Source: an uncultured Myxococcales bacterium
GTDB taxonomy: Bacteria > Myxococcota_A > Polyangia > Fen-1088
Assembly (NCBI GenBank): GCA_964540815.1
Contig: CAZIOH010000031.1
Location: 211-64,210, forward strand
Length of the DNA: 64,000 bases
Reading direction: 5' to 3'
Shown here: positions 1 through 64,000 of the stretch, piece after piece
Layout of the letters: each line of letters begins with the position of its first letter
Position numbering within the stretch: the stretch's first letter is position 1
The notes under the pieces: model-generated
Database searches by the model: none
Seen by the model: only the letters and a program-made list of their open reading frames with translations
What the model was told of the DNA's origin: nothing
Program-made: the position numbers and the translations under genes

Positions 1-104
1 CCGCTCCCCAGGTGCCCTTGCACGAACCGCCAGCCGTCCCACATGGGGTCGTGCGTAACGGGTCGGCATCAGGGGCGTAGACACGGGACGATCAGACACC
101 CATC

Positions 105-512
105 GTGCCGCCGCGGGGGCACGTCCTCCCCGACGGCGACAGGGCATTTCGGGCCGCGCTCGTGGCGGCGTCGGTGCTGATCAGCATCAGCTTCTTCGCG
201 CTTTGGCGCGCAGGCCCGTCGTTCCCCGGATCATCGCAGACCTGGCAGGGTTGCCTCTTCGACGGCGCGAAGCTGAGCGCGCCAACGATCCTCGCCGGCA
301 CGTTCGTCCTCCGCCGCGTGGCGCTCGCCGATTCGTGGCGGCTCGGCGCGGCGCTTGGCGCCGCCAGCGGCTCGCTGGCGGGTCTCACTCTGCACTTCAC
401 CTGCGGCAGCGCCAGCCCCGCGCACGTGGCACTGGCTCACGGGGGAGGCGTCGTCCTCGGCGCCATCCTCGGCGCCCTCTCCTTGGCGTTGCTGGTCCGT
501 TTGCGTCGCTGA
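105..512 (+). CDS. hypothetical integral membrane protein (GTG start), 135 aa, with several hydrophobic segments and conserved Cys
   Basis: Very high third-position GC throughout the frame. Hydrophobic helices are visible (ALVAASVLISISFFALW, GGVVLGAILGALSLALLV). An in-frame TAG upstream at about 78-80 limits the start to GTG at 105. No family could be assigned from sequence alone. Confidence 0.5.
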   Translation: MPPRGHVLPDGDRAFRAALVAASVLISISFFALWRAGPSFPGSSQTWQGCLFDGAKLSAPTILAGTFVLRRVALADSWRLGAALGAASGSLAGLTLHFTCGSASPAHVALAHGGGVVLGAILGALSLALLVRLRR

Positions 513-526
513 ACCGAAATCCTTTA

Positions 527-916
527 TCACGCCTCCAGCCCGACCGTGGCGCTGCGTGTGACGGCCGTTCGAACGCGGGACCAGAAGGGCCTCCCCGACG
601 CGCTCCCGGGCCGGCGACCATCGACGTGGAGCTCTCTCAGCGCCATTTGCCGAATCCAGGGACGAGGATCGGCTCCCTTCACGTATGTGGACCGGCTTGC
701 GTGCAGCGCCTGGAAGGTCCGATCCAACAACCTCTCCGCACGTTGGCGGTCGCCGGTCCGGGCCAGCAATTCCGCGAAGATCCAGGGCGCAATCCGCGCG
801 TACAAGCGGTCGAAGGCTTCGCGCTCGCCCCGACAATAGCCGAGCATCAACTCCCTCTCGGGGCATTCGTCGTTACCGTCTCGCTGTGCGTCGTCCCTGC
901 ATCCGCCGTTCGTCAT
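527..916 (-). pseudogene. ECF (sigma-70 family) RNA polymerase sigma factor fragment: region 2 present, region 4 absent
   Basis: The translation LMLGYCRGEREAFDRLYARIAPWIFAELLARTGDRQRAERLLDRTFQALHASRSTYVKGADPRPWIRQMALRELHVDGRR matches sigma-70 region 2.1-2.4. The ORF stops 25 aa later at 527 and no minus-strand frame contains a region 4. The 3' end abuts a strongly coding plus-strand gene (105..512), so it looks truncated. Confidence 0.45.
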
Positions 917-1285
917 CGCAACCCTCCGTGTCCGGGGGCCTTCGCGATCGGGTCGCGCCAGGGCCCGCTCCTGGGTGTCGGCGGGCGACAGTCCGTTACA
1001 ACCTTTCTCCACCAAAGCACGCCGCGAGAGCCCCTTTCCAGAAGCGGACCACTTTGACACGAACTGGAAACAGGGCCGTAACGTCCGGAGCCCCGCCGAC
1101 ACTCACAGAGATGGAATCCTGCGTGGGACAGCGCCCGAGCGACTCGATTGGCCGCCGGGCTTTTGGTATCAACGAGGCCGGAGCGGGAGATTGGACCAGC
1201 CGGGCGCCAGCGCGGATCGAGCCGTCATCGACGCCTTGCGCGCGCGAGATGAGGCCGCCTTCTTGGCCTTCGCCTCCAGCCATAG

Positions 1286-1396
1286 GTCAGCGAGATCCTG
1301 GGACTGACGAGCACGAACGAGCGTGTGTTGCTGCATCGGGCACGCGCCAAGGTTCGGGCCACGCTCGAGCGACACTACGAAGGGAGGACGTCTTGA
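1286..1396 (+). pseudogene. sigma-70 region 4 remnant (ECF sigma C-terminus) immediately upstream of the anti-sigma gene
   Basis: Frame 2 translates to VSEILGLTSTNERVLLHRARAKVRATLERHYEGRTS*, a typical region 4.2 helix-turn-helix tail. It is preceded in frame 0 (to 1307) by ...ADRAVIDALRARDEAAFLAFASSH, which resembles an ECF sigma N-terminus. There is no region 2 between them, so the gene appears internally deleted or frameshifted. Confidence 0.4.
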
Positions 1397-1662
1397 GTGT
1401 CCGCGATCTCGTCTCCCTGAGCTGCAAGGAGCTCGTCGAGCTGGTCACGGACTATCACTGTGACGCCCTCGGCGTCGCGGACCGGGCAACCTTCGAGCAG
1501 CACCTGTTCGGGTGCACCTGGTGCATGACCTACCTGAAGCAGGCGGATCGCGCCATCGAGCTGACGGCGCAGCTGAGAGCTCCACCCGAGCCGATCGACA
1601 GCGAGAAGCTGACCGCGCTGTTCCGAGGCTGGCGGGCAAGCAAGGGCGGGCAGTCCAGATGA
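1393..1662 (+). CDS. anti-sigma factor, zinc-finger (ZAS / zf-HC2) family, about 89 aa, TTG start
   Basis: The motif HCDALGVADRATFEQHLFGCTWC fits the H-x3-C-x2-C ZAS signature. The TTG start at 1393 overlaps the TGA of the sigma remnant (TTGA). A GAAGGGAGG RBS lies at about 1378-1386. Confidence 0.6.
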   Translation: MSVRDLVSLSCKELVELVTDYHCDALGVADRATFEQHLFGCTWCMTYLKQADRAIELTAQLRAPPEPIDSEKLTALFRGWRASKGGQSR

Positions 1663-2186
1663 TCGTATTCAAGTTCCTTCAGCGTGGCGCGAAAGGGCCG
1701 TTGACCGGCTTCGTCTGGACGCCCCAGGTCTGGGTCGAGACATCGGGCCCCCTCGCCCCTTGCCGGAATGGCGCTCACCTGCTGCGGCCGCACGACCTCG
1801 CGCACTGGATGCACGAGGAGCTCTGGCGGGCCGAACTGGACGGGGAGTGGATCGAGGGGGCGGACTGCCTCATCGCGCGGCGGGCGCGGGTCACCGAGCG
1901 CATCGAGGGCTGGTCGGGACCAGACGGCGAGGCGTTCGCCCAGGCCTGTCACGATCGATTGGGAGCGCGGCTGGTCCTGGCCACCGAACCGGCGGTCCGA
2001 GAGCATCTGACGAACTATCAGTGGGCCGTGAACTGGCACATCGAGCGCAGGGCAATCGCCATGGCGGGCTATGTCTCGGCGCTTGGCCTGGCGCAGCTCG
2101 CGAAGAACGAGACGACGATCGACGCCTACCGGCGCGAGCGTGCCTGGCAATCAGAGTGGCTGGTGCGTGCTCTACGGTTGCTCTGA
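1659..2186 (+). CDS. hypothetical protein (about 175 aa) co-transcribed with the anti-sigma factor
   Basis: The ATG at 1659 overlaps the anti-sigma stop (ATGA). GC3 is high. The translation MIVFKFLQRGAKGPLTGFVWTPQVW... has no family I can recognise. Confidence 0.5.
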   Translation: MIVFKFLQRGAKGPLTGFVWTPQVWVETSGPLAPCRNGAHLLRPHDLAHWMHEELWRAELDGEWIEGADCLIARRARVTERIEGWSGPDGEAFAQACHDRLGARLVLATEPAVREHLTNYQWAVNWHIERRAIAMAGYVSALGLAQLAKNETTIDAYRRERAWQSEWLVRALRLL

Positions 2187-2401
2187 CACCACCGGCGCTC
2201 GTCAGTGAGTACCGCGTGCGCGAGCAAGGCACACGTGGTCGCGCTTCGCCAGAGCCCGTGAAACCTTCGCGGGAGGTCGGCGTAGAACGGCGGGCCGAAT
2301 CGTTCGGCAGTCCGGGAGCGATCCGAGCGCTCCTCGGTCGTTGACGGGTGCACTCGGGATGACGCCGGCGACTGCACGTATCGCTCGCCGCGAGGAGAGG
2401 T

Positions 2402-4666
2402 ATGACCATGCTCGCAACACGAATCGATCGAACCAGGTTCGCAGCTCTCACGTCGGGCGCCTTGATGTTCAGCCTCTGGGCAGGCTGCCAGGCCGACCTC
2501 GATGGCCCTCCGGGGCCCGCCATCGAGGCAATGAGCGAGGGGCTCCGCCAGGAAGCCAAGCCCCTGCGCGCGCTCATCGCCCGGCAGGTGGGTGGGCTCG
2601 ACAAGATGCGGGTGCCCGCCGAGGACGCCGCCATCCCCCTGCCTCCCGAAGACCCCAGCCGTCGAGGGCGCTACGAGACGACCGAGGCCAAGCGCTATCT
2701 CGGCAAGTTGCTGTTCCATGACCCGGTCCGCACGGCCCGCGTCGACATCAACAAGAGCGTGAACCCGCCCATCCGGGCCGGCGAGCCCCGCGACTTGCCC
2801 GACGGGACCGCGTTCGGCGGAACAGTGGACGGCGCCAGCCCGAACGTGCAGGCCGTGGTGAACGCGACGAAGAGCACCGGCTCGTGCGGGAGCTGCCACC
2901 TGGGCGAGGCCGCAGGCAAGGCGGGCACCGCGCTGAACTTCAACGTCGGTGGCGAGGGCCGCGGCTACACCGACGAGAACGGCGACTACATCATCCGCCG
3001 GCGCCCGCAGAAGAACCTCATTCCTCGCCCGGCCACCTACTTGCCCGGGGTCGCGCTGTTCGAGGGCGACACGGGCGTCGACGCCCTGCCCACGCTCACC
3101 GACATCTACGACGTCGACGGGTCGATCGAGATCGCCACTCCCGCCCGTCAGAAGGCGGATCCGCTGCCCAGCGCGCTGCTGGAGACGGGTCGCCTCGACC
3201 AGCTCGACAGCGTCGGGCGGCAGTCCCCCTCCATGGTTGGCTTCGCTTTCAACAACCGCCTGCTCTTCGGGGGCTTCGCGGGTGAGTCGAACGGGCTTCC
3301 GGGCGGGCTCAATCCCCTGAATGATCCGGCACAAGAGAACCTGACGCTGCTGCTCCTGGACGCGCACCGGATGCTGGACTTCGAGTCGGCCGAGCTGCAG
3401 AAGCTCCCGGCGTTCGTCGAGCTGTTCCGGCAAGCGTTCCCCGGCGAGGCGCAGGCCTACCAGGCCTGCAAGCAGGCGAACCCGGAAGCGACCTGCCAGA
3501 CCGAGCTGAACGCGCTGGTCAACGACGACACGGTGCTGCGCGCCACCGCGACGTTCCTGCGGACCGCGGTCACCCGGAACACGCCGTTCGATCGGTTCAT
3601 CGCCGGAGAAGACGCCCTCACCGCCCGCCAGCAGCGGGGCGCGCGGCTGTTCTTCACCCGAGCCGAGGACGGCGGCGCCGGGTGCTTCGGGTGCCACAGC
3701 GGCCCGATGTTCAACAAGCAGCCGAACGATCCGGATCTTGCCGGGATCGGTCAGCTCGTCGAGGAGAACTTCTTCAACCTCGGCATCGGCGATCACCCGG
3801 TCCAGGCGCTGAACGCGCTGCGCAGGGGACACCTGACGTTCGGCCCCGATGGCAAGCCGCTGCCGCACGGGGAGGATACCGGGCGTCAGGAGATCACGCA
3901 CAACCCGGAGCACGCCTACAAGTTTCGCGCGCTGACGCTGCGGCAGCTGAGGGACGCGCGGACGTTCTTCCACAATGGATCGTTCACCAAGCTGCGAGAT
4001 GTGGTGAGCTATTTCAACGACGGCGTTCCCCAGGACCAGCAGTTTGCCGGCCAGGCGTCGACGCTGGAGCCACGGTTCACCCATCCCCGGGGCGGCTCGG
4101 CGCCGCGAGGCCTCGGTCTCGATGACGACCAGATGGATGCCCTCACCGACTTTCTGGAAGGCGGTCTCTACGATCCCGGTTTCGTCCAGGCCTTCCAGCC
4201 CAACGAGACCGACCTGACCTACTCGAAGAATCACCCTGAGCTGGCCGCCCTGGGCGCCAAGGACGGACAGCTCCTCAGTGGCCGCGCCATCGACGACGAC
4301 GACCCCCTGTCGCGGCGCGATCAGGGCCTCGAGTTCCTCGACGTGACCCGACGAATCCGGAGCAATCGCGTCGGGATCGCTCGTCCCGGTCAGGCGCTCG
4401 AGGAGGTGTTCATGTTCACGAACACCAGCGACGACGTCATCGACACGCACTTGCTGATCATCGCCGCGGGGCTGCCCCGGGGCGTCGTGCTTCGCAACGC
4501 GAGCGGCACGACCAGGAGCGGGGAGCCATACATCCGCGTGTTTCTCCCCGGGGGCGTGCTGCAGCCGGGCCAGCACATCTCGCAGGCCTTCACGTTCAAC
4601 GGCGTGACCCGGCGCAGGCAGCCGACCTACCGGTTCACGCTGCTCTCCGGCCAGGGCGCTCCCTAG
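2402..4666 (+). CDS. di-heme cytochrome c peroxidase family lipoprotein (CCP/MauG-like)
   Basis: Two CxxCH haem motifs are present (CGSCH and CFGCH). A lipoprotein-type signal (FSLWAGC) is present. An RBS GAGGAGAGG precedes the ATG at 2402. The 863-aa minus-strand ORF over the same span is antisense. Confidence 0.8.
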   Translation: MTMLATRIDRTRFAALTSGALMFSLWAGCQADLDGPPGPAIEAMSEGLRQEAKPLRALIARQVGGLDKMRVPAEDAAIPLPPEDPSRRGRYETTEAKRYLGKLLFHDPVRTARVDINKSVNPPIRAGEPRDLPDGTAFGGTVDGASPNVQAVVNATKSTGSCGSCHLGEAAGKAGTALNFNVGGEGRGYTDENGDYIIRRRPQKNLIPRPATYLPGVALFEGDTGVDALPTLTDIYDVDGSIEIATPARQKADPLPSALLETGRLDQLDSVGRQSPSMVGFAFNNRLLFGGFAGESNGLPGGLNPLNDPAQENLTLLLLDAHRMLDFESAELQKLPAFVELFRQAFPGEAQAYQACKQANPEATCQTELNALVNDDTVLRATATFLRTAVTRNTPFDRFIAGEDALTARQQRGARLFFTRAEDGGAGCFGCHSGPMFNKQPNDPDLAGIGQLVEENFFNLGIGDHPVQALNALRRGHLTFGPDGKPLPHGEDTGRQEITHNPEHAYKFRALTLRQLRDARTFFHNGSFTKLRDVVSYFNDGVPQDQQFAGQASTLEPRFTHPRGGSAPRGLGLDDDQMDALTDFLEGGLYDPGFVQAFQPNETDLTYSKNHPELAALGAKDGQLLSGRAIDDDDPLSRRDQGLEFLDVTRRIRSNRVGIARPGQALEEVFMFTNTSDDVIDTHLLIIAAGLPRGVVLRNASGTTRSGEPYIRVFLPGGVLQPGQHISQAFTFNGVTRRRQPTYRFTLLSGQGAP

Positions 4667-5010
4667 CAGCCCGAGTCGTCCCCACGAAGGGCCGGGAGAG
4701 GAAAGCTCCTGGCCCATCGGCCATGTGGCACCCGGCGCTTCGTCGGTGACTTCGCGCGGAGCGATCGCCTCTCCATGTATGCAACACCGGAGGCACCCGG
4801 CGGCCCCGGGGGGGCCAAGGAACCGACTGGCTCACCCCAACCACCACTCTTCGTAGTCGAGACTACGAACTCTCGTTGTTGAACCGCGCCCGCGCCCTTC
4901 ATCTCCAAAGATTCCGGCACTCTTGGGCTGGAAGGGCCGATGGCACGGCGCCTGCTGCAGCTGGGGATGTTCCCCGCTTCCGGTGGAGCAGAGACCACGA
5001 GGAAGGAACC

Positions 5011-5571
5011 ATGTGCAGGATCTCCCCGATCGATCCCGACGCTCTCACGGCCGCGCGCGACGAGGTCCTCGATGCCGTGAGGGCGAAGTTCGGCATGGTG
5101 CCAATGATGGTGCGAACGATGGCGCGGTCGCCCGCCGTCCTCTCCGGCTGGGCGGCGCTCGACGCCGCGCTGGCCAAAGGGGTGCTCGGGTCGCGGGTGA
5201 GCGAGCTCATCGCGCTCGCGGTGGCCCAGGTGAACCTGTCCCCATACTGCCTGGCGGCGCACAGCGCGCTCGGCCAGATGGTCGGGCTCTCGCCCGACGA
5301 CGCCGTCGAAGCCCGGCGGGGCCATGCGCCCCGGCGAGGCCAAGGGGAAGATCCGAAGGAGGCCGCTGCCATCCGTCTGGCGCTGGCGATCCTCGAGACC
5401 CGCGGAGGCGTGAGCGACGAGGTGCTCTGCCTCTGCCGCGAAGCGGGACTGTCGGACCAGGAGATGACCGAGGTGTCGGCACACGTGGCTCTGAACGTCC
5501 TCGCGAACTACTTCACCCGCCTGGCGGAGCCGCAGATCGACTTCCCGATGGTCGACGTCCGCCTGCCCTGA
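5011..5571 (+). CDS. carboxymuconolactone decarboxylase (AhpD-like/CMD) family protein
   Basis: The CMD-family motif NLSPYCLAAHS (CxxxH) is present. Start is ATG at 5011 (MCRISPID...), inside the longer track ORF 4876..5571. Confidence 0.75.
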   Translation: MCRISPIDPDALTAARDEVLDAVRAKFGMVPMMVRTMARSPAVLSGWAALDAALAKGVLGSRVSELIALAVAQVNLSPYCLAAHSALGQMVGLSPDDAVEARRGHAPRRGQGEDPKEAAAIRLALAILETRGGVSDEVLCLCREAGLSDQEMTEVSAHVALNVLANYFTRLAEPQIDFPMVDVRLP

Positions 5572-5624
5572 ACGCGAAACCAATCTGTCCCGTCACGTCA
5601 ACCACAAACGCCTGGAGAATTCAC

Positions 5625-6587
5625 ATGTCAATGTCCGCCATGACCGCATCCCCCATCGCGACGCCCACCCCGGCCGCTCCCGCCATGCCGACTCCGGTCA
5701 CCTTCGGGTCGACCATGGTCGATGGCCTGAACATCGCCTACCGTGAGGCCGGCAACCCGTCGAGCCCGAAGCTGGTCCTGCTGCACGGCTTCCCGGCCTC
5801 GTCGCACCAGTACCGCAATCTGGTGCGCGTCCTCGGCGATACCTTTCACGTCATCGCCCCCGACTACCCGGGATTCGGAAACAGCGATACCCCCGACCCC
5901 GGGAAGTTCGGCTACACCTTCGACAAGCTTGCCGAGGTGGTCGAGCGCTTCCTCGCCATCAAGGGGTTCGTTCACTACGGACTGTTCGTGCAGGACTACG
6001 GCGGACCGGTGGGCTTCAGGATCCTGGCGCGCCATCCCGAGGCGCTCGATTGGCTGGTCATCCAGAACACCAACGCCTACGAGATCGGCTTCACCGCGGC
6101 CTGGGACGGCTTCCGCGGCGCCTTGTGGAAGAATCCGTCGCCCGAGACCGAAGCGCCACTTGCCGGCTTTCTGACCCACGACGCGATCAAGGGCATCTAC
6201 CTCCACGGCGCCAAGCGCCCCGAGTTCGTGAGCCCGGACAACTGGGAGTCGGATTTCGGGTTCATGCAGCGCCCGCACGCCGTTCGCATGAACCTCGACC
6301 TCTTCTACGACTACCGGAAGAACGTGCCGCTCTACCCGGAATGGCAGGCATTCCTGCGCAACCGGCAGCCAAAGACCCTCATCTTCTGGGGTCAGGACGA
6401 TGTGTTCTTCACGAAGGAGGGCGGCGAGGCCTATCTGACCGACCTCCCCAACGCAGAGATGCACCGGCTCGCCGCCGGACACTTTGCGGTCGAGGACAAC
6501 CTCGAGTACATCTCAGAGCACATGCACCGCTTCTACGCGGAGAAGGTTGCCTCTGACGGCAGGAAGAAGGCGGTCGGCCACCGATAG
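5625..6587 (+). CDS. alpha/beta hydrolase fold protein (epoxide hydrolase/haloalkane dehalogenase-like)
   Basis: VLLHGFPASSHQYRNL and the GFG-containing nucleophile elbow region are present. Start is ATG at 5625 (MSMSAMTAS). Confidence 0.85.
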   Translation: MSMSAMTASPIATPTPAAPAMPTPVTFGSTMVDGLNIAYREAGNPSSPKLVLLHGFPASSHQYRNLVRVLGDTFHVIAPDYPGFGNSDTPDPGKFGYTFDKLAEVVERFLAIKGFVHYGLFVQDYGGPVGFRILARHPEALDWLVIQNTNAYEIGFTAAWDGFRGALWKNPSPETEAPLAGFLTHDAIKGIYLHGAKRPEFVSPDNWESDFGFMQRPHAVRMNLDLFYDYRKNVPLYPEWQAFLRNRQPKTLIFWGQDDVFFTKEGGEAYLTDLPNAEMHRLAAGHFAVEDNLEYISEHMHRFYAEKVASDGRKKAVGHR

Positions 6588-6633
6588 TGCTCGCGAATCC
6601 GGCCCCTGGAGCTCCGCCGCCGTCGATGGCGGC

Positions 6634-8673
6634 TCAGCCACCGCCTGCGGCAAGGCCCAGGGACTTGATGCGCGAAGCGAGCGTGGTCGGCTTCATGCCG
6701 AGCCTCTCGGCCGCGCCACCAGGGCCGAAGATCTTGCCGTCGGCCTCCCGGAGCGCTCGAGCGATGTTCTCGCGCTCCTGGTTCTTCAGCTCGTCTCGGG
6801 TGAGCAGGCCGGTCGCCACCGACGGCTGGCCGACCGGCCGAACCGGGGCGGCCGGCTTTGGCGCCGGCAGGTCGAACTCCAGCAGCCCATCTCGGGAAAG
6901 GATCACGGCCCGCTCGACGGCATTCTGGAGCTCGCGGATGTTGCCCGGCCAGTCGTGAGCCGTGAGCTGGGCCATCACGGCCTGCGCTATCCGGGGGGTG
7001 GGGCGGCCCATCTGGCGCGCGATCACCCTCGCGAAGTGGGAGACCAGCAGCGGGACGTCCTCGCGCCGCTCGCGCAGGGGCGGCAGGGCGATCGGAAAGA
7101 CGCTGAGGCGGTAGAAGAGATCTTCGCGGAAGCGGCCTTCTTGGGCCTCCCTCTTCAAGTCGCGGTTCGTCGCCGCGATGATCCGGACATTCACCTTGCG
7201 GGTCCTGGTGTCCCCGACGCGCTCGAGCTCCCGCTCTTGCAATACGCGCAACAGCTTGGCTTGCATCGCAAGCGGGATCTCCCCGACCTCGTCCAGGAAG
7301 AGCGTGCCACCGTCCGCCAGCTCGAAGCGCCCCGGCTTGTCCTTGACGGCGCCGGTGAAGGCGCCTCTGACGTGACCAAAGAACTCGCTCTCGAACAGGC
7401 TGTCGGGGATGGCGCTGCAGTTCACCTTGATGAGGACCTGGCCGTTTCGGTGACTCTGCTGGTGGATCGCCCGGGCGATCAACTCCTTTCCGGTTCCACT
7501 CTCGCCGTTGATGAGCACCGAAGCATCCGTGGGAGCGACGAGCTGGGTCTGCTGCAGCACCTTCTGCAAGCCGGGACTCTCTCCGATGACCGCGCCGAAG
7601 TTGAAGTCCGAGAGGATCTCTTCGTAGAGGTAGGCGTTCTCGGCCTGCAGGCGAACTTGCTGCCGCTCGAGGAGCACCCGATCCGTGATGTCGACCATGG
7701 CGGTGCGGGTGTACTCGCCGCCCCGCGCGGGCTTCGACCACCATTGGACCCAGATCGGGGCGCCGGTGTCCTTGCGGCGCAGCTCCAGCACGACTCCGTC
7801 CTTTCCCTTTCCCGCCTCGATCGCCTCGAACGCCTCCTGCAGGGCGCGCTGGTTCTCCGGTGTCTCGGCGACCAGTGACTTGCCGAAGGTCCTCGCGATC
7901 TCCGTCGGATCGATGCCGAGCATCTTGATCGCCGCCGCGTTGGCGCGGATGAAGCGGGAGTCCATTCCCTCGTGCACATAGGGGATGGGGGCCTCATCGA
8001 AGAGATCGCGGAAGCGCTCCTCGTTGTCGGCCAGGATCCGATTGGTGGCACGCAGCTGTTCGTTCAGCGACTGCTGCAAGCCCTCGAGGGCGGCGATCTT
8101 CCTCGCCGCCAACCGAAGCTCCATCTGGTCCATCACCAGCGACGCCAGCTTGTTCAGCATCTCGGCCTCGGGGGCCGTGAGCTCGCGCGGCTCTCGATCG
8201 ATGATACAGAGTGTGCCGAGATTGAAGCCTTCCCGGGTGCGCAGGGGCGCCGCCGCGTAGAAGCGCAGACCCAGGCTCCCGGTCACCAGGGGATTGGCGA
8301 GCGTCCTCGGATCGATCGCGGCATCGGACACTTGATAGAAGTCCGGGGAGAGGATCGCCGAGGAGCACAGGCCTGGAGCGCGATCGATCTCCGCTGCATC
8401 GAGGCCAGCGTGGGACTTGAACCAGATCCGATCGTGGTCCACGAGGCTGATGAGCGCGATGGGGACACGGAACAGGCCTGCCGCGACCGCCGTGATGCGA
8501 TCGAAGGCGCCATCCTGAGGGGTGTCGAGAATGTCGTACCGCCGGAGGACGTCGAGACGCTCCTCCTCATTGGCGGCCATGTTCTCGCTCGCACTGGGCA
8601 CGAGGACTTCTAGCACGGGGACCCGAGCGGGGGGCGTGGGTTCGCCCGCGCCCACGGCCGGGTCGAACGGCAC
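6634..8673 (-). CDS. sigma-54-dependent transcriptional activator with GAF and PAS sensor domains (bEBP, Fis-type HTH)
   Basis: The AAA+ sigma-54 interaction domain contains GESGTGKELIARAIH. A GAF-like N-terminus and a PAS region precede it, and a C-terminal HTH follows. The track start at 8673 is GTG. An ATG at 8580 (MAANEEERL, start of GAF) is an equally plausible start. Confidence 0.85.
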   Translation of the reverse strand: MPFDPAVGAGEPTPPARVPVLEVLVPSASENMAANEEERLDVLRRYDILDTPQDGAFDRITAVAAGLFRVPIALISLVDHDRIWFKSHAGLDAAEIDRAPGLCSSAILSPDFYQVSDAAIDPRTLANPLVTGSLGLRFYAAAPLRTREGFNLGTLCIIDREPRELTAPEAEMLNKLASLVMDQMELRLAARKIAALEGLQQSLNEQLRATNRILADNEERFRDLFDEAPIPYVHEGMDSRFIRANAAAIKMLGIDPTEIARTFGKSLVAETPENQRALQEAFEAIEAGKGKDGVVLELRRKDTGAPIWVQWWSKPARGGEYTRTAMVDITDRVLLERQQVRLQAENAYLYEEILSDFNFGAVIGESPGLQKVLQQTQLVAPTDASVLINGESGTGKELIARAIHQQSHRNGQVLIKVNCSAIPDSLFESEFFGHVRGAFTGAVKDKPGRFELADGGTLFLDEVGEIPLAMQAKLLRVLQERELERVGDTRTRKVNVRIIAATNRDLKREAQEGRFREDLFYRLSVFPIALPPLRERREDVPLLVSHFARVIARQMGRPTPRIAQAVMAQLTAHDWPGNIRELQNAVERAVILSRDGLLEFDLPAPKPAAPVRPVGQPSVATGLLTRDELKNQERENIARALREADGKIFGPGGAAERLGMKPTTLASRIKSLGLAAGGG

Positions 8674-8770
8674 TACGAAGTGTCGTCGATCGACGAGTTC
8701 TCGTCGGGCTCCAGGCCCGGTCTGGCTGCGATCGCTGCGCGATCCGGCCCCGAGCGCGCCGTCTCCGCGG

Positions 8771-8786
8771 TGGCACGGTCTTCGCT
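8771..8786 (+). promoter_or_regulatory. candidate sigma-54 (-24/-12) promoter TGGCACG-N4-TCGC upstream of the secreted-paralog/msrPQ operon
   Basis: The sequence gTGGCACGgtctTCGCt has the GG and GC dinucleotides at the canonical 11-nt spacing, with one mismatch to TTGC. It lies about 75 bp upstream of the start at 8860 and is divergent from the bEBP gene. Confidence 0.5.
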
Positions 8787-8859
8787 GAAGCCTCGCGGGA
8801 TGCCGTGGTCTTCACTCGGAGCCACCCACCGCGATTTTCCACTTGAAAGGACCAACACC

Positions 8860-10056
8860 ATGATTCGACGCCTCGACTTCCGTAACAGACCCTTGACATT
8901 CCTGAGCTCGGCCGTCGTCGCCGGGTTCGGACTCTCCACGAATCCGCTCTACGCGGACTCGGAGGTCACGCCGGCGCCGGCCTCGATCGGGGCCGATGTG
9001 CCGGTGACGTACTTCGGCCCGGCGCCGTCTTCCGTCGAGCCCGAGTTGATCGGGCCGCACCAGTTGATCACCGCCGGTCAAGTGGATCTGGCAGCCAGCA
9101 CGGTGAAGCTTCCGCTCTACAAGGGCCGGATGAAGAACACCGGCAAGGCCGTGTGGTTCATCCTCACGGATACCAGCGACGAGGGGCAGGCCCGAGCCCT
9201 TGGGATCAACTACTCCGCGAAGCTGCAATACGCGGCGACCTGCCGGGCCGCCCGAAACGGTGACTTCGCAAACGACGGCTCGGTGATCTTCGAGGAGGGG
9301 ACCGTCGACTTCGCGCCGGTCCATGCCGTCACACCGGGCGTCGCGCCGAAGGTCTTCCCGCCCGCCGCATTTCAGGCTGGCTCGGTCGGGGATGCCGACT
9401 ACAGCCCGCTGGTTCGCCTCGCCGGGGTCGTCTACAACGCCCCCATCGTGGCGTTCGGGGTCGAGGACGCAGATCTCGATTTCTGCCAGGCCACCCCTGA
9501 CCATTCCAAGGTCCACGACAAGGTCACCGCCATCTGTCCGAGGGACAACACCGTCACCCTGCGGCTGACCAACGGCTTCAGCTTCTCTCGACCCATCGTC
9601 TACATCAGCCTGGACGCAAACGATCCGCTCGCCGCCGCGCTCGAATCGGCGACCCTGGCCCCGGCCCTGAGCGACGTCACGGTGGGGCGAGACGACAGCT
9701 TCACCAGCGGCGTCGAGCGTCTCTTTGCGGTCATCAATGGTCCCACCAATGTGACCTCGGGCGAGGTGAACCCGCAGCGGCAAGGTTTCGAGAGCGTTCT
9801 CAAGGGAGACGGGTACGGGCCGCTCAACGTCTTCGGGGGAATCCCGACCTTGGCGACCGACTACAGCCCGCTGTGGGATGTGAACCTCGGCGAGTGGACC
9901 CAAGAGGCCATCGACAACGGCTATCGCTCACGCATCACCGACGAGTTCACCTGGCTCGGAATGGCGGTGCGCGGCTTCGTGACTGGGCCGGGGGGCACGC
10001 CCTACGGCTCGAGCGGAATCATCATCAACTGTCCTCCCGTCGCACGTCTCCTTTGA
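8860..10056 (+). CDS. secreted protein of unknown function, paralog A (about 398 aa), Sec signal peptide
   Basis: Inside track ORF 8680..10056; ATG start at the MIRRLDFRNRPLTFLSSAVVAGFGLS signal peptide. Roughly 45-50% identical to the next gene across its full length. The two share conserved Cys pairs (FCQATPDHSKVHDKVTAICP) and a DYSPLWD-NLG-WT motif. Confidence 0.7.
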   Translation: MIRRLDFRNRPLTFLSSAVVAGFGLSTNPLYADSEVTPAPASIGADVPVTYFGPAPSSVEPELIGPHQLITAGQVDLAASTVKLPLYKGRMKNTGKAVWFILTDTSDEGQARALGINYSAKLQYAATCRAARNGDFANDGSVIFEEGTVDFAPVHAVTPGVAPKVFPPAAFQAGSVGDADYSPLVRLAGVVYNAPIVAFGVEDADLDFCQATPDHSKVHDKVTAICPRDNTVTLRLTNGFSFSRPIVYISLDANDPLAAALESATLAPALSDVTVGRDDSFTSGVERLFAVINGPTNVTSGEVNPQRQGFESVLKGDGYGPLNVFGGIPTLATDYSPLWDVNLGEWTQEAIDNGYRSRITDEFTWLGMAVRGFVTGPGGTPYGSSGIIINCPPVARLL

Positions 10057-10093
10057 ACTCCCTCCTCTACCGACACCAACGGAGCCTACGATC

Positions 10094-11464
10094 ATGAAAA
10101 CCTCTGAATACGTCATTCTCGTCACTGTCCTCAACCTGATGGCGGGCGTGGGATGCAACAGCAGCAGCGGAACGGCGAGCGCTCTCAGCACCGGCGGAGG
10201 TGGCCTCGGCGGAAGCGGCGGCCAGCCGCCGGGAGCCGCGGACGCCAGCGACCTTCGAACGGGGCCGCAATGTCGCCAGGTCGGGGCCACCCGTTCTCCG
10301 CAGGTGACGACTGGCCTCGCCGACGAGATAGCTCCGGCGCCGCCTTCGATCGGCGCGGACGTCCCAGCGACCTACTTCGGGCCGAGCCCGTCCAGTGTGA
10401 ACCCCAACCTGGTGGGTCCGCTCACCTTGCTGAGGAGTGGCACGATCGATTTCGCCAAGGGCACCATCAAGCTGCCGCTCTACAAGGGCATGGTCAAATC
10501 GACGGGCCTCGCCGTTTACTACATCCTCACGGACACCAGCGACAAGGGGATTGCCGATGGGCTCGGGTTGAACTACTCGGCGAAGTTGAAGTTCGCGAAC
10601 GCCGCGGCGAGCGCGGGGGTCAACGGCTCGAATCCGGCGACCACCCTTCCCGCGCGGCAGGCGCACACGACCGCCGATCTCTCGCTGCAGTTCGACAACG
10701 GCACCGTCGACTTTGCCCCGCGGCTGGCGGTCACCCCCGGTGGGGCGCCGGACTTCTTTCCACCGTCCGCGGTGCAGCCCGGGTCGATCGGCGACAGCGA
10801 CTACACGCCGCTCGTCTACGTGCAGGATCAAGGGGTCGTGTACAACGCGCCCGTCGTCGCCTACGGTGTGACCGACGGCGATCTCAGCTTCTGTGACGGC
10901 GTCCCCGACTACGCCAAGGTGCATGACAAGGTCGCCGCCATCTGCCCGGACGACGGTACGGTGACCATTCGCCTGACGGCGGGCTTCAGCTTCGGCAAGC
11001 CCGTGTGGTATCTCAGCACGGACGCGAGCGATCCGCTCCTGGCTGCCCTCGAGCAAGCGACGTTTGCACCGGCCCTGCAGAACACCCGCGTCGGGGGCGA
11101 CGACGGCGCGTTCAGCGCGGTCGAGCGGATCTTCTCCTTCGCCAATGGTCCCACGAACGTCGGGACTGGCGACGTGGTCAACCCGCAACGACAAGGCCTG
11201 AACAGCGCGCTCAAGGGCGAAGGAGGTCCGCTCAACGTGCTCGGTGGAATTCCACACGTCGCCACCGATTACAGCCCCCTGTGGGACTTCAACCTGGGGG
11301 TCTGGACGGCCGACGCCATCGCCAAGGGCTATCGCTCTCGTGTGAACGAGGAGTTCCAGATCCTGGGGCTCGTCCAGCGCGGCTTCATCACCGGGCCAGG
11401 CGGCAAGCCGTGGGGTTCGACTGGCCTCATCGTGGACTGCCCCATCGTGCACCGCTTTCTCTAG
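10094..11464 (+). CDS. lipoprotein of unknown function, paralog B (456 aa), Gly/Ser-rich linker after the lipobox
   Basis: MKTSEYVILVTVLNLMAGVGC is a lipoprotein-type signal. Shared motifs with paralog A include LPLYKG, LTDTSD, NYSAKL, VYNAPVVA, KVHDKVAAICP and ATDYSPLWD. Confidence 0.7.
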   Translation: MKTSEYVILVTVLNLMAGVGCNSSSGTASALSTGGGGLGGSGGQPPGAADASDLRTGPQCRQVGATRSPQVTTGLADEIAPAPPSIGADVPATYFGPSPSSVNPNLVGPLTLLRSGTIDFAKGTIKLPLYKGMVKSTGLAVYYILTDTSDKGIADGLGLNYSAKLKFANAAASAGVNGSNPATTLPARQAHTTADLSLQFDNGTVDFAPRLAVTPGGAPDFFPPSAVQPGSIGDSDYTPLVYVQDQGVVYNAPVVAYGVTDGDLSFCDGVPDYAKVHDKVAAICPDDGTVTIRLTAGFSFGKPVWYLSTDASDPLLAALEQATFAPALQNTRVGGDDGAFSAVERIFSFANGPTNVGTGDVVNPQRQGLNSALKGEGGPLNVLGGIPHVATDYSPLWDFNLGVWTADAIAKGYRSRVNEEFQILGLVQRGFITGPGGKPWGSTGLIVDCPIVHRFL

Positions 11465-11475
11465 AGCACCCGTTC

Positions 11476-11517
11476 CCAACCAACCAGCCAACCGACCAAC
11501 CAACCAACCAACAACAG
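11476..11517 (+). repeat. imperfect (CCAA)n tetranucleotide tract (about 10 units) in the 5' leader of the Met-rich lipoprotein gene
   Basis: The tract ccaaccaaccagccaaccgaccaaccaaccaaccaacaacag sits directly upstream of an AAGGAG RBS and the ATG at 11542. It is an A/C-rich simple repeat in a roughly 70% GC genome. Confidence 0.6.
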
Positions 11518-11541
11518 ACCCACCCACCAAGGAGATCCCCC

Positions 11542-11928
11542 ATGAAACTCGCACTCGTCGTTCTCGCCACCATGCCGTTCAGCTTCTCCGCCTGCAAATC
11601 CTCCCCGCCCGGGGGCCCGGAGATGACACAACCGGCGATGCACGCCACCATGGCTGGCCAGGCACACGGCCCGGGCATGATGAGCGCGCCCGCCATGGCA
11701 GGGACGGGTAACACTGCGCCAGCGATGGCCGGTGGCGCCATGGCCGGTGGCTCGATCATGGCGGCACATGCCGTCGCCCCGGCGGCCGCCGTGATGGCAC
11801 ACGCGCCCGCCACGGCGCCCGCCATGGTGCCCGCCGCCATGGCACCGGCCACCACCATGGGGGCGACATCAAAGCCGACCATGAAGACGGCCGGTGGCAA
11901 GCGTCCGGTCGCCGGAACCCGACTCTAG
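11542..11928 (+). CDS. Met/Ala/His-rich small lipoprotein (MrpX-like methionine-rich peptide, or Cu-binding Met-rich protein), 128 aa
   Basis: ATG at 11542 with an AAGGAG RBS. The signal ATMPFSFSAC points to a lipoprotein. The mature part (AMHATMAGQAHGPGMMSAPAMAGTGNTAPAMAGGAMAGGSIMAAHAVAP...) has about 13% Met with MxxxM spacing and several His. It lies immediately upstream of msrP. Confidence 0.7.
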   Translation: MKLALVVLATMPFSFSACKSSPPGGPEMTQPAMHATMAGQAHGPGMMSAPAMAGTGNTAPAMAGGAMAGGSIMAAHAVAPAAAVMAHAPATAPAMVPAAMAPATTMGATSKPTMKTAGGKRPVAGTRL

Positions 11929-12191
11929 GGACCAGTCACTCGGATGCTCCACGGAATCAACATGGCCAGCGAGGTGGACGGCACGGGGATGATGACCGGC
12001 CGTTCCCTCGCGTGGGGGCGTGAGACTCCTGAGTCAGCAATGAATGCGATTCCGTCGCCGGAGACTCCGGCGGCGGAGGCCCGATCGCGCGCCGTCCAGG
12101 CCTGCGGTCGTGCTAGTGTTTCCTGCGTGGTCGACGTGACGGATCGGGAGCGGAGTCGTGGCGGCGAAGGCCGGCGACTCCGTCGAGGCTG

Positions 12192-13178
12192 ATGGCCAGT
12201 TCGGACGACATACCGCCGTCGGAGATCACACCGGCCTCGATGTACTTCAACCGGAAGACCTTCATGCGGGGGGTCGTGGCAGCTGCCAGCGTGGCCACGA
12301 CGGCGGCCGTCTACCGCCGTCTGAACGGCAAGTCCGAAGCGGCCGTCGAGGCGCCGAAGTTGGCCGGCCTGGAAGCGCCGGCCGTATCCGCCGAGGCGGC
12401 CGCGGCCGACGGCTACCGCATCGACGAAGCGATGACGCCGCTCGCTTCCGTCACGCACTACAACAACTTCTACGAGTTCACCACGGACAAGGACGGCGTG
12501 GCGGACCGGGCCAAGGACTTCTCGACCAAGGGCTGGCAGGTGACGGTCGATGGCCTGGTGGGCAAGCCCAGGGTGTTCGACCTCGCCGATCTCCTGAAGA
12601 TCAGTCCCCCCGAGGAGCGGATCTATCGAATGCGTTGCGTGGAGGCGTGGTCGATGGTGATTCCGTGGGCCGGCTTCTCGTTGTCGAAGCTCCTCGCGCG
12701 GGTGGAGCCGCTCAGCGCGGCGAAGTACGTCGCGTTCGAGACGCTGCTCGATCCAGCGCGCATGCCAGGTCAGAAGACCGGCGTGCTCGACTGGCCATAC
12801 ATCGAGGGACTTCGGATGGACGAGGCCATGCATCCCCTGACGATCCTGGCGTCGGGCTTGTACGGGCGCGAGCTGCCCGCGCAGGACGGGGCCCCGGTGC
12901 GGCTGGTGGTGCCCTGGAAGTACGGCTTCAAGGGGATCAAGTCGGTCGTGAAGATCTCCCTGGTCGCGGCGCAACCCAAGACCACCTGGAACCTCCAGGC
13001 GCCCGACGAATATGGGTTCTTCGCCAACGTCAACCCCAAGGTCGACCATCCGCGCTGGAGCCAGGCCACGGAACAGCGCATCGGTGAATCGGGCCGCCGC
13101 GCCACCCTGATGTTCAACGGCTACGGCAAGCAGGTGGCGAGCCTGTATTCGGGCATGGACCTGCGCGCGAACTTCTGA
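12192..13178 (+). CDS. msrP: protein-methionine-sulfoxide reductase catalytic subunit MsrP (YedY, molybdopterin-dependent)
   Basis: The YedY hallmark THYNNFYEF is present, with the Mo-cofactor region that follows it. A Tat-like N-terminus ([20 protein letters not shown]) is present. An alternative start is the ATG at 12240. Confidence 0.85.
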
Positions 13179-13200
13179 GCTGCGGACGCGGAGACCACAC

Positions 13201-15003
13201 ATGAAGCGCAAGCGCGACCTCCGGTTCACGAAGCTCCTGGTCGTGGTCAACGCGATCGTTCCGGGGGCGATCCTGGCCTGGGATGCAGCCCACGGACAGA
13301 TTGGTGTCAACGGCGTCAACTACGCCCTGCACACCACGGGATTGTTGGCCCTGATCTTCTTGCTGCTCACGCTCCTGGTGACGCCGCTGCGCAAGATCAC
13401 CGGGATCAACACCCTGATCTCGTACCGCCGCACGCTGGGGCTCATGGGGTTCGGCTACGCATGCGTGCATTTTCTGATCTTCTACGGGCTCGATCGCGCC
13501 GCGAGCGTCTCGAGCACGGTGCACGAGATCTTGACCAGGCGCTACCTGCTCATCGGGACCGCGGGGTTGTTGTTGATGGTGCCGCTGGCTGCCACCTCGA
13601 CGAACGCCATGCTGATGCGGCTGGGGGCAAAGCGCTGGAAGGCGCTGCACCGCCTGGTCTACCTGGTCGCGATCGCCGGCGCGCTGCACTACTACCTGCT
13701 GGTGAAGTCGGATGTTCGACAGCCGCTGGCGTTCGCCGGGGTGCTGGTGGCGCTCCTTGGCTTCCGGGTGGTGGGGTACCTCCTCGATCGGCGCAAGGCA
13801 CTCGACCCCGCGAAGCGCGCCCCCGCTTCGATGACGACGACGGCTTCGGCGACGTCGCCATCGCCGTCGCCGTCGCCGTCGGGCCCTGCCAGACCCCGCT
13901 CCTGGTCGGGGAGCCTTCGGGTGGCGAACGTGTTCGACGAGACACCCGACGTTCGCACGTTCCGTCTGATGCGCGAGGATGGGCAGCCGCTGCCGTTCGA
14001 GCACCAGCCAGGCCAGTACCTGAATCTGGCCCTCACCATAGACGGGAGGCGTGTCAATCGGTCGTACACCATCGCGTCGTCGCCCACGCGCGGGCACTCC
14101 TGCGAGGTCACGGTCAAGCGCAGCCCGAGCGGGCAGGGCTCTGTCCACCTGCACGATCAAATTCGCGTCGGTACCATGCTGAAGGTGTCGGCGCCCGCCG
14201 GCCGCTTCGTGTTCACGGGGGCAGGGTCGGATCGGGTCTTCCTCATCGCAGGCGGCGTGGGGATCACCCCCCTCATGTCCATCATTCGCTACCTGACGGA
14301 TCGCAGCTGGCCGGGCCAGATCCACCTGCTGTTCTCGTCGAAGAAGCGGGTCGATCTGATCTTCGCCGAAGAGCTCGCCTATCTGGAGCGGCGGTTCCCC
14401 AACCTCCACGTCTGTCACACGTTGTCGCGCGAGGATGGAAAAGGGGAGGTCAGCGATTGGAAGGGCGAGCGGGGCACCATCACCCGTGAACTCCTGGCGC
14501 GCGTGATGCCGGACGTGGCCCGTGGGCCGGTCTATCTGTGCGGGCCGGACGGCATGATGGCGGCGGTGCGGAAGGTGCTTCTCGAGATGGGTTTGCCCGA
14601 GGGGCTGCTGAAGACCGAGGCCTTCGTGTCTCCGCTGACCGCGGGGGCGCTGGCGCCTGCGGCCACCGGAGAGGACGCCGTCTCGGCGACCTTGGAGACT
14701 GCAGCGGCTGCCGACCCGCTGGCGACCACCCGGACGGAGGGGGCAGGGCATGTGCGCTTCCAGCGATCGGGCCAGCAGATCGAGGAGTCGCCGACCAAGA
14801 CGATCCTCGAGACCGCAGAGGACGCTGGCGTCAGCATTCCTTTTGAATGTCGTTCGGGCATCTGTGGACAGTGCAAGACCAAGTTGATCTCGGGGCGCGT
14901 GACCATGGAGACCGAGGACGCGCTCAGCGCGGCCGAGAAGGCCCGGGGATTCATCCTCGCCTGTCAGGCGCACGCCGTTGGTGACGTGACCGTCGATGCC
15001 TGA
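13201..15003 (+). CDS. msrQ: MsrQ (YedZ-like ferric-reductase transmembrane haem-b domain) fused to an FNR-type FAD/NAD(P)H oxidoreductase domain and a C-terminal 2Fe-2S ferredoxin domain
   Basis: The N-terminal 200 aa form a six-helix membrane domain with conserved His. RSYTIASSP is an RxYS FAD-binding motif and FLIAGGVGITPLMS is an NAD(P)-binding motif. The C-terminus CRSGICGQCKTK...ACQ is a plant-type 2Fe-2S ferredoxin motif. The reading frame runs 600 aa without interruption. Confidence 0.85.
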   Translation: MKRKRDLRFTKLLVVVNAIVPGAILAWDAAHGQIGVNGVNYALHTTGLLALIFLLLTLLVTPLRKITGINTLISYRRTLGLMGFGYACVHFLIFYGLDRAASVSSTVHEILTRRYLLIGTAGLLLMVPLAATSTNAMLMRLGAKRWKALHRLVYLVAIAGALHYYLLVKSDVRQPLAFAGVLVALLGFRVVGYLLDRRKALDPAKRAPASMTTTASATSPSPSPSPSGPARPRSWSGSLRVANVFDETPDVRTFRLMREDGQPLPFEHQPGQYLNLALTIDGRRVNRSYTIASSPTRGHSCEVTVKRSPSGQGSVHLHDQIRVGTMLKVSAPAGRFVFTGAGSDRVFLIAGGVGITPLMSIIRYLTDRSWPGQIHLLFSSKKRVDLIFAEELAYLERRFPNLHVCHTLSREDGKGEVSDWKGERGTITRELLARVMPDVARGPVYLCGPDGMMAAVRKVLLEMGLPEGLLKTEAFVSPLTAGALAPAATGEDAVSATLETAAAADPLATTRTEGAGHVRFQRSGQQIEESPTKTILETAEDAGVSIPFECRSGICGQCKTKLISGRVTMETEDALSAAEKARGFILACQAHAVGDVTVDA

Positions 15004-15074
15004 GCGTCTGGTGGACCCGTCGGAATGACAAAGCTCCTCGGGTGGAGAGAGTCACGTCGTCCGGCCCATTCTTG

Positions 15075-16322
15075 TCAGACAGGACACGAGCTGGCGGCTG
15101 GCTCGCCTCCGTGCGCTGCATGGGTGGAGTAGTCGGGCAGCTCGAGATCGTCGACGAGGCTGGACCCGACGGCCAATCTCGCGAGAAGCGGCGACCCCAG
15201 CACCCTCGTGGCCTGGTTCCGCATGAATATGCCGAGACCCGTTCGGGGTGCGATTGAACTGGCGAATCGGGCCGCTGCCGATTGCGTTTGAAGCATGAAC
15301 TTTCGCAGGAGCTGCTCGTATCGACTGAAGGCATCCTGCACGCTGCCGGAGCTCGAGGTAGCGCGGGCCATCTCGCCCGCCAGCACGTAAGCGCTCACGA
15401 GCGCCAGCGCGGCCCCCTGGCCGGCCATCAGGGACGGTGCAAACGCCGCGTCACCCACGAGCGCGACCCGGCCCTTCGACCACGCGTCCATGTGGATCTG
15501 GCTGACCCGATCGAAGGAGAGCGTATCCACGTCCCCGAGTGCGGCGAGAACGCGGTCACTCTCCCAGCCCGTGTTCGCAAAGCGACGGTGCAGATACGCC
15601 CGCTGCTGGTCGAGGTCCCGCGGCAGGGCCGCCACTCTGCGGCTTTCGGCCGCCAGGAGGAGGAAGCTGGTCCGATCATCGGGCATCGAATAGCGCATGA
15701 TCTGTTGCCCCGGCACTGCAAAGCCCACGCAGTCAGCCCCGTCGGCCGGGCGGTAGCCGGTACTTTCGAACGCCGCTGCCGTGTAGCCGAGGAATCGCTC
15801 GAAGCGAGACTGCGGCCCGAAGACCAGGGAACGCACCGTCGAGTGCAGCCCGTCGGCGGCGATCACGACGTCGAAGCGACGCGATGGGCTCAGGCGAAAA
15901 TGGACCAGGACGCCGTCCGCGTCCTCCTCGAGCGCGGAGATGGAGTCGCCGAAAATTGACTCCACCCGACCATCGATCGAGCTCTGGAGGATCTCGCTGA
16001 GCGCGCCTGGCGGCAAGCTGATGTAGCGTCCGTTGGTGAGGGCTTCGAATCGCTCCCCCTTGAAGCCGCCTGTGCGCCTTCCCTGGCGGTCCACCAGGCG
16101 AACCTCGCGCACGCGATACCCGGCAGCCAGGACCCTCGGCAAGAGTCCCATACGCTCGACGAGGTCGAAGCCAGGTCCCCAGAGATGGATGATGTGGCCG
16201 CTCCGGCGCGGCGCGGGCGCCTGTTCGACCATGGTCGGAACGCAACCATAGCGAAGCAACCAGTTGGCCACGGCAGGCCCCGCAATCCCGTTGCCGGAGA
16301 TGAGCACGGACTGTCCCCGCAT
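15075..16322 (-). CDS. FAD-dependent monooxygenase (salicylate/aromatic hydroxylase, UbiH-like family)
   Basis: MRGQSVLISGNGIAGPAVANWL is a GxGxxG FAD fingerprint. The C-terminal GDAAH-type motif VALVGDAAFAPSLMAGQGAALA is present. The likely start is the internal ATG at 16322; the track ORF extends to 16412. Confidence 0.8.
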   Translation of the reverse strand: MRGQSVLISGNGIAGPAVANWLLRYGCVPTMVEQAPAPRRSGHIIHLWGPGFDLVERMGLLPRVLAAGYRVREVRLVDRQGRRTGGFKGERFEALTNGRYISLPPGALSEILQSSIDGRVESIFGDSISALEEDADGVLVHFRLSPSRRFDVVIAADGLHSTVRSLVFGPQSRFERFLGYTAAAFESTGYRPADGADCVGFAVPGQQIMRYSMPDDRTSFLLLAAESRRVAALPRDLDQQRAYLHRRFANTGWESDRVLAALGDVDTLSFDRVSQIHMDAWSKGRVALVGDAAFAPSLMAGQGAALALVSAYVLAGEMARATSSSGSVQDAFSRYEQLLRKFMLQTQSAAARFASSIAPRTGLGIFMRNQATRVLGSPLLARLAVGSSLVDDLELPDYSTHAAHGGEPAASSCPV

Positions 16323-16655
16323 GGGCGTGGGGATGGGTCGAGGTCGGAGTCGCCTCGACCCCTCGACCTGCATGGAGGCGCTCACCGCGCCCCCCCCAGA
16401 CGTGACGCGCATCCCACGCTGTGTCGTGGCTGTCGACGCGCTCTCCAGAAGCCTTGGCCTTCCGAGTCCGAGCGCACGCCCGGGTGTCGCCGCGCCATCT
16501 CCCCTGGCGGCGCACGCCGCCGTGAAAGATCTGTCAACTCCGAAGTCCGAGCGCGCCGCCCCGCGGAGGCTCGAAAGTCCACGGCGGCGGCCGTCAGCTC
16601 GACCTGGAGACCCATCAGATGCAGCGGTTCGAACCTTCGAGACATGGGCCCCTCT

Positions 16656-18284
16656 TCACATCGCCGAGTGGGGAAGCAGGTCCAATCTGGAGACAGCCCC
16701 GTCGACCGGTGCCCCGCCCGAAAGCCCACCCGACCCACCTGGTAGGTCGACCACATCCGGCTTGATCGTGAGGTCCGCGAAGGCGGTGGTCTTGCTTCCC
16801 GCGGTGGCGACCAAGCGATCGGAGAGATCCCCGAGAAGCTGGTTGAGATCCGCGCGCCTGGCCGCCACCCGATTCAACCCTTTGGCCATTCGCGATATCT
16901 GCCGCGACGATTCAGGTGACGCGGATTCCTGGCGCGCGGCGACCCGGTACTCGGCGTGCGCGCAGGCGTCCGTCCTCAGTGCCTCGAGCAGGTCCGCAAT
17001 CTGGCCCTGGGTTTCGGCATCCAGCGCCGCCCGCTCGAAGGAGGCCACGCCCTCCGCCTTTCCGAACCAAACCCGCCCGGGCACCCCGAACGGGCCGGCC
17101 ATGCCCCCGTCGGGGGGAGAGTCCTCGATCACGAAGGTCGGCTCCGAAGTGAAGGGGAAAGTCTTGGGAAAGACCGCGAAGAGAACCGAACCGTCGGACA
17201 ATCCGCGCGCCAGCCCGACGAGCCCACCAAACGGGAAGAACATCTCTCGTCCGGCCCCGAGCTCGGCCCACAATCGCGCCCGATCCCTTGGGGTCAGCGC
17301 CAGAGGCTCGTCGGCATGGTCGTGAGGCGTTCGCTTGAAGGTGGACATCATGTCCCGCACCTGGTCTATCCCAACGACCACGTTCAGAGCGCTCCCCTCG
17401 GTATAGCCGGCATGATAGATGCCGACGAGCTCGTACTCGCCCGTCGTGGGAGAGACCGCGAGGACCGGAGATCCCGAGTTCCCCGAGGACAGCAGGGCAT
17501 CGACCACAAAGTCGTCGTGGTCCCAGTCGCCGAAGTCGTCGTGGTCGAGCGCGGAAATCACCTTGCCGACGTTGGTCGCACGGAAGGCCCCGAGGGGAAA
17601 TCCGCGCACCTCGACCACGTCGCGCTCTCGAAGCTCGGCGCTGTGCCCGATCCTCCAGGGCATCACGTGCAGCTCCACCTGGGTCTTCACGATGGCCACG
17701 TCGAGCTGAGGATCGGTCACGACCCTCGTGAGTGGCACGTCGTCGCGGTCGTAGGCGTCACGCTCATCGTCGACCAGGGACAGCGATTCCGACATACGCT
17801 TGCAACCCGAGGGGACCCCACTGACGACGTGCTGAGGATCCGTCACCGGGGGCCAGGAGGCCACGTGGTCATTGGTGAGGAGAAAGGTCTCCGCGCCCTG
17901 GCGCCGGTACGCGAAGGCGGTCCCGTGCAGCACGGCTTTCCGACGCTCCTTCCGTACGGCCCCTTCCGGGCCGTAGGATAGGCATTCGTAGACCGCCGTA
18001 TTGCGCGCGCAATACGAAAAGACACCCTCGGGACGATGATCGAACTCACGTGCCTCGGCCGACAGAGCCGAGAAGTCGTCGGCATATCCCAATGGGCCAC
18101 GAGGCGCGGACTCGGCGGGCGTGGCGAGGCGGTGGGCTGGCCCCAGAGATCCTCCATTGGAGTTCGACGATCCGGGAGCGCGTGAGGCTGCTCCCTGTCC
18201 GAGGATCTCCGCTGTGGCGCCGCTCTCGGCAACGTACGAGAGGAGGAGCGTGAGCCCGAGGGCGAGCAGCCAAGGGCGCTTCAT
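16656..18284 (-). CDS. secreted trypsin-like (S1/HtrA-like) serine peptidase domain protein
   Basis: The signal peptide is MKRPWLLALGLTLLL. The catalytic-serine motif GNSGSPV is present, with His/Asp contexts (DHV, DVAIVK) upstream. Confidence 0.7.
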   Translation of the reverse strand: MKRPWLLALGLTLLLSYVAESGATAEILGQGAASRAPGSSNSNGGSLGPAHRLATPAESAPRGPLGYADDFSALSAEAREFDHRPEGVFSYCARNTAVYECLSYGPEGAVRKERRKAVLHGTAFAYRRQGAETFLLTNDHVASWPPVTDPQHVVSGVPSGCKRMSESLSLVDDERDAYDRDDVPLTRVVTDPQLDVAIVKTQVELHVMPWRIGHSAELRERDVVEVRGFPLGAFRATNVGKVISALDHDDFGDWDHDDFVVDALLSSGNSGSPVLAVSPTTGEYELVGIYHAGYTEGSALNVVVGIDQVRDMMSTFKRTPHDHADEPLALTPRDRARLWAELGAGREMFFPFGGLVGLARGLSDGSVLFAVFPKTFPFTSEPTFVIEDSPPDGGMAGPFGVPGRVWFGKAEGVASFERAALDAETQGQIADLLEALRTDACAHAEYRVAARQESASPESSRQISRMAKGLNRVAARRADLNQLLGDLSDRLVATAGSKTTAFADLTIKPDVVDLPGGSGGLSGGAPVDGAVSRLDLLPHSAM

Positions 18285-18998
18285 GAGGTTGCATCTCGAC
18301 CAGGCGGCGAATCGAAATCCGGAGGAATGTCGCACGCCCCGGGGTCGTGCAACGGACGTACCAGTGGCAAATGCGCGTGCCCGGCTCCAAAGGCGTCAAC
18401 TTTCCTGACGCAGCCACGTCGAACCGTGGCCTTTCCTGCCGCCTGTTCACGACGAGGCCGACGATAGGTCTCAGGTGGGACTCGTTGGAGCACTTCCAAT
18501 CTCTCAGGGGTTCGCCGCCGGAGCGATCTCCCCGGATGTGTCGGCAGGCGGAAGGCTTCGATCAACCGACTCTGATCCGTCGCTGGAAGCCGGCCGCTCG
18601 TCCAGGGGTGGGTTCGACCCGAGCGGTGTGAGCTTCGAGCGATGCTCGGCGACGTTGTAGAGTCGATATCGGCTGTTCCTTGTGATCATGCTGGAGACTC
18701 CCAGTCGATGTGGCCAAGCTCCGGACTCCGCCGGGGCGTGTGAGGTTGACGTCGACCCGCAGGAAGCAACTCCTGGACCCAATCGGGAGGCCGGGCCTCG
18801 CCCCTCCAGAGTGGCGCAGGTCGAGAAGGTTCGCGACGCTGCGTCAGTGCCTCTCTCCGCGCGTCGTCATGTTTCTTGACGGCGTTCAGTCCGATCGTTT
18901 GCTTTTCACCCGGCGACTCGGGTGCGGGCTGTTGCCGGGGCACGCTTCCGCGACCGTTCGCATGGGAAGAGAGGCCTCCGAAATGCATGGTCGTCTCG

Positions 18999-19670
18999 GA
19001 AATGTCCAGACACGCGATTGGCTCGATGTACAGTCTTGCGACGATCACAGCGATGGGGATCGTCCAGCTCGGCGCCTCGGGCGCTCGACCATGGCAGGTC
19101 GCTTCTGCTGCAGCAGCCGAACCGGCTGGCCCCGTGGGTATCGTCTTGCTCGCTCGCAGGGCATCCGCGCTGGACGTCACTGGAACGGTCGGGGATGCCG
19201 AGGTCGACTCCGCCGGCGTGGACATCGCCGCTGCTCGGAGGATCGGCACCATCTCGGAGCGCCCGGCACCGGAGATCCCAGAGCCGCCGTTGCATCCGAA
19301 GGGGACGCTCGACCCCCAGCTTCTGAAACGGGACATTGTTCGCAACTTCCGCGACATCGAGCTTTGTCGGTTCAAGGTCGCAGAGGCCTCGGGCCTTCCA
19401 GCGAGAGCGCTCAGCGCCGGGGAGATCTCCTTGCATTTCACGGTCCTCCCCTCCGGGCAGGCGCGAGATACCCTGGTCTTCGAGACCACCCAGACCGATC
19501 TGACACTCATGAAGTGCGTACGACGGCGTATGAACGCCTGGAGATTCACGCAACCCCGCGGGGGACCGGTCTCCCTCGCCTACGAGTACACCTTTCCCAA
19601 CCTCGGGTCGGTCGCAGGCGCGCGTGTGACCACGACGACCTCCGCAGGTACGCCCGTCAGCCGTCGATGA
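18999..19670 (+). CDS. secreted protein with AgmX/PglI-type (TonB-C-like) C-terminal domain
   Basis: The signal is MSRHAIGSMYSLATITAMGIV...AAAA. The C-terminal ...CRFKV...GEISLHFTVLPSGQARDTLVFET...LMKCVRRRMNAWRFTQPRGGPVSLAYEYTF resembles the AgmX/PglI/TonB-C fold. The start is inside track ORF 18876..19670. Confidence 0.5.
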   Translation, partial: EMSRHAIGSMYSLATITAMGIVQLGASGARPWQVASAAAAEPAGPVGIVLLARRASALDVTGTVGDAEVDSAGVDIAAARRIGTISERPAPEIPEPPLHPKGTLDPQLLKRDIVRNFRDIELCRFKVAEASGLPARALSAGEISLHFTVLPSGQARDTLVFETTQTDLTLMKCVRRRMNAWRFTQPRGGPVSLAYEYTFPNLGSVAGARVTTTTSAGTPVSRR

Positions 19671-19914
19671 GATCTCTGCCCGTCGAGCAGCGAACGGACG
19701 CCGTATGAGGGCGATTACGCGTCGAGGGAGCAGCGACCGACGTGGGTCTGCTCTGTTGAAAAACCTGACACCGCTCCCTCGATGCGCTCGAATCTCTTCC
19801 AGTCGGAGTCGCACTGCCCGCGGAGTTTCGACGGTACAGCAGTTGCAAAACGGCAATGTGTGCGGGTTCTCGAAGCGCGATTTCATCCCCGAAGACTCGA
19901 CGGTCCGGAGTCGG

Positions 19915-20159
19915 TCATGGTCGGGCTCGTCGTCTGGGAGCGCGACGAAGCCGAACGTCCAACCGTGCGTGCGGCTCCTTCGCCGATACCGATGCAACCC
20001 GACGTCCCCCAGGTTGCCCTGGTCAAGCTCCAGTACCTCGTGGACGGCGCTGCGCCCAACGTCTTCGAGCAGCTCCTGGGGCTGCGCAGCCGCTACTGGT
20101 CTTTTCTCGACGTGTCTCAGCGATTCATGGAGAAAGGAGATCGTGATGACGGGTCGTGA
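19915..20159 (+). CDS. small hypothetical protein (81 aa), overlaps the start of the pal-like gene
   Basis: The frame has high GC3 (about 75%) over the track ORF 19782..20159. An ATG sits at 19915. There is no recognisable domain. The 14-bp overlap with the next gene makes it doubtful. Confidence 0.3.
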
Positions 20160-20724
20160 TGCGAGAATTCCCCTTCTGGTGCTCTGTACCCTGGCTGGCA
20201 GCGCGTGCGCCCATTCGGGTCGAGGCGATCTGGTCGCCCGCGCACCATCGCCTGGATCGGCTTGGAGGGACGGTCCAGGACCCACGGCGGTCGCCGACCA
20301 AGCTCTGGCCCGCCCGGCCTCCACCGCGACGCTCTCGGACAACCGCGGCGACGACGCGATCTATTTCGACTTCGATTCGGCCACCCTCCGAGACGACTCC
20401 AAACCTGTCCTGCTCGACGTGGCCTCTAAGCTCAGGGGCCACCCCGGCTCGGCGGTCCGGGTTGAAGGGAACTGCGACCAACTGGGAACGGTGGAGTACA
20501 ACCTGGCGCTGGGAGAAGAACGCTCGACTGCCGCCCGCGATTACCTCATCCGCCTGGGGGTGCCGATGCGGTCCATCGCCACCATCAGCTACGGCTCCCA
20601 GCGTCCGAGGTTTCCTGGCCTCGACGAGGTCGACCGGCAGAAGAATCGACGCGACGACCTCGTGCTCCTGCACGGTCCGGGGGCCCCCCGCGAATTTCTC
20701 CACCGACCACAGGCTGACCGATGA
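20146..20724 (+). CDS. OmpA-family peptidoglycan-associated lipoprotein (Pal-like)
   Basis: The RBS GAAAGGAGATCGTG precedes the ATG at 20146. The signal is LLVLCTLAGSAC. The OmpA C-domain run IYFDFDSATLRDDSKPVLLDVASKL...GNCDQLGTVEYNLALGEERSTAARDYL is present. Confidence 0.8.
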   Translation: MTGRDARIPLLVLCTLAGSACAHSGRGDLVARAPSPGSAWRDGPGPTAVADQALARPASTATLSDNRGDDAIYFDFDSATLRDDSKPVLLDVASKLRGHPGSAVRVEGNCDQLGTVEYNLALGEERSTAARDYLIRLGVPMRSIATISYGSQRPRFPGLDEVDRQKNRRDDLVLLHGPGAPREFLHRPQADR

Positions 20725-20743
20725 CCAAATGACAAAGGAATCC

Positions 20744-21106
20744 ATGATGCATCTGAAAAGAGGAGTCTTTCTTGGTGCCGCGCTCACGGCCACCCTCGCC
20801 CTCGGAGCCTGCGATTCGTTCAAGGCCGATCTGGATCGGACTCGCGGCGAGCTTGCGGCCTCCAATACCGAACGGGATGGACTGAGGTCCGAGCTCGAAG
20901 CCGAAAAGACCAAGGTTACGAATCTCGACCGGCAAGTGACCGCGCTCAACGCCAAGCTGGCGGCCGCCCAGAGCGCCGGCGCGAACAAGCCAGCGACCGC
21001 CAGCCAGGGCTCCACTCCGGCGGCAACCAAGAAGGAAGAGAGGCCAGCAAAGCATGCCGCCAAGAGCGTCGGGAAGGGCGCGCACGCGCCTGCGCAAAAG
21101 GGGTGA
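20744..21106 (+). CDS. small coiled-coil lipoprotein (120 aa)
   Basis: The RBS AAAGGAATCC precedes the ATG at 20744. The lipobox is LALGAC. A coiled-coil stretch (LRSELEAEKTKVTNLDRQVTALNAKLAAAQ) and an Ala/Lys-rich tail follow. Confidence 0.6.
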   Translation: MMHLKRGVFLGAALTATLALGACDSFKADLDRTRGELAASNTERDGLRSELEAEKTKVTNLDRQVTALNAKLAAAQSAGANKPATASQGSTPAATKKEERPAKHAAKSVGKGAHAPAQKG

Positions 21107-21212
21107 GGCGCGGCGCGCCGGTGGGGGCCTCCACCGGCGCTGTCGACCCGATCGTTCCTTCGCCGGCACAACTTGCGCTCCGGCCCCCGACCACGCATCG
21201 TCTGCCATCTCG

Positions 21213-23147
21213 ATGGGCCACTCTGACTTCCCGGATGACGATGTGCTTACGCCCGACGTCCCAGGGAGGCCGAAGGTCGTCCGCCGCTCGGTTCCCTTCG
21301 GTGCGTTGATCGGGGCGCTGTCACCACCGCTCGATCTGCGGATCCTGGGCAGGACCCTGCTGCACACGGCCGCCGTGGGGCTGGCGGCTGGGCTGATGGG
21401 CGCCGCATTCTTCGCCGCGCTCGAGTACGCGCAGGGCTTCTTCCTCGAGCATCTGGCGGGTTACACCCCGTTGCGTGCCCACGGTGAGAAGATCTTCGGA
21501 GAAGGCGGGGTGGTCGCCCTCCACCCGGTGGTGGTTCTGCTTCTCCCGATGTGTGGCGCACTCCTGGCCGGCGTGGTTTGCCAGCTCGCCCCCGAGACCA
21601 GGGGCGGCGGCGGGGATGCCACCATTCATGCCTTCCACCATCAAGGCGGAGCGGTCCGGCGGCGCGTGATCTGGGTCAAGGCACTGGCGTCGATCCTCAC
21701 GCTCGGCAGCGGCGGTTCAGGCGGCCGGGAGGGGCCGACCATGCAAATGGGTGGCGCCCTCGGGTCCGCCATCGGCCTCAGCTTCCGCGTGAGCGCGCGC
21801 GAGCGCCGAATCCTGATGATCGCCGGGGTCGCCGCGGGTATGGCAGCGGTCTTCCGGACCCCGCTCGGCGCCGCGCTCCTGGCCGTCGAGGTCCTGTATC
21901 GGGACGATTTCGAGGCAGAGGCGCTGGTTCCCGCCATTCTTGCGAGTGTGATCGCTTACTCGGTGGTCATCTTCATCTTTGGAGAATCGACCCTTTTCGC
22001 TCGGGCGCCCCGCTACGCCTTCGTGCCGAGGCACCTCCCGCTCTATGCCTTGCTGGCCGTGGCCATCGCCGCCGCCGCATCGACCTTCTTGCGGGCACTG
22101 CGCGCAGTCCAGCGCGTGTCGGTCCGCCTGCCCCTTCCGAGCTGGGCCCGCCCCGGAGCCGGGGGCCTGGCGCTCGGGATATTTGCGGTGCCCCTCATCT
22201 ATCTCGTCGGAGGCCACTTTGGGACCCCGGGACGGGCGCTCGGGATCCTGGGCGGAGGCTACGGAGCCGCCCAGGTCGCCATCACAGGCGCTGAATGGCT
22301 TCCCGGAGGCTGGCGGGGCGTCGAGTTCCTGCTCTTCCTGGGCGCGGCAAAGATGGTCTCGACCTCTCTGACCGTGGGAACCGGTGGAAGCGCCGGAGAT
22401 TTCGGGCCGTCGCTCGTTCTCGGTGGACTCTTCGGCGGCGCGTTCGGTCGGGCCGCGGCTCTCCTTCTGCACGATCCCAGCATCGACCCGGGGGCCTTCG
22501 CCCTGGTGGGGATGGGGACGTTCTACGGCGGCATCGCGCACGTCCCGGTGAGCTCGCTCATCATGGTGAGCGAGCTCGCCGGCAGCTACGACCTGCTCGT
22601 GCCCTTGATGCTGGCCGAGGGAATCGCCTTCGTGGCCCTTCGTAAGCGCTTCCTCTACGAGGCGCAAGTCCCGACCTACGGCGACTCTCCCGTCCATCGC
22701 GCCTCGAGCTCTGTCGAGGCGCTCGGGCGGCTTCGGGTTGCCGAGATCCTGGAGACCCGAGGCCCGATTCGCACGTTGGGCCCCGCCGCAGCAGCCGAGG
22801 AGATGCATCGCGCAGTGACGGAATCCACCTGGCAGATCACCTTTCCCGTCGTCGATGCGGGCGAGATCGTCATTGGAGTCGTCAGCGGGGCCTCCATCGG
22901 AACAATTGCGCTGCTCGACGGTGGGCGAGCCCCGATCGTGGCCTCCGATCTCATGCAGCCGCTGATTCGCTTGCGCGAGCGGGACGATCTCCGAACCGCG
23001 GCCGAGCACGTCCTCGAGAGTGGCTTGCACCAGCTTCCGGTGATCGGCCCGGAAGGCAAGCTGGTGGGGCTCCTCGACGAGTCCGCGATCACGCGCGCCT
23101 ACCTCAGCCCGCTCGCACCGGGGGAGGGGTCGAGCTCTCCGGTCTGA
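21213..23147 (+). CDS. ClC family voltage-gated chloride channel/transporter with C-terminal CBS domain pair
   Basis: The ClC motifs GSGGSGGREGP and GTFYGGIAHVP are present. Two CBS-like modules sit at the C-terminus. The ATG at 21213 follows the upstream stop. Confidence 0.85.
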   Translation: MGHSDFPDDDVLTPDVPGRPKVVRRSVPFGALIGALSPPLDLRILGRTLLHTAAVGLAAGLMGAAFFAALEYAQGFFLEHLAGYTPLRAHGEKIFGEGGVVALHPVVVLLLPMCGALLAGVVCQLAPETRGGGGDATIHAFHHQGGAVRRRVIWVKALASILTLGSGGSGGREGPTMQMGGALGSAIGLSFRVSARERRILMIAGVAAGMAAVFRTPLGAALLAVEVLYRDDFEAEALVPAILASVIAYSVVIFIFGESTLFARAPRYAFVPRHLPLYALLAVAIAAAASTFLRALRAVQRVSVRLPLPSWARPGAGGLALGIFAVPLIYLVGGHFGTPGRALGILGGGYGAAQVAITGAEWLPGGWRGVEFLLFLGAAKMVSTSLTVGTGGSAGDFGPSLVLGGLFGGAFGRAAALLLHDPSIDPGAFALVGMGTFYGGIAHVPVSSLIMVSELAGSYDLLVPLMLAEGIAFVALRKRFLYEAQVPTYGDSPVHRASSSVEALGRLRVAEILETRGPIRTLGPAAAAEEMHRAVTESTWQITFPVVDAGEIVIGVVSGASIGTIALLDGGRAPIVASDLMQPLIRLRERDDLRTAAEHVLESGLHQLPVIGPEGKLVGLLDESAITRAYLSPLAPGEGSSSPV

Positions 23148-23318
23148 GAAGGGGGGCGGCGCGCCGAGCAGAGCTGGATCTGACGCCCCAACGGGCTCGA
23201 CCGTAAAAGTCCTCACCGGGGGGAGGCTCCTGTCGAACAGATTTTTCACAGCAGCATCTGACGAATGCCCGCCATCTCGCGCCCTCGGGCGGTCCTAGGC
23301 TTGCATCGTCCGATCTCG

Positions 23319-24011
23319 ATGGACCCCCACCATCACCAAATATTCAAGACGAGCTTAGTTGTTTTCCTCCTCCTATCGTGGCTGGATCCGCCTGGTGCGG
23401 CCGCGTCATCCGGGGGGTCGCACGTACTTCGGGCGAATATCCGGGTAGACCGAGATGCGCCCGCCGAAACCGATCCGTTGACCGCGCTCAGGGACGCCGA
23501 CCTCGAGTTGATCCGCATGGTCGGGCGGCAAGTGCCGGACTGGTCTCCCGAGGCCGAGGCGGTTCGATCCCGAGTCCGTGCCCTCCTCGGTCGGTTGCTC
23601 GACTACGAGCAGATCGCGCGCAATGCCCTCGGGTCTGACTGGGAGAAGTTGACGCCTGCGCAGGAAGCTGAATTTCTCGTGCTCTTCTCCCGGCTGACCA
23701 ACCGCGCCTTCGTGACTGCCCTGACCGCCCCCGAGGTCCACCAGCGGTTCGACTCGGAGACCATGTTCGGCCCAACGGCCAGCGTGAGCGTGACGGCCTG
23801 GGGACCGGGTTCCGCGTCCCCCGAGCGACGGCTCGAATATCGGCTCGCCCGAAAACAGAACCGCTGGCTCGTCTACGACGTGATCCTCGACGGGGTCAGT
23901 CTGGCCGAAGGGTACCGCGACCAGTTCAATCGATTGATGCGCAGAGGCGGGGTCACCGAGATCCTCGATTGCATGCATCGCAAGCTGGAGGAGACGGCGG
24001 ACGCTCTCTGA
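23319..24011 (+). CDS. MlaC/Ttg2D-family (toluene-tolerance, phospholipid-binding) periplasmic protein
   Basis: DYEQIARNALGSDWEKLTPAQEAEFLVLFSRLTNRAF...WLVYDVILDGVSLAEGYRDQF fits the MlaC fold family. A signal peptide is present (LVVFLLLSWL). Confidence 0.7.
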   Translation: MDPHHHQIFKTSLVVFLLLSWLDPPGAAASSGGSHVLRANIRVDRDAPAETDPLTALRDADLELIRMVGRQVPDWSPEAEAVRSRVRALLGRLLDYEQIARNALGSDWEKLTPAQEAEFLVLFSRLTNRAFVTALTAPEVHQRFDSETMFGPTASVSVTAWGPGSASPERRLEYRLARKQNRWLVYDVILDGVSLAEGYRDQFNRLMRRGGVTEILDCMHRKLEETADAL

Positions 24012-24154
24012 TCTGGTGCCGCAGAGGGCTCGGGGCATCGGTGGCCGACGCGGCCGTAACCACCTGACCGCCCTCCCCTTCCGTCGCTCCCGGACCGACC
24101 TCCGCTGGTCCACGCAAGATCCCTACCCATGGCCAGCAGATCCCGGCGGATGCG

Positions 24155-24985
24155 GTGTCCTCCCCACGAGCGGGGTGGTGGCGACGCTACCGGCGCTATG
24201 CCATGTCCGTGGCCGCCGTCGTGCTCGCCACGGCGATTCAGAATCTGGCATGGCCCTTCCTCCCGCCATCTCCACATCTGCTCTTCTATCCGGCGATCCT
24301 GGTCGTTGCCCGCCTCGGAGGCCGGGGGCCTCCGGTGATCTCCCACGATCTGCGCAACCCGCTTGCATCCATCGCGCTCAGCGCGGCAGCTGCTGAGCGA
24401 AGTCTCCCGGCTGGAGCGGACGGAGCGCGGGGCAACTGCGAGCGAATCCAGCGGGTCGCTCGCCGAATGGAGGGCTCCTGCAGGGTCTGCTGGACGAGGC
24501 CGCCTTCGATGCGGGCGCGTTTCGAATCGTCCGCTCCGAGGCCGATCTGGGGCCCTTGGTCGACGAGGGTCCTGACCTTGTTTCAACCCCTGGCCGACCA
24601 AGGTTCAATCCTGCTCCGCGGTCGTCGTGAAGCCCTCCCCAGAGTCTCCCTGGATCGCGAGCGCATCGCCCGCGTCCTCGAGAACCTGGTGGGAAATGCC
24701 GTGAAGTTCGTCCCACGCGGGAGGGAGATCTCGGTCTCGGCCCAGGCGGCCGACGGGAAAATCGTCTTCGAGGTTCATGACTCGGGCTCCGGCATCGCTC
24801 CGGAGCAGCTTCCCTTCATATTCGATCGCCACTGGCGAGGAGACAGCAAGGGCGGCGCGGGGCTGGGCCTCTACATCGCCAGGCGAATCGTCGAGGCGCA
24901 TGGAGGCCAGATCTGGGCGAGCAGCCACGCCGGAACGACCTTCGGCTTTTCGGTCCCGGTCCCCGGCCCATCGGGTCTCGGGTAG
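24155..24985 (+). pseudogene. degraded sensor histidine kinase (DUF4118-like N-terminus, HisKA, HATPase_c) with at least two frameshifts and an internal deletion
   Basis: The H-box ISHDLRNPLASI follows the membrane segment directly, with no sensor or linker between them. Between about 24470 and 24560 the kinase-like translation LLQGLLDEAAFDAGAFRIVRSEADLGPLVDE is in another frame. The original frame resumes at FQPLADQGSILL...VLENLVGNAVKF...GLGLYIARRIVEAHGG. Confidence 0.55.
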
Positions 24986-25362
24986 GGCGCGGGGCCGTAT
25001 AGACTTTGCCCATCAACAGCGCAGCCTCCCCGACCGTTCCGTTTGTCCTGCGGATCCCCTTACCCTTGATCTTGTTCGGCGCCGTTCTGATTGGGGTCGT
25101 GATCCTGCACAAGCGAACGCTCGAGGTCGCGCTCGTGGGGCTCGCATTGATTCTGGCCACGCGGATCGGATTGTCCCAGCTCGATCTCGGCGCCACCTGG
25201 CTCACGAGTGGGCGAAGCTCGTCAACCTTTTCGGCTTGCTCGTCGGCTTCGCCTCGCGGATCACTTCGAGGCCTCGCAGCTCCCGAGGCGTCGAGGGCGA
25301 GGTCAAACCACCGGGTGGACGCCCCCGTTCCGGTACCGTTGGGGCCGGGAGGTCACGATGCA

Positions 25363-27075
25363 CTATTCCGGGGCCGCCGTCGGCTCTGCGCAAGGGTCGG
25401 TCTTCACCTGGACGGCCCAGAGATCCCCCGGAACCCAGTGGACGCGGTCCTGGGGGGCATGAGCCAGCTCCGCCAGTGCCGCAGCTCGAATGGGCTCCAG
25501 AGCGGTGTCCTCTCGGGCCCGTCGTTTGCCCTTCGGCGCCGAGGGGCGTGGCGGCGGCAGCGTGACGCAGGCGTTGAGTCCCTGGTCTCCGCGCACCCAC
25601 TCCAACGCGGAGGCGAGGGCAGGCAGCCATCCGGCTCCAGCGCTGACGCTCGCTCTGACGGGTTGCGGAGGGATCGCGACGTCGCGGATCCGCAGCGGTG
25701 TGTGAACCCGCTCGGAGAGAGCCCAGGCCAGCACACTCTCCGCCGCAGGGCCGAGCGGCGGACCGACGTGGGCGACCTCGAGGGTCGGGTGCGCCTCATC
25801 GGTCAGATCCACACGCCAGCGCCTGATCGAACCTGCGACAGTCTCCGGCCACGACAGCCGCAACGCATCCCCAAGCTCGACCGTGACCTTCGAGAGATCC
25901 GCCTTCGGCATCGGCGCTGGGCTCTCCGATTTCGCGAGCTTCCGTGCGACACTCTCCATGGTGTCGAGGTCGGGGACCGCCGTGACCTCGACGGTGGGCG
26001 CGGCCGCCGACACCTGGGAAATCCTCGTCGTCAGCGCGGCCTGGAGGGCCCGGGCGGCGCTCGGCTCGGCCACGACCACCATGTGCACGTGAACTGCCCC
26101 GCGTTGCACCGACACCAACGATCGGAGCGCCGTCTGCGCCAGGGGGAGCGCCTGGATGATTCGCCGGATCCCGGCGCGCGTACGGACCTCCCACGTGACC
26201 TCATGCAGGGCCTTCGAAAGTGGCATCCACACCACGGCGACCAGCGCCAACGGGAGGAGCACGCGCAACCAGCTTCCGTACCGTGAGCCAAATGCTCGTT
26301 GTGCCCAGCGCACGGATCGGCTCGTGGATTCGGACGCCTCGAGTCGCCTGACTTCGAGGAGTCGCACGTCGATCAGGTTGAACCCGAACAGCCAGAAGGT
26401 CAGGACCGAGAACAGAAGGATTCCACACAGGTTGGCGGTGAAGAGCAGGAACGCCCCCTGCGCGATCGAGCGATCGGCCGTTCCGAGGCCGAAACCCACC
26501 GCGCACAGCGGAGGGACGAGGGCGATGGCGACCGCGGTGCCCGCGGCCGTCGACGCGCTCGCGGACGACGTGTGCAGCGTCGTGAAGGCCGCCGCCAGGG
26601 CGCAGAAGATCGCCACGAGGAGGTCGAGTGCCGTCGGCGAGGCGCGCGCGGCGATCTCGGCCGTGATCTCCTGAAACGGCAAGGCCCGCGTGATCAGCGC
26701 CGCGCCCACGATGACGACCGCCACGCTCCAGAGCGCTCGAACGAGGGAGCGGCTCGAAAGCAGCGGCGACCCCACCGCAAATCCCATGCCGAGCTCGACG
26801 ATCGGACCCATGAGCGGCGACACCAGCATGGCACCAATGACCACCGCCGCGGCGTTCAGAACGAGCCCCAGCGTCGCCAAGCCCATCGCGACAAAGAGCT
26901 GAAGCCAGTAGGTCGGACCACTGCGCGCATGTCCCGCCAGCATTCTCTCGACGACCGCGACGCGGGCCTCCGTCGAGACGCCGAAGGACAACGCCAGCCA
27001 CGTCCGCGCGGCGCCGAGCAATCGCTTGTGCGGCAGCCAGGCACGAATTTTCACCACGGTCGTCCGGAGACTCAT
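25363..27075 (-). CDS. DUF389-family integral membrane protein
   Basis: The hallmark MLVSPLMGPIVELG is present. Multiple TM helices and a C-terminal soluble extension follow. Confidence 0.75.
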   Translation of the reverse strand: MSLRTTVVKIRAWLPHKRLLGAARTWLALSFGVSTEARVAVVERMLAGHARSGPTYWLQLFVAMGLATLGLVLNAAAVVIGAMLVSPLMGPIVELGMGFAVGSPLLSSRSLVRALWSVAVVIVGAALITRALPFQEITAEIAARASPTALDLLVAIFCALAAAFTTLHTSSASASTAAGTAVAIALVPPLCAVGFGLGTADRSIAQGAFLLFTANLCGILLFSVLTFWLFGFNLIDVRLLEVRRLEASESTSRSVRWAQRAFGSRYGSWLRVLLPLALVAVVWMPLSKALHEVTWEVRTRAGIRRIIQALPLAQTALRSLVSVQRGAVHVHMVVVAEPSAARALQAALTTRISQVSAAAPTVEVTAVPDLDTMESVARKLAKSESPAPMPKADLSKVTVELGDALRLSWPETVAGSIRRWRVDLTDEAHPTLEVAHVGPPLGPAAESVLAWALSERVHTPLRIRDVAIPPQPVRASVSAGAGWLPALASALEWVRGDQGLNACVTLPPPRPSAPKGKRRAREDTALEPIRAAALAELAHAPQDRVHWVPGDLWAVQVKTDPCAEPTAAPE

Positions 27076-27157
27076 CGCTCACATCGGCGCGTCATAGGTC
27101 GTCGCTCAGCTCCCCGCAGATGCGGTGTCCTTTGGGCTGGCGGGCTCAGCTTCAGAT

Positions 27158-28546
27158 TCAGCTCTCGTCGTCGCCTTCGACCTTCTTGGCCAGAGTCTGC
27201 CGCGTGATCCCGAGGTGCTGGGCGGCCTGGGTGCGGTTTCCCCCGCAGATCGCAAGGACGCGGCGGATGTGCGAGAGCTCGACCTCTTCGAGAGTTGGAA
27301 TGTGGCTGGTGCTCACCCCGTGCTCAGCGCCTGGCCCGATCATTGGGGCAGGCAACGGCGCCGACAGCGCGGCCTGGAGCAGCTCTGGCGCCAGGTGCGC
27401 CGGCCTGAGCAGCACGTCGTCGTGCAACAGAACGGCTCGGCTGATGACCGCCCGCAGCTCACGGACGTTGCCGGGCCAGCGGTAGCTCTCGAGCAGTCCC
27501 AGCGTCGCCGGCTCGAGCGCCGTGAACCGGCGACCGAACTCGCGAGCCGACTCGGCCAGGAAGTGCTCGGAGAGCGCGGAGATATCGGCGTGGCGGTTGC
27601 GGAGTGGAGGCAGGCGCACCGTGATCGCGTTCAACCGGTAGAACAGATCCTCGCGGAACGTGCGGGCTGCCACCAGTTCCGCCAGATCGCGGTTGGTCGC
27701 GGCCACGATCCGGGCCTCCACCCTCCGCACCGAGGTGGACCCGACACGGCGAAAGGTCCGTTGCTCTAGAAAGGTGAGCAGCTTGGCCTGAGCACCGAGA
27801 CCGAGGTCCCCAATCTCGTCCAGGAACAGTGTCCCACCGTCGGCGAGCTCGACCAGCCCGAGCTTGCGCTCGCGCGCATCCGAGAAGGCTCCCCGCTCGT
27901 GCCCGAAGAGCTCGCTTTCGACCAGGTTCTCCGGGATCGCCGAGCAGTTGAGCTCGATGAATGGCCCACGGGCACGCGGTGAGCCATCGTGGAGCATGCG
28001 CGCGACGGCCTGCTTTCCGGTGCCGCTCTCGCCGATCACCAGGACGGTCGGGACCGAGCTGGCCGCGATGACCCCGACGTCCCTCAGAACCTTCTCCATC
28101 TCCGGGGCCACATGGACGAACCCTGTCCCCCCCGCATGCTTGCGCTCCTGGGCCGCAAGGTAAGCCACGCGCCGCTCGAGCAGGTTGGTCCGTGCGGCGT
28201 TCCGGACGGCGGCGACGATCTCCTCCAGCTCGAACGGCTTCTTGATGAAGTCGTAGCCACCGAGCTTCATGGCGGTCACGGCGCTCTCGATCGATCCGTG
28301 CGCCGAGATCAGGATCACTTTGGTGTCTGGCGCCTCGGCCCGCATGCGGCGGAGCAGCTCGAGCCCATCCCCGTCTCCGAGCACCAGATCGAGGAGGACC
28401 ACATCGGGCCGGTCCTCCTGAAAGCGCTCCCAGGCTTCGCCAGCGGACGCCGCCGCCGAGACCTCGAAGCCTTCTTGGCCCAGGACCGACCGAATGGATT
28501 GCCGGATCAGCACCTCGTCGTCGGCGACCAGGACATGGGCGGTCAT
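27158..28546 (-). CDS. sigma-54-dependent response regulator (NtrC family: REC, AAA+ and HTH)
   Basis: The REC domain (VLVADDE...DVVLLDLVLGDGDG) and the sigma-54 interaction domain (GESGTGKQAVARMLH, ESELFGHERGAF) are present. The Fis-type HTH is QAAQHLGITRQTL. Confidence 0.9.
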   Translation of the reverse strand: MTAHVLVADDEVLIRQSIRSVLGQEGFEVSAAASAGEAWERFQEDRPDVVLLDLVLGDGDGLELLRRMRAEAPDTKVILISAHGSIESAVTAMKLGGYDFIKKPFELEEIVAAVRNAARTNLLERRVAYLAAQERKHAGGTGFVHVAPEMEKVLRDVGVIAASSVPTVLVIGESGTGKQAVARMLHDGSPRARGPFIELNCSAIPENLVESELFGHERGAFSDARERKLGLVELADGGTLFLDEIGDLGLGAQAKLLTFLEQRTFRRVGSTSVRRVEARIVAATNRDLAELVAARTFREDLFYRLNAITVRLPPLRNRHADISALSEHFLAESAREFGRRFTALEPATLGLLESYRWPGNVRELRAVISRAVLLHDDVLLRPAHLAPELLQAALSAPLPAPMIGPGAEHGVSTSHIPTLEEVELSHIRRVLAICGGNRTQAAQHLGITRQTLAKKVEGDDES

Positions 28547-30096
28547 CGAACCACCGGCAGGTGGATCTCGAACACGGCACCCGAGCCATCCGCGGGCGGG
28601 CGATTGCGGGCCTCGATTCGGCCACCGTGCTCGAGGACGATGTTCTGGGTGACCGCGAGCCCCAGGCCATGACCGTCCGGCTTGGTCGTGAAGAAGGGCT
28701 TGAAGAGCTCCGGCAAGTGTGCCTGGTCGAAACCTGGCCCACGGTCCGCCACCCGGAGCACCACCTCATCGCGTCCGCCCGTCGGGTGGCTGGCGCCGAG
28801 CTCGACCACGGCACCATCTGCGCCGCTGGCCTCGATGGCATTGATGAGGAGGTTCACCATGGCCTGCGTGAATAGCAAAGGATCGACCTCCACGGGAGGC
28901 AGGACGGGAGCCTCGGTGCGAGCCAGGCGGACTCCGCTCCGCTGAAAGGCCGATCGCGTGGCCTCCTCGGCCGAGTCCATCAGGCTGGAGACCGTCACAA
29001 TCTCCATCCGCGGGGCCAGAGGTCGCGAATAGTTGACGAGTCGGCGCACCAGTCCCTCGACCCGAGCGATCTCGCGGTTGAGCGCCTCGGCGGTCTCCAC
29101 CACGGGTGCGCCGCCAGGGGTCGCCGCCCCCTGCCGCGCCAGGAGCTGAATCGCTGCCTTCATTCCTGCCAAGGGATTCAGCACCTCGTGGGCGAGCTTG
29201 GCCGCGAGCTCACCCATCGCCGAGAGCTTCTCGCTCTGGACCAGTCGCCTCCGGTGCTCCCCGAGCGCGGTGTCGGTCTCCTCCAGCTTCTCCACCAAGG
29301 CCCGAACCTGGTCCCCGAGCGCCTCGAGCCCGGCTCGACCTGGAGCCACCTGGATGCGGGTTCGCTCGGCCGCTGACTCGATTTGAACCTCGAGCTCGTA
29401 GATCGGTCGGGTGGCGCGGCGCGCCCACCAGAACCCGACCAGCAGGCTGGCGGCCGCGCCGACGATGCTGGTTCCCACCAGGATTCGCCCGAGCCGGGCC
29501 ACGTTGCGCTGCGCCTCGGCGAGCGCGCGCTCGGCCTCGCGTCGGGCAATCCCGGCGAACTCTTGAAAGAGGCGCCAGAGGCGTTGCGTCCGGACGTAGT
29601 TTCCTTGAAGCACCGTCTTGGCTTCCTCCACCCGGCCCTCGTCGTGGCGTGAGACCGCTTGCTTCCGGATCGAGTCGTACGCGCCGTATTCTCTCTGGAT
29701 GGCGTCGAGCACGCCGGCTAGCTCGCGGCTCGTCACCTTGGTATGGGCGCTGGCCAGCCACGACTCGAAGGGCGAACGATTGGTCTCGAGCTCGGAGAGC
29801 CAGAGTCGGTTTCCGGTCAAGAGGTACTCCGCCACGAAGCCCTTCTGGTACTGGAAGGCACTCATCGCCGCGGCATCGTCGATGAGCGCGAGCTGTTGAG
29901 AGACGGCCTCCCTGGCCACCGCCGAGGTGTGCTCGAGGCTCGAAAGTCCGACCGCGCAGACGATCCCGATCGCTGCGGCGGTACCGAGCGACGCGAACGC
30001 CAGGCGCCCCCAGATGGCCGAGGATCGGTACCGATGCATCGTCGAGGCAGTATGCCCGGGTTTGTTGCCTCGGTCCGCTGCCGTGTCTCGCCTCAC
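28543..30096 (-). CDS. sensor histidine kinase (TM-HAMP-HisKA-HATPase_c) partner of the NtrC-type regulator
   Basis: The H-box is AHEVLNPLAGMKAAIQLL. The ATP-binding G-boxes are GPGF...GLGLAV. It overlaps the RR start by 4 bp. Confidence 0.85.
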   Translation of the reverse strand: MRRDTAADRGNKPGHTASTMHRYRSSAIWGRLAFASLGTAAAIGIVCAVGLSSLEHTSAVAREAVSQQLALIDDAAAMSAFQYQKGFVAEYLLTGNRLWLSELETNRSPFESWLASAHTKVTSRELAGVLDAIQREYGAYDSIRKQAVSRHDEGRVEEAKTVLQGNYVRTQRLWRLFQEFAGIARREAERALAEAQRNVARLGRILVGTSIVGAAASLLVGFWWARRATRPIYELEVQIESAAERTRIQVAPGRAGLEALGDQVRALVEKLEETDTALGEHRRRLVQSEKLSAMGELAAKLAHEVLNPLAGMKAAIQLLARQGAATPGGAPVVETAEALNREIARVEGLVRRLVNYSRPLAPRMEIVTVSSLMDSAEEATRSAFQRSGVRLARTEAPVLPPVEVDPLLFTQAMVNLLINAIEASGADGAVVELGASHPTGGRDEVVLRVADRGPGFDQAHLPELFKPFFTTKPDGHGLGLAVTQNIVLEHGGRIEARNRPPADGSGAVFEIHLPVVR

Positions 30097-32342
30097 AGGT
30101 TGGTCCCGACGTTGCCGATCGTGATGCTGGGGCCGAAGAGCACGGACCAGTGGCTCGCGCGCGGACTCAGGAGATCCGTTGGAACCAGGTGGTAGTCATC
30201 GCGAAGCTCGTAGGCGACCCAGGCGTGGAGGTTGACCGAGGCCTGGGTGGGTTCACCTCGGTTCCCGATCGGGATCGCCACACCCAGTCCGCCCAGCACC
30301 GCCAGGGTCCGCGGAAATCCGGGCGTCGCGGCCAACCCGATCCCGAGCGCGCCGAGCTCGATCGCGACCAGACCTTCGCGCCCCTCGGTCGTGAGCCAGG
30401 TGAGGCGCGAGAGCGCCCCGAAGTTGAGGGTCAGGACGTCGCTTGGTGCGGTGATGCGAAACAGCCCGGTCGGAATGGCGGCGGTCGCATAGAATCGCAC
30501 GCGCCCCTCACCGAAGACCACGTCCCACTGCGCTGCGGGGAGATTGACGTAGAGGTTGGCCCCGCCGATGTCTTGCGCCTCGTCCACGAAGTGAGACACC
30601 CGGACGGTGAGCCGATCGAAGGGGGCACGAACCCCTCGGAGCCAGAATACCCGTGGCTCGGGAGCCCCCCGGAGGACCATCCTCTCCGAGAGATGCGCAT
30701 CCGGACGGGCGGAGTCGTCGAGCTTGGTGACATTGACCTCGATGGCGACGTCCTGGGTCCCGGTTTCCGGAGTCAGACGTTCGCGGTGGACGATCAAGCG
30801 ACAGCTCTCCCGCTGAGAGAACGGGACGGTCCTGCGCACGCCGGGCTCGAGGCGCTCGAGGCGTCCATCTCGTCCGGCGCACTGGAGCTCGACGAGCGGC
30901 TTGCCTCCGAGCACGGACGCCCCGATCGGAGCCGGGATGCTGGCCTCCCGGATCGGGCGCTGCGACGGCTCCGTGAGGATCGCGAGATCCGTCGACGTGA
31001 ACGGGGGCGGCAACCCGTCCACTCGATAGGCGAAGCGCAGAGCGACGAAGCCACCCGCGCCGGAATCGCCGCGCACGGACCACGCCGGACCCGATCCGCC
31101 CACCGTGTACGCCCCCTCCACCGGCACCGGGACCAGCCGGGCGTGATCGCCCGCCGGGCTGGGGCGGAGGACGGCGTCGCGGTTCGTGGGGAGGAAGGGG
31201 ATGTTGCCGAAGCCCGGCAAATCCAAGGTGGCTCTCACCTGGGGCGCCGCCCGTGTATCGCTCCGAGCGACCGCCACGACGGTGTCGTAAGGTTCCGGAC
31301 GCGAGGCCGTGACGGTGATCTGGCTGTCCTCGAGCTCGGGGACCCCGAGCTGCACGTAGACCGCGTCGGCGCTCGATTCGAGACGCTGGACCTCCGAGGC
31401 GTATCCATTCACCGTCCACCGAAGGCTGCGTGCGTCGTGTCCGCAGCGACCGTCGACGCGGATGATCATCCGCGTGGCGTCGGCCCGGCGCAGGGGTTGC
31501 CCCGAGACGATGGTCGCGGGGCAGTGCAAGACCGACACCGTCTCGGATGCGACGGGCTCGAGGGTGTCGCCGTGTCCGATGAACGTTCCCGGAAGCAGGC
31601 GCAGCCGAATGTCCACGGCCGTCGCGACGCCGCTCACCGACCGGACCAAGATGGCGGAGTCCACCAGGTCGCAGCGTGCCTGGCCACAGTCCACGCTCGA
31701 CACCGCCTCGGGGTGGACCAGGGGAATGCGGCCGGCTCCACTCGTGAGGTCCACCACCGCGGTTGCGGGCAGGAGCCGATCGAGCACCACCCGGGCCGCA
31801 CGGATGGGCGGACCGAGCTCGGTGGGTGGCGGACCGGCCCCGGAGCCCTCGTGAAATGCGTTCGAAGGTGACAGGAGAGTGAAACTCGAATCGGCAGGAA
31901 GCTCACGCGGGACCGCCAGGGCGCAGCCCTCGCTCTGGTCTGCGGCGCCCGTTGACGTGGGATCGAGACAGGTGGATTCACCCGGCCCCGATGGGCCCTG
32001 CCAGCGAACGCGCAGCCCCTTCAGCCGCCATCCCCGAAGCTCGAGCCGGCCCTGATCGGAAAAGAGGACCGCTCGGGTGGGATCGACCGAGGGCAGCACG
32101 CCCGACAACCCCTCCGCCGGTCGCGTCGAGGGCGCAGGATGCTCCGTCGCCGCAGCCTCGGAAGGAAAGAAGCCAGGGCCGAGCCCACCCAGCGAGAGCA
32201 CAGCGAACCACCACCCGGCCCCGGCTCGGGACTTGTGACGGAAGGAGCGGGCACCGGCAGGCGGGGAGATGAATCGCAGGCAAGCCGGGTCCCTGGACGA
32301 TTCACCCACTCTGCCAAACACGGTCTGCACACCGGGTGCCAA
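30093..32342 (-). CDS. large secreted protein of unknown function co-transcribed with the HK/RR pair
   Basis: GC3 is high throughout. An internal signal-peptide-like segment (WWFAVLSLGGLGPGFFPSEAAA) is present. The 4-bp overlap with the HK start points to one operon. The track start at 32342 is TTG and overlaps a sigma-54-like element, so the true start is probably further downstream. Confidence 0.55.
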   Translation of the reverse strand: MAPGVQTVFGRVGESSRDPACLRFISPPAGARSFRHKSRAGAGWWFAVLSLGGLGPGFFPSEAAATEHPAPSTRPAEGLSGVLPSVDPTRAVLFSDQGRLELRGWRLKGLRVRWQGPSGPGESTCLDPTSTGAADQSEGCALAVPRELPADSSFTLLSPSNAFHEGSGAGPPPTELGPPIRAARVVLDRLLPATAVVDLTSGAGRIPLVHPEAVSSVDCGQARCDLVDSAILVRSVSGVATAVDIRLRLLPGTFIGHGDTLEPVASETVSVLHCPATIVSGQPLRRADATRMIIRVDGRCGHDARSLRWTVNGYASEVQRLESSADAVYVQLGVPELEDSQITVTASRPEPYDTVVAVARSDTRAAPQVRATLDLPGFGNIPFLPTNRDAVLRPSPAGDHARLVPVPVEGAYTVGGSGPAWSVRGDSGAGGFVALRFAYRVDGLPPPFTSTDLAILTEPSQRPIREASIPAPIGASVLGGKPLVELQCAGRDGRLERLEPGVRRTVPFSQRESCRLIVHRERLTPETGTQDVAIEVNVTKLDDSARPDAHLSERMVLRGAPEPRVFWLRGVRAPFDRLTVRVSHFVDEAQDIGGANLYVNLPAAQWDVVFGEGRVRFYATAAIPTGLFRITAPSDVLTLNFGALSRLTWLTTEGREGLVAIELGALGIGLAATPGFPRTLAVLGGLGVAIPIGNRGEPTQASVNLHAWVAYELRDDYHLVPTDLLSPRASHWSVLFGPSITIGNVGTNL

Positions 32343-32639
32343 CCCAGGCGGACAGCCAACTCGAGTGGCTTCACCAGCGCGGTGGCAAAATTTCGAACGT
32401 TCAACCTTTCAAGTGGAAAGGACCTTGTCGGCGTCGACGAGCCCGATCCCGGCGTATCGTTCGGCTCGAGCTGGTCGCATCTCTGGCGCCAGGACCACGG
32501 TTGCGACATGCTGTCCACCGGGACCGGCACTCCATCGGGGTTCACCTACGACAACTCGCGATATGGCGACAATTTGGCTCGGCTACCGACCAGCTCACGC
32601 TGCAAGTCTCCGTCGTCCCCGCGCGAGGATGGCGTGCGG

Positions 32640-34472
32640 ATGGCCATGGCGCTGACGCCCGGGCGCGCCCGACGCATCGAGGACTACGCGCTCATCGGAG
32701 ACACCGAGAGCGCGGCCTTGGTGGGGCGGAACGGCTCGATCGACTGGGCGTGCTTCCCGCGCTTCGACTCGGGGGCCTGCTTCGCGGCGTTGCTCGGCAA
32801 CCGCGACAACGGGCGCTGGTCGGTGGCTCCACTCTCCCCATCAAACGAGGTCCGGCGACGGTATCGAGCGGGCACGATGGTCATCGAAACGGAATTCGAG
32901 ACCGCTGGCGGCAGGGTTAGGCTCATCGATTTCATGCCGATTCGCACCGGCAACCCCGTCATCATTCGGATCGTCGAGGGGGTTGCGGGGACGGTCGAGC
33001 TGGCGATCGATCTGGTCGTCCGCTTCGACACGGGCCAGGTGACGCCCTGGGTGAGGCGCTGCGACGACGCCCTCGTCATGACGGCGGGACCCGATGCGCT
33101 CTGTGTGCGCGGGAGCATCGAGGTCCACGGAGAGGACCTCGCCACCGTGGGGCGTGTCGAGGTCCGCGCGGGCGAGCGCCGGGCGCTGACCCTGACCTGG
33201 TTTCCATCCCACGAGCCGCTGCCGGCGTCGGTCGATCCGGAGGACGCCTTGCACGACACCGAGGCGTGGTGGCGGGCGTGGTCGGCCCGCTGTGCCTACG
33301 AGGGTCCCTGGAAGGACGCGGTCGAAACCTCCCTGCGGGTTCTCAAGACCCTCACCTACGGTCCCACCGGCGGAATCGTGGCGGCGCCCACCACCTCGCT
33401 CCCCGAGTGGCCGGGCAGTTCGCGGAACTGGGACTACCGATACTGCTGGTTGCGAGATGCCACGTTGACCCTCTATGCCCTGATGCTGGGGGGCTATGTC
33501 GACGAGGCATCGGCCTGGCGCGACTGGCTGCTGCGCTCGGCGGCCGGCGACCCCGCCAACCTCCAGATCATGTACGGGGTGGCTGGGGAGCGCCGCCTCG
33601 CCGAGTACGAGGCCACCTGGCTGGACGGGTTCGAGGCCTCGAGGCCCGTTCGCATCGGGAACGCCGCGCACGAGCAGCTCCAGATCGATGTCTTCGGGGA
33701 GCTCGGCGACGCCCTCTTCCAGGCCCGCCGTCTCGGGATCGCCTCCGACCCCTGGACCTGGTCACTCGAAAAGAAGCTGCTCGACTTTCTCGAGCGGCGG
33801 TGGCAGGAGCCCGATCACGGAATCTGGGAGGTGCGCGGTCCGAAGCGCCACTTCACCCATTCCAAGATCATGGCCTGGGTGGCCTTCGATCGGGCCATCA
33901 AGTCGGTCGAGCGATTTGGCCTCGAGGGCCCGACCGACCACTGGCGCGCGCTCTGCGCCCAGATTCACGACGAGGTTTGCGAGCGCGGCTACGATCGGAA
34001 GCGGGAGACGTTCACCCAGTCCTACGATCACCCGGCCCTCGATGCCGCCGTCCTTCAGGCATCGCTGGTGGGCTTCCTTCCCGCGAGCGATCCGCGCGTG
34101 GCGGGCACGGTGCGCGCCATCGAGCGCGAGCTCGTCGAGGACGGCCTCGTCCGCAGATACTCGACGGCAGGCCAAGAATCAGCCGATGGACTGCCGCCCG
34201 GCGAAGGGGTGTTTCTGCCGTGCAGCTTCTGGCTGGTCGATGTGTACGTCCAGCTCGGCCGCACCGACCAGGCGGGTCGCCTCTTCGAGAAGCTGCTCGG
34301 GCTGCGGAACGACCTCGGGCTGCTGTCCGAGGAATACGATCCCGGCACGGGGAGGGCGCTCGGGAACTTCCCCCAGGCCTTCTCGCATCTTTCCTTGATC
34401 ACGAGCGCATACAACCTCACGACCGTCGCCGAGCGACCAGCCCGCCACCGTTCTGGCCGACACGGCCAGTGA
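32640..34472 (+). CDS. glycoside hydrolase family 15 (glucoamylase/trehalase-like) protein
   Basis: The GH15 N-terminal motif IEDYALIGDTESAALVGRNGSIDWACFPRFDS and the catalytic (alpha/alpha)6 region are present. ATG at 32640 has a GAGGA RBS. An alternative in-frame ATG lies at 32508. Confidence 0.85.
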   Translation: MAMALTPGRARRIEDYALIGDTESAALVGRNGSIDWACFPRFDSGACFAALLGNRDNGRWSVAPLSPSNEVRRRYRAGTMVIETEFETAGGRVRLIDFMPIRTGNPVIIRIVEGVAGTVELAIDLVVRFDTGQVTPWVRRCDDALVMTAGPDALCVRGSIEVHGEDLATVGRVEVRAGERRALTLTWFPSHEPLPASVDPEDALHDTEAWWRAWSARCAYEGPWKDAVETSLRVLKTLTYGPTGGIVAAPTTSLPEWPGSSRNWDYRYCWLRDATLTLYALMLGGYVDEASAWRDWLLRSAAGDPANLQIMYGVAGERRLAEYEATWLDGFEASRPVRIGNAAHEQLQIDVFGELGDALFQARRLGIASDPWTWSLEKKLLDFLERRWQEPDHGIWEVRGPKRHFTHSKIMAWVAFDRAIKSVERFGLEGPTDHWRALCAQIHDEVCERGYDRKRETFTQSYDHPALDAAVLQASLVGFLPASDPRVAGTVRAIERELVEDGLVRRYSTAGQESADGLPPGEGVFLPCSFWLVDVYVQLGRTDQAGRLFEKLLGLRNDLGLLSEEYDPGTGRALGNFPQAFSHLSLITSAYNLTTVAERPARHRSGRHGQ

Positions 34473-34640
34473 GGGCGGGGGGGCCGCGTTCCCGTCGCAC
34501 CCAGCCGGCGCCAAGCCGGTCGTCGGCGAGCTTCTCCGTCCGACGACGCAACATTACACCGATGACACACTCGGGAAAGGTCCCTGCAATCGGCTCTGCG
34601 CATGCTGTTCTCCGTCAGCAACCCCGAGGAGACACAGCCC

Positions 34641-35723
<1,083 letters not shown>

Positions 35724-35768
35724 TCGCCCACGGACTCCCCCGAGACCACCGAGAAGAAGGAACAACAG

Positions 35769-36710
35769 ATGAAGACCCAAGGCAAACCAGTCGAATCAAC
35801 CGAGGCCAACCGCATCCAAGCGGTGATGGAGAAGGTCAGACTGATCGAGATTCGGACCCGTCGTCTGGTCGACGAGAGCCTCTCCGGTCACTACCACTCG
35901 GTGTTCCGCGGACGCGGAATCGACTTCGACAGCGTCCGTGAATACGTGGCCGGCGACGAGGTCCGAACCATCGACTGGAACGTGACGGCCCGTGCCGGGC
36001 GGCCGTTCGTCAAGCAATTCCACGAGGAACGCGAGCTGGTGGTCTGGATCCTGGTCGACGTCTCCGCGTCGGGAGACTTCGGCTCGGGCTCCACCACCAA
36101 ACGGGAGGTGGCCGCCGAACTGGCTTGCGTGCTGGCTCTCTCGGCGGTGCGGAACAACGACAAGGTGGGCCTGCTGATGTTCAGCGATCGCGTCGAGGTG
36201 CAGATCCCGCCGGCGAAGGGACGGGCCCACGTGCTGCGGGTGGTACGTGAGATCCTGACCTGCGAGCCTTTGGGCCGGGGCACGGACATCGCCGCGGCGC
36301 TGAAGGTGGTACGCCAGCGCGCCCTCCGGCGGTCGGTGGTCTTCCTGATCTCCGACTTCGAGCTGCCGGATGACGCCGGCGCGACCCTGGCGGCTCTGGA
36401 GCGGGCCGCCCGCCCGGTCGGCGCCCGGCATGACGTGGTCGCCTTCGAAGTGCGCGACCCACGAGAGCGCACCCTGCCGGATCTCGGGCTCGTGACCCTC
36501 GAGGACGCCGAGAGCGGCGAGGTCGTCACCCTGGATACCGGTCGGCGAGGGGTGCGTGAGCGATTCGCTGCGCTGGCCACCAGGCGCGACGCCGACATGC
36601 GGCGGGGGCTGCGGCGCCTCCGGGTGGAGACCCTGGCCCTCGACACCACCCGGCCGTATCTGCCGGAGCTGCTCGCCTTCTTCAGGTCGCGCGAGAGGAG
36701 AGTCGCGTGA
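35769..36710 (+). CDS. DUF58 (MoxR-associated, vWA-like) protein
   Basis: GHYHSVFRGRGIDFDSVREYVAGDEVRTIDWNVTAR is the DUF58 signature. It sits directly downstream of moxR. Confidence 0.85.
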   Translation: MKTQGKPVESTEANRIQAVMEKVRLIEIRTRRLVDESLSGHYHSVFRGRGIDFDSVREYVAGDEVRTIDWNVTARAGRPFVKQFHEERELVVWILVDVSASGDFGSGSTTKREVAAELACVLALSAVRNNDKVGLLMFSDRVEVQIPPAKGRAHVLRVVREILTCEPLGRGTDIAAALKVVRQRALRRSVVFLISDFELPDDAGATLAALERAARPVGARHDVVAFEVRDPRERTLPDLGLVTLEDAESGEVVTLDTGRRGVRERFAALATRRDADMRRGLRRLRVETLALDTTRPYLPELLAFFRSRERRVA

Positions 36711-37414
36711 TCCGGCGCGGCTTGGCCTCCCTCGCGCTCGGGCTCGGGCTCGGTCTCGTCTTGGCCCTGGGTGGCGGACTCTCGGTCGTCGACGCGGCGG
36801 TCCCCGCGACGATGACGATGCCCGCCCGCTCGATTGACCCGCGGCTCGCAACGCCCCAGGGCAATTCGCTCGGCGCGGCCAGCGCCGACTCGAGCCAGGA
36901 CATCCGCGACATCCACGGCCCGATCGCCATCGCGAGACGGCGGTCGCCCTGGTGGTACGTCGGCGGGGCGGCCGTCGCCGTCGGAGCGCTCGCGGCGGCG
37001 ATCCTCCATGCGCGCCGCCGCAAGCCGAGCGCACCGGCCCACGAGCGGGCGCTGCGTGCGCTGGGAGAGGCCGGCACTTCGTTCGCAGGCGATCCGCGAC
37101 AGTTCTCGTTCGCCCTCTCCGAGATCGTCCGGCGGTACGTCGAGGAGGCTTTCCAGGTCCGGGCGTCCCATCGAACGACCGAGGAGCTCCTGGTCGACCT
37201 GATGCTGGACCGAAGTGCGGTCGCGCTCCACCGCACGGCGCTCGGCGAGTTCTTGCGCTACTGCGACCTGGCCAAGTTCGCGGGTTGGTCACTCTCGCCC
37301 GCCGACCGGCTCGCCATGCTCGCCAGCGCCAAGACCTTCATTCTAGCAACCGCGGCGCCGGTCTCCCCCGAGCCGGTCCAAACAGCCGCCCTTCGCGGCG
37401 AGGCAATCGCATGA
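36707..37414 (+). CDS. DUF4381-like small membrane protein of the Bat/MoxR operon
   Basis: A single TM helix (WWYVGGAAVAVGALAAAIL) is followed by a soluble tail. The start overlaps the DUF58 stop (ATGA), and the stop overlaps the batA start. Confidence 0.6.
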   Translation: MIRRGLASLALGLGLGLVLALGGGLSVVDAAVPATMTMPARSIDPRLATPQGNSLGAASADSSQDIRDIHGPIAIARRRSPWWYVGGAAVAVGALAAAILHARRRKPSAPAHERALRALGEAGTSFAGDPRQFSFALSEIVRRYVEEAFQVRASHRTTEELLVDLMLDRSAVALHRTALGEFLRYCDLAKFAGWSLSPADRLAMLASAKTFILATAAPVSPEPVQTAALRGEAIA

Positions 37415-38409
37415 TCACGTTCGCACATCCCGCTTTGCTCTGGCTGTTGCTGGTATTGCCCGCGATCGCGCTCCTCCGCTCTCGCCGCGGTCCGAGGGCG
37501 GCGGTTCGCTATGCCAGCGTCGCGACGGCGCGGGCCGTGGCGCGCACGAGCAGGGCCAGGTTGGGCCAGCTCTTGCCATACTTGCGACTACCGGCGGCGG
37601 CCCTGTTGATCGTCGCGCTGGCCAGACCCCAGGTCACCCACTCGAAGAGCAAGATCGAGGCGAGCGGCGTCGACATGATGCTGGCGCTGGATGTCTCGGG
37701 ATCGATGCAGGCGCTCGACCTGCGGCTGGACGGCCAGCCGGCCGATCGGTTGACCGTCGTGAGATCGGTCGTCTCCAAGTTCATCGCCGCGCGGCCGAGC
37801 GATCGGATCGGGATCATCGCGTTCGCAGGGCAACCGTTCCTGGTCAGCCCGCTCACCCTCGACCACGACTGGCTGGAGAAGAGTCTCTCGCGGGTGACCG
37901 TCGGGACGGGCGACGATGGCACCGCGATCGGCTCCGCGCTGGCCGCCTCCGTCAATCGACTGCGGCAGAGCGACGCGAAGTCGAAGGTCGTGGTGCTCTT
38001 GACCGACGGGATGAACAACACGGGGAGCGTGCAGCCCGCGCTGGCGGCCAAGGCGGCCGCGGCCCTCGGAGTCAAGGTCTACACCATCGCGGTCGGCGCG
38101 GAAGGGCGCGCGCCCATCCCGGTCGTCGACGAAGCCGGCCGCAAGCGCATCGTCATGGGCGAGGTCGAGGTCGACGAGCAAACCCTGCGCGGGATCGCCG
38201 ACGCCACCGGGGGCTCGTTCTTCCGCGCCACCGACACGGATTCCTTGCTGGCCATCTACGGTCGCATCGACAGCCTGGAGAAGACCGTGCGCACGATGAA
38301 CAGGTTCGAGCGACACGAGGAGCGCTTTGCCTGGGCGGCGTTTCCGGCCATCGCGATGCTCCTCGCCGAGGTTGGCCTCGCCACCACTGCGCTTCGCCGT
38401 ACCCCCTGA
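37411..38409 (+). CDS. batA: BatA-like vWA domain membrane protein
   Basis: Two N-terminal TM helices are present. The vWA MIDAS motif MLALDVSGSM and TDGMNNTG follow. Confidence 0.85.
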   Translation: MITFAHPALLWLLLVLPAIALLRSRRGPRAAVRYASVATARAVARTSRARLGQLLPYLRLPAAALLIVALARPQVTHSKSKIEASGVDMMLALDVSGSMQALDLRLDGQPADRLTVVRSVVSKFIAARPSDRIGIIAFAGQPFLVSPLTLDHDWLEKSLSRVTVGTGDDGTAIGSALAASVNRLRQSDAKSKVVVLLTDGMNNTGSVQPALAAKAAAALGVKVYTIAVGAEGRAPIPVVDEAGRKRIVMGEVEVDEQTLRGIADATGGSFFRATDTDSLLAIYGRIDSLEKTVRTMNRFERHEERFAWAAFPAIAMLLAEVGLATTALRRTP

Positions 38410-38440
38410 CCATGGCTGGACACAGAAAGTCAAAAGCACG

Positions 38441-40606
38441 ATGACACACCTTCAATTTGCCCAACCCCACTGGCTCTGGATCGGCGCGCTTTGCTGCGCG
38501 GCCAGCGTGGTCTTGCTCGTGCGGGCCGATGGTCTGCGGCGACGCGCCCTCACCGCCCTGGCGGGTGGACGCTTCGTCACCACCCTCAGCCGCGGGCGCC
38601 GGGTCCTGAAGCAGGCGCTGGTCCTGACGGGGGTCGCGGCCACCTTCGTGGCGCTGGCGCGGCCCCTCGGCGGCTTCCGCTGGGAGGAGGAACGCCGTGA
38701 CGGCATCGATCTGATGTTCGCCGTCGACACGTCGAAGAGCATGCTCGCCACCGACCTGCGTCCCGATCGCCTGACGCGGGCCAAGCTGGCCGTGACCGAT
38801 CTGCTGCGCAAGTTCCCCGGTGAGCGCGTCGGCCTGATCGCCTTCGCGGGCGAGGCCTTCGTCCAGGCGCCGATGACCATCGATCAGGCCGTCTTCGGCG
38901 AGGCGCTGGATGCGCTCGACACCAGCGTGATCCCCCGTGGCGGGACCGACATCGCGTCGCCCATTCGCGCTGCGGTGGAGGCGATGGCCACCGAGCCCGA
39001 CCGCCGAAAGCTGCTGGTCATCCTCAGCGACGGCGAGGACCTGCAGGGTGAGGCGCTGGCGGCCGCCAAGGAGGCAGCCCACGCGGGCTTGGTGATCTAC
39101 ACCGTGGGGGTCGGAACGAAATCAGGGGATCTGATTCCGATCGAGCACGACGGCCGCCGGGAGCTGCTGCGGGACGCCGAAGGGCAGTTCGTCACCTCCC
39201 ACCTCGACGAGCAGACGTTGCGACGGCTGGCCGAGATCACGGGCGGCGCCTACGCCCCCCTGGGCGCTGCGGGACAGGGGCTGGAGACGCTCTATGGCCA
39301 GCACCTGGCCCAGCTCCCTCGGCGGACCGTCGAGGAACGCCTGCACAGGGTTTACACCGAGCGCTTTCAGATCCCGCTCGGGATCGCCATCGGATGTCTG
39401 GTGCTGGAGCTGGCCCTGCAAGAGCGCCGGCGGCGTGGCCAGGCGGCAGGCCGTCGTGTCCGGAGCAGTGCAGCCGAGCGCCCGGTGGGGGTCGAGGCCC
39501 GGTTGGCTCGGTCGGCTCGCCCGGTCGGCTCGGTCGGACCGGTCGGAAAGACGGTGGCGGCGGCGATCGTGGTGATGATGGCGGCGGCTTCGCATGCTGC
39601 GGCGGCCGCGACCGCGACGCCGTCCGCGACTGCGACCGCGCCCGCACTGCCTCCGGTCGCAGCAGCGACCGCCGTCTCGACCTACAACGACGGCACGGCC
39701 GCCTACCGCAAGAAGGACTTCGCGGCCGCCCGCGATCGATTCCAGAGCGCCACCCACACGACGGATCTCTCGATGCAGGAAGACGCGTACTACGATCTCG
39801 GCAACGCCCGCTACAGGTTGGGGCAGGCGTCCCTTTCCAGGGATCGGGCCGCGACGATCGAGGCCTGGAAGACGGCGGTCGCCTCCTATGACGGGGCGCT
39901 GGCCCTGCAACCTCGGGACGCCGACGCCCGATTCAACCGCGACCTGGTCGCCCGCCGTCTGGCCGCGCTGGAGCAACAGCAACGGCAGGACCAACAGCAG
40001 AGCAAGAACCAGAATCAGAAGAATCAAGAGAATCAGAAGGGTCAGAACGGCCAGAAGGACCAGGAGCAGGGCCAGGGAAAGCAGTCGCAGACATCCCCGG
40101 GTCAGGGCCAACAGGGCCAACAAGGGCAGAATGGGCAGAGCTCGCCGCAGAGCGGCGAAGGACAGCCACAGGAGGCGGCCGGTGAAAAGGGAGGTGGAGC
40201 GACGAAGCAGGAACAAGCTCACGCGCAAGACCACAGCGGCCAGAAGGGCGCAGAGACCGGCGAGCCCCGGAAAGCCCCACCGAGCTCAGGCTCCCCGGAT
40301 CAGACCCGCGCGCAGGGCGACCCAAAGAGCGGGGCGTCCGAGGGCCCGAGGGACCCCGCTCGGCCGCCACAGGCCGACCGGGGGCCGTCCAATCCGCAAG
40401 GTCCCGGGATCGTCTCGGGGCAGCCTGGCCAACCCGAGGGCAAGGAGCGAGTTGCCGGCGCCCGGCGCGACCCGGGCGCGCTGACCCCGACCGAAGCTGC
40501 CCAGTTGCTCGATTCGATGTCGGGCGAACTCCACCGTTTGCCCGTCGCTGACGCCCGTCGACGGCCCCCCAGCAACAACGACGACACTCCACTCAAGGAC
40601 TGGTAA
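38441..40606 (+). CDS. batB: BatB/BatC-like vWA plus TPR protein with a long Gln/Asn/Lys/Gly-rich low-complexity C-terminal tail
   Basis: The MIDAS motif is MFAVDTSKSM...SDGED. A TPR-like stretch is AYRKKDFAAARDRFQSA...YYDLGNARYRLGQ. The tail is QQQRQDQQQSKNQNQKNQENQKGQNGQKDQEQGQGKQSQ... A tandem DNA repeat at 39500-39547 encodes ARSARPVGSVGPVG. Confidence 0.8.
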   Translation: MTHLQFAQPHWLWIGALCCAASVVLLVRADGLRRRALTALAGGRFVTTLSRGRRVLKQALVLTGVAATFVALARPLGGFRWEEERRDGIDLMFAVDTSKSMLATDLRPDRLTRAKLAVTDLLRKFPGERVGLIAFAGEAFVQAPMTIDQAVFGEALDALDTSVIPRGGTDIASPIRAAVEAMATEPDRRKLLVILSDGEDLQGEALAAAKEAAHAGLVIYTVGVGTKSGDLIPIEHDGRRELLRDAEGQFVTSHLDEQTLRRLAEITGGAYAPLGAAGQGLETLYGQHLAQLPRRTVEERLHRVYTERFQIPLGIAIGCLVLELALQERRRRGQAAGRRVRSSAAERPVGVEARLARSARPVGSVGPVGKTVAAAIVVMMAAASHAAAAATATPSATATAPALPPVAAATAVSTYNDGTAAYRKKDFAAARDRFQSATHTTDLSMQEDAYYDLGNARYRLGQASLSRDRAATIEAWKTAVASYDGALALQPRDADARFNRDLVARRLAALEQQQRQDQQQSKNQNQKNQENQKGQNGQKDQEQGQGKQSQTSPGQGQQGQQGQNGQSSPQSGEGQPQEAAGEKGGGATKQEQAHAQDHSGQKGAETGEPRKAPPSSGSPDQTRAQGDPKSGASEGPRDPARPPQADRGPSNPQGPGIVSGQPGQPEGKERVAGARRDPGALTPTEAAQLLDSMSGELHRLPVADARRRPPSNNDDTPLKDW

Positions 40607-40609
40607 CCC

Positions 40610-42256
40610 ATGCCGAACATCCGACGTATCTCGATTGCTCTTGCGAGCGCACTGGTCCTCGCCTCCGGCGCTCGATCCTGGGCCCGTCCCACGAAGTCTG
40701 AAATGTCGGCTGAAAAGTCGGAGGCCTCCGACGGCGCTCCGCGGGAGCCCTCGCGCGCCTTCGTCAAGCTGGACGTCCGGGCCGATCCGGGCGGGCGTGG
40801 TCTCTACGTCGGCCAGGCGGTGCCGGTGACCATTCGTGCCAATTTTCTGGGCGGCATGGGGGTGTCGCTGAACGGGCTCCCCAGGCTCACCTCCGACGCC
40901 TTCGTGCTCTCCGATCTGCCCGAGAAGCCGCGCCAGACCACGATCGAGGCGCACGGGCTTCCCTACACGTCCGTGACATGGACGGGCGTCCTAACGGCGG
41001 TCAAGGCGGGCGTGACAAAGGTCGGGATCGAGCTGCCGGTTTCGCTGACCTACCGCGAAGCGCCTCAGCCGCGCCCTCTGAGCAGTCCCGACCAGGCGGA
41101 GGCCGACGAGGGGGACGAGAGCGCCGCGGACCCGTTCGCGTCGCTCTTCAAGCAGAGTCCCTTCGCGGGCGATCCGTTCTTCGCTCGGATGTTCAACGGT
41201 CGCGATCCCTTTCGCGGGCTGCTCGAAGGCTCAGTCGGAGCCGTTCGACAGCGTGACATCACGCTGCGGGACCAGAGCGGGACGTTGCGCGTCCTGGACC
41301 TGCCTCCGGGAGCGCCGCCAGGCTTCACCGGTGCAGTCGGGTCCTTCGAGATGACCGCAGCCCTGGCCAGCGACACCTTCCGCGCCGGCGAGCCCACCAC
41401 ACTCGCGCTGAGCGTGCGCGGGCGCGGGAGCTTCTCTCGACTGTCGATGGCCGGCCTGCCGACGAGCGACGATTTCGGCACCTACGGCGTGACGTCGGCG
41501 TTCACGCCAGGAGCCACGCCGACGGGGGGCGAGAAGGTGTTCTCGCAGACCATCGCGCCACGGCGCGCGGGAGCCATCACTGTTCCCGCATTGACGCTGA
41601 CGTATCTCGACCCCGACGAGAGGAGGTACGTCACCCGCCAGACCGCGCCCATGCACATCACCGTCGCCGCAAGCGGGGGAGACGGCGCCGCGGCGCTGCC
41701 CGCGGCCACGGCAACGGCAACGGCAACGCCGGCAGAGCTCGCCGCTCGGCAGCTGAAGCCGGCCGAGAGCGCGACGATCGCCTCGGCGCCTGCCGCCGGC
41801 CGCGCCGCGCTCACGCCAGACTTTCGCACCCGATGGTTCCGGTGGCTGGCGGCGGCAATCGGGCTTGCCGCGGTTGCGCTCGCGTCGCTCGGCCGGACCT
41901 ATCGCAACGGGATCCTCCGCCGATTGGTGACGGCCCGGCGCGTCCGCCGCGAGGTCGCCCAGCAACGCCGGACCATCGAAGCCGCCGCGGCCAGCGGTGA
42001 CGCCGCCACCCTGTTCGGCGCCGCGCGCAAGGCTTTTCAAGCGCGACTGGGCGCCGCGTGGGGAGTCCCCGCCGATGCGATCGCCGCCGCAGACGTGGCG
42101 ACACGGTTGGGACCGCCCGGCGAGCGGATCCAGCGGGTCTTCGAGCGCGCCGATCGACTGACCTACTCAGGCGGAAGCTCGGCTGCCAGCGAGGATCTGA
42201 GCTACTGGCAGGGACTGGTATCCGACGAGCTTCGCGCTCTGGAGACGACGACATGA
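40610..42256 (+). CDS. batD: BatD-like oxygen-tolerance protein
   Basis: An N-terminal signal is followed by BatD-like repeats and a C-terminal TM segment (FRWLAAAIGLAAVALASL). The position in the operon fits. Confidence 0.75.
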   Translation: MPNIRRISIALASALVLASGARSWARPTKSEMSAEKSEASDGAPREPSRAFVKLDVRADPGGRGLYVGQAVPVTIRANFLGGMGVSLNGLPRLTSDAFVLSDLPEKPRQTTIEAHGLPYTSVTWTGVLTAVKAGVTKVGIELPVSLTYREAPQPRPLSSPDQAEADEGDESAADPFASLFKQSPFAGDPFFARMFNGRDPFRGLLEGSVGAVRQRDITLRDQSGTLRVLDLPPGAPPGFTGAVGSFEMTAALASDTFRAGEPTTLALSVRGRGSFSRLSMAGLPTSDDFGTYGVTSAFTPGATPTGGEKVFSQTIAPRRAGAITVPALTLTYLDPDERRYVTRQTAPMHITVAASGGDGAAALPAATATATATPAELAARQLKPAESATIASAPAAGRAALTPDFRTRWFRWLAAAIGLAAVALASLGRTYRNGILRRLVTARRVRREVAQQRRTIEAAAASGDAATLFGAARKAFQARLGAAWGVPADAIAAADVATRLGPPGERIQRVFERADRLTYSGGSSAASEDLSYWQGLVSDELRALETTT

Positions 42257-43080
42257 ACACGACCTCGCAGACACTCACATCGAATACAGCCCTCGGGACC
42301 GGCGAGCTCCGCCGGCCGCCAGATCGTCATCGACCTTGGGGCGGCTTCGGCCGCTTCGGCCGCAGCTCGCTCGTCCTCGTCGCGCTGGTGCTGCCGATCG
42401 GCGGCCAGCTCGCTCGCGCCGGCGAGGCCGGACCACCCGCGGCAGCGCCGACCGCGGTCGAGGGGACCACCGCCTCGACCGCCACGGCCGAGATCTTCTC
42501 GGCCAGAGCGTTGGTTGCGAAGGCCACGGCCGATCTGGCCGCCGGCCATCCAGGGCTCGCCATCCTCGGATATGAGCGCGCCCGGCTGCTGGCACCGCGC
42601 GCGACGGCCGTCACGGCGGGACTGGCTCGAGCCCAGGCGATCGCCGGGCTTCCGCCGACCGAGACATCCCCGGTGATCCGTCTGGCGATGTGGCTCGATG
42701 GCAACGAGTGGGGCTGGATCGGGATGGCCGGGCTCATCCTCGGCGCCGCGGGCCTGGTTGTGCTCTCGTGGAGTCGGATCCGGCGGCGCGCCTCCCTGGC
42801 CCTGGCCTGCGCGGGCGCAGGTGTCGCGGCCGTCGGCTTCCTGGCCGCGGTGGCGGTGACGCCGCCGCCCAGCCGGGCGGTCGTCGTGGTGCCCGACAGC
42901 GTTGCCCGGATCGCCCCGTTCGCCGGGGCCGAACCGGCCTTCGTGGCCCCCGAAGGCGCGGTCGTGACGGTCGAGCGAACCTTCGATCACTACAGCCTCA
43001 TCGTCAGCCCCCATGGGCGTGGGTGGGTACCGGAGGCAGGCGTCGAGACCATTCTGCCTGCCACCCGCAAGCGCTCTTGA
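42253..43080 (+). CDS. BatE-like protein with TM segments and a C-terminal SH3b-like domain
   Basis: The ATG at 42253 overlaps the batD stop (ATGA). The C-terminus AVVVVPDSVARIAPFAGAEPAFVAPEGAVVTVERTFDHYSLIVSPHGRGWVP is SH3-like. Confidence 0.6.
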   Translation: MNTTSQTLTSNTALGTGELRRPPDRHRPWGGFGRFGRSSLVLVALVLPIGGQLARAGEAGPPAAAPTAVEGTTASTATAEIFSARALVAKATADLAAGHPGLAILGYERARLLAPRATAVTAGLARAQAIAGLPPTETSPVIRLAMWLDGNEWGWIGMAGLILGAAGLVVLSWSRIRRRASLALACAGAGVAAVGFLAAVAVTPPPSRAVVVVPDSVARIAPFAGAEPAFVAPEGAVVTVERTFDHYSLIVSPHGRGWVPEAGVETILPATRKRS

Positions 43081-43110
43081 ATCAGGACCGCACCCCTGCT
43101 GTGATGTCGC

Positions 43111-43785
43111 ATGCGGTTGCTGCTGGTCGAGGATGATCAAAAGATCGGCGCGTTCGTCGAGAAGGGGCTCCGGCAGGAGGGTCACGCGGTCGACTGGGTC
43201 CGCGACGGCAGAGAGGGCGTCGCGGCCTTCGAAGGCACCGCCTATGATGTCGCGATCGTGGACATCATGCTTCCAGGCCTGGGCGGCCTAGAACTGATCC
43301 GCGCCGTCCGCCGGAAGCGAATCGCGACGCCCATCATCATCCTGTCGGCGCGCGACGCCGTGGTTGACCGGGTGGAGGGGCTCGAAGCCGGCGCCGACGA
43401 CTACTTGACCAAGCCCTTCTCGTTCGCCGAGCTGGTGGCCCGCCTGAACGCGCTGGCCCGCCGGGCCACGGCCGCCACCGGAGAGACCCGGCTGTCGTAC
43501 GCTGGCATCGTCCTGGATCTCCTCACGCGCCAGGTCACCCGCGACGGCATCTCCCTGTCGCTGCAGGCCAAGGAGCTGGCGCTCCTCGAGTACTTCCTGC
43601 GGAATCCGGAGCGTGTGCTCAGCAAGACCATGATTCTGCAGCGGCTGTGGGACTATTCGTTCGATCCACAGACCAACGTGGTCGACGTGCTGGTCTGCCG
43701 GCTCCGAAACAAGATCGATCGCGGCTTTCCCGCGAAGGTCATACAGACCCGGCGGGGAGTCGGGTATGTCCTCCGGAGGAGCTGA
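43111..43785 (+). CDS. OmpR-family response regulator of the heavy-metal (CusR/CopR) subfamily
   Basis: MRLLLVEDDQKIGAFVEKGL...DVAIVDIMLPGLGGLELIRAVR...GADDYLTKPFSFAELVARL matches CusR closely. A winged-helix C-terminus follows. Confidence 0.9.
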   Translation: MRLLLVEDDQKIGAFVEKGLRQEGHAVDWVRDGREGVAAFEGTAYDVAIVDIMLPGLGGLELIRAVRRKRIATPIIILSARDAVVDRVEGLEAGADDYLTKPFSFAELVARLNALARRATAATGETRLSYAGIVLDLLTRQVTRDGISLSLQAKELALLEYFLRNPERVLSKTMILQRLWDYSFDPQTNVVDVLVCRLRNKIDRGFPAKVIQTRRGVGYVLRRS

Positions 43786-45142
43786 CTTGCCGCAGCCACC
43801 CCCACCTGCGAAGTCATCGCGGTCACCCTTCCGCTCGATCACCTTCCGCCTCAGCGCCTGGTACGCCGGAACTCTCCTGGTCGGCCTGGCCATCCTGGGC
43901 ACGTTGGCGCTCTACGAGATCCGCCGCGCGGTGTTTCACTCGAATGACCTGGTCGTTCATGAACGGCTGGAGCGCCACAGCGAGGTGCTCGGCCGGGTCG
44001 GGCTGCCCAAGTTCGAAGAGGCAGTCGAGAGCGCGATCGCGCTCGAAGGTGAGCACGACCCGGTGCGCGTCAAGGACGGAGCGGGCCACACGCTCTACCA
44101 GCACGGCGTCGTGGAGGATGCAGCGGTCCGGGTGTCGACTTCGGTGACCAGTGACATGCATCTCGAGGTGGCCTCGACCGCGAACCCCTGGACGCGGATC
44201 GGCCCGCCGGTGACGTTCGCGGTCCTGTCGGTCTTGATCGGGTGCCTGCTGATCGGGCTCGCGGGTGGGGTCATCCTGACCCGCCGTGCGCTGCGCCCCG
44301 TGGGGGCCCTGGCTTCGACGGCGCGCGCAGTGATCCAGTCGGGCGACCTCTCCCGGCGGGTGGAGGTCCGCCGCGGTGGCGAGCTCGGGGAGCTGGCCAC
44401 CCTGGTTAATCGCATGCTGGAGAGCAACCAGGCGCTGGTCCGCAGCATGCGCGAGGCGCTCGACAATGTGGCGCACGATCTGCGAACGCCGCTGACCAGG
44501 CTGCGAGGGATCGCCGAGGTCGCCCTCGGCGCCGACGATCCTGTCCAGTCATCGGAGGCGCTCGCGGACTGCATCGAGGAATCGGACCGGGCGCTCGTCA
44601 TGCTGCGCACGCTGATGGACATCTCCGAGGCCGAGGCCGGCATCATGAAGTTGAACATCGGGGCGGTCGAGCTGCGGGCGGTCGCGCAAGAAACCCTGGA
44701 TCTCTATGAACAGGTGGCCGACGACGCCGGCGTGGCCCTGTCGTTGTTGCCGGGGGACCTGGTGAGGACCGCGGCCGATGGCACCCGGATACGCCAGGCC
44801 CTGGCAAACCTGGTCGACAACGCCGTCAAGTACACCCCGGCCGGCGGCCGCGTGGAGATCGACGTCGCCGCCGATGCTCGAGAGGCCCACATCCGTGTCA
44901 GCGACACCGGCCGTGGGATCCCCGAAGAGGCCATCTCGCGAATCTGGGATCGGTTGTTTCGCGTGGATTCGAGCCGGGCCGAGCGGGGCCTCGGGCTCGG
45001 CCTCAGCCTGGTCAAGGCGATCGCCGTTGCCCACCACGGGCGTGTCGGCGTCGAGAGCGCGCCCGGACGTGGCTCGTCGTTCGTCCTGACTCTGCCCCTC
45101 GAAAATCCTGCCCACCCTCCGGCAGACCCGCGCCGGTCGTGA
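43766..45142 (+). CDS. heavy-metal-sensor-type histidine kinase (CusS/CopS-like: 2 TM, HAMP, HisKA, HATPase_c)
   Basis: The H-box is NVAHDLRTPLTRLRG. The N, G1 and G2 boxes are LANLVDNAVKYTP...DTGRGIP...GLGLSLVKAIA. It overlaps the RR gene by 20 bp. Confidence 0.85.
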   Translation: MSSGGADLPQPPPPAKSSRSPFRSITFRLSAWYAGTLLVGLAILGTLALYEIRRAVFHSNDLVVHERLERHSEVLGRVGLPKFEEAVESAIALEGEHDPVRVKDGAGHTLYQHGVVEDAAVRVSTSVTSDMHLEVASTANPWTRIGPPVTFAVLSVLIGCLLIGLAGGVILTRRALRPVGALASTARAVIQSGDLSRRVEVRRGGELGELATLVNRMLESNQALVRSMREALDNVAHDLRTPLTRLRGIAEVALGADDPVQSSEALADCIEESDRALVMLRTLMDISEAEAGIMKLNIGAVELRAVAQETLDLYEQVADDAGVALSLLPGDLVRTAADGTRIRQALANLVDNAVKYTPAGGRVEIDVAADAREAHIRVSDTGRGIPEEAISRIWDRLFRVDSSRAERGLGLGLSLVKAIAVAHHGRVGVESAPGRGSSFVLTLPLENPAHPPADPRRS

Positions 45143-45212
45143 TGCGCGTCGACATCGCCGGGGAGGCATCGAAGGGTGGCGGAAAATCATTCGGCCAACG
45201 GGGCTCAGGCTT

Positions 45213-45686
45213 GTGGTTGGCTACAAACAGGCAAAGGCGATCTTCGAGGTTCTCGTTGGCGTCCTTCTCTTGTCTCTCACTGCCGTTGGTCTCGCCGATC
45301 ACCTGCGAGAGGTCGCGGTGCATATTCGACACCACGCGGTCGAGGCCTGGAGCATCGCGTTCGCCGAGCGCCTGGTGCGCGCGTCCACCAAGCGGAACCT
45401 CCTGGTCATCGGCGTGGCCTCCCTCCTCGATGGGGCGCTCTCAGCATCCGAAGGATGGGCGCTCTGCTATCGGTACCGGTGGAGCCGCTGGTTCGTGGTC
45501 GGCACCTCATCCATTCTGGTCCCTTTCGAGGTCCTTGCCCTGGCCCATCGTTTCAGCGTCCCTCGCCTCGGTCTCCTTGGCGCGAACGTTTCAATCGTCA
45601 TCTATCTCGTCTGGCGGGGAGTGGCGACCGCGTCCCCCTCCTCGCTGGAAGGAATTTCCGTGGCGCCCCCCTCGAAGTCGGGGTGA
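45213..45686 (+). CDS. small 4-TM membrane protein (DUF2127-like?)
   Basis: Four hydrophobic helices are present. GC3 is only moderate (about 65%) and no motif confirms a family. The overlapping 241-aa ORF 45176..45901 looks like noise. Confidence 0.4.
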   Translation: MVGYKQAKAIFEVLVGVLLLSLTAVGLADHLREVAVHIRHHAVEAWSIAFAERLVRASTKRNLLVIGVASLLDGALSASEGWALCYRYRWSRWFVVGTSSILVPFEVLALAHRFSVPRLGLLGANVSIVIYLVWRGVATASPSSLEGISVAPPSKSG

Positions 45687-45708
45687 GGCAGCAGTGCAGC
45701 CGCTCGGG

Positions 45709-46140
45709 TCAGAGAACGCCCACGGCGGCCGGGGTGGCCACATCGCTGACCGCAAATGGCAACCCCTTGTCGAGGGCACGCACGACGTCCATGGTGCTGA
45801 CGATCCCGACCAGCTTGCTCTCAGAATTCAAGACCACCAAGCGGTGTTGGTTCCTCCTGGCGAGCTCGTGCACCGCCACCAGGGCTGCGTCATCCTCGTA
45901 GACCGCGATGACCTCCGGGTCCATGAGGTCGCCGACGGTCGCCTCCTTCTTGATCCACTGATGCGGCTCCGGATCCACCAGGTCCCCCTCGGTCAAGATC
46001 CCGACCAGCTCGCCCTCTCGGTTCTTCACCGGAGCCGCCCCGATCTGGCGGCGAGTCAGGCCCGAGGCCGCCTCTTCGGCCGAAGCGTCGAACTCCAGCG
46101 TGTAGACGTTCGTCGTCATGATGTCCTTCACCTTCAACAT
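45709..46140 (-). CDS. CBS domain pair protein
   Basis: The translation opens MLKVKDIMTTNVYTLEFDASAEEA. The second CBS module is DLMDPEVIAVYEDDAALVAVHELARRNQHRLVVL...VGIVSTMDVVRAL. The track start at 46167 adds 9 aa. Confidence 0.75.
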   Translation of the reverse strand: MLKVKDIMTTNVYTLEFDASAEEAASGLTRRQIGAAPVKNREGELVGILTEGDLVDPEPHQWIKKEATVGDLMDPEVIAVYEDDAALVAVHELARRNQHRLVVLNSESKLVGIVSTMDVVRALDKGLPFAVSDVATPAAVGVL

Positions 46141-46266
46141 CGAGCAACTCCCCTTTCGCATCCGCATCGCCGCATCGCCGCATCGCCGTCCACCTCACGG
46201 GATCTTGGGCCCATCTTGGGCGGATGGCAAACCAGCGGCTGCGTCGATCCATCCCGGAACGTCCTT

Positions 46267-48546
46267 TCACCGATCTCCGCCTCCTGCGGCCGCGGGTCCG
46301 AGTCCCACGCCCCGCTGGCCATGCGCCGATACTTTGCCAAGATCCCCGGCGCTCGGCACGCTCGAGAGCCTGATGTAATCGGCCAGGATCTGGCCGCTCT
46401 CCTCCAAGATGATATCCGGGATCGAGCGGTCCTTCGGCTCGATGCCATCAGGCCCGGCGCCGAGGGTCTTTGGCCCCTTGGCGGAGGCAATAGGCAACGG
46501 CAGGCCGGGCGACGAGGCGTTCTTGAGCGTGATCTCGAAGGTGGTGGGCCTGCTCGCCCGCAGCGCGCGCTCGTCACTGGCGAGCTCGGCTTCACGAAGC
46601 TTCGACTGAGCCATCTCCTGTCGGCGCTCTGCCTCGTTCAGCGACACGGACTTGGTGACCAGGTTCCTCTTGACCTTGGCGATCTCGTCTGCCAGCAGGA
46701 CAAATGGCCTTTCGGTCGCCCTCCGTCGGTCGGAGCTCTCCTGCAACGCGGCGACATACGGCTTCACGCGATTCAGTCGCTCGTAGGGCGCGGCCGGCAC
46801 CGCGTCCCACGGCAAGGGATCCTTGAGGGACGCCTCGCTCACATCGGCGAAGTCGCTGGTCGACGGCAACACCACGTCGGCCGCCACGCCGCGCAGCTGG
46901 GTGGAGGCGCCGCTTGGCCGGTAGAATTTGCTGGTGGTGATCTTGAGCGCGCCTGGATCGTATGTGTGTCCGAGGCCCACCCGATCCATGTAGGGCGCGA
47001 GGGGGAGAATGTTCTGCACCGTGCCCTTGCCGAAGGTCGAGGAATCGCCGACGACGACAGCTCGTCCGTAGTCCTGGAGCGCTCCTGCCAGGATCTCCGA
47101 TGCAGAAGCGCTGAAGCGGCTGATCAACAGGACCAGCGGCCCGTCATAGAGCACGGTCGGATCCGTATCCTCGTCGATCACGATCTGGCCGTCCGCTCCG
47201 CGCGTCTGCACCACCGGTCCCCTTCGAATGAACAGCCCGGTCAGGTTGATCGCCTCCTCGAGCGACCCGCCGCCATTGTGGCGCAGATCGAGGACGACGC
47301 CCCGGACGTGCTCCGCCTTCAGCTTGCCCAGCAGCCGGGAGACGTCGGCGGTCGCGCTGCGCCGCCGAGGCCCGCCCATGTCGGCGTAGAACGAGGGGAG
47401 GTCGAGGACGCCGACCCGCATCGTCGTGCCCTTGCCGGTCGGCAGATCCAGGATGCGGGCCTTGGCCTGCTGATCTTCCAGGGTGATCTCGTCGCGCACC
47501 AACGACACGGTCCTGGTCGGAGCTCCGGCAACGCCGCCGGCTGGCGCCACGGTCAAGCTCACGGTGGAACCCTTCGGGCCGCGTATGAGCTCCACGGCGC
47601 GTGAAAGCGGCATACCAGCGATGTCTACTGGCTCGTGACCGGCCTGGGCGACCGCCACGATGCGGTCGTTGGGTCTGAGCAGCCCGCTTCGAGCCGCGGG
47701 TCCGCCCGGCAGGAGCTCGCGGACCTTGCAGGAGCCGTCTTCGCTCTCGAGGGACGCGCCGATTCCGAACAGCGAGAGGTTCATCGCGATGGAGAAGCTC
47801 TCCATCTGCTCGTGCCCCAGATAATCCGAGTGGGGATCGTAGACGTGGGCAAGCGTGTCCAGGTAGATCTCGAGGACCTCGCCGCTGCGAAGACCGGTCA
47901 TGGTCCTCAGCTCCTCCGCGTGCCTGCCAACCAGGGTGCTCACGATCCGGTCCGTTGGCTTGTCGCTCAGCTTCTCTTGCAGATACTCTGCGCGCAGCTG
48001 CTGCCACCAGAGCTCCCGAGCCTCGACCGCGGTGGCTGGCCGCCGCGCGTGCTCGCGATCGAACGAGTAGCTTTCGTGCCCCGTGAAGTCGAACTTCGCG
48101 GTCCGCAACATGTTGGTGTCGTAGGCCGTCCGCTGAGACAGTCGTCCGAGGAATCGGGCGAAGATGGCCTTCGCGGCGCTGGTGTCGCCCGCGCCGCGCG
48201 TCACCTGCGCCAGCGTCGCCCGGTAGGTCGCGAATTCGTCGACGTCCGACTGCAGAAAGAGGGAGCGCGTGCCATCCAGAGCGTCGAGGTAGCGGTCCAG
48301 CACGTTTCCGGCCAGCTGTCCATCGAATGGATGGTGCGCGAGCTGGGAGTGTTCGAGCAGGCCGGTGGTGAGGCGGGTGATGTTGGCGTCGGTGGTTCGA
48401 GAGTCGAGCGGGGGACCCGCAAGCGAAGCACCAAGACCGACACACGTGAGCGCAACCGCAAGCGAGAGGATCGCCAGCGGAGAAGCGATTCGGATTGCCT
48501 GCTTGACGGGGTGACGACCAGAGAAACGACAGATGCTTTTGGCCAC
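46267..48546 (-). CDS. ctp: S41-family C-terminal processing (tail-specific) protease with PDZ domain and C-terminal extension
   Basis: The PDZ region contains LLPGGPAARSGLLRPNDRIVAV. The S41 catalytic region is GPLVLLISRFSASASEILAGALQDYGRAVVVGDSSTFGKGTVQ. The signal-peptide N-terminus is MAKSICRFSGRHPVKQAIRIASPLAILSLAVAL. Confidence 0.9.
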   Translation of the reverse strand: MAKSICRFSGRHPVKQAIRIASPLAILSLAVALTCVGLGASLAGPPLDSRTTDANITRLTTGLLEHSQLAHHPFDGQLAGNVLDRYLDALDGTRSLFLQSDVDEFATYRATLAQVTRGAGDTSAAKAIFARFLGRLSQRTAYDTNMLRTAKFDFTGHESYSFDREHARRPATAVEARELWWQQLRAEYLQEKLSDKPTDRIVSTLVGRHAEELRTMTGLRSGEVLEIYLDTLAHVYDPHSDYLGHEQMESFSIAMNLSLFGIGASLESEDGSCKVRELLPGGPAARSGLLRPNDRIVAVAQAGHEPVDIAGMPLSRAVELIRGPKGSTVSLTVAPAGGVAGAPTRTVSLVRDEITLEDQQAKARILDLPTGKGTTMRVGVLDLPSFYADMGGPRRRSATADVSRLLGKLKAEHVRGVVLDLRHNGGGSLEEAINLTGLFIRRGPVVQTRGADGQIVIDEDTDPTVLYDGPLVLLISRFSASASEILAGALQDYGRAVVVGDSSTFGKGTVQNILPLAPYMDRVGLGHTYDPGALKITTSKFYRPSGASTQLRGVAADVVLPSTSDFADVSEASLKDPLPWDAVPAAPYERLNRVKPYVAALQESSDRRRATERPFVLLADEIAKVKRNLVTKSVSLNEAERRQEMAQSKLREAELASDERALRASRPTTFEITLKNASSPGLPLPIASAKGPKTLGAGPDGIEPKDRSIPDIILEESGQILADYIRLSSVPSAGDLGKVSAHGQRGVGLGPAAAGGGDR

Positions 48547-48658
48547 GTGTCTCCTTTATACCTGCGGCCAACCTTGCGCATTCCTGATTGCCCCCACCTT
48601 GCGCCAAGATTACAAGGCTGAAGGGATCGACTCCGGCCGGGTCCGAGGGGTGTCCTCG

Positions 48659-48919
48659 TCAACGGGCCCAGAGCGCCCACGCCAGCCAGAACATCTCGAT
48701 GGCGAGGATGGCCCAGACGAAGTCTCCGCCGCGGCCCCAGGCGTGGTGATCGAAGGGGGCCCCGGGCCCGGCCCCGGGCCCGCCCGCCCGCAACGCTCGG
48801 CGGCGCTGGATGTAGCGCGGGTACGGCGCCCCCCAGCCGCGGTAGCCCCAGCCGTAGCCAACCGGAGAGATCAGGAACAGCATCAGCACAATCCACCACA
48901 GGATCCACCATGTGTGCAT
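48659..48919 (-). CDS. small Trp/Gly-Pro-rich membrane protein (86 aa) upstream of ctp
   Basis: Translation MMHTWWILWWIVLMLFLISPVGYGWGYRGWGAPYPRYIQRRRALRAGGPGAGPGAPFDHHAWGRGGDFVWAILAIEMFWLAWALWAR. GC3 is very high in this frame. It is on the same strand as ctp. Confidence 0.45.
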   Translation of the reverse strand: MHTWWILWWIVLMLFLISPVGYGWGYRGWGAPYPRYIQRRRALRAGGPGAGPGAPFDHHAWGRGGDFVWAILAIEMFWLAWALWAR

Positions 48920-49787
48920 CATCTCATCTCTCACTTTCGGGTCATTCGTGGCCCAGCACCTGAGATAACCACGGGTCCGCGTCCTGTTACCCCTGAGCCC
49001 TGAAACCCGCAGACCCACGGCCGCCTCCGTGGGTCTGCGCCGAAGCGTCCGCTCCTGAAGATGGTCGTGCCGGGGCGAAGGTGGGCCGCGGCCGGTGCCC
49101 CTCGGGCAGCCCTCTGATACGCCGCTTGCAGCGGATCCTCACCTACATTTTGAACTCCGTGACCAAGAAGATCGCGCAGGTCTTTCCTGGCCGTGGGGCT
49201 GGTGATCACCGGGCAGGCGGTCTTGACCCCGATGCTGATGGTCATCGTCATGATCACCGGCGATTTCCTGGGCATGGCCTCGACGACCGACAACGTCGAG
49301 CCATCTCCGAGGCCCAGCGTCCGGCGCGTGGGCGCTGTCACGGCGTCCGGCGTCCTCATGGGGCGGTCCGAGCTGGTGTTCTGCGTGGCTGTGGTGGTGA
49401 TCGGCAAGGTCCAGCTAGCTTAGCTAGGCCTCGGAATCGAGCCCCTGAGAACGCCGGCCTTCGTCGCGATCGTCTGCGGAAACCAGGCGACGGCCTACAC
49501 CAATCGCTAACGGCAGCTCCTATGGTCGACGGCCCCGAGCCGCTGGCGCTTGCTGTCGACCGTGGTCGACCTGCTGATCGTCACGACGATGGCGAATTGG
49601 GGGCTCGCCATGCGCCTCTCTCCTGGCTCGTAATCGGTGTCACGCTCGGGAGGCCGTGGCCTTCGCGTTCCTGGTGGACCTGGTCAAGATCCCGCTGTTC
49701 AGGCGGCTCGAAGATCGGCTACCGGTGCTTAGATGCGACGATCGGGTGTAGGGTGTCCGGAGTCGCTCCGACAGTGTCGTTCCCCTC

Positions 49788-52700
49788 ATGATCCCGACCA
49801 AGCCAGGCGATTTGCAGCGCGTCGACGCCGGAGCCGCCGAGAATGGCGTGGCGTTTCCCATCGTGGGGGTCGGTGCCTCGGCTGGAGGACTGGCCGCAAC
49901 CACCGACCTGCTCAGACACCTCGGGCCGAGACCTGGCCTCGCCGTCGTGGTCGTCCACCACCTCGATCCGTCCTACGAGAGCAGTCTGGTCGACATCTTC
50001 TCGAGGGTCACCCCCCTGCCGGTCGCAGCCGCGACCGACCACACGCCAGTCGAGTCCAATCACGTCTACGTCGTGCCGCCCAACGCCGGGCTGGGGATCG
50101 CCGGAGGGCGGCTCGACCTGACTCCGCGGCGCGAGACGGGTGGTCTCCACCTGCCCATCGATCGTTTCCTGGAATCGCTCGCGCGCGACCGAACCGATCG
50201 GGCGATCGGCGTGGTACTCACCGGCACCGGCGCGGACGGCGCCATCGGCATCCGAGCGATCAAGGCCGAGGGGGGGATCACCTTCGCCCAGGACGCGAGC
50301 GCCGAATATCGGAGCATGCCCGAGAGCGCGATCGGCACGGGATGCGTGGACTTCATCCTGCCCCCCGACGCCATCGCGCGGGAGTTGACTCGCATCGGCG
50401 CGCGGGCGCAGCTGCGATCGTCACCGGTCGAGGTCGATGGCGATGTCGATGATGAGGGGGATCTCCGGCGCATCCTGTCCGCGCTCGCCCGGTCGAGCGG
50501 CATCGACTTCGCGAACTACAAGCACACCACGCTCCGTCGGCGCATCCAGCGGCGGGTCGTGGTGAACGGACTCGACAGCCTGGGGGAGTACGCCGCGCTG
50601 ATCGAGGAAGACCCGGACGAGACCCGCGCCCTGTGCGAGGAAGTCCTGATCCACGTGACCAGCTTCTTCCGCGATCCGGAGACGTTCGCTGCGCTGAAGG
50701 CGGCTGTCTATCCCAGGTTGCTGGAGAGCCGCCCTCGGGGCGCCGCCATCCGGGTGTGGGTCCCGGGGTGCTCCACCGGCGAGGAGGTCTATTCGATCGC
50801 CATCAGTCTGCTGGAGTTCCTCGGCGATGCCCAGGCAGGGGACAGCCCGATCAAGGTGTTCGGCACCGACGTCAGCCTCATGACCATCGACAAGGCCCGC
50901 ACAGGGAGCTATCCGGAGAGCATCGAGAGCGACGTCTCGCCAGTCCGCCTTCAGCGGTTCTTCACCAAGCTGGAGGGTGGGTACCAGATCCGCAGGGACG
51001 TGCGTGATCTCTGCGTCTTCGCCAGGCAGGATGCCACCCGCGACCCGCCGTTCGCCGGGATGGATCTCATCAGCTGCCGCAACCTGATGATCTATCTCGG
51101 CTCGCCGCTGCAGGAGCGCCTGCTGCTCATGCTCCACTACGCGCTGAAGGAGCCCGGCTTTCTCTTGCTCGGAAGCTCCGAGACGGTTCGCTCCTCTCCC
51201 GGGTTCTCGGTGGTCGACCCCAAGCGCAGAATATATCTCCGCACCTCCGCGGCGCCCCGGCTGCTCTTCGACTTCACCGATCGGGCGATCGGCGATGCCG
51301 GCCTCCCCGAGGCCCCGCCCCGGGCGGGGTCGTCCGGCTCGATCGAGGTCAACCGCGAGGCCGATCGAATCATTCTCGGGGAGTACGCTCCGCCAGGGAT
51401 CGTCGTCACGAACGATCTGGCGGTCGTGCAGTTTCGAGGCCGAACCGGACCCTTTCTGGAGCCGGCTCCCGGCGTGGCCAGCCTGGACCTGCTCCGCATG
51501 GTTCGCGAAGAGCTTCGTCTGCCCCTGCGCCAGCTGATCGACGAGGCGAGGGCCAAGCAAGCTCCGGCCCGCAGGACCGACCTGACGATGGCCTCGGAGC
51601 CGGCGCCTCGGCGCATCGAGCTCGAGGTGATCCCCTTCCGGGTTGGGTCCTCCACCCAACGCTTCTTCATCGTGCTCTTCTGTGAGGTGCCCTCGGCGAG
51701 TGCCCGGCTGGCGACGGATCCCTCCTCGATGGCGGGGCCCGAGCGGAGTCCAGAGGAGCACCAGATGAAGCAGGAGCTCGCCGCCACGCGCGAGTACCTG
51801 ACGTCGGTGATCGAGCAGTCGGAGGCGAGCGACCAGGGACTCAAGGCCGCCAACGAAGAGATCGTTTCGAGCAACGAGGAGCTCCGCAGCACCAACGAAG
51901 AGTTGCAAATGGCCAAGGAGGAACTGCAGGCCACCAACGAGGAGCTGAGCACCGTCAACGACGAGATGGCGGTGCGCAACGCCCAGGCGAACCGGCTCAA
52001 CGACGATCTGAGCAATGTCCTCAGCAGCGTCGACATCCCCATCGTCCTCCTGGGACGAGATGGACGCATTCGCCGGTTCACGCCGGCGGCGGCCAGGGTC
52101 TTTCATGTGATCGCCTCCGACATCGGCCGTCCGCTCAGCGATATTCGCCAGAGCATCCCCTCCTCCGAATTGACGGCCATGATTGCAGACGTCCTCGAGC
52201 ATCTCGGGGCCGTCACGCGGACGGTCAAGGACGACGAGGGCCGATGGCACGATCTCACCGTGCGCCCTTACGTCACGCTCGACAACCGGGTCGACGGGAC
52301 CGTCGTCACCGCCTTCAATGTCGATGCGTCGAAGAAGGCCGAAGAGCTCCTCTCGGCGGCCTACCGGTATTCGGAGAGCGTCCTCGACACAGTTCACTCC
52401 GGGCTCCTGGTCCTCGATGGCGACCTGCGCGTCCGTTCGGCCAATCGGACGTTCCGCCGACTCTTTGCCCTGACCGACCGAGAGATCGGCGGACGTCACC
52501 TCGACGAGATTGCTCGAGGAGAGTGGAACAGTCCGGCCTTGAAGAGGCGCCTCCAGGACCTTGGAGAGGAGGACAGGATCGAGGGGTATCGGGTGGAGCT
52601 GGAGTCCAGCGAGGAGCGGCGGGTGTTCGCCTTGAATGGCCGCCGGATCGAGCAGACGCCCCAGATCTTGCTGGCCCTCGAAGAGGTGACCGACCAGGAT

Positions 52701-53816
52701 CGCGCCGAGCGTGCCTTGCAGCGCACCGAGAGTGGATTTCGCGAGATGCTGACCACCATCGCCGAGGCCATCCTGATGACCGACGGGGTGGGACGGATCG
52801 TGTTCGCCAACGAGATGGCCGGAAAGTTGTTCGGATATGCCACGGAGGAGTTGGTCGGGCTGCCGGTGGACGCCCTGGTGCCAGAGCGGATGCGCGGGCG
52901 CCACACCCAGGACCGCTCGGACTTCATGCTGGCCCCCTCGACGCGGCGCATGGGCCGGGGCGTTCCTCCGCTCGGTCGACGCAAGGACGGCGGGGAATTC
53001 CCGCTGGAGGTGGTCCTTGGTTCTATGCAGCAGGAGGGCGGGCCGCTGGTGATGAGTTTCATCTCCGACATCTCGGCCCGCCTGGAAGCAGAGAGGAAGC
53101 TCCGCGACTATCGGGACAGGTTGCAACGCATGGCCTTCGACGCCGCCCTGGCCGAGGAGCGCGAGCGGCGGCGCATCGCCGCCGATCTGCACGATCGGAT
53201 CGGCCAGTCCCTGGCGCTCGCGCAGATCACCCTCACCTCCGTGCGCGAGACGATCAGCGGTGCCCCGCGCGTCGCCATCGACCAGGCCGTCGACCTGCTC
53301 GCACAGTCGGCCACCGACACCCGCACCCTGATCTTCGACCTGAGTCCCCCCATCCTCCACGATCTCGGCTTCAAAGCGGCGCTCTCCTGGCTGGTGGAGG
53401 ACCTTCAGAAGCGTCACCGGCTCGAGGTCATGGTCAGCGACGACGGAGCCGACGACGCCCTGGATGACGCCAGCGCCACCCTGCTCTTTCGCGCTGTCCG
53501 CGAGCTCCTCTTGAATGTCTTCAAGCACGCCCAGACGGCCCGTGCGACGGTGTCGATGCACCAAAGGAACCACCTGTTCCAGATCGAGGTCGAGGATCGA
53601 GGCATCGGCTTCGACGCGAACGACATCGGGGCTCCGTCTGGCGCCGGCGGCTTCGGGCTGTTCAGCGTGCGGGAGCAGATCGGTCGTCTGGGTGGTAACA
53701 TGGACGTGACCTCGGCCCCGCGAGAAGGTTCGCGCATTCGCATCACGGTCCCCACCAAGAGCCAGAGCGCCGGAGACGCCCCGTCGAGCGCCCACCGGCC
53801 AAAGGAGACGCAGTGA
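49788..53816 (+). CDS. multidomain CheB methylesterase, CheR methyltransferase, coiled-coil, PAS domains and HisKA_3/HATPase_c histidine kinase fusion protein (1342 aa)
   Basis: The CheB-type domain (PIVGVGASAGGLAA...GVVLTGTGADGAIGIRAIKAEGGITFAQD) is followed by a CheR-type SAM methyltransferase (VWVPGCSTGEEVYSIAISL...LISCRNLMIYL) and a long coiled coil (EELRSTNEELQMAKEELQATNEEL). PAS domains follow. The NarL-type kinase core is AADLHDRIGQSLA...GGFGLFSVREQIGRLGGNMDV. Confidence 0.85.
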   Translation: MIPTKPGDLQRVDAGAAENGVAFPIVGVGASAGGLAATTDLLRHLGPRPGLAVVVVHHLDPSYESSLVDIFSRVTPLPVAAATDHTPVESNHVYVVPPNAGLGIAGGRLDLTPRRETGGLHLPIDRFLESLARDRTDRAIGVVLTGTGADGAIGIRAIKAEGGITFAQDASAEYRSMPESAIGTGCVDFILPPDAIARELTRIGARAQLRSSPVEVDGDVDDEGDLRRILSALARSSGIDFANYKHTTLRRRIQRRVVVNGLDSLGEYAALIEEDPDETRALCEEVLIHVTSFFRDPETFAALKAAVYPRLLESRPRGAAIRVWVPGCSTGEEVYSIAISLLEFLGDAQAGDSPIKVFGTDVSLMTIDKARTGSYPESIESDVSPVRLQRFFTKLEGGYQIRRDVRDLCVFARQDATRDPPFAGMDLISCRNLMIYLGSPLQERLLLMLHYALKEPGFLLLGSSETVRSSPGFSVVDPKRRIYLRTSAAPRLLFDFTDRAIGDAGLPEAPPRAGSSGSIEVNREADRIILGEYAPPGIVVTNDLAVVQFRGRTGPFLEPAPGVASLDLLRMVREELRLPLRQLIDEARAKQAPARRTDLTMASEPAPRRIELEVIPFRVGSSTQRFFIVLFCEVPSASARLATDPSSMAGPERSPEEHQMKQELAATREYLTSVIEQSEASDQGLKAANEEIVSSNEELRSTNEELQMAKEELQATNEELSTVNDEMAVRNAQANRLNDDLSNVLSSVDIPIVLLGRDGRIRRFTPAAARVFHVIASDIGRPLSDIRQSIPSSELTAMIADVLEHLGAVTRTVKDDEGRWHDLTVRPYVTLDNRVDGTVVTAFNVDASKKAEELLSAAYRYSESVLDTVHSGLLVLDGDLRVRSANRTFRRLFALTDREIGGRHLDEIARGEWNSPALKRRLQDLGEEDRIEGYRVELESSEERRVFALNGRRIEQTPQILLALEEVTDQDRAERALQRTESGFREMLTTIAEAILMTDGVGRIVFANEMAGKLFGYATEELVGLPVDALVPERMRGRHTQDRSDFMLAPSTRRMGRGVPPLGRRKDGGEFPLEVVLGSMQQEGGPLVMSFISDISARLEAERKLRDYRDRLQRMAFDAALAEERERRRIAADLHDRIGQSLALAQITLTSVRETISGAPRVAIDQAVDLLAQSATDTRTLIFDLSPPILHDLGFKAALSWLVEDLQKRHRLEVMVSDDGADDALDDASATLLFRAVRELLLNVFKHAQTARATVSMHQRNHLFQIEVEDRGIGFDANDIGAPSGAGGFGLFSVREQIGRLGGNMDVTSAPREGSRIRITVPTKSQSAGDAPSSAHRPKETQ

Positions 53817-54454
53817 GAATCCTGCTTTGTGACGACCACAAGATGATGCGTGACGGCTTGCGGGCCATCCTGGAGAAGGAGGGGCTGGAAGTGGTCGGTG
53901 AGGCGTCCAATGGCCATGAGGTCATCGAACTGGCGCGGCGTCTGCACCCGGAGATCGTCGTGATGGACATCTCCATGCCGGACCTGAACGGGATCGACGC
54001 CACCCGCAGCCTGGTGGCGGAGCTTCGCGGCATCAAGGTCATCGGGTTGTCGATGAACGCCGACCAGCGCTACGTGATCGCGATGTTCAAGGCAGGTGCG
54101 GTGGGCTACCTGGTGAAGAACGCGGCGTCGGACGAGCTCATACGGGCGGTCCGTGCCGTGGCTGCCGATCTCACCTACGTGAGCCCCTCGATCGCGGCGG
54201 TCGTGGTCGACAACGTCGTGGGTCCCGCGCCCGTGGTGACGACGCCGCCCAAGAAGGCGTTGAGCCCCAGAGAGCGCGCAGTCCTTCAACTTTTAGCCGA
54301 GGGGAGCTCGTCGAAGGAGATCGCGATCCGGTTGAGCGTGTCGGTCGCGACCGTCGAGAGCCACCGGCGCCAGATCGTGGACAAGCTGGACATCCATTCC
54401 ATCGCCCAGTTGACGAAGTATGCGATCCGGGAAGGATTGACCTCGGCCGACTGA
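53813..54454 (+). CDS. NarL/LuxR-family response regulator (REC and LuxR-type HTH)
   Basis: MRILLCDDHKMMRDGL...VVMDISMPDLNGIDA is a REC domain. The C-terminal LSPRERAVLQLLAEGSSSKEIAIRLSVSVATVESHR is a LuxR-type HTH. It overlaps the kinase stop by 4 bp. Confidence 0.9.
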   Translation: MRILLCDDHKMMRDGLRAILEKEGLEVVGEASNGHEVIELARRLHPEIVVMDISMPDLNGIDATRSLVAELRGIKVIGLSMNADQRYVIAMFKAGAVGYLVKNAASDELIRAVRAVAADLTYVSPSIAAVVVDNVVGPAPVVTTPPKKALSPRERAVLQLLAEGSSSKEIAIRLSVSVATVESHRRQIVDKLDIHSIAQLTKYAIREGLTSAD

Positions 54455-54754
54455 CCACCCGCCCGCCTCCGGACCCCGGGCACGGTGATGACCCTGGGGG
54501 GCGCCCGGCGGACGGTCCCCGGTTTCGAGCCGGCCGTTCATCACTATTGGGGGTTGGTCCTCTCGGCAGCCTGTCCCAGATTGTCCGTGTAGGGCGGTGG
54601 CGTTCGCGGGCATTCACTCCATCTCACCATGGCCGGCCGTCGGGTGCCTGCCGTGACGACGTCGCGCGAGCTTGACCATGGCCGTGATGGCGCGGTGGTG
54701 GACGCCTCCGCCTGGCGATACGGCGACGTCGAACCAGACAGAGGTGCTGCATTG

Positions 54755-55708
54755 ATGAACAAGAGTAACGCATTTGCAACGGTCGTCTTCCTGGTCATAT
54801 TCGGCGCCGGCATCGCGGTCGCATACCTCACCTATGGCGCGGTGGTCGGAAGACCGAGCGTCGCCATTGGCGCAGGCGCGGCGCTGCTGGCCGCCTTCGT
54901 CGCCGTCTCGATCAAGATCGCCGACCAGTGGGAGAAGGTGGTGGTCCTGCGGCTGGGCCAATTTCGCGCCCTCAAGGGCCCCGGCCTCTTCTTCATCATC
55001 CCCATCGTCGACGCCACACCTTACTGGATCGACACACGGGTGATCACGGCCTCCTTCAAGGCCGAGAAGACCCTGACCAAGGACACCGTGCCAGTGGACG
55101 TGGACGCGGTCCTGTTCTGGAAGGTCGTCGACCCCAAGCGGGCGGCCCTGGACGTGGCCGACTATCGCAGCGCCATAAGCTGGGCTTCCCAGACCGCGCT
55201 GCGCGACGTCATCGGCAAGACCCTGCTGTCGGACATGCTCGAGGGCCGGGACAAGATCAGCAAGGACTTGCAGAAGATCATCGACCAGCGAACGGAGCCA
55301 TGGGGCATCAATGTCATCTCGGTGGAGGTGAAGGACGTCCTCATCCCCCCGGCCCTGGAAGACGCCATGTCGATGCAGGCCCAGGCGGAGCGAGAGCGCC
55401 AGGCACGGGTGATCCTGGGAGACTCGGAGCGGCAGGTGGCCGAGAAGTTCGGCGAGGCAGCCAAGACATACATCAACAACCCGGTTGCCCTGCATCTGAG
55501 GGCCATGAACATGCTCTACGAGGGCCTGAAGACCAACGCCACGATCGTCGTCGTCCCCTCCACGGCGCTGGAATCCATGCAACTCGGCGGGCTTGCGGGG
55601 CTGACGGCCTTGACCATGGGAGTGGGACAGGAGCAGGCGAAGACTCAGCACCAACCGGAGATCATCAGACAGTCGGACAGATTGAACGGTGAGCCCGCAA
55701 ATCCGTGA
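54755..55708 (+). CDS. SPFH/Band 7 (stomatin/HflK-C-like) membrane protein
   Basis: An N-terminal TM segment is followed by the SPFH core (VVLRLGQFRALKGPGLFFIIPIVD...TKDTVPVDVDAVLFWKVVDP) and a coiled-coil ERERQAR region. Start is the ATG at 54755 inside track ORF 54629..55708. Confidence 0.85.
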   Translation: MNKSNAFATVVFLVIFGAGIAVAYLTYGAVVGRPSVAIGAGAALLAAFVAVSIKIADQWEKVVVLRLGQFRALKGPGLFFIIPIVDATPYWIDTRVITASFKAEKTLTKDTVPVDVDAVLFWKVVDPKRAALDVADYRSAISWASQTALRDVIGKTLLSDMLEGRDKISKDLQKIIDQRTEPWGINVISVEVKDVLIPPALEDAMSMQAQAERERQARVILGDSERQVAEKFGEAAKTYINNPVALHLRAMNMLYEGLKTNATIVVVPSTALESMQLGGLAGLTALTMGVGQEQAKTQHQPEIIRQSDRLNGEPANP

Positions 55709-55760
55709 AGGTGGAGCCTCCAGGCCGCTGCGCGGTCGCTCCCATCCTTCAGAGATCCTG

Positions 55761-56408
55761 ATGACCACCGTCACCACGATATTTCTGGACATCGGCGGCG
55801 TCCTGCTCTCGGATGGGTGGGATCGTCACGCTCGGAGGCGCGCCGCGAAGGCCTTCAAGCTGGACACCGCCGAGATGGAGGAGCGGCACCACATGACCTT
55901 CGAGACCTTCGAGGAAGGGAAGCTCACCCTCGACTCCTATCTCGACCTCGTGGTGTTCGGGGAGAGGCGCTCCTTCACGAAGGCACAGTTTCGGCGCTTC
56001 ATGTTTTCACAGTCGACGTCCCACCCCGAGATGATCGCGCTCGTTGCCCGACTGAGGGAACGATACGGGTTGAAGATCATCGTGGTCAGCAACGAGGCGC
56101 GAGAGTTGAATGCCTATCGCATCAGGCGGTTCGAGTTGACCGGGCTGGTGGATGCCTTCATCTCCTCTTGCTTCGTCCATCTCCGCAAGCCCGACGCCGA
56201 GATCTTTCGCGTCGCGCTCGATGTCGCCCAGACTCCTGCCCAGCAGTCGGTCTTCATCGACGACACGCCGATGTTCGTGGAGATCGCGCAGCGGCTAGGG
56301 ATTCGGGGCATTCATCACACGGGCCATCTGTCGACCGCCGCGCAACTGGAAGCGCTCGGGCTGAAGAGCGCCGAGGGCGCGGCGTCTCGACGTTCAACGA
56401 CCCGGTGA
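55761..56408 (+). CDS. HAD-superfamily hydrolase
   Basis: Motif I (FLDIGGVLL), motif II (IIVVSNE) and motif III/IV (RKPDAEIF...VFIDDTP) are present. Start is the ATG at 55761. Confidence 0.8.
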   Translation: MTTVTTIFLDIGGVLLSDGWDRHARRRAAKAFKLDTAEMEERHHMTFETFEEGKLTLDSYLDLVVFGERRSFTKAQFRRFMFSQSTSHPEMIALVARLRERYGLKIIVVSNEARELNAYRIRRFELTGLVDAFISSCFVHLRKPDAEIFRVALDVAQTPAQQSVFIDDTPMFVEIAQRLGIRGIHHTGHLSTAAQLEALGLKSAEGAASRRSTTR

Positions 56409-56490
56409 TCCTGCGTCGGCCCCGCTCCGCTCGTCATCGAAACCCTGTGGCCACCGAGAGTGAGCCCGTGAGCTTCAGCAAGGAGAATCC

Positions 56491-58863
56491 ATGAGAGCCG
56501 AATCGACGAACATCACGCCCGAACTGCTCCGCAAGATGAATGCCTACTGGCGGGCGGCCAACTATCTGTCCGTCGGCCAGATCTATCTGTACGACAATCC
56601 ACTCCTGAGGGAGCCGCTGACCCTGGCGCACGTGAAGCCGCTGGTGGTCGGACACTGGGGCACCACGCCTGGGCAGAACTTCATTTACGTGCACCTCAAC
56701 AGGGCCATCAAGAGGTACGACCTGGACATGATCTACATCGCGGGCCCCGGTCACGGCGGTCCGGCGATCGTGGGGAATGTCTACCTCGAGGGCACCTGGA
56801 CCGACGTGTATCCGAATGTCACCCGAGACGAAGCCGGACTAAAGAGGCTCTTCAAGCAGTTCTCCTTTCCGGGTGGCATCTCCAGTCACGTGGCACCTAC
56901 CACACCAGGCTCGATTCACGAAGGCGGCGAGCTCGGCTACTCACTCAGCCACGCGTTCGGGGCCGCGTTCGACAACCCCGGTCTGGTCGTCGCGTGTGTG
57001 GTCGGCGACGGCGAGGCGGAGACGGGCCCCCTGGCCACCTCCTGGCAGTCCAACAAGCTCCTCGATCCGATCACCGATGGCGCCGTGCTGCCGATCCTGC
57101 ACCTGAACGGCTACAAGATCAGCAATCCGACCGTCCTCGCCCGCATCGAGCACGAGGAGTTGGAGCACTTCTTTCGAGGCTGTGGCTGGACTCCTCACTT
57201 CGTGGAAGGTGATGACCCGGAGAAAATGCACCAGCTCATGGCAACGACCCTCGACAAGGCCGTGGAGGAGATCCAGCAGATCCAGAGCCGAGCACGGGCC
57301 AAGAACGACACCACGCGGCCGCGCTGGCCGATGATTGTCCTCCGGTCTCCCAAGGGCTGGACGGGACCCAAGGTGGTCGATGGGCTGAAGGTCGAGGGTA
57401 CGTTCCGCGCGCATCAGGTTCCGCTGCTAGTCGATCCGGATCACCCGGACCACGTCAAGGAGCTGGAGAGCTGGATGAAGAGCTACAGGGCCGACGAGCT
57501 CTTCGACGGGACCGGTCGCCTTCTGCCCGAGCTGGCCGAGCTGGCGCCAAAGGGGGAGCGCCGAATGGGCGCCAACCCCCACGCGAACGGCGGCCTGTTG
57601 TTGCGCGATCTGCGCATGCCGGACTTCGGGGATCACGCGGTGAAAGTGCCCTCACCGGGCGCCGTCGCCGCTCAGGACACCATGGTGCTGGGAAAGTTTC
57701 TGCGCGACGTGGCGACGTTGAATCAGCAAGATCGCAACTTCCGGGTCTTCGGTCCCGACGAGACCCTCTCGAACCTGCTGGGCGCCGTCTTCGAAACCAC
57801 CAACCGTCAGTGGGACGCCCGAAGAGAGCCCAATGACGAGTTCTTGGCGCCCGCCGGCGGCGTGCTGGACTCCATGCTCAGCGAGCACCAGTGTGAAGGC
57901 TGGCTGGAAGGGTATCTTCTGACGGGGCGGCACGGGCTCTTCAACAGCTACGAGGCGTTCATTCGCATCGTCGACTCGATGTTCAGCCAGCACGCCAAGT
58001 GGTTGAAGGTCACCCTGGAACTGCCTTGGCGACGAAAGATCGCCTCTTTGAACTACCTGCTGGCCTCGCACGTCTGGCAACAAGATCACAATGGCTTTAC
58101 CCACCAGGATCCGGGCTTTCTCGATCACGTCATCAACAAGAAGGCCGACATCGTCCGGGTGTACCTGCCGCCCGACGCCAACTGCCTCCTGTCCGTGGTC
58201 GATCACTGTCTGCGGAGCCGGCACTATGTCAACGTGGTGGTCGCCGGCAAGCACGCGCTGCCACAGTGGCTGACCATGGACGCCGCCATCGTGCACTGCA
58301 CGGAGGGACTCGGCATCTGGCAATGGGCCAGCAATGACCAGGGCACCGAGCCCGACGTGGTGATGGCCTGTTGCGGAGACACCCCCACGCTGGAGATCTT
58401 GGCCGCAGTGACCATCCTGCGCAAGAGCCTGCCCGATTTGAAGATCCGCGTCATCAACGTGGTCGATCTCATGAAGCTGCAGCCACGCTCCGAGCACCCG
58501 CACGGACTGAGCGACCAGGACTACGATTCGCTCTTCACGAAGGACAAGCACATCGTGTTCGGGTTTCACGGATATCCATGGCTGGTCCACCGCCTGACCT
58601 ACCGCCGGACAAACCGCAATCTCCACGTCCGCGGTTACAAGGAGGAGGGCACCATCACCACGGCCTTCGACATCCGCGTTCAGAACGAGCTGGATCGCTT
58701 CCACCTGGTTCAGGACGTGCTCGACCGAGTTCCGACCACCGGCGCCAAGGGCGCATACCTCAAGCAGCAGATGGGAGACAAGCTGATCGAGCACAAGCAC
58801 TACATCGACAAGCACGGCCAGGACATGCCCGAGATTCGCGACTGGAAGTGGAGCCGAGACTAG
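56491..58863 (+). CDS. xfp: phosphoketolase (xylulose-5-phosphate/fructose-6-phosphate phosphoketolase)
   Basis: The N-terminus [31 protein letters not shown]...[18 protein letters not shown] and the TPP-binding GPGHGGPA...[15 protein letters not shown] motifs are characteristic. Length is 790 aa. Confidence 0.9.
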
Positions 58864-58912
58864 TTTCCCGGCACAGAGGGCCTGACCGGTCGGGGCCGGG
58901 GGGATGCCGTCT

Positions 58913-61099
<2,187 letters not shown>

Positions 61100-61154
61100 C
61101 GCTGGCTGAGCGATCGTGGTTCAGCGCGCCGGCTGGGACGCTCCTCCTGACCCT

Positions 61155-61964
61155 TCAAGGGGGCGATCCCGTCTGCCAGTACCCCGGACGTCCATAGTGA
61201 TCATGAAGACGTTGTTCGAACTCGCGATGGACGCCGACGGTCGGGGTCCACTCTGGGCTCCCCTCGATCGCCCGTCGCGACAGGTCGACGTAGACCTTCC
61301 GCTCCGCCCAGCTGATTCGACTCGCCCAGTGCGGGGAGAGCAGGACCTTCTTTCCGAACCACCAGTTTCTGGTGTCGATCACCAGGTAGCGCACGTTCCA
61401 GGTCTCATCGTCGACCAGCAGGTCGTCGATGTGCCCGATCGCATCGTCGCTGCCCTGGATGTGGTATCCGCGCACCTCCTTTGCGCTGCGCAGATGGACG
61501 TCGGCGGACCGGTCGACGTCCTGGACGGACCTTGGATCCCAGTCATGGGCTGCCAGAAAGCCGGGGTATGCGCCCATGCCCCAGATTCCGGAGTGCTGCC
61601 AATAGTACGGATATCCGTAGTAGCCATAGTAGTCCCGCTCCTGGCGGCGAGAGACGGGCTCATCGACGTCGATGCCTGGACTATTCTTCACCTTGTCCAT
61701 CGTCAACGTCAGATCGAAGTGTCGGGCCGACCAGTCGACCTTGCGAAACGAGATGGGCGAAATCAGGACCCGCCGCCCATCCAGGAACAAGTGACCACCC
61801 GACTGGACCACCAAGTAGCGAATGATCCAGCGCTGGTCGTCGAACAGGAAGGTGACGACGTGTCCGATATCGCCGTCGGTGGCCCGGACGGCGTAACGTT
61901 CGAGGTCCTCGAGGCTTCGCAGCATGACTGCCGAAGCGTGGCACATTCGCTTGGACGGGTCCAT
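61155..61964 (-). CDS. tandem PRC-barrel domain protein
   Basis: Two repeats of the PRC-barrel signature are present (RYLVVQSGGHLFLDGRRVLISP and RYLVIDTRNWWFGKKVLLSP), each preceded by a G.IGHV/IDDLL element. Confidence 0.8.
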   Translation of the reverse strand: MDPSKRMCHASAVMLRSLEDLERYAVRATDGDIGHVVTFLFDDQRWIIRYLVVQSGGHLFLDGRRVLISPISFRKVDWSARHFDLTLTMDKVKNSPGIDVDEPVSRRQERDYYGYYGYPYYWQHSGIWGMGAYPGFLAAHDWDPRSVQDVDRSADVHLRSAKEVRGYHIQGSDDAIGHIDDLLVDDETWNVRYLVIDTRNWWFGKKVLLSPHWASRISWAERKVYVDLSRRAIEGSPEWTPTVGVHREFEQRLHDHYGRPGYWQTGSPP

Positions 61965-62440
61965 CCTTGGAAACCAGGGAATGCTCCGCTGGAACTGAGC
62001 GGGGGCTAATCACTCGCACCGCCCCCAGGCCGGAGGGCGGGAGGCCGTTCGCGCTTCGATCCCGCTGGAGCTTCAACGCCGAATTCGACGACGTCGGGAC
62101 CGGTACGGCGGATCTCCTGTGGACTAAGTACTACTGAGATGTCTACCGGCTCCGCCGACCTGAGACCGGCGATGCCATTCATCGAAAGCCGGGTGGAGTG
62201 TGCGCTGGCGGGACCTGTGCCCACCACCACACCTGCAGGCCCGAGCTTGCCCGCGGCCCTTGCGCTTCGGCGAACAGGACACATGTTCCGTGACACGCGC
62301 TGGCGTTGCCAGGCGAGCCAGAGCCAGACCAGAGCACACGCAAAAGCGTCGGGTCACCGATGGGTGCCCAGAAGGCCTGGCTGGCCCCTCGACAGGGCTC
62401 GTGTCGCACGGATGAACTCGGTAGGAAAGGAAAACAGGCC

Positions 62441-62962
62441 ATGATTCGAACACTTCTTGGACCGACGTTGATGGTCGCCTCATTGATGTTGGGCGCGGGC
62501 CTCGCCCGCGCGGCCGAGGCGGTCGACACGACCACGGTGCTGGTGAACCTCCATCAGTCCAATGAAAAGGAGATCGCCATGGGCAAGCTCGCCCAGAAGA
62601 AGGGAGGGTCGGCGGAGGTCAAGTCGTTTGGCAAGACCCTCGTCAAGGATCACACCGCGGCCGACAAGAAGGTGATGAAGCTCGCCAAGGAGGAGGAGCT
62701 CGACCTCGGCAGCACGCCGCACGTCGACTTCGACGGGGCGGTTGCCAAGATGGCGGGCGAGACCGACTTCGACCGGCGCTTCGCGCAGACGATGCTCGAC
62801 GAGCATGACAAGGCCATCGAATCGGCGAAGAGTGCCGAGGACAACACCTCGGACGCCAAGCTGAAGAATCTCCTCATCGAGATCGTCCCTGTGCTTCGGA
62901 AGCATCGCGACGTCGCTCAGAGGTTGGTGGACCACACCATGCCGAGCGCCCAGAAATATTGA
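62441..62962 (+). CDS. DUF4142-domain secreted protein
   Basis: The signal is MIRTLLGPTLMVASLMLGAGLARA. Paired DUF4142 helices (NEKEIAMGKLAQKKG...FGKTLVKDHTAADKK...FDRRFAQTMLDEHDKAI) follow. The RBS AGGAAAGGAAAAC precedes the ATG at 62441. Confidence 0.75.
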   Translation: MIRTLLGPTLMVASLMLGAGLARAAEAVDTTTVLVNLHQSNEKEIAMGKLAQKKGGSAEVKSFGKTLVKDHTAADKKVMKLAKEEELDLGSTPHVDFDGAVAKMAGETDFDRRFAQTMLDEHDKAIESAKSAEDNTSDAKLKNLLIEIVPVLRKHRDVAQRLVDHTMPSAQKY

Positions 62963-63078
62963 ACGCTGCCGGGCGGCTCCGGAGGGATGCACTCGGGGGG
63001 TGCGCAAGGCCAGAGAGCAACTCGGGGAGAGGTCGAGCCGATGGTGGCCGCTCAGTGGCCGCTCTTTCGACCGCTGCG

Positions 63079-63945
63079 CTAGTGCGCAAGTCTTTTGCGT
63101 ATTGCCTTCAGTTCCCGCCGACGCTGCGTCGTGGTCTTTGGATAGGCCATCTTCAGCGCTTCGAAGGTGTCGAGGATGATCGCCGACACTATCAGGCGCG
63201 CATTCTCCTTGTCGTCGGCGGGGACCACGAACCAGGGCGCGAGCTCCGTGCTGGTCGCCCTGAGACAGGCCTCATACGCCTTCTGGTACTCTTTCCAGAA
63301 CGCCCTCTCGTGCAGGTCGTTTTCGCTGAACTTCCAGTTGCTGTCGGGGTCATCGATCCGTTCGAGGAAGCGTCTTCGCTGCTCCTCCTTGGAGAGATGA
63401 AGGAAGATCTTGATGATCCGGGTTCCGTTGCGGTGAAGGTGACTTTCGAGATCCACGATGGAGCGATATCTCCCTTCCCAGACGTCTTCGTCGATCAACT
63501 TGTCGGGCAGCCCCTCGCTCTGCAGGATCTCCGGATGCACGCGGGCGATCAATATCTCCTCATAGTAGGACCTGTTGAAGATTCCTATCCGCCCGCGCTC
63601 CGGGAGATCGCGGGTGGTGCGCCACAGAAAATCGTGCTCCAGCTCGCCGGCGCTCGGGTGCTTGAAGCTGAACACCTGGCAGCCCTGGGGATTGACCCCG
63701 GACATCACGTGCCTGATGGCGCCGTCCTTCCCCGCCGCATCCATCGCCTGGAAGATGATCAGCAGAGAGTAGCGGTGCGATGCGTAGTGAAGGCGCTGCT
63801 GCGCGCTCAGCAGCGCAACATGTTCCGCCAGAGCCTTCTTGTAGTGCTTCTTTGATTTGTAGACCGGCTCGACCTTCGTAGGCCACTCGTCGAGATTGAC
63901 CTCGTCTCGCGCCCTGACGCGGAATTCCTTGGTGTGAATCTTCAT
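63079..63945 (-). CDS. ppk2: polyphosphate kinase 2 (PPK2) family protein
   Basis: Walker A is [11 protein letters not shown]. The PPK2 lid/Walker B region is [16 protein letters not shown]...[11 protein letters not shown]. Length of 288 aa suits a one-domain PPK2. Confidence 0.9.
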
Positions 63946-64000
63946 CGTTCCTCTCGGGCCAAGCGCCTGGCCTCAAATCCTCCTCGAGTGTTCGACCATC

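Follow-up and report, generated by a model that had tools for sequence, protein, structure and literature searches.

The locus analysed here encodes an MsrPQ system. In E. coli, a route from NADH to MsrQ via a separate reductase, Fre, was proposed (PMC12525009), and MsrPQ protects CusF under copper stress (PMC9302797). An MsrQ-FNR-ferredoxin architecture has already been catalogued (PMC3591440). The window, i.e. the whole 64-kb stretch of DNA that was analysed, is from a GC-rich, myxobacterium-like genome. Five same-strand genes at 8860-15003 were described there in an earlier note, and their ORFs are present at these positions (Table 1). The locus is probably a sigma-54 regulon that deals with oxidant damage outside the cytoplasm and is built from separable modules.

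Table 1. Features of the locus in window coordinates.
Feature	Position	Strand	Description
Di-haem CCP/MbnH-like lipoprotein	2402-4666	+	754 aa; Pfam CCP_MauG, weak MbnH-family match
Tandem upstream activator sites of P1, CCACCACTCTTCGTAG + CTACGAACTCTCGTTG	4841-4878		predicted; 78 nt before P1
Promoter P1, TGGCACGGCGCCTGCT	4941-4956	+	-24/-12, 1 mismatch; 54 nt before CMD/AhpD-like ATG
CMD/AhpD-like protein	5011-5571	+	186 aa; Pfam CMD E = 2.5e-11; RBS AGGAAGGA
Alpha/beta hydrolase	5625-6587	+	Pfam Abhydrolase_1; start uncertain, 5625-5715
bEBP, GAF-PAS-AAA+-HTH	6634-8580	-	648 aa from ATG 8580, most likely start
Tandem upstream activator sites of P2, CTACGAAGTGTCGTCG + CGACGAGTTCTCGTCG	8673-8706		predicted; site 98 nt before P2
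Promoter P2, TGGCACGGTCTTCGCT	8771-8786	+	-24/-12, 1 mismatch; 73 nt before ATG of A
Paralog A	8860-10056	+	secreted DUF7482-family protein, 398 aa
Paralog B	10094-11464	+	probable lipoprotein, DUF7482 family, Gly/Ser-rich linker, 456 aa
(CCAA)14 CA-rich spacer	11476-11530		Tandem Repeats Finder; unstructured, precedes Met-rich gene
Met-rich lipoprotein	11542-11928	+	Met/Ala/Pro-rich, small, 128 aa
GC-rich structured gap before msrP	11929-12191		263 nt; MFE -140 kcal/mol, z = -2.3
MsrP	12192-13178	+	periplasmic molybdenum methionine-sulfoxide reductase, 328 aa
MsrQ-FNR-Fer2	13201-15003	+	haem-b membrane domain + FNR-like FAD/NAD(P)H domain + plant-type 2Fe-2S ferredoxin domain, 600 aa

The cargo named in the earlier note was borne out by Pfam and NCBIfam models, lipobox and Met count for A and B, the Met-rich lipoprotein, MsrP and the MsrQ fusion. 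With NF003767 (cut-off 207), MsrP scored 463 bits; it shares 62% of its residues with the E. coli protein, a conserved 10-residue motif among them. The N-terminus of MsrQ scored 147 bits with NF003831 (cut-off 130), and the fusion matched Pfam Ferric_reduct, FAD_binding_6, NAD_binding_1 and Fer2; it retains the haem and flavin-pocket residues R77, R78, H91, H151 and H164 (E. coli numbering). This fusion is not unusual; it is widespread, with more than 120 protein clusters at 53% identity or above, besides being catalogued already. In the proposed mechanism, MsrP would reduce methionine sulfoxide in periplasmic proteins, with electrons passing from cytoplasmic NAD(P)H through the fused FAD and 2Fe-2S domains and the MsrQ haem across the membrane to MsrP, so that a separate Fre-type reductase would not be needed.

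The divergent regulator matched the domains of a GAF-PAS sigma-54 activator, as had been claimed, with Sigma54_activat at 245 bits, GAF, PAS, AAA_lid_14 and a weak HTH_8; its translation contains GAFTGA and Walker A motifs and a Fis-type C-terminus. Its longest ORF begins at GTG 8673, a start that was disfavoured relative to the ATG, which agrees with a 648-aa call on a near-identical contig. For A, the start of the longest ORF, GTG 8680, was likewise rejected in favour of the ATG. Scanning for the sigma-54 consensus TGGCAC-N5-TTGCW with one mismatch allowed gave four matches in the 64-kb window versus 1.04 expected. The -24/-12 element expected ahead of A is among these features as P2, from which transcription is predicted to start near 8797, and a second promoter, P1, shares with it the form TGGCACG-N4-YYGCT. 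Since P1 lies ahead of the AhpD-like and hydrolase genes, the activator gene is flanked by two presumed targets. The sites upstream of both promoters have in common the palindrome CTACGA-N4-TCGTNG; relative to CTACGA-N4-TCGTAG, those of P1 carry two mismatches (CCACCACTCTTCGTAG) and one (CTACGAACTCTCGTTG). With at most one mismatch, this operator is present in two copies in the window, each ahead of a -24/-12 motif.

The operator is also found outside the window. Among 80 metagenome loci with a gene for an activator homologue, ten copies were counted, versus 0-4 in shuffles, and nine of the ten are followed 78-124 nt downstream by a -24/-12 motif, the background of which is about 0.01 per 90 nt. 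In these cases the operator-plus-promoter pair stands beside homologous activators on unrelated metagenome contigs. Upstream of A, an 18-mer of the P2 activator sites, ACTACGAAGTGTCGTCGA, is identical in a second lineage (L090 and L175-L178), where it precedes the A orthologue; the P2 counterpart there is TGGCACGCCTCTCGCT, 72 nt before that gene, and the intergenic DNA is otherwise diverged save for the ribosome-binding site. The conservation of P2 and of the 18-nt element, an operator of the type that accompanies homologous activators, supports the proposed sigma-54/bEBP control of the promoter before A. The activator would bind the tandem sites upstream of P1 and P2 on either side of its gene, P1 would drive the AhpD-like peroxidase-type gene and the hydrolase, and P2 would drive A and B. 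Two observations count against parts of this reading. Activator homologues sharing the operator control unrelated cargo, NMT1_2-type ABC transporters among it, so the operator is uninformative on the inducing signal; in the second lineage a divergent ECF sigma gene takes the place of the adjacent activator, so regulation there may be dual.

Read-through from P2 would most likely also drive the Met-rich lipoprotein gene, msrP and msrQ. The junctions, claimed to be short or overlapping, are 37, 77, 263 and 22 nt in gene order; none of the four overlaps, and the one before msrP is long. Judged from its sequence, this structured gap could hold a promoter, processing or termination site, which weighs against read-through and would agree with an arrangement of adjacent independent units. 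On that view, sigma-54 and its activator would control A-B alone at P2 and the AhpD-like/hydrolase pair separately, one or more further promoters would serve the Met-rich gene and msrPQ, and adjacency would reflect recent rearrangement. We regard this arrangement as possible but doubtful. The gap showed no Rfam family match and no sigma-54-like site, and it shares no conserved element with the DNA ahead of other msrP genes; the absence of detected sigma-70-like or sigma-54-like sites in the gaps argues against separate promoters, as does the lack of a cross-lineage conserved element upstream of msrP. A scan of 8400-15400 found no sigma-70-like sites, and terminator-like sites were not in excess across the five-gene unit.

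Comparison of relatives bears on the same question from both sides. Of the more than 80 loci examined, nearly all have A-B but no msrPQ, relatives at 73-79% identity included, while the closest msrPQ relatives carry msrP-msrQ(FNR-Fer2) without A-B; both facts speak against a regulon spanning all five genes. MsrP and MsrQ of the window are closer to a pair encoded without A-B (84% and 76% identity) than to the pair encoded with A-B (70% and 56%). This separation of modules in most relatives and the Met-rich gene as a lineage-specific insertion favour independent units. Against them, A-B-msrP-msrQ(FNR-Fer2) recurs collinearly in the second lineage; in L177 its junctions measure 33, 101 and -14 nt, the last an overlap of msrP and msrQ. 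Furthermore, the operator and sigma-54 promoter are present in two of six close A-B lineages, exactly the two with msrPQ downstream. The five genes are not an evolutionarily coherent unit: the Met-rich gene is confined to its lineage, and the unit is a mosaic of separable modules.

A and B are 60% identical to each other and scored 32.8 bits (cut-off 27.5) and 41.2 bits (above cut-off) with Pfam DUF7482. Homologues of A number 3103 at ~55-87% identity, and family members from different bacterial phyla, as well as from some archaea, still share ~55-60% identity. Two or more copies were found in 35 of 85 loci, and in Granulosicoccus and Paraglaciecola A is followed by copies of the B type, which have a long linker as well as a lipobox Cys. 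A would be soluble and B lipid-anchored, both being extracytoplasmic. The AlphaFold model of A (pTM 0.75) has no fold match in the PDB, and no fold relative of DUF7482 was detected there. Neither protein has a recognisable catalytic fold or motif or is Met-rich (3 Met each), which tells against an oxidant role. A different role, for example structural or hydrolytic at the cell surface, with general envelope-gene co-regulation accounting for the linkage, would agree with the missing chemistry, the varied neighbourhoods (peptidases, LysR, ECF sigma, glycosyl transferases) and regulators that differ from locus to locus. Such a role is considered unlikely, since in 16 of 59 loci, from five groups (Acidobacteriota, Binatia, Deinococcota, Chloroflexota and Myxococcota), DUF7482 is directly followed by a same-strand vanadium-haloperoxidase-like/PAP2 gene, homologues of the CCP, CMD and hydrolase recur across phyla, and A-B and msrPQ cluster in two lineages.

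One downstream haloperoxidase-like protein matches the 4CIT haloperoxidase (E = 4e-43); bEBP, hydrolase, CMD and CCP genes are repeated DUF7482 neighbours. The upstream genes previously named as a CCP, an AhpD-like protein and a hydrolase all matched. The first, with two CxxCH motifs and an LWAGC lipobox, has homologues (51-55% identity) adjoining DUF7482 genes in a Burkholderiales and a Trueperaceae locus. Homologues of the CMD/AhpD-like protein are encoded close to DUF7482 genes at 6-7 other loci. For the hydrolase, 12 loci have a homologue close to DUF7482 and seven have one close to a bEBP homologue; its best partial matches are NCBIfam haloalkane dehalogenase models, below cut-off. The suggested oxidative-stress island gains from these recurrent associations in other phyla and from the second sigma-54 promoter with its like operator. 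The partners elsewhere (vanadium-haloperoxidase-like proteins, di-haem peroxidase, AhpD-like proteins, hydrolases) point to peroxide or hypohalous-acid chemistry outside the cytoplasm, which A and B would most likely either act on or help the cell to withstand. A point against this is that no haloperoxidase gene was found in the window. DUF7482, a large, highly conserved and uncharacterised family, is a real lead.

The Met-rich protein has an FSAC lipobox, and of its 111 mature residues 14 are Met and 4 are His; its gene has a strong RBS, AAGGAGA, and a GC3 of 0.81, and the spacer before it folds no better than shuffled sequence. Homologues form only two other protein clusters, both keeping the motif EPAMHATMxGxAHGPGMM. 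The protein may serve as a disordered methionine sink tethered to the membrane, or may bind Cu(I), and MsrP could recycle it. Copper or soft-metal stress instead of hypochlorite would have the lipoprotein bind Cu(I), MsrPQ repair copper-driven Met oxidation and the activator sense a metal or metal-dependent redox signal. This is quite unlikely, even though the conserved motif has HxxM and MxxH spacings beyond composition alone and the protein, unlike MrpX, is poor in charged residues. In L096, an activator homologue neighbours a DUF2282/DUF692/DUF2063/DoxX operon with msrPQ after it, an arrangement that presumably resembles copper-related bufferin loci. The CusF protection by E. coli MsrPQ (PMC9302797) points the same way. 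Against copper, 1-24 kb showed no genes for copper efflux, a multicopper oxidase or CopC/CusF, the enzymes encoded nearby are of peroxide type (CCP, AhpD-like), and DUF7482 partners elsewhere are haloperoxidase-like.

Oxidant damage remains the preferred reading. The Met-rich protein is unlike MrpX in its composition, its anchoring and the place of its gene. The locus is an MsrPQ system new in regulation and composition.

The activator gene is divergent from A, the first of two DUF7482 paralogs, and encodes GAF, PAS, AAA+ and HTH domains, with GESGTGKE (Walker A) and GAFTGA present in the translation. Its Sigma54_activat domain scored 245 bits (Pfam) and HTH_8 was found at 16.9 bits, below its cut-off; a conserved palindromic operator near homologues of the activator is consistent with a functional DNA-binding domain. 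On a near-identical contig the activator gene is called from an ATG equivalent to 8580, so that the intergenic region to A measures 279 nt. Sigma-54 promoters were defined as matches to TGGCAC-N5-TTGCW with the GG and GC elements 10 nt apart, located 5' of a gene in the right orientation. P2, TGGCACGGTCTTCGCT, lies 73 nt before the ATG of A, and P1, TGGCACGGCGCCTGCT, 54 nt before the ATG of the CMD/AhpD-like gene, each with one mismatch; four matches with one mismatch occur in the window against 1.04 expected. A palindromic operator stands ahead of each promoter, CTACGAACTCTCGTTG at P1 and CTACGAAGTGTCGTCG at P2, and nowhere else in the 64 kb does a site come within one mismatch of CTACGA-N4-TCGTAG. 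A weaker second copy adjoins each of them, the pair ahead of P1 spanning 4841-4878. With P1 and the same operator in front of the AhpD-like/hydrolase pair, the activator gene has a predicted target on either side. The earlier note had proposed a -24/-12 element 5' of A facing a divergent GAF-PAS activator, and both the motif and the activator domains bear this out. Predicted sigma-54 control of A from P2 and of the AhpD-like/hydrolase pair from P1, by the activator encoded between them, is well supported computationally, and we infer that the activator binds the operators and that transcription starts at P1 and P2. A further -24/-12-like motif with one mismatch, TGGTACGTCCGTTGCA, has no CTACGA-type operator near it; the gene behind it, for a trypsin-like peptidase, begins 13 nt further on if the longest ORF is taken.

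Features of the window and of the comparison loci (L-numbers)
Sequence	Feature	Position	Strand	Remarks
window	NrsF-like ORF	105-512	+	short
window	CCP	2402-4666	+	di-haem CCP/MbnH-like lipoprotein, 754 aa
window	Operator ahead of P1	4863
window	P1	4941-4956	+
window	CMD/AhpD-like gene	5011-5571		alpha/beta hydrolase gene next, 3' of it
window	Activator	6634-8580	-	GAF-PAS-AAA+-HTH
window	Operator ahead of P2	8673
window	P2	8771-8786
window	A	8860-10056	+	DUF7482
window	B	10094-11464	+	DUF7482
window	(CCAA)14 tandem run	11476-11530
window	Met-rich small lipoprotein gene	11542-11928	+
window	msrP	12192-13178	+	NF003767
window	msrQ fusion gene	13201-15003	+	600 codons; MsrQ-type haem domain, FAD_binding_6, NAD_binding_1, Fer2
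window	FAD-dependent monooxygenase gene	15075-16412	-
window	Trypsin-like peptidase gene	16656-18335	-	longest ORF
window	-24/-12-like motif	18348-18363	-
window	CLC-type chloride channel gene	21054-23147	+	CBS domain
L017	VHPO-like gene after DUF7482	11212-12609		Trueperaceae
L006, L019, L043, L047, L048, L053, L064, L067, L069, L072, L074, L077, L078, L080, L082	VHPO-like gene after DUF7482
L053	Three tandem operator-type sites	6818-6872
L053	TGGCCA-N5-TTGCA motif	9544-9559
L090	Divergent neighbours of A	7360-8258	-
L096	Activator homologue to msrP-msrQ	2733-10788		metagenome contig, 51% G+C

The regulatory assignment gains weight from comparison. A second lineage (L090 and L175-L178) encodes an A protein 82% identical to that of the window and an MsrQ only 56% identical, and upstream of A it keeps an identical 18-mer, ACTACGAAGTGTCGTCGA, a -24/-12 motif, TGGCACGCCTCTCGCT, and the ribosome-binding site, the remaining upstream DNA having diverged. 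The divergent neighbours in L090 encode an ECF sigma factor, an ABC-2 transporter and a 109-aa protein for which no family match was found; since promoter and operator are kept despite them, the gene for the cognate activator must lie elsewhere. In 80 metagenome loci gathered with the activator protein as query, the operator occurred 10 times against 0-4 in shuffles, and at 9 of the 10 occurrences a -24/-12 motif follows at a distance of 78-124 nt, directed away from the activator gene; the background density of the motif is about 0.01 per 90 nt. These operator-bearing loci carry unrelated cargo, NMT1_2-type ABC transporters among others, which argues that the operator marks the activator clade and not the signal. 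In L053 (Binatia), the activator homologue is 67% identical and three tandem CTACGA-N4-TCGTAG-type sites lie between its gene and an AhpD-like gene, with a DUF7482 gene 3 kb beyond; that gene follows a small ORF, STAS-like by eye from the DNA, which has a TGGCCA-N5-TTGCA motif ahead of it. L096 likewise has a related bEBP in the vicinity of msrPQ: there the activator homologue is divergent from a gene for a DUF2282-like small Cys-rich precursor, followed by DUF692-like, DUF2063-like and DoxX-like ORFs and then msrP-msrQ, the ORFs being assigned from N-terminal sequences. A general sigma-54 promoter directly 5' of DUF7482 genes was rejected, for it was seen at 3 of 65 loci only, the background rate, and sigma-54 control is thus lineage-specific.

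Gram-negative bacteria repair periplasmic methionine chiefly through MsrPQ, whose physiological electron donor is disputed, with quinols and the flavin reductase Fre as the candidates. MsrP of the window scored 463 bits with NF003767, against a cut-off of 207, and shares 62% identity over 257 aa with its E. coli counterpart, including a conserved 10-residue motif. Examined for a twin-arginine signal, its N-terminus reads FNRKTFMRG (R-K, not R-R) and that of the L090 orthologue FNRRTLMRG. The MsrQ domain scored 147 bits with NF003831 (cut-off 130), and alignment with E. coli MsrQ left R77, R78, H91, H151 and H164 (E. coli numbering) invariant, which assigns it to the YedZ/MsrQ single-haem type rather than the four-histidine NOX type (PMC3591440). 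The C-terminal part of the fusion holds the Pfam domains FAD_binding_6, NAD_binding_1 and Fer2 with a four-Cys 2Fe-2S motif, CRSGICGQC...C; specific NCBIfam equivalogs (PaaE/GbcB-like module) fell below cut-off, so no named function was assigned. With curated models passed and all three domains present, the proposal of an MsrP and an MsrQ carrying its own NAD(P)H/FAD/2Fe-2S input stands. The architecture is not novel but widespread: the MsrQ-FNR-Fer2 fusion was found in more than 120 protein clusters at 53% identity or above, many from Myxococcota, which JGI annotates as 'ferredoxin-NADP reductase/YedZ'. Being directly after msrP, such a natural fusion forms a self-contained system for testing the donor question, and we know of no MsrQ-type fusion of this kind that has been characterised biochemically. 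It bears on the question of the MsrQ electron donor, in E. coli a separate reductase or still debated (PMC12525009), and the architecture itself is among the extensions recorded for bacterial FRD proteins (PMC3591440).

The five plus-strand genes fill 8.8-15.0 kb of the window, whose G+C content is about 66%. They had been described as having short or overlapping junctions. Those of A/B, B/Met-rich and msrP/msrQ measure 37, 77 and 22 nt, but the description fails between the Met-rich gene and msrP, where the gap is 263 nt long and folds more stably than shuffled sequence (z = -2.3). The (CCAA)14 run forms an unstructured spacer between B and the Met-rich gene, with a strong AAGGAGA ribosome-binding site after it. 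On its 3' side the cluster is bounded by a gene, convergent with msrQ, for a FAD-dependent monooxygenase that partly matches PRK07588 and the tetracycline-destructase subfamily. The CLC-type channel gene lies about 6 kb 3' of msrQ, and any link with halide or hypohalite chemistry would be pure speculation. The sole NrsF-like fragment in the window aligns with no more than the C-terminal two-thirds of the profile for NrsF (anti-sigma-F); the DNA next to it showed no ECF sigma gene, and an MFS/acetyltransferase gene stands 5' of it on the near-identical contig.

The modules A-B, msrPQ and the Met-rich gene are separable across relatives. A-B pairs occur at 35 of 85 loci across phyla, and relatives of A at 73-79% identity (L005 among these) hold A-B in other contexts; a true MsrP was found beside DUF7482 at 0 of 80 genome loci. 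The closest msrPQ relatives (MsrP 84% and 78%, MsrQ fusion 76% and 69% identical) are without A-B and without any Met-rich gene, and the proteins encoded 5' of msrP there, considered as possible counterparts of the Met-rich one, are not Met-rich. In the second lineage, L177 runs A-B-msrP-msrQ(FNR-Fer2), lacks the Met-rich gene and has junctions of 33, 101 and -14 nt. Six close A-B lineages were compared, and operator and sigma-54 promoter were present in exactly two, the same two that have msrPQ downstream; this co-occurrence is suggestive only. A rival reading of the structured 263-nt gap is that transcription of msrP starts anew within it. A sigma-70-like promoter scan of the cluster gave no sites, neither a sigma-54-like site nor a conserved element was found 5' of msrP, and terminator-like sites were at chance level; an Rfam scan of 8000-16000, including this gap (e.g. 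for a Moco riboswitch), returned sub-threshold chance matches only. Read-through from P2 to msrQ is the likelier reading, held with modest confidence, and an internal start the less likely one.

The Met-rich lipoprotein has a lipobox Cys, 12.6% Met in its mature form, 28% Ala and about 7% charged residues, and is rich in Ala, Pro and Gly. Only two homologous clusters, in which the motif EPAMHATMxGxAHGPGMM is kept, were found among 5.8 billion proteins, so the gene is a recent addition. Membership in the MrpX-type scavengers was rejected, as composition and lipobox Cys differ from the soluble, unfolded MrpX with its ~20% Met and ~44% charged residues. Binding of Cu(I) is a plausible alternative role.

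A and B scored 32.8 and 41.2 bits against the Pfam gathering threshold of 27.5 for DUF7482 and are 60% identical to each other; only part of the 257-position profile was matched, so they represent a distinct, longer subfamily. The family yielded 3103 matches, about 55-60% identical across phyla, in Myxococcota, Acidobacteriota, Chloroflexota, Deinococcota, Cyanobacteria and Proteobacteria, as well as the archaeal Nitrososphaerales and Methanotrichaceae. The closest named relatives are Polyangiales and Labilithrix MAGs. Clustered at 50%, the matches to the DUF7482 profile came to 1629 representatives. Among them are multi-repeat giants such as P0261 (2294 aa), P0269 (1252 aa) and P0317 (962 aa), whose 2-6 tandem DUF7482-like stretches show that DUF7482 can serve as a repeat unit in extracellular proteins. 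No fold match for DUF7482 was found in the PDB, and no mention of it in the literature, of which coverage was incomplete. Homology of the 754-aa CCP-like protein to DUF7482, suggested by a clustering artefact, was ruled out by profile comparison.

Gene neighbourhood provides the only functional lead on A and B, namely peroxide or hypohalite chemistry. At 16 of 59 loci, distributed over five phyla, DUF7482 is directly followed on the same strand by a PAP2/vanadium-haloperoxidase-like (VHPO-like) gene; one of the encoded proteins is a full-length homologue of 4CIT (E = 4e-43), the acidobacterial form being a more distant member of the PAP2/VHPO superfamily. An HMM built from these proteins detected no VHPO/PAP2 gene in the 64 kb window. 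Other neighbours are alpha/beta hydrolases (12 loci), sigma-54 activators (10), CMD/AhpD-like proteins (6-7), homologues of the 754-aa CCP (2-3), and SDR, DM13 and FNR-type redox proteins. With such recurrent neighbours as haloperoxidase-like proteins, peroxidases and MsrPQ, the locus offers a first functional handle on DUF7482. A tentative proposal, which we consider rather doubtful, is that DUF7482 represents a previously unrecognised extracytoplasmic enzyme or binding class for peroxide or hypohalous-acid chemistry, and it might make, channel or quench the oxidant used or produced by vanadium haloperoxidases. If true, this would explain the haloperoxidase-like partners in some phyla and the NAD(P)H-autonomous MsrPQ with a dedicated sigma-54 activator here, and the MsrQ-FNR-Fer2 fusion would also be natural evidence for cytoplasmic NAD(P)H, not quinols, feeding MsrQ.

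Compared with MsrPQ (YedYZ) and HprSR (YedVW) of E. coli, the locus shares an orthologous MsrP, the haem histidines and flavin-pocket arginines of MsrQ, and the tight order msrP then msrQ. It differs in the FNR-like and 2Fe-2S domains fused to MsrQ, in the two DUF7482 genes and the Met-rich gene ahead of msrP, and in its predicted sigma-54 activator, where E. coli has a two-component system, hprRS adjoining msrPQ in K-12. With the Azospira suillum locus SigF/NrsF-yedY1Z1-mrpX it shares a Mo Met-sulfoxide reductase beside a small exported Met-rich protein and a divergent regulator (PMC4436054). There, however, an ECF sigma/anti-sigma pair, SigF/NrsF, controls yedYZ-mrpX, in place of a bEBP and sigma-54, and MrpX is soluble, with 20% Met and 44% charged residues, its gene lying 3' of yedYZ (PMC4436054), whereas the protein of the window is lipid-anchored and poorly charged and its gene lies 263 nt ahead of msrP. 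Long-form bacterial FRD proteins likewise join a membrane haem domain to a FAD/NAD(P)H dehydrogenase and Fer2 (PMC3591440), and the pair of Fre and MsrQ has been described as mimicking the NOX organisation (PMC5676040, PMC12525009); the FRD of the window differs in being of the YedZ/MsrQ type, with Arg replacing the first haem histidine, and in directly following msrP. The 4CIT-type vanadium haloperoxidases are linked to DUF7482 elsewhere, by gene neighbourhood only, and have no gene in the window.

The activator resembles the NorR, FhlA and NifA class in its N-terminal GAF, central AAA+ with GAFTGA and C-terminal Fis-type HTH, and its partial NCBIfam matches to these three cover the AAA+/HTH region, all below equivalog cut-offs; it differs in an extra PAS, and its operator, CTACGA-N4-TCGTNG, is defined by comparison alone. 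The combination of msrP or msrPQ with sigma-54 was not found among the 15 top-ranked of 557 literature matches, weak evidence given the incomplete coverage. The effector pair belongs to the MsrPQ family, and the locus varies the HprSR-msrPQ and SigF/NrsF-yedYZ-mrpX systems in its bEBP/sigma-54 control, in the electron input fused to MsrQ in this genomic context and in its DUF7482 and Met-rich companions. The known msrPQ controls, HprSR, SigF/NrsF and Cpx, are joined here by a predicted sigma-54/bEBP circuit for which a candidate operator is defined. The main value of the locus lies in a defined, testable sigma-54 regulon and in the DUF7482 lead.

Follow-up and report, generated by a model that had tools for sequence, protein, structure and literature searches.

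A tandem pair of exported DUF7482 proteins, one free and one lipid-anchored, upstream of msrPQ in an uncultured myxobacterium

Two adjacent genes of an uncultured Myxococcales bacterium, designated A and B, encode a two-part extracytoplasmic DUF7482 module, in which A is free in the periplasm and B is lipid-anchored on a long tether. The pair lies in a window of 64,000 nucleotides, the whole stretch of DNA that was analysed. The combination of a free protein with a tethered lipoprotein is a new observation, and recurs in all 29 of the other tandem pairs found. The descriptive part of this account (gene structure, paralogy, family, export signals, distribution, conservation and neighbour statistics) is put forward with very high confidence. 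The function proposed for the pair, cysteine-based handling of reactive oxygen or halogen species in the envelope, is tentative.

The gene pair

Paralogue A extends from the ATG at 8860 to 10056 on the + strand, with a ribosome-binding-site-like GAAAGGA upstream of the start codon, and encodes 398 amino acids beginning with an ordinary signal peptide (MIRRLDFRNRPLTFLSSAVVAGFGLSTNPLYA, followed by D), as expected of a soluble periplasmic form. Paralogue B (10094..11464, + strand, 456 amino acids) begins with a lipoprotein pattern (MKTSEYVILVTVLNLMAGVG, followed by C, which is Cys21), and a Gly/Ser-rich tether of about 55 residues separates this cysteine from the conserved domain. An earlier note on this DNA had described adjacent genes of 398 and 456 amino acids, forming a paralogous tandem pair of exported proteins with one ordinary signal peptide and one lipoprotein signal followed by a Gly/Ser linker. 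The coordinates and lengths proved exact, the N-termini agree with that description, and the motif blocks that it named are all found in both proteins. Its estimate of 45-50% identity between A and B was too low, as BLASTP aligns 380 residues with 61% identity and 73% positives (E = 1e-163). A protein 100% identical to A (P0001) is present on 23 or more metagenome contigs. A Tat signal was considered for A and was rejected because the RR motif is poor and is absent from homologues.

Family membership and distribution

Both proteins exceed the gathering threshold of the Pfam family DUF7482 (PF24298; 27.5 bits), A with 32.8 bits and B with 41.2 bits, so the family, previously thought unrecognised, is already catalogued, with no known function. 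Neither protein aligns with the 257-position model over its full length (A at 131-192, B at 97-203 in its best stretch), and the matches are labelled 'faint' in the gene tables. A and B are best classed as distant or partial DUF7482 members, because only 62-107 of the 257 positions align. Precomputed PF24298.2 annotation is found on nearly all homologues. The N- and C-terminal halves of the protein each match the same part of the model, which points to an internal duplication, and an internal repeat is also detected by hhalign (E = 2e-5).

DUF7482 is large, comprising more than 3100 clusters when grouped at 90% identity and 1646 when grouped at 50%. It ranges over at least ten bacterial phyla, including monoderm Chloroflexota, and several archaeal lineages, including Nitrososphaerales, Methanotrichaceae and Methanobacteriota. 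Homologues outside Myxococcota are 53-63% identical to the query, and the distribution across phyla is patchy, with signs of horizontal transfer. Domain arrangements are varied: giant secreted forms carry up to 6 domain copies and a T9SS sorting domain, and some relatives carry the DUF7482 domain after an FHA domain and a transmembrane segment.

The absence of a functional assignment, as originally noted, still stands. No NCBIfam model matches A or B, the cluster look-ups of distant relatives return 'hypothetical protein' in every case, and the literature search for DUF7482 found no paper that mentions it. Membership in DUF7482 tells nothing about mechanism, since neither a function nor a structure has been described for the family and it has no literature. 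The cyanobacterial zinc exoprotein ZepA was considered as an identity for these proteins and was rejected as a different family. ZepA has a PEP-CTERM tail and an H-X2-9-H-F/Y-H zinc-binding motif and is absent from archaea (PMC10957091); DUF7482 differs in all three respects, with a C-terminus (...NCP(I/P)VxR(F/L)L) that lacks a PEP-CTERM tail, no invariant His triad, and members in archaea.

Predicted fold and conserved residues

An AlphaFold (AF2) model of A residues 69-398 was obtained with very high confidence (pLDDT 95.2, pTM 0.92). Each domain is predicted to adopt a compact two-lobed alpha/beta fold, in which the lobes have in common an internally duplicated unit: a beta-hairpin, then a strand that ends in (T/S)D-x-x-D, then a helix. 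Structure prediction followed by Foldseek, as the earlier note had suggested, matched no PDB chain at E <= 0.001, and PDB sequence and profile searches returned only noise (E >= 0.3). The N-terminal arm (residues 35-66) is Pro-rich and strongly conserved in both A and B, and is not placed by a monomer model, in which its pLDDT is below 50.

Among 48 sequences, 72 columns are invariant, many of them polar, and B keeps every one of the 72 invariant columns of alignment A1. The cysteine C391, followed by Pro392, occurs in 107 of 108 sequences, the other having an alignment gap at this position, and in 43 of 43 sequences of an alignment that includes members of as little as 30% identity. It is the sole cysteine in four members and is unpaired in most, as C128, its only possible partner, occurs in 9 of 108 sequences. 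Other invariant residues are Glu262, Asn293-Gly294, Gln308-Gly309 and Tyr335/Pro337/Trp339; Arg307 and Asp220 are nearly invariant, and His219 is found only in the main clade, not across the wider superfamily. The conserved cysteines had been expected to be disulfide-bonded. This holds in part, with C209 and C226 (104/108 sequences) forming a probable disulfide pair, yet the invariant C391 is mostly unpaired.

Free and tethered forms in other genomes

The comparison set comprised 80 genome DUF7482 loci and five loci of close relatives, or about 85 other loci. Tandem pairs occur in 29 of the 80 genome loci, and in every one of these 29 the first gene encodes an ordinary signal peptide and the second a lipoprotein, as judged by eye; a strict lipobox pattern is matched by 22 of 27 full-length second copies. 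The tethers of the second copies are of low complexity, span 20-140 residues and are collagen-like (Gly-X-Y) in eight cases. Single-copy members lack a lipobox without exception (54/54), and a lipoprotein form without a soluble copy was never seen among the examined loci. A neighbour-joining tree places copy 1 and copy 2 in different clades in Gammaproteobacteria and in Burkholderiales, but as sisters in three loci (L002, L005 and L024). This tree is compatible with one ancient duplication or with several.

Transcriptional control

A candidate sigma-54-type -24/-12 promoter element (TGGCACGGTCTTCGCT; TGGCAC-N5-TCGCT) lies at 8771..8786 on the + strand, 73 nt upstream of the gene A ATG, and faces a divergent gene (6634..8673, - strand) for a sigma-54 enhancer-binding protein with GAF, PAS, AAA+ and HTH_8 domains (Pfam Sigma54_activat E = 2.8e-73, with GAF, PAS and HTH_8). 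Sigma-54 control had been proposed previously, and both the element and the divergent activator are in place. However, the element has one mismatch, and its support is positional, because matches of equal quality in the window are no commoner than in shuffled sequence. The activator likely regulates the pair. Sigma-54 activators are found in 10 of the 80 DUF7482 loci, one of them (L049) holding a 67% identical orthologue of this activator, and -24/-12-like sites occur upstream of DUF7482 in 5 of 10 other loci bearing a sigma-54 activator. Imperfect palindromes at 8670-8761 are weak, and might be activator binding sites. A scan for sigma-70 promoters between the genes gave nothing useful, and an Rfam scan of 8400-15200 gave nothing credible.

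The downstream genes and msrPQ

The gene order is divergent activator, A, B, Met-rich lipoprotein, msrP and msrQ. The third gene of the + strand row (11542..11928) encodes a Met/Ala/Pro-rich lipoprotein of 128 amino acids, the mature part of which contains 12.6% Met, 3.6% His and about 7% charged residues (K, R, E and D; about 10% with His). It has no match in Pfam or NCBIfam, and might serve either as a sacrificial Met sink or to bind metal. It is followed by msrP (12192..13178, + strand), encoding the periplasmic Mo-dependent methionine sulfoxide reductase (NCBIfam NF003767, 463 bits with a cut-off of 207; Pfam Oxidored_molyb), for which the gene caller gives an alternative start at 12240. 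The last gene (13201..15003, + strand) encodes a 600-amino acid protein in which MsrQ is joined to FAD/NAD(P)H reductase and 2Fe-2S ferredoxin domains (Pfam Ferric_reduct, FAD_binding_6, NAD_binding_1 and Fer2); it scores 147 bits against the NCBIfam MsrQ model NF003831 (cut-off 130), and such fusions are widespread, with more than 2000 homologues.

A and B had been described as heading an msrPQ operon. They do share a gene row with msrPQ, and the terminator scan found no terminator-like site on the + strand between 8860 and 15003. However, this arrangement is not a family trait. Neither the 80 genome DUF7482 loci nor the five loci of close relatives contain a true msrP, and the nearest relatives of msrP and of the msrQ-FNR fusion have no DUF7482, so that the co-occurrence check proposed earlier was negative. 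The DUF7482-msrPQ adjacency is local to this genome. In addition, msrPQ could have its own promoter, since msrP is preceded by a gap of 263 nt (311 nt with the gene caller's start).

The downstream genes recall the periplasmic hypochlorite-scavenging system of Azospira suillum, MrpX-YedY/YedZ (MsrPQ) (Melnyk et al. 2015, PMC4436054), in that the window contains msrP, msrQ and a gene for a small exported Met-rich protein in one row. The MsrP and MsrQ components are supplied by the neighbouring genes, not by the DUF7482 pair, and no DUF7482 protein is described as part of the Azospira suillum system, which is driven by SigF/NrsF (PMC4436054). MrpX is a soluble periplasmic Met-rich peptide with 20% Met and 44% charged residues (PMC4436054), whereas the protein in the window is a lipoprotein with a lower Met content and almost no charged residues; the likeness is conceptual. 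Regulation also differs, as the element in the window is of the sigma-54 type with a sigma-54 activator adjacent; an NrsF-family gene is located at 105-512, 8.3 kb upstream of the gene row, with no adjacent ECF sigma factor called. Finally, the MsrQ of the window, unlike that of Azospira suillum, is fused to FNR and 2Fe-2S domains.

Recurrent neighbours

The commonest neighbour of DUF7482 is an exported PAP2/vanadium-haloperoxidase-like protein, found in 17 of 80 loci and mostly as the next gene downstream. The type found in Deinococcota and Chloroflexota matches the Zobellia vanadium iodoperoxidase 4CIT (E = 1.7e-43), and the Acidobacteriota PAP2 type is equally close to acid phosphatases and haloperoxidases. 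Bacterial vanadium haloperoxidases are not homologous to DUF7482, and the window contains no vanadium-haloperoxidase-like gene. A published survey of one VHPO subfamily describes variable, non-conserved gene neighbourhoods, and no mention of a DUF7482-like partner was found in it.

Three further genes of the window have orthologues in other DUF7482 loci. A MauG/MbnH/CCP-like di-heme protein of 752 amino acids (2408..4666, + strand), with weak NCBIfam matches to MbnH- and MauG-type models, has orthologues beside DUF7482 in two other phyla (L022 and L013, 55% and 51% identity). An AhpD-like (CMD family) protein (5011..5571, + strand; AhpD core domain 32.9 bits, cut-off 27.8) has orthologues of 32-45% identity in seven other DUF7482 loci, including loci of other phyla. 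A haloalkane-dehalogenase-like alpha/beta hydrolase (5625..6587, + strand) falls under all NCBIfam cut-offs; in the PDB it is closest to haloalkane dehalogenases (E = 1e-18), and orthologues are present in about 11 other DUF7482 loci, with identity reaching 73% in a locus of Burkholderiales and 69% in one of Acidobacteriaceae.

Other neighbours recur in particular groups. DM13 is found near DUF7482 in nine loci and on one plasmid, RclA/MerA-like flavoprotein disulfide reductases are found in Deinococcota, and DM13, MerA-like reductase and Rieske neighbours all occur in Deinococcus. In close relatives, an ECF sigma factor adjoins the pair, accompanied by either NrsF or a ZAS anti-sigma factor. 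Met/His-rich exported proteins adjoin it in this window and in L027, or 2 of about 85 loci. The RclA, 'peroxidase-related' and haloalkane dehalogenase assignments are below curated cut-offs. No neighbour is universal, and in many loci (for example Granulosicoccus and L089) the pair stands alone among unrelated genes.

Possible functions

The preferred reading is that the pair would carry out thiol-based scavenging, reduction or sensing of extracytoplasmic reactive oxygen or halogen species such as peroxide and hypohalous acids. The functional site would lie around Cys391-Pro392, together with Glu262, Asn293-Gly294, Gln308-Gly309, Arg307 and Tyr335/Pro337/Trp339. A and B may act together as a hetero-oligomer, given that a soluble form accompanies every tethered form and that both keep the Pro-rich N-terminal arm. 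They would be transcribed from the sigma-54-type promoter under the adjacent GAF-PAS activator, with possible read-through into the Met-rich lipoprotein and msrPQ genes.

The support for this reading comes entirely from gene neighbourhood, and the earlier note's general idea of envelope oxidative stress, under which A and B might be sensors or chaperones, is supported circumstantially by the neighbours that recur in other phyla. Searches of Pfam, NCBIfam, PDB sequences and profiles, and Foldseek found no similarity to thiol peroxidase, reductase or sensor families, and no system for re-reducing an oxidised extracytoplasmic cysteine is consistently linked to DUF7482. The active site of Ohr is Cys-Arg-Glu, and the invariant Cys and Glu and near-invariant Arg of DUF7482 recall it. 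The likeness to Prx, Ohr/OsmC and AhpD is conceptual only: AhpD-like genes do recur near DUF7482, but the family has no detectable sequence or fold similarity to these proteins, no conserved resolving cysteine and no identified reductant. A fuller version, in which DUF7482 has a new fold and is a new extracytoplasmic single-cysteine redox class whose soluble and tethered hetero-oligomer detoxifies, generates or senses hypohalous acids or peroxide, is doubtful.

Equally possible roles of the lone C391 are those of a metal ligand, a nucleophile in a hydrolase and the site of a covalent cross-link. DUF7482 might capture a thiophilic metal such as Cu(I) or an oxyanion such as vanadate and buffer it or pass it to partners such as the haloperoxidase-like protein, with the tethered copy at the membrane. 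An invariant lone Cys with invariant Glu, Tyr, Trp and Gln and a nearly invariant Arg could form such a site, although no His or Met is invariant and C391 is the sole invariant thiol. The very high conservation is typical of small-ligand binders, and the commonest neighbour is of the vanadate-dependent haloperoxidase/PAP2 type, but no cop, cus, mer or vanadate-transport genes are among the 25 commonest neighbour families on either side. The Deinococcus neighbours (DM13, MerA-like reductase and Rieske) and the Met/His-rich exported proteins that adjoin the pair here and in L027 would also fit, but the MerA-like protein lacks the C-terminal Cys pair in the sequence examined and is below the MerA cut-off, and Met-rich neighbours are confined to 2 of about 85 loci. 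Metal or oxyanion binding is considered unlikely.

It is just as improbable that DUF7482 is a Cys-dependent hydrolase, transferase or cross-linker acting on an envelope or environmental substrate, with redox neighbours that are coincidental products of horizontally shuffled islands. The 72 invariant and often polar columns are enzyme-like, and the invariant Cys is accompanied by the nearly invariant Asp220 and, in the main clade, by His219, but this His is not conserved in the wider superfamily and no similarity to a known hydrolase fold or family was found. The patchy distribution with signs of horizontal transfer, the many loci that have no informative neighbours and the giant multi-copy secreted forms with a T9SS sorting domain would all fit; no recurrent neighbour, however, points to a glycan, peptidoglycan or lipid substrate.

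Still less probable is a role as a passive head domain, displayed on a stalk outside the cytoplasm for binding, sensing or structure and having no chemistry of its own. The FHA-transmembrane-DUF7482 relatives look like transmembrane signalling proteins, and the collagen-like stalks and the T9SS-tailed proteins with up to 6 copies resemble surface display. However, adhesins and structural proteins usually diverge fast, whereas DUF7482 keeps its 53-63% identity across phyla and domains of life, and the presence of an invariant lone Cys and of invariant polar residues speaks for a specific site of chemistry or ligand binding.

The proposal of the earlier note, that A and B are envelope proteins protected or repaired by MsrPQ or are chaperones dedicated to msrPQ, accounts for their position, immediately ahead of and co-oriented with the genes for the Met-rich lipoprotein, MsrP and MsrQ and with no predicted terminator, but it is highly improbable and already largely refuted by comparative genomics, as true msrP is found in none of the other loci, the nearest msrPQ relatives lack DUF7482, the family extends to archaea and monoderm Chloroflexota, a gap precedes msrP, and the low Met content of A (0.8%) and B (0.7%) makes MsrP substrates of this kind unlikely.

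Significance

DUF7482 is a large family, unusually conserved for an exported protein, that extends from soil myxobacteria to ammonia-oxidising archaea and has no detectable solved structural relative. The free and tethered two-gene layout, the single invariant unpaired cysteine and the repeatable set of neighbours are starting points for experiments, and DUF7482 would still be a good structural-genomics target if the oxidant reading is wrong. If that reading is true, the family would be a missing extracytoplasmic component of the defences that bacteria and archaea have against reactive halogen species, or of their use of such species. If DUF7482 does form a new redox class, it would be an unrecognised partner of vanadium haloperoxidases and of MsrPQ/RclA-type reactive-chlorine defences, and redox proteins of this kind would have spread by horizontal transfer across Bacteria and Archaea.

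A tandem pair in the DUF7482 family

The adjacent plus-strand genes A (8860-10056, 398 amino acids) and B (10094-11464, 456 amino acids) encode proteins that align over 380 residues with 61% identity and 73% positives (E = 1e-163), and by this alignment they are clear paralogues. The tandem paralogous pair described in an earlier note on this DNA is thus confirmed, but the identity estimated there (45-50%) was too low. The motif blocks listed in that note are all found in both proteins, and the export signals it described, one Sec-type and one lipoprotein type with a Gly/Ser linker, are likewise present: A has an ordinary signal peptide, and B has a lipoprotein signal with Cys21 and a Gly/Ser-rich linker of about 55 residues. 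The window has a G+C content of about 67%, and the long antisense ORFs across the A/B stretch are the usual high-G+C by-product; the plus-strand ORFs have homologues in the thousands. Among database homologues, the nearest named relatives belong to Labilithrix and the Polyangiales (Myxococcota), and public databases already contain the proteins of the pair (entry P0001 is 100% identical to A).

The family had been taken to be unrecognised. Both proteins in fact score above the gathering threshold (27.5 bits) of Pfam DUF7482 (PF24298), at 32.8 bits for A and 41.2 bits for B, each aligning over only part of the 257-position model. DUF7482 is already catalogued, but as a functionally blank DUF, and the family and structure searches that the earlier note had called for gave no functional assignment: NCBIfam profiles gave no match for A or B, PDB sequence and profile searches with the pair returned noise only, and a literature search found no paper mentioning DUF7482. 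Homologues form more than 3100 clusters at 90% identity and 1646 at 50% identity (E <= 1e-3), and the source names given for them all read "hypothetical" or "conserved exported protein of unknown function". Beyond the Myxococcota, relatives with 53-63% identity to A are carried by Burkholderiales, Alteromonadales, Chloroflexota, Deinococcota, Acidobacteriota, Cyanobacteria, Nitrospirota, Gemmatimonadota and Armatimonadota, and among the archaea by Nitrososphaerales, Methanotrichaceae and Methanobacteriota, a striking conservation across phyla as judged from these identities. Carriers that can be cultured include Derxia, Granulosicoccus, Deinococcus aetherius and Aggregatilinea.

Soluble and tethered copies

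A tandem DUF7482 pair is found in 29 of 80 genome loci. In all of these and in the window, the first gene encodes an ordinary signal peptide; in the product of the second, the hydrophobic segment leads straight into a cysteine and then a low-complexity tether. The strict lipobox pattern is preserved in 22 of 27 full-length second copies, with tethers of 20-140 residues (median 55) that are collagen-like (Gly-X-Y) in eight. It is absent from all 54 single-copy members, so that in this sample no tethered form is found in the absence of a soluble one. The pair is kept in all of the close relatives (68-79% identity).

In a neighbour-joining tree, copies 1 and 2 form separate clades within the Gammaproteobacteria and likewise within the Burkholderiales, and A and B group with copies 1 and 2, respectively, of locus L001. 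The two copies are sisters in three other loci (L002, L005 and L024), and the tree therefore fits repeated duplication or gene conversion alike. Giant relatives string together three to six DUF7482 copies and carry a T9SS sorting domain or collagen repeats; in others, the DUF7482 domain comes after an FHA domain and a transmembrane segment. Long, true collagen-like Gly-X-Y runs are found in the tethered copies L073 copy 2 (4100-5347, about 27 triplets) and P0129; such repeats suggest trimeric stalks presenting the DUF7482 domain. The metagenome contig L088, whose homologue is 79% identical, has four DUF7482 genes: a tandem pair and, separated from it by a LysR regulator, copies of 382 and 339 amino acids that flank a CMD/AhpD-like gene.

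Predicted structure and conserved residues

Two AlphaFold models of A were obtained. The full-length model has a confident core and a disordered N-terminus, and the second, built for residues 69-398 from a more diverse alignment, reaches a pLDDT of 95.2 and a pTM of 0.92. A Foldseek search of both against 350,542 PDB chains detected nothing at E <= 0.001 (best E about 2.4, TM <= 0.13). Comparison of the N-terminal and C-terminal halves by hhalign identified one common unit (E = 2e-5), in agreement with the matching of both halves to the same part of the Pfam model; the repeated unit comprises a beta-hairpin, a strand ending in (T/S)D-x-x-D and a helix. Residues 35-66 (PAPASIGADVPVTYFGP...) are among the best-conserved alignment segments yet have a pLDDT below 50 in the monomer model, and this combination may indicate an oligomer interface.

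In wide alignments, extending down to 30% identity and including FHA-fused forms and relatives of 340-390 amino acids without the N-terminal arm, E262, N293, G294, Q308, G309, Y335, P337, W339, C391 and P392 are invariant, and D220, Y181 and R307 nearly so. Three cysteines are found in most members. Two of them, C209 and C226, are spaced 17 residues apart, are present in 104 of 108 sequences and probably form a disulfide. C391 is partnerless in most sequences (C128 is present in only 9 of 108) and is the sole cysteine in four members. That an exported protein keeps an invariant, unpaired cysteine strongly hints at a functional thiol, which could be redox-active, nucleophilic or a metal ligand.

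Recurrent neighbours

When Pfam families are counted over the two genes either side of DUF7482 genes, one is clearly enriched: an exported protein of the PAP2/vanadium-haloperoxidase-like kind makes up 16 of the 129 neighbours downstream. By tblastn, its gene is present in 17 of 80 loci, mostly immediately downstream. The type found in Deinococcota and Chloroflexota is homologous over its full length to 4CIT, the vanadium iodoperoxidase of Zobellia (E = 1.7e-43), and that of the Acidobacteriota lies as far from acid phosphatases as from haloperoxidases. DM13 occurs beside DUF7482 in nine loci and on one Deinococcus plasmid, a small SUOX-type Mo protein and an FNR-like reductase are repeated neighbours, and flavoprotein disulfide reductases recur whose scores fall just short of the RclA, MerA and HOSCN-reductase models.

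Three genes upstream of the pair in the window recur in other loci too. The AhpD-like CMD protein is also found in seven other DUF7482 loci, and the haloalkane-dehalogenase-like alpha/beta hydrolase in about 11, at up to 73% identity across phyla. The 752-amino-acid di-heme protein (2408-4666, plus strand), with weak MbnH/MauG/cytochrome-c-peroxidase-like matches, has orthologues adjoining DUF7482 in the Burkholderiales (L022, 55%) and Trueperaceae (L013, 51%). Pairs in close relatives adjoin an ECF sigma factor with either NrsF or a ZAS anti-sigma factor, and in one (L091) the pair is directly preceded by an ECF sigma gene and two NrsF genes. The window has its own NrsF anti-sigma-F family gene (105-512, plus strand; assigned to PF06532 in the gene table of contig L081, which is identical); it stands 8.3 kb before the pair, and no neighbouring ECF sigma factor was called. 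In Azospira, NrsF/SigF is a sensor of reactive chlorine species that drives mrpX-yedYZ (PMC4436054).

A sigma-54 activator of GAF-PAS-AAA+-HTH architecture (6634-8673, minus strand) precedes A, and a sigma-54-like -24/-12 element with one mismatch, TGGCACGGTCTTCGCT, is located at 8771-8786 upstream of A; one-mismatch sites of this type are not above chance in number across the window. Such activators occur in 10 of 80 DUF7482 loci, among them a Binatia locus whose orthologue is 67% identical, and five of the ten have -24/-12-like sites upstream of DUF7482. Judged by gene order, it is with DUF7482, and not with msrPQ, that the activator travels.

Possible functions

As a set, these neighbours point towards extracytoplasmic chemistry of peroxide or hypohalite. 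A and B may form a soluble-plus-tethered extracytoplasmic module in which the invariant Cys391-centred site would scavenge, reduce or sense reactive oxygen or halogen species, and the pair would be transcribed from a sigma-54 promoter under control of the adjacent GAF-PAS activator. This reading is put forward tentatively. No neighbour family is universal, several assignments fall under curated cut-offs, and in many loci the pair stands alone amid unrelated genes. That DUF7482 is instead a metal/oxyanion binder or chaperone seems unlikely, and equally so that it is a cysteine-dependent enzyme acting on an unrelated substrate; a passive binding, sensor or display domain is a rather poor prospect.

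The msrPQ genes of the window

B is separated from A by 37 nt and from the gene for a Met-rich lipoprotein (11542-11928, plus strand, 128 amino acids) by 77 nt. A further 263 nt (311 nt with the gene caller's start) separate the latter from plus-strand msrP (NF003767, 463 bits), with msrQ fused to FNR-like and 2Fe-2S domains at 13201-15003 (plus strand, 600 amino acids). Since no plus-strand terminator-like site was found between A and msrQ, co-transcription of A/B with msrPQ is possible, and msrP could have a promoter of its own in the long gap that precedes it. Short CCAA/CCAACC-type repeats (ccaaccaaccagccaaccgaccaaccaaccaaccaacaaca, 11470-11525, plus strand) occupy the spacer just 5' of the lipoprotein ribosome-binding site. 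Most of the pre-msrP gap is taken up by an 82-codon plus-strand ORF (11944-12192) whose stop overlaps the msrP ATG (TGATG); it is uncalled by gene callers, lacks a signal peptide and is probably spurious in G+C-rich DNA.

The mature Met-rich lipoprotein is 12.6% Met, 28% Ala, 12.6% Pro and 3.6% His, with charged residues nearly absent. It has no family match, and no counterpart gene at the closest msrPQ relatives; it might serve as a sacrificial methionine sink in the manner of MrpX, or bind Cu(I)-type ligands through Met and His. Just one further Met-rich neighbour was found, an exported Met/His-rich protein of Pseudocolwellia sp. AS88 (L027, 9272-9676, minus strand; 134 amino acids, 9.7% Met), whose gene immediately precedes the DUF7482 pair and is on the strand opposite to it. 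Fusions of MsrQ to FAD/NAD(P)H-reductase and 2Fe-2S ferredoxin domains have more than 2000 homologues, mostly on Myxococcota-like metagenome contigs, and would supply MsrP with built-in electrons from NAD(P)H.

The pair had been described as heading an msrPQ operon. No msrP is present in the 80 genome loci, where the sole Mo-enzyme matches are small, SUOX-type and 24-33% identical (five loci), nor is msrPQ present in five loci of close DUF7482 relatives. Upstream of the nearest relatives of msrP and the msrQ-FNR fusion (76% and 69% identical) there is no DUF7482 gene and no Met-rich gene. On the gene rows compared, the linkage is local. This locality, together with a Met content (0.8% in A, 0.7% in B) that makes both proteins poor MsrP-substrate candidates, leaves the earlier proposal of protected MsrP substrates or dedicated chaperones very improbable.

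Outlook

The descriptive findings are well supported: the genes are real and paralogous, their products belong to DUF7482 and are exported, the pair architecture and the distribution are as described, and the family has no general link to msrPQ. To our knowledge, the conserved architecture of a soluble form and a tethered lipoprotein is new, as are the invariant lone cysteine, the lack of a solved structural relative detectable by Foldseek despite a predicted model with a pLDDT of 95, and the recurrent haloperoxidase, DM13, di-heme and AhpD-like neighbourhood. The DUF7482 pair is a worthwhile experimental target.

What the first reader, a model, noticed from the sequence alone, without database searches (positions are those of the whole stretch)
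11542..11928. MrpX-like methionine-rich sacrificial peptide candidate directly upstream of msrP
After its lipoprotein signal, the 128-aa product is a low-complexity Met/Ala/His-rich chain with recurring A-M-A and MxxxM spacing and about 13% Met. Its position immediately 5' of msrP-msrQ mirrors the Azospira mrpX-yedY-yedZ arrangement, in which a Met-rich peptide acts as a renewable hypochlorite sink re-reduced by MsrP. The His content and MxxM motifs are equally compatible with Cu(I) binding (PcoE/CopC-like). Here it is a lipoprotein rather than a soluble peptide, which differs from MrpX. A (CCAA)n tract in its leader may modulate expression.
Basis: partly seen in the sequence, partly recalled or inferred. 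Interest (0 to 1): 0.75.

Follow-up and report, generated by a model that had tools for sequence, protein, structure and literature searches.

The report
Methionine-rich lipoprotein beside MsrPQ repair genes
This is a real, conserved small gene for a floppy, methionine-studded protein anchored to a membrane; it probably soaks up oxidants and is recharged by the neighbouring methionine-repair enzyme MsrPQ, but it is unrelated in sequence to the known protein of that kind (MrpX) and travels most faithfully with two proteins of unknown function (DUF7482).

Summary
The ORF at 11542-11928 (+) is a real gene. It has a strong ribosome-binding site, a 17-residue lipoprotein signal (Cys18) and 14 Met in 111 mature residues (background 1.5%). 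Six divergent homologues keep the frame, the signal and the Met content. Nine of 14 mature Met are invariant against 16 of 97 other residues.

His is only 3%, there is no MxxM, and MxxxM occurs once. msrP starts 263 nt downstream. The CCAA tract shows no length variation.

The protein is not a member of the MrpX/BcrX family (TIGR02953, MXKDX repeats) or of any Pfam or NCBIfam family.

Its constant neighbour is a pair of DUF7482 genes (7 of 7 loci) behind a conserved sigma-54 promoter, with a GAF-PAS enhancer-binding protein nearby. msrPQ is a frequent neighbour but not an obligatory one.

In two other lineages a true MXKDX protein sits in the same DUF7482 plus Mo-oxidoreductase neighbourhood. 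This supports a functional analogy with MrpX.

Best reading (about 0.5): a membrane-tethered, disordered methionine sink recycled by MsrPQ. Cu(I) binding is a weaker rival that need not exclude it. I rate it a new variant of a known kind, of moderate interest.

The parts
11542..11928 (+). Gene for a 128-aa Met-rich lipoprotein. Residues 1-17 (11542-11592) are the signal peptide. The lipobox Cys18 is at 11593-11595 and residue +2 is Lys. The mature chain is 111 aa with 14 Met, 31 Ala, 15 Gly, 14 Pro, no aromatic residue and no second Cys.
   Evidence: The exact protein is indexed in 45 collection blocks (22 contigs read). Homologues P0002-P0005 and those in L094 and L097 keep the frame, signal and Met content. 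9 of 14 Met are invariant against 16 of 97 other residues, Fisher P=4e-4. The AlphaFold2 model has pLDDT 51 and no secondary structure.
11476..11534 (+). C/A-rich, G-poor leader (an imperfect CCAA array) that ends in the Shine-Dalgarno AAGGAG at 11529-11534.
   Evidence: TRF reports period 4, 14 copies, 78% matches. The tract is identical in the window and in four independent contigs read separately (L001, L003-L005). The block AAAGGAGATCCnCCATGAAA is conserved across the family.
8771..8786 (+). Sigma-54 type -24/-12 promoter-like element, TGGCACGGTCTTCGCT, 73 nt upstream of the first DUF7482 gene (ATG at 8860).
   Evidence: One mismatch to TGGCAC-N5-TTGCW. The same element occurs upstream of dufA in L091, L092, L095, L168 and L169. 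In L094 and L097 it occurs upstream of the CMD gene that precedes the Met-rich gene.
6634..8673 (-). Divergently transcribed sigma-54 enhancer-binding protein with GAF, PAS, AAA+ and HTH_8 domains.
   Evidence: Pfam. The same gene is present in L168, L169 and L094.
8860..10056 (+). DUF7482 paralogue A, 398 aa, with an exported N-terminus containing RR.
   Evidence: Pfam PF24298. 62% identical to paralogue B. The start follows the gene call in L001.
10094..11464 (+). DUF7482 paralogue B, 456 aa, with a lipoprotein-like N-terminus. It ends 77 nt before the Met-rich gene.
   Evidence: Pfam PF24298. More than 2500 homologues, all named hypothetical. No PDB match by sequence or fold.
11929..12191 (+). 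Conserved 263-nt spacer between the Met-rich gene and msrP. It holds a 12-13 bp G+C-rich hairpin (about 11969-12011) and an extended -10-like TGCTAGTGT (12111-12119).
   Evidence: The spacer is conserved in the window, L006 and L168 but absent from L091 and L093, which lack the Met-rich gene. The hairpin forms in all three, with z-scores of only -1.1 to -1.9. No Rfam family matches. Substitutions in the 82-codon ORF 11944-12192 are mostly non-synonymous (read from the alignment).
12192..13178 (+). msrP, the periplasmic molybdenum-containing protein-methionine-sulfoxide reductase, with a Tat-type N-terminus.
   Evidence: NCBIfam NF003767 equivalog, 463 bits against a cutoff of 207. Pfam Oxidored_molyb.
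13201..15003 (+). msrQ fused to an FNR-like FAD/NAD-binding reductase and a 2Fe-2S ferredoxin domain, 600 aa.
   Evidence: Pfam Ferric_reduct, FAD_binding_6, NAD_binding_1 and Fer2. NF003831 MsrQ, 147 bits against a cutoff of 130.
4941..6587 (+). A second sigma-54-like site (4941-4956), followed by an AhpD-like CMD gene (5011-5571) and an alpha/beta-hydrolase gene (5625-6587). In L094 and L097 these genes flank the Met-rich gene directly.

Best explanation
The gene encodes a small, intrinsically disordered lipoprotein whose selected feature is its exposed methionines. It is exported by Sec, lipidated at Cys18 and tethered to a membrane facing the periplasm. If the host is a myxobacterium, the conserved Lys at +2 points to the inner membrane, next to MsrQ.

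The gene is probably transcribed from a sigma-54 promoter together with two DUF7482 envelope proteins, under a GAF-PAS enhancer-binding protein. Its roughly 14 thioethers would react with oxidants such as HOCl, chloramines, H2O2 or singlet oxygen to give methionine sulfoxide. That would spare the neighbouring envelope proteins and lipids.

MsrP would then reduce the sulfoxides back to methionine. Electrons would come through the MsrQ-FNR-ferredoxin fusion encoded just downstream, which could draw them from NAD(P)H. In this reading the protein works like MrpX/BcrX but is not related to it.

Shown here: the gene is real and conserved; it has a lipoprotein signal; Met is preferentially conserved; the protein is predicted to be disordered; its gene neighbourhood and the sigma-54 element are conserved; MsrP and MsrQ are correctly identified.

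Inferred, not shown: that it is oxidised, that MsrP re-reduces it, which membrane holds it, and what signal induces it.
For: 1. The gene is real. It has a strong Shine-Dalgarno sequence and a lipobox, and seven divergent family members keep the frame, the signal peptide and 12-15% Met.
2. Met is what selection keeps. 9 of 14 mature Met are invariant against 16 of 97 other residues, P=4e-4. Repeat number and sequence otherwise drift; 45 of 62 differing codons are non-synonymous.
3. The AlphaFold2 model has no secondary structure and pLDDT 51. MsrP prefers unfolded substrates and clustered MetO (bioRxiv 10.1101/243626).
4. It lies on the same strand as msrP and msrQ in the window, L006 and L168, and in one cluster with a divergent msrP in L097.
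5. Non-orthologous replacement. In L049 (an Acidobacteriota MAG) the order is an ECF sigma gene, an MXKDX protein, an AraC gene, DUF7482, an EthD gene and msrPQ. In L119 it is two DUF7482 genes, a LysR gene, cytochrome b561, a Mo-oxidoreductase and an MXKDX protein. Both Met-rich proteins pass the TIGR02953 cutoff. MXKDX proteins are the MrpX/BcrX family (PMC8315932).
6. Other msrP loci carry unrelated Met-rich exported proteins within 3.5 kb. One is a lipoprotein directly upstream (L016). Others are Met-rich N-termini fused to Redoxin/AhpC-TSA domains (L015, L067).
7. The cluster also holds an AhpD-like CMD gene. A sigma-54-like site also precedes the HtrA-like protease gene.
8. Lys at +2 occurs in 6 of 7 members. 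Lys at +2 marks 8 of 12 inner-membrane lipoproteins in M. xanthus (PMC3222651).
Against: - There are no expression, oxidation or reduction data.
- The composition is unlike MrpX: 6% charged against 44%, and 12.6% Met against 20% (PMC4436054).
- Several Met are followed by Pro or Thr within a few residues. This is the context in which R. sphaeroides MsrP reduces MetO least well.
- msrP is not an obligatory neighbour. L169 and L089 have the Met-rich gene with the DUF7482 pair but a convergent, unrelated gene where msrP would be. L091-L093 have DUF7482 followed by msrPQ without it.
- The closest genome-collection relative of this msrPQ (L008) has no Met-rich gene.
- A conserved hairpin and a promoter-like element separate the gene from msrP, so co-transcription is uncertain.
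- The host's taxonomy is not established, so the inner-membrane inference is conditional.
Confidence: 0.5

Rival explanations
1. It is a periplasmic Cu(I)/Ag(I)-binding lipoprotein, acting as a metal sponge or chaperone in the manner of PcoE/SilE or CusF. Thioether and imidazole ligands would hold the metal, and MsrP would only keep those ligands reduced.
For: Relatives in L094 and L097 consist of 7-8 tandem M-A-A-H-x-x-M units, that is MxxH plus HxxM. From my own knowledge, these are the Ag(I)/Cu(I) ligand motifs described for SilE and PcoE. His34 is invariant in the five closest members. In E. coli, MsrPQ is induced by copper and repairs the Met ligands of CusF (PMC9302797), so this role and an MsrP link can coexist.
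Against: The window protein has only one MxxH, one HxxM and no MxxM. P0002 and P0003 have 2 His each, and P0005 has no MxxH or HxxM motif at all. No CopA, multicopper oxidase, Cus, CopC/D, CueR or CusRS was found among the genes scanned across the 64 kb or in the related loci. There are no Pfam or NCBIfam metal-protein hits at E<=10. The predicted regulator is a sigma-54 GAF-PAS enhancer-binding protein.
Confidence: 0.17
2. It is a dedicated accessory of the DUF7482 pair, for example a tether, an assembly factor or a substrate, with a role that is not oxidant scavenging. msrPQ would then be only a frequent bystander that repairs envelope proteins in general.
For: The Met-rich gene lies next to or within two genes of the DUF7482 pair in 7 of 7 arrangements. 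It shares their sigma-54 promoter, and its position moves (before dufA or after dufB) while it stays in that operon. msrP is missing from the operon in L169 and L089. The C-terminal S-K-x-x-M-K ... V-A-G-T-R-L block is conserved in one subfamily.
Against: Most DUF7482 loci (identity below 62%) show no such gene in the flanks held. The C-terminal block is absent from the L094 and L097 members. What is conserved family-wide is Met content, not a binding motif. Unrelated MXKDX proteins replace it next to DUF7482 in L049 and L119, which points to a composition-based role.
Confidence: 0.25
3. It is a spurious ORF: a frame that happens to stay open in G+C-rich DNA, or the true gene is on the opposite strand.
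For: High-GC DNA gives long open frames. The antisense frame 11427-11900 is open and also rich in Ala and Met. Codon-position differences against homologues are nearly flat at 26, 29 and 30.
Against: The Shine-Dalgarno sequence and start context, a canonical lipoprotein signal and Cys18 are conserved in seven homologues as divergent as about 28% alignable identity. All indels are in frame. Met is preferentially conserved. GC3 is higher in the + frame. Gene callers in independent assemblies called the same ORF.
Confidence: 0.03

Closest known systems
MrpX (Azospira suillum) / BcrX (Brucella melitensis): pentapeptide MXKDX repeat proteins, NCBIfam TIGR02953
   Same: Both are small, exported, low-complexity Met-rich proteins encoded beside msrP/msrQ (yedYZ). 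The proposed role is the same: a sacrificial methionine sink re-reduced by MsrP. True MXKDX proteins occupy the equivalent place next to DUF7482 and a Mo-oxidoreductase in L049 and L119.
   Different: There is no sequence relationship: no TIGR02953 hit at E<=10. This protein is lipid-anchored rather than soluble. It has 6% charged residues against 44%, and 12.6% Met against 20%. The repeats are rich in Ala, Gly and Pro and built on (P/A)AM(A/V), not MxKDx. The predicted control is sigma-54 with a GAF-PAS enhancer-binding protein, not an ECF sigma with an anti-sigma factor (SigF/NrsF, BcrS/AbcS). The tightest gene linkage is to DUF7482, not to msrPQ.
PcoE / SilE periplasmic Met/His-rich metal-binding proteins (from my own knowledge)
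   Same: Both are small, exported and disordered in the apo state, and rich in Met. Relatives in L094 and L097 repeat an MxxHxxM unit that resembles the HxxM and MxxH sites of SilE.
   Different: There is no homology. The window protein has 4 His and a single MxxH and HxxM. It is a lipoprotein. It is not in a pco, sil or cus locus, and no copper or silver genes lie nearby.
E. coli MsrP clients: the lipoprotein Pal, SurA and CusF
   Same: All are envelope proteins whose Met residues are kept reduced by MsrPQ (PMC8315932 discussion; PMC9302797).
   Different: Those are folded proteins with their own functions and ordinary Met content. This one has no predicted fold and about 8 times the background Met.
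Met-rich N-terminal extensions on exported Redoxin/AhpC-TSA proteins near msrP (L015 Udaeobacter, L067 and L050 Anaerolineae)
   Same: These are exported or lipoprotein-type Met-rich low-complexity segments encoded within 3 kb of msrP, with an explicit antioxidant domain attached.
   Different: In those proteins the Met-rich segment is fused to a catalytic domain and is rich in Asp, Lys and Glu. Here the Met-rich chain stands alone.

Membership tests
MrpX/BcrX = pentapeptide MXKDX repeat protein (TIGR02953) | Matches the TIGR02953 profile (cutoff 41 bits) and has MxKDx pentapeptide repeats | tested here: not met
   No NCBIfam hit for P0001, P0002, P0004 or P0005 at E<=10, and no TIGR02953 hit for the L094 and L097 members at E<=1. 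Positive controls from L119 (84.7 bits) and L049 (41.7 bits) do match. No MxKDx unit is present in the sequence.
MrpX/BcrX | Composition of about 20% Met and about 44% charged residues (PMC4436054) | tested here: not met
   The mature chain has 12.6% Met and 6.3% D+E+K+R.
MrpX/BcrX | Signal peptide and export to the periplasm | tested here: met
   A signal peptide is present, but of the lipoprotein (SPase II) type: F-S-A-C with Cys18. MrpX is described as soluble.
MrpX/BcrX | Encoded in one transcription unit with msrP/msrQ (yedYZ) | tested here: inconclusive
   The gene is on the same strand, 263 nt upstream of msrP in the window, L006 and L168. The spacer carries a conserved hairpin and a -10-like element. 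msrP is absent from the operon in L169 and L089. No transcript data are available.
MrpX/BcrX | Controlled by an RCS-responsive ECF sigma/anti-sigma pair (SigF/NrsF, BcrS/AbcS) | tested here: not met
   No ECF sigma gene lies adjacent. Instead there is a conserved sigma-54 -24/-12 element and a GAF-PAS enhancer-binding protein.
MrpX/BcrX | Rapidly oxidised by HOCl and re-reduced by MsrP (YedY) | not testable with these tools
   This needs biochemistry.
Bacterial lipoprotein (SPase II substrate) | An N-terminal positive residue, a hydrophobic core, and a lipobox [LVIMF..][ASTG..][AGS]C | tested here: met
   The N-terminus is MKLALVVLATMPFSFSA|C. The same architecture, with Cys at position 18, is found in all 7 members.
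PcoE/SilE-type Met/His metal sponge | Multiple HxxM or MxxH (or MxxM) ligand motifs, and a copper or silver resistance locus | tested here: not met
   The window protein has 1 MxxH, 1 HxxM and 0 MxxM. No copper or silver genes were found in 64 kb. Relatives in L094 and L097 do have 7-8 of each motif. Metal binding itself cannot be tested here.
MsrP (NF003767), the neighbouring gene | Equivalog profile score above the cutoff | tested here: met
   463 bits against 207.

The most novel reading that the evidence does not exclude
The DUF7482 proteins, an exported Met-rich protein (of either of two unrelated families) and an MsrP-type molybdoenzyme with its membrane electron donor together form an unrecognised envelope module. 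In this clade it is sigma-54-controlled. The Met-rich lipoprotein would not be a passive sink. It would be the working redox mediator or dedicated client of the DUF7482 proteins, cycling between Met and MetO with electrons that could come from NAD(P)H through the MsrQ-FNR-ferredoxin fusion. This would give a first functional handle on a widespread family (more than 2500 homologues) with no recognisable fold.
Probability: 0.15. Interest if true: 0.85.

Novelty: new variant of a known kind. Interest (0 to 1): 0.55.

Why it matters
Sacrificial methionine sinks recycled by MsrPQ have been described only for the soluble, highly charged MXKDX proteins (MrpX, BcrX) of Proteobacteria.

If this protein works the same way, the strategy has been invented at least twice from unrelated sequences. 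Here it would take a lipid-anchored form that places the sink at a membrane surface, under sigma-54 rather than ECF control.

The more useful lead is the recurrent three-way linkage of DUF7482, a Met-rich exported protein and an MsrP-type enzyme. It was seen in the window's clade, in an Acidobacteriota genome and in a third metagenomic locus of unassigned lineage. It points to a testable role in envelope methionine redox biology for a large, highly conserved family of unknown function.

Tried and rejected
- **Rfam on 11300-12400 at E<=10.** Only chance-level hits, and no Moco riboswitch ahead of msrP.
- **A small protein in the spacer.** The 82-codon ORF 11944-12192 is open in three loci, but the substitutions are mostly non-synonymous and the frame diverges after about 30 codons. 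The conservation is therefore at the nucleotide level.
- **A sigma-54 site in the spacer.** CGGCAC at about 11979 lacks a -12 GC element and is not conserved as one.
- **Sigma-70 and terminator consensus scans of 8600-12400.** No promoter was found, and the number of terminator-like hairpins was at chance level.
- **Exhaustive profile search with the 3-member alignment over 1.84 billion representatives.** Only 3 hits. The L094 and L097 type members were found through gene context, not by sequence search.
- **Host taxonomy.** The closest MsrP in one genome per species is a Myxococcales MAG (73%), followed by Verrucomicrobiota (70%). Taxonomy is left open.
- **CCAA tract as a slippage switch.** No length variation was seen across the window and four independent contigs.
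- **DUF7482 literature.** No paper was found.
Full report
**1. What is at 11542-11928**

The + strand ORF encodes 128 residues:

MKLALVVLATMPFSFSACKSSPPGGPEMTQPAMHATMAGQAHGPGMMSAPAMAGTGNTAPAMAGGAMAGGSIMAAHAVAPAAAVMAHAPATAPAMVPAAMAPATTMGATSKPTMKTAGGKRPVAGTRL

- AAGGAG lies 7 nt before the ATG.
- Residues 1-17 are a typical signal peptide ending in the lipobox F-S-A-C. Cys18 is at 11593-11595.
- The mature chain of 111 aa has 14 Met (12.6%), 31 Ala, 15 Gly, 14 Pro, 4 His, 7 charged residues, no aromatic residue and no second Cys.
- Nineteen other genes of the window average 1.54% Met, so 14 of 111 has a binomial P of 2e-9.
- No other coding frame in the 64 kb reaches 6 Met in 40 residues.

His is 3%, not enriched. 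There is no MxxM and a single MxxxM. The recurring unit is (P/A)AM(A/V) with M-x4-M spacing.

The antisense frame 11427-11900 is also open and Ala/Met-rich, because GCCATGGC is its own reverse complement. It has lower GC3 (0.75 against 0.81) and no start signals.

**2. Is it a gene?**

- The exact protein is indexed in 45 blocks of the collection (22 contigs read, the longest 261 kb), and gene callers called it there.
- A word-indexed search of 5.8 billion proteins found two homologues at about 50% identity.
- An exhaustive profile search of 1.84 billion representatives added two more.
- Gene context revealed two longer relatives, L094:3083-3610 and L097:2101-2646. Their signal peptides (MKTLFVALAALPLTFLACKQDPTD and MKTVFAILATIPFVFLGCKNDPTD) link to the window family through P0005 (MKIALVVLAAIPLAFSACKHDPTN).

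All seven members share a 17-residue signal, Cys18, 12-15% Met and no aromatic residues. Six of the seven have Lys at +2. Indels are in frame. The block AAAGGAGATCCnCCATGAAA around the start is conserved.

Most of the chain drifts. Between the window and L006, 45 of 62 differing codons are non-synonymous, and changes are spread evenly over the three codon positions. The methionines do not drift in the same way. In the five closest members, 9 of 14 mature Met are invariant against 16 of 97 other positions (Fisher P=4e-4).

AlphaFold2 gives no secondary structure (pLDDT 51, pTM 0.11). The alignment behind that model had only three rows.

The simplest reading is a real, disordered lipoprotein in which the number and exposure of Met residues is what selection maintains.

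**3. Surroundings in the window**

| Coordinates | Strand | Feature |
|---|---|---|
| 4941-4956 | + | sigma-54-like site |
| 5011-5571 | + | AhpD-like CMD gene |
| 5625-6587 | + | alpha/beta hydrolase |
| 6634-8673 | - | sigma-54 enhancer-binding protein (GAF-PAS-AAA+) |
| 8771-8786 | + | sigma-54 -24/-12 element, TGGCACGGTCTTCGCT |
| 8860-10056 | + | DUF7482 paralogue A (dufA) |
| 10094-11464 | + | DUF7482 paralogue B (dufB), lipoprotein-like N-terminus |
| 11542-11928 | + | Met-rich lipoprotein (77 nt after dufB) |
| 11929-12191 | + | conserved 263-nt spacer |
| 12192-13178 | + | msrP (NF003767, 463 bits against cutoff 207) |
| 13201-15003 | + | msrQ fused to an FNR-like reductase and a 2Fe-2S ferredoxin |
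| 15075-16412 | - | FAD monooxygenase |
| 16656-18335 | - | HtrA-like protease, with another sigma-54-like site at its 5' end |

No copper-homeostasis gene was found among the genes scanned across the window.

**4. Which neighbour does the gene follow?**

I fetched 80 loci around relatives of MsrP from one genome per species. I also fetched 80 metagenome loci around relatives of the DUF7482 pair.

| Arrangement | Loci |
|---|---|
| dufA - dufB - Met-rich - msrP - msrQ | window, L006, L168 |
| EBP(-) / dufA - dufB - Met-rich, then a convergent unrelated gene | L169 |
| EBP - CMD - Met-rich - dufA - dufB (contig ends) | L094 |
| Met-rich - dufA - dufB, then a convergent 1148-aa gene | L089 |
| msrP(-) / CMD - Met-rich - hydrolase - dufA - dufB | L097 |
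| dufA - dufB - msrP - msrQ, no Met-rich gene | L091, L092, L093 |

- The nearest MsrP in a named genome (a Myxococcales MAG, 73%) has msrP and the msrQ-FNR fusion. It has neither DUF7482 nor a Met-rich gene.
- The sigma-54 element is conserved upstream of dufA in L091, L092, L095, L168 and L169.
- In L094 and L097 the element sits upstream of the CMD gene that heads the operon containing the Met-rich gene.

So the Met-rich gene is a movable member of a sigma-54-driven DUF7482 operon. msrPQ is a frequent companion of that operon but not an obligatory one.

**5. Evidence that it works like MrpX without being one**

MrpX is described as 20% Met and 44% charged, with a signal peptide. It is soluble, controlled by SigF/NrsF, and sits in the yedY1Z1-mrpX operon (PMC4436054). 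Its Brucella homologue BcrX is an 'MXKDX repeat protein' in the bcrXQP operon under the ECF pair BcrS/AbcS (PMC8315932).

The window protein and its relatives match neither TIGR02953 nor anything else in NCBIfam or Pfam (E<=10 for the window protein and its close relatives; E<=1 in NCBIfam for the L094 and L097 members). Membership is therefore rejected.

Two loci show a true TIGR02953 protein in the same company:
- L049 (Acidobacteriota): ECF sigma gene, MXKDX protein, AraC gene, DUF7482, EthD gene, msrP-msrQ.
- L119: two DUF7482 genes, LysR gene, cytochrome b561, Mo-oxidoreductase, MXKDX protein.

Two unrelated Met-rich exported proteins filling one slot next to DUF7482 and an MsrP-type enzyme is the pattern expected of non-orthologous replacement of one function.

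Other msrP loci carry yet other Met-rich exported proteins within 3.5 kb:
- a lipoprotein with MMKDDK repeats directly upstream (L016);
- Met-rich proteins in L018 and L023;
- Met-rich N-termini fused to Redoxin/AhpC-TSA domains (L015, L067; L050 is similar).

MsrP prefers unfolded substrates with clustered MetO (bioRxiv 10.1101/243626).

**6. Proposed mechanism**

Shown: a real gene, a lipoprotein signal, Met-focused conservation, predicted disorder, a conserved sigma-54 element with its enhancer-binding protein, and adjacency to bona fide msrP and msrQ-FNR.

Inferred:
- The protein is lipidated and faces the periplasm.
- If the host is a myxobacterium, the conserved Lys at +2 suggests it stays in the inner membrane beside MsrQ (8 of 12 M. 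xanthus inner-membrane lipoproteins have Lys at +2; PMC3222651). The host taxonomy could not be fixed.
- Its thioethers take up oxidants as MetO.
- MsrP reduces them back to Met, with electrons supplied through the MsrQ-FNR-ferredoxin fusion.

I put this at about 0.5.

**7. Rival explanations**

*(a) Cu(I)/Ag(I) binding.* The L094 and L097 relatives are built of 7-8 M-A-A-H-x-x-M units, and His34 is invariant in the close members. MsrPQ is also known to repair the Met ligands of CusF under copper stress (PMC9302797). Against this, the window protein has one MxxH and one HxxM. Some members have two His or no such motif, and there is no copper context. About 0.17, and not exclusive of the main model.

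*(b) A DUF7482 accessory with some other role.* Its linkage to DUF7482 is the tightest, but no binding motif is conserved across the family, and MXKDX proteins can take its place. About 0.25.

*(c) A spurious ORF.* About 0.03.

**8. Leader and spacer**

The CCAA array is real. It is imperfect, and identical in the window and four independent contigs. In homologues it is replaced by other C/A-rich sequence. It looks like an unstructured, G-poor leader that keeps the ribosome-binding site open in a 67% G+C transcript. Nothing indicates slippage control.

The 263-nt spacer before msrP is about as conserved as the coding sequence in the window, L006 and L168. It is absent where the Met-rich gene is absent. 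It holds a 12-13 bp G+C hairpin about 40 nt after the stop codon and an extended -10-like TGCTAGTGT 72 nt before the msrP ATG. The folding z-scores are modest, and with three sequences there is no usable covariation. Whether msrPQ is read through from the sigma-54 promoter or has its own start remains open.

**9. DUF7482**

The family has more than 2500 homologues at E<=1e-5. Identity is typically about 60% across phyla, and every source names them hypothetical. Many residues are invariant, including three Cys and a V-H-D-K motif.

**10. Verdict**

I rate it a new variant of a known kind, with interest 0.55.

Noticed in passing
window 13201-15003 (+); also L008, L013, L014, L016-L019, L021, L025: MsrQ is fused to an FNR-like FAD/NAD-binding reductase and a C-terminal 2Fe-2S ferredoxin domain (600 aa). 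The fusion would let MsrP draw electrons from NAD(P)H rather than from quinols. It recurs in 9 of the 80 msrP loci fetched, across several of the lineages represented (Myxococcales, Kofleriaceae, Planctomycetota).
   Followed up: partly
window 8860-11464 (+); L088-L167: DUF7482 (PF24298) is a large and very conserved family, with more than 2500 homologues and about 60% identity across phyla. It has no name, no paper and no recognisable fold. It usually occurs as tandem paralogues, one soluble and one lipoprotein. In several loci it lies next to MsrP-type enzymes (L091-L093, L097, L049, L119) or FNR-like reductases (L117, L120, L128).
   Followed up: partly
window 4941-4956 (+), 8771-8786 (+), 18348-18363 (-): Three sigma-54 -24/-12-like sites lie within 14 kb. 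They precede the AhpD-like CMD gene, the DUF7482 operon and the HtrA-like serine protease gene. A GAF-PAS enhancer-binding protein is encoded among them. This may be one envelope-damage regulon. Window-wide there are 4 matches against 1.0 expected.
   Followed up: partly
window 11929-12191 (+); L006 1223-1447; L168 3972-4194: The non-coding spacer before msrP is conserved about as well as the flanking genes. It holds a G+C-rich hairpin (11969-12011), TGCTAGTGT (12111-12119) and a second hairpin just before the msrP start (about 12150-12183). No Rfam family matches. The role is unknown.
   Followed up: partly
L015 4375-5073 (+); L067 2618-3334 (-); L050 2432-3115 (-): Exported proteins with a Met-rich N-terminal low-complexity segment (MMNDGKMM or AMMDKPTE repeats) fused to a Redoxin/AhpC-TSA domain. 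They are encoded 1.5-3 kb from msrP in Verrucomicrobiota and Anaerolineae MAGs.
   Followed up: partly
L016 2557-2937 (+); L018 5399-5761 (-); L023 2041-2853 (-): Planctomycetota msrP loci carry other Met-rich proteins close by that lack any family assignment. L016 has a lipoprotein with MMKDDK repeats 56 nt upstream of msrP. L023 has a 270-aa protein with 16 Met in one 40-residue stretch.
   Followed up: partly
L094 3083-3610 (+); L097 2101-2646 (+): The longer relatives of the window protein consist of near-perfect tandem 12-residue units, APSNMAAHGTMA (7 copies) and PAMTAPDTMAAH (6 copies). Each unit is an MxxHxxM motif. This suggests recent repeat expansion and possibly a metal-binding sub-function.
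   Followed up: partly
window 2402-4666 (+): A 754-aa protein with a di-haem MauG/CCP-like domain lies just upstream of the cluster. It matches the MbnH-family model weakly (83 bits against a cutoff of 363). The same gene is present in L001 and L002.
   Followed up: no
window 11427-11900 (-): A 157-codon antisense ORF mirrors the Met-rich gene because the GCC-ATG-GC units are palindromic. It is a reminder that AMA-type repeats read as Ala/Met-rich on both strands.
   Followed up: yes

Follow-up and report, generated by a model that had tools for sequence, protein, structure and literature searches.

Methionine-sulfoxide repair by MsrPQ has been described in Escherichia coli, where MsrQ is YedZ (Gennaris 2015; Juillan-Binard 2017; Caux 2021; Carpentier 2025; all as cited in PMC12525009), and a 2025 paper described the MsrQ sequence as having no dehydrogenase domain. 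The physiological electron donor of the system is contested, quinones and NAD(P)H being the two candidates. In E. coli, Fre, a flavin reductase separate from MsrQ, was proposed to reduce MsrQ via FMN as a diffusing co-substrate, and the E. coli potentials (approximately −340 mV for FMN and approximately −250 mV for the haem and the molybdenum centre of MsrP) fit a low-potential chain fed by NAD(P)H and not by quinols.

[quoted passage not shown] The long forms of NOX/FRE have four histidines in two His-x12/14-His motifs (Zhang 2013; Hajjar 2017). The title of von Rozycki 2004 already mentions YedZ fused to electron carriers, and Zhang 2013 predicted an FRD architecture, 'M8', with a Ferredoxin/Fer2 domain, which can be likened to the fusion reported here by description only; the accessible supplements of that survey hold no Fer2 or PF00111 rows. 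The surveys of 2004 and 2013 are older than the discovery of MsrPQ function and, in their accessible parts, do not tie the architecture to msrP.

Here, we analysed a window (the whole stretch of DNA, 64 kb in length) in which msrP is followed by a 600-aa gene that joins an MsrQ-type membrane domain to an FNR-type reductase and a plant-type [2Fe-2S] ferredoxin (Fer2) domain. As judged from sequence, the two genes would together encode an MsrPQ system for methionine-sulfoxide repair in which MsrQ has its own cytoplasmic electron-input module, and we put the probability of this reading at roughly 80%.

The fused msrQ gene and its genomic context

The fusion gene, msrQ-FNR-Fer2 (13201..15003, forward strand), starts with ATG, encodes 600 aa plus a stop, and contains zero internal stops. 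The single uninterrupted frame described in the first-pass annotation was therefore confirmed, and the four domains that it had named all exceeded their Pfam gathering thresholds. That an assembly error or a frameshift had merged two separate genes is a reading of negligible probability, and it was dropped because the identical protein was called, with its frame intact, on 20 independently assembled contigs (ENA, JGI, and NCBI). The high GC3 that had been taken to speak against such an artefact was also recovered, with values of 0.80–0.91 in each domain and both linkers and thus across both junctions. Moreover, the full architecture was common to 118 full-length homologue clusters (clustering at 90% identity), whose in-frame linkers differ in length, and orthologues with the same fusion were present in at least four phyla.

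The fusion is genuine and widespread in soil bacteria, and its family is large, being neither unique nor rare nor unrecognised in databases. What appears to be new here is the link of a Fer2-bearing FRD fusion to MsrPQ, whereas names for both halves of the fusion in IMG and, so far as the 2013 survey is accessible, the existence of a Fer2-bearing FRD were already known. A literature search, with most subscription journals outside its coverage, returned no paper tying an MsrQ-reductase fusion to MsrPQ or characterising one.

Upstream of the fusion lies msrP (12192..13178, forward strand), the gene for the periplasmic molybdopterin-containing catalytic subunit of methionine-sulfoxide reductase. 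Its product matched Oxidored_molyb and the MsrP equivalog NF003767 (463 bits; cutoff, 207) and was 54% identical to E. coli MsrP; its sole Cys, equivalent to E. coli Cys146, is invariant, and its N-terminus carries a Tat-type motif, N-R-K-x-F. The translation start is probably at 12240 (Met17), and gene callers placed the start at the equivalent site in an independent assembly. The spacer between the two genes is 22 nt long and includes a GGAG Shine-Dalgarno-like element (13190..13193, forward strand) 7 nt ahead of the ATG of the fusion. Nothing exceeding shuffled expectation was found in a promoter and terminator scan of 11400–15300, and no paralogues of msrP, msrQ, or FNR-Fer2 occurred elsewhere within the window.

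The order of msrP and msrQ is the same as in E. coli, and it was retained wherever the fusion was compared: msrP was directly upstream in 46/46 related loci, and in 43 of these the intergenic distance was −8 to +55 nt. The 46 loci came from Myxococcota, Planctomycetota, Verrucomicrobiota, and a single alphaproteobacterium. The other neighbours of the fusion gene in the window were absent from 79 related loci, leaving msrP as the sole conserved neighbour. This adjacency, which the first-pass annotation did not cite, is the strongest support for the MsrQ reading. The locus differs from E. coli MsrPQ with Fre in that the reductase is covalently joined to the C-terminus of MsrQ, and in its distribution, which covers Myxococcota, Planctomycetota, and Verrucomicrobiota and not enterobacteria.

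Upstream of msrP, we identified a candidate accessory gene (11542..11928, forward strand) for a lipoprotein-like, Met-rich protein of 128 aa that contains 16 Met residues (12.4%, as compared with 1.7% in neighbouring proteins). The N-terminus of this protein, MKLALVVLATMPFSFSAC, resembles a lipoprotein signal, and a gene call in an independent assembly (L081 1342-1728) covers the same ORF. In 7 of 35 related loci, msrP likewise has a comparable Met-rich ORF beside it, and nothing in the related loci was similar in sequence to the protein itself. By analogy with MrpX, on which the concept of a sacrificial Met-rich protein is modelled (PMC4436054), the candidate may be a periplasmic sacrificial oxidant sink.

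Cofactor sites and topology of the membrane domain

The membrane domain (residues 1–200; 13201..13800, forward strand) matched Ferric_reduct of Pfam (residues 46–160; 60.4 bits; threshold, 28) and the NCBIfam MsrQ equivalog NF003831 (residues 5–191; 147.4 bits; cutoff, 130), and it showed 37% identity to E. coli MsrQ. These matches, together with six hydrophobic segments that correspond to six TM helices, bear out the YedZ-like 6-TM domain first proposed. The haem ligands are H90 and H163 (H91 and H164 in E. coli), and the flavin-pocket residues R76, R77, L129, S133, W146, and H150 correspond to R77, R78, L131, S135, W147, and H151 of E. coli MsrQ, whose cofactor-residue roles are given in PMC12525009. 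All eight residues were thus kept, and they were invariant or nearly so in the 118 fused homologues, in which position 150 was His in 115 and Gln in 3.

R76, H90, and H163 were invariant in these homologues, and Arg76 occupies the site of a haem histidine of NOX. Because Arg76 replaces the first TM3 haem histidine, the membrane half is predicted to combine a flavin pocket with a single bis-His haem site and, on these residues, is of the MsrQ/STEAP type and not of the NOX type. The fusion thus has three of the four canonical histidines, and one haem plus a flavin site where NOX has two haems; a two-haem enzyme of the NOX type was dropped on the ground that TM3 reads R76...H90 and not H...H. The long forms in the accessible part of Zhang 2013 have all four histidines, unlike the fusion family, and NOX-centred screens, wherever they were designed to require two His-x12/14-His motifs, would have passed over this family.

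The fusion nevertheless has much in common with NOX and ferric reductases (SpNOX, CsNOX5, and NOX2), in which an N-terminal six-TM FRD and a C-terminal flavin/NAD(P)H dehydrogenase likewise form one polypeptide and electrons move outward from cytoplasmic NAD(P)H. SpNOX structures were among the Foldseek matches, over approximately 480 columns, and NAD_binding_6 (PF08030) came near its cutoff (21.8 bits, under 22.2). The shared order of FRD, flavin, and NAD domains would also suit a bacterial NOX/ferric-reductase long form that uses O2, extracellular Fe(III), or other metals as acceptors for electrons from NAD(P)H and is linked to msrP only incidentally, and the exposed outer haem of MsrQ-type FRDs could reduce other acceptors. 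We consider this quite improbable in view of Arg76 and the single bis-His site, the MsrQ equivalog score above its cutoff, the presence of msrP at every related locus across phyla, and a Fer2 domain that NOX does not have. In addition, PF08022 (FAD_binding_8) gave no match, and the dehydrogenase is of the FNR/phthalate-dioxygenase-reductase (PDR) type (PF00970/PF00175) in place of the PF08022/PF08030 type of NOX; in place of O2 or Fe(III), the predicted acceptor is a protein, MsrP. The 'NOX/FRE-like architecture' assigned in the first-pass annotation therefore holds for domain order, but the membrane domain is MsrQ/STEAP-type, the dehydrogenase is FNR/PDR-type, and the [2Fe-2S] domain is extra.

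With STEAP2–4, the fusion shares the FRD subtype with a single haem, an intramembrane flavin, and a conserved Arg, as well as self-sufficiency through a fused cytoplasmic NADPH-binding domain. That domain of STEAP is, however, N-terminal and of the F420-oxidoreductase type (PF03807), and STEAP proteins have neither an FNR module nor an iron-sulfur cluster. The Pfam search found no PF03807 match in the fusion protein, whose reductase is C-terminal and FNR-type. STEAP proteins are also eukaryotic and have metal ions as acceptors.

The orientation of the membrane domain was examined through its loop charges. Positive charge clusters on the loops predicted to be cytoplasmic: across the fusion family, their net charge averaged +11.6, as compared with +0.15 for the periplasmic loops, and an N-in/C-in topology is predicted from the sequence. 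This topology and the loop charge would put both the FNR and the Fer2 domain on the cytoplasmic side. In the AF2 model, the helices of the MsrQ domain had pLDDT values of 84–97.

The reductase and ferredoxin domains

Linker 1 (residues 201–235; 13801..13905, forward strand), which follows the membrane domain, is rich in Ala, Pro, Ser, and Thr, is poorly conserved (0.12–0.33), and varies from 14 to 45 aa across the fusion family; pLDDT was <50 at residues 206–226. The flavin-binding beta-barrel domain (residues 239–340; 13915..14220, forward strand) matched FAD_binding_6 (residues 241–337; 52.6 bits; threshold, 21.1). Its flavin motif, R287-S-Y-T290, is an RxY[ST] variant that was invariant in the 118 homologues; the motif had been announced as a literal RxYS, and this reading of its last residue is the only correction to the first-pass annotation. 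The NAD(P)H-binding domain (residues 341–477; 14221..14631, forward strand) matched NAD_binding_1 (residues 348–458; 67.5 bits; threshold, 22) and contains GGVGITP at 351–357, which agrees with the GGxGxxP motif noted earlier and was invariant in the 118 homologues, CGP at 447–449, and the invariant residues E473 and F475.

Linker 2 (residues 478–516; 14632..14748, forward strand) is an Ala/Pro/Gly-rich flexible tether with pLDDT values of 27–54 and a length of 21–54 aa in the family. It leads to the plant-type [2Fe-2S] ferredoxin domain (residues 517–600; 14749..15000, forward strand), which matched Fer2 (residues 521–592; 61.4 bits; threshold, 21) and has its ligands in the arrangement C550-x4-C555-x2-C558-x29-C588, as expected from the cysteine cluster reported at the outset. 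The AlphaFold model was confident for the domains and uncertain in their mutual arrangement (pTM 0.50). Both linkers are long, variable, and modelled with low confidence, which would suit a ferredoxin domain that is mobile.

In sequence and in structure, residues 236–600 were best matched by PDR-like FNR-[2Fe-2S] reductases (PDR 2pia, the CYP116B reductase domain, PaaE, GbcB, and Hcr), which have the same order of flavin, NAD, and C-terminal plant-type Fer2 domains. The scores were below the specific equivalog cutoffs of GbcB (243.7 vs 500), PaaE (192.4 vs 420.8), and Hcr (188.4 vs 383). In contrast to these reductases, the fusion module is tethered to a membrane cytochrome and does not serve a soluble oxygenase, and the linker before its Fer2 domain is long. 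No conserved gene for an oxygenase or hybrid-cluster partner was found near the fusion among 79 related loci. By this family resemblance, the fusion reductase probably holds its own prosthetic flavin, unlike Fre, which is proposed to borrow the FMN of MsrQ and has no plant-type [2Fe-2S] domain.

The FNR-Fer2 module is not intrinsically an MsrQ partner, because its nearest relatives carry quite different N-termini, including those of single-TM proteins. Single-TM proteins cannot carry electrons across the membrane. Such paralogues, and an FAD_binding_3 monooxygenase gene located 72 nt downstream on the opposite strand, would be in keeping with an FNR-Fer2 half that serves another client (a nearby oxygenase, or cytoplasmic or membrane substrates) and uses the MsrQ domain as a mere membrane anchor. 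This arrangement is very improbable: it leaves unexplained the full conservation of haem and flavin residues in the 'anchor', and the monooxygenase gene, like the other neighbours, is missing from the 79 related loci, in contrast to msrP, which is always there. A role as reductase for the neighbouring monooxygenase was dropped on account of that absence.

A putative NAD(P)H-driven route to MsrP

In the MsrPQ reading, the flavin in the FNR-type domain (residues 239–477) would accept hydride from NAD(P)H and hand on electrons one at a time to the [2Fe-2S] domain tethered at the C-terminus. The latter would dock on the cytoplasmic face of the MsrQ domain, which is strongly basic, and reduce the haem directly or, alternatively, the FMN that R76/R77/H150 hold. 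Electrons would then traverse the membrane to haem b (H90/H163), the only haem, which would lie close to the periplasm, and this haem would reduce the molybdenum centre of Tat-exported MsrP, by which Met-sulfoxide in envelope proteins would be reduced. Cofactor occupancy, the order FAD, FeS, FMN, and haem, the nucleotide preference, and MsrP as acceptor are what we infer from these features.

The relay role of Fer2 is one that we infer by analogy with PDR-type reductases, since the Fre-type mechanism with FMN as co-substrate needs no iron-sulfur domain. An FNR domain without tightly bound flavin could similarly reduce MsrQ-bound FMN as a co-substrate, leaving the [2Fe-2S] domain off the main path as a regulatory element, redox sensor, or overflow route. 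We rate this as unlikely, although less so than the alternatives above. The four cluster cysteines and the surrounding motif were invariant in the 118 homologues from four phyla, which argues for an essential catalytic role, and the families that match the C-terminal half best (GbcB, PaaE, Hcr, and PDR) are FNR-Fer2 electron-transfer reductases in which a prosthetic flavin feeds the cluster.

With the cluster placed on the path of the self-sufficient MsrQ, we lean slightly towards regarding the fusion as a third wiring design, with five cofactors, in the superfamily beside those of NOX and STEAP, running from NAD(P)H through FAD/FMN, a mobile [2Fe-2S] domain, membrane FMN, and haem b to Mo, and as proof of an MsrPQ system driven by cytoplasmic NAD(P)H and not by quinones. 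The iron-sulfur relay would be new to the characterised members of the NOX/STEAP/MsrQ superfamily.

For the contested electron donor of MsrPQ, the fusion provides a 'Rosetta-stone' argument: a gene that is conserved across phyla and always linked to msrP encodes, in one chain, an FNR-fold NAD(P)H reductase and an MsrQ whose haem and FMN sites are intact. Comparative genomics thereby supplies independent evidence in favour of the NAD(P)H route. Direct assays with NAD(P)H could be run on a single-chain, self-sufficient MsrQ, and the fusion might lend itself better to experimental structure determination, which has yet to be achieved for MsrQ. If the reading is true, the fusion would be a single-polypeptide model enzyme for the first structure and the mechanism of MsrQ.

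The fused gene and its soluble domains

The ORF at 13201..15003 (+) comprises 600 codons in an uninterrupted frame, with a GC3 of 0.80–0.91 in every domain and in both inter-domain linkers. The long opposite-strand ORF that overlaps it (13114..14973) is the kind of shadow ORF commonly seen with high-GC genes. The identical 600-aa sequence was called on 20 independently assembled contigs (ENA, JGI, and NCBI), which rules out an assembly or frameshift artifact, as the first-pass annotation had argued from the frame and GC3.

The domain assignments of that annotation were borne out by Pfam, with Ferric_reduct (residues 46–160), FAD_binding_6 (241–337), NAD_binding_1 (348–458), and Fer2 (521–592) all above gathering scores. 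The NAD(P)H-binding GGxGxxP motif was found as GGVGITP (residues 351–357) and the plant-type [2Fe-2S] cysteine cluster as C550-x4-C555-x2-C558-x29-C588. The FAD-binding motif, described as RxYS, is present but reads R287-S-Y-T290, an RxY[ST] variant rather than the literal form.

By sequence, residues 236–600 are similar to FNR-[2Fe-2S] reductases that end in a plant-type ferredoxin domain. Their best NCBIfam matches were GbcB, PaaE, and Hcr, all far under the equivalog cutoffs, and their best PDB sequence matches were benzoate dioxygenase reductase, MMOR, the CYP116B reductase domain, and phthalate dioxygenase reductase. An AlphaFold2 model of the fusion built on 118 homologues had a mean pLDDT of 86 and a pTM of 0.50, values at which the single domains can be taken as reliable and their mutual arrangement cannot. 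Foldseek matched the model best to 7ylr, PDR (2pia), and CYP116B reductases; SpNOX was matched over approximately 480 columns, its domains being oriented differently. The two Ala/Pro-rich linkers (residues 201–235 and 478–516; 14–45 and 21–54 aa across the family, respectively) showed no conservation, variable length, and low model confidence, properties that would fit a ferredoxin domain moving on a tether.

The soluble module was also found on other N-termini outside the window. Its closest relatives beyond the MsrQ fusion were the database proteins P0145, P0146, P0148, P0153, P0155, P0161, and P0171, with 45–50% identity over query residues 203–600. Their N-termini, which had no Pfam match, comprise a signal peptide, 'EHxxHHP', a Met/Gly-rich stretch (e.g. 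GGMGEMMEGMHG), 'ELYPSLM', a helical region, and a single TM helix, followed by an Ala/Pro linker and the cytoplasmic reductase. A single helix with no cofactor site cannot obviously support transmembrane electron transport. In P0190 and P0249, the module is fused to 4Fe-4S N-termini (Fer4/Fer4_5, NapH-like motifs), which suggests that it has been joined repeatedly to different membrane redox domains as an add-on for electron input from NAD(P)H.

An MsrQ-type membrane domain

The NCBIfam MsrQ equivalog model matched residues 5–191 with 147.4 bits, above the cutoff of 130, and hydropathy showed six TM segments, in agreement with the MsrQ/YedZ-like domain proposed initially. Alignment of the N-terminal 195 residues with E. 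coli MsrQ (MG1655 sequence) gave 37% identity, and all of the cofactor-binding residues assigned in the E. coli protein by Carpentier et al. (2025) were retained: the haem ligands H91 and H164 as H90 and H163, and the six FMN-pocket residues R77, R78, L131, S135, W147, and H151 as R76, R77, L129, S133, W146, and H150. These positions were invariant in the 118 fused homologues with the sole exception of H150. The latter is Gln, the residue of STEAP at this position, in 3 of the 118 and may represent a natural variant tuning the flavin site.

Loop charges placed the N-terminus, the TM2-3 and TM4-5 loops, and the post-TM6 segment on the cytoplasmic side (family mean net charge of +11.6 for cytoplasmic loops vs +0.15 for periplasmic loops). 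This topology puts both the reductase and the ferredoxin domain in the cytoplasm, as the proposed function requires.

The NOX/FRE-like architecture claimed at first holds in outline only, because the fusion pairs a membrane domain of the MsrQ/STEAP type with a reductase of the PDR type. Zhang et al. (2013) distinguished YedZ/STEAP-type domains, which bind one haem and carry Arg at the position of the first TM3 histidine, from NOX/FRE 'long forms' with four histidines and two haems; the fusion has the length of a long form and the signature of the YedZ type. A 2017 bacterial-NOX screen demanded two His-x12/14-His motifs and would therefore exclude this family.

Linkage to msrP and distribution of the family

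The ORF directly upstream of the fusion gene is msrP (12192..13178 (+), start probably at 12240), separated by a 22-nt spacer in which a GGAG element precedes the fusion ATG by 7 nt. Its product scored 463 bits against NF003767 (cutoff 207), was 54% identical to E. coli MsrP, bears a Tat-type signal, and contains a single, invariant cysteine (E. coli Cys146). The twin-arginine motif (12249..12254; MsrP residues 20–21) reads N-R-K-x-F, as in the two closest related loci, L048 and L051, in contrast to R-R in E. coli and the remaining 40 orthologues. The R-K pair is a lineage-specific variant of a normally near-invariant pair.

In related loci, msrP lay directly upstream of the fusion in 46 of 46 cases with enough upstream sequence, with a gap of −8 to +55 nt in 43. 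None of the window's other neighbors (FAD_binding_3 monooxygenase, trypsin-like protease, and DUF7482 proteins) recurred in these loci, so that conservation is confined to the pair of msrP and the fusion gene. Tandem paralogous genes upstream of the msrP region, at 8680..10056 and 10094..11464 (+), encode proteins of 458 and 456 aa. Both proteins begin with a signal or lipoprotein-like sequence, and the second has a DUF7482 match; the genes were not conserved beside msrP in related loci.

At 11542..11928 (+), 263–311 nt upstream of msrP, an ORF of 128 aa bears a lipoprotein-like signal (MKLALVVLATMPFSFSAC). Its product has a high content of Ala, Pro, and Gly as well as 16 methionines (12.4% vs 1.7% in neighboring proteins). 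MrpX, a sacrificial Met-rich periplasmic peptide co-expressed with yedYZ in Azospira (PMC4436054), is alike in concept but unlike in sequence and composition. In 7 of 35 related loci, mostly of Planctomycetota and Verrucomicrobiota, msrP is flanked by comparable ORFs for Met-rich lipoproteins (e.g. L005 2676–2969 and L014 2198–2470; a 294-aa ORF at L014 114–995 has 76 Met).

A scan of species-representative genomes yielded full-length fusion relatives (46–76% identity) in approximately 50 genomes of Myxococcota (Polyangia, Kofleriaceae, Haliangiales, and Labilithrix), Planctomycetota (Isosphaeraceae, Pirellulaceae, Gemmataceae, and Planctomycetaceae), Verrucomicrobiota, and one Beijerinckiaceae MAG. 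Among the best 120 clusters at 90% identity, 118 were full length with the same four Pfam domains, at identities down to 53%; after 50% clustering, approximately 20 representatives matched end to end. Members, including proteins in the fusion's own 90% cluster, are labelled 'ferredoxin-NADP reductase/DMSO/TMAO reductase YedYZ heme-binding membrane subunit' in IMG, and the NCBI label is 'ferric reductase-like transmembrane domain-containing protein'. MsrQ-FNR-Fer2 is a large family already recognized by databases and not a singular oddity. The initial interpretation is supported with two qualifications, the NOX likeness being one of outline and the family being large and known. A Fer2-bearing FRD architecture (M8) appears among the bacterial extensions of Zhang et al. 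(2013); this work and a 2004 paper that noted fusions of YedZ to electron carriers are older than the 2015 discovery of MsrPQ function. A literature search that covered few subscription journals found no paper characterizing the fusion or tying it to MsrP, and a 2025 paper describes the MsrQ sequence as having no dehydrogenase domain.

Proposed electron route to MsrP

The best-supported reading of the fusion is a self-sufficient MsrQ. Its domain identities, ligand conservation, topology, linkage to msrP, and recurrence are demonstrated by the present data; we infer cofactor occupancy, step order, nucleotide preference, and acceptor as follows. NAD(P)H would reduce the FNR-domain flavin, which would pass single electrons to the [2Fe-2S] cluster. 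The tethered ferredoxin domain, which is mildly acidic (net charge −3 in the window fusion; family mean −1.6), would hand them to the MsrQ domain at its basic cytoplasmic face, where the FMN pocket (R76, R77, and H150) or the haem would be the acceptor. Haem b (H90/H163) would then reduce the Mo centre of periplasmic MsrP. In the main mechanistic alternative, MsrQ's FMN would be reduced directly in a Fre-like manner with the cluster off the path; this is less likely given that the cluster ligands are absolutely conserved. The E. coli potentials are approximately −340 mV for FMN and approximately −250 mV for both the haem and the Mo centre of MsrP, values that make a chain fed by NAD(P)H at low potential plausible and quinol donation implausible.

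The fusion represents an uncharacterized variant of MsrPQ with direct relevance to the dispute over the electron donor of this system, and it may provide a convenient model enzyme.
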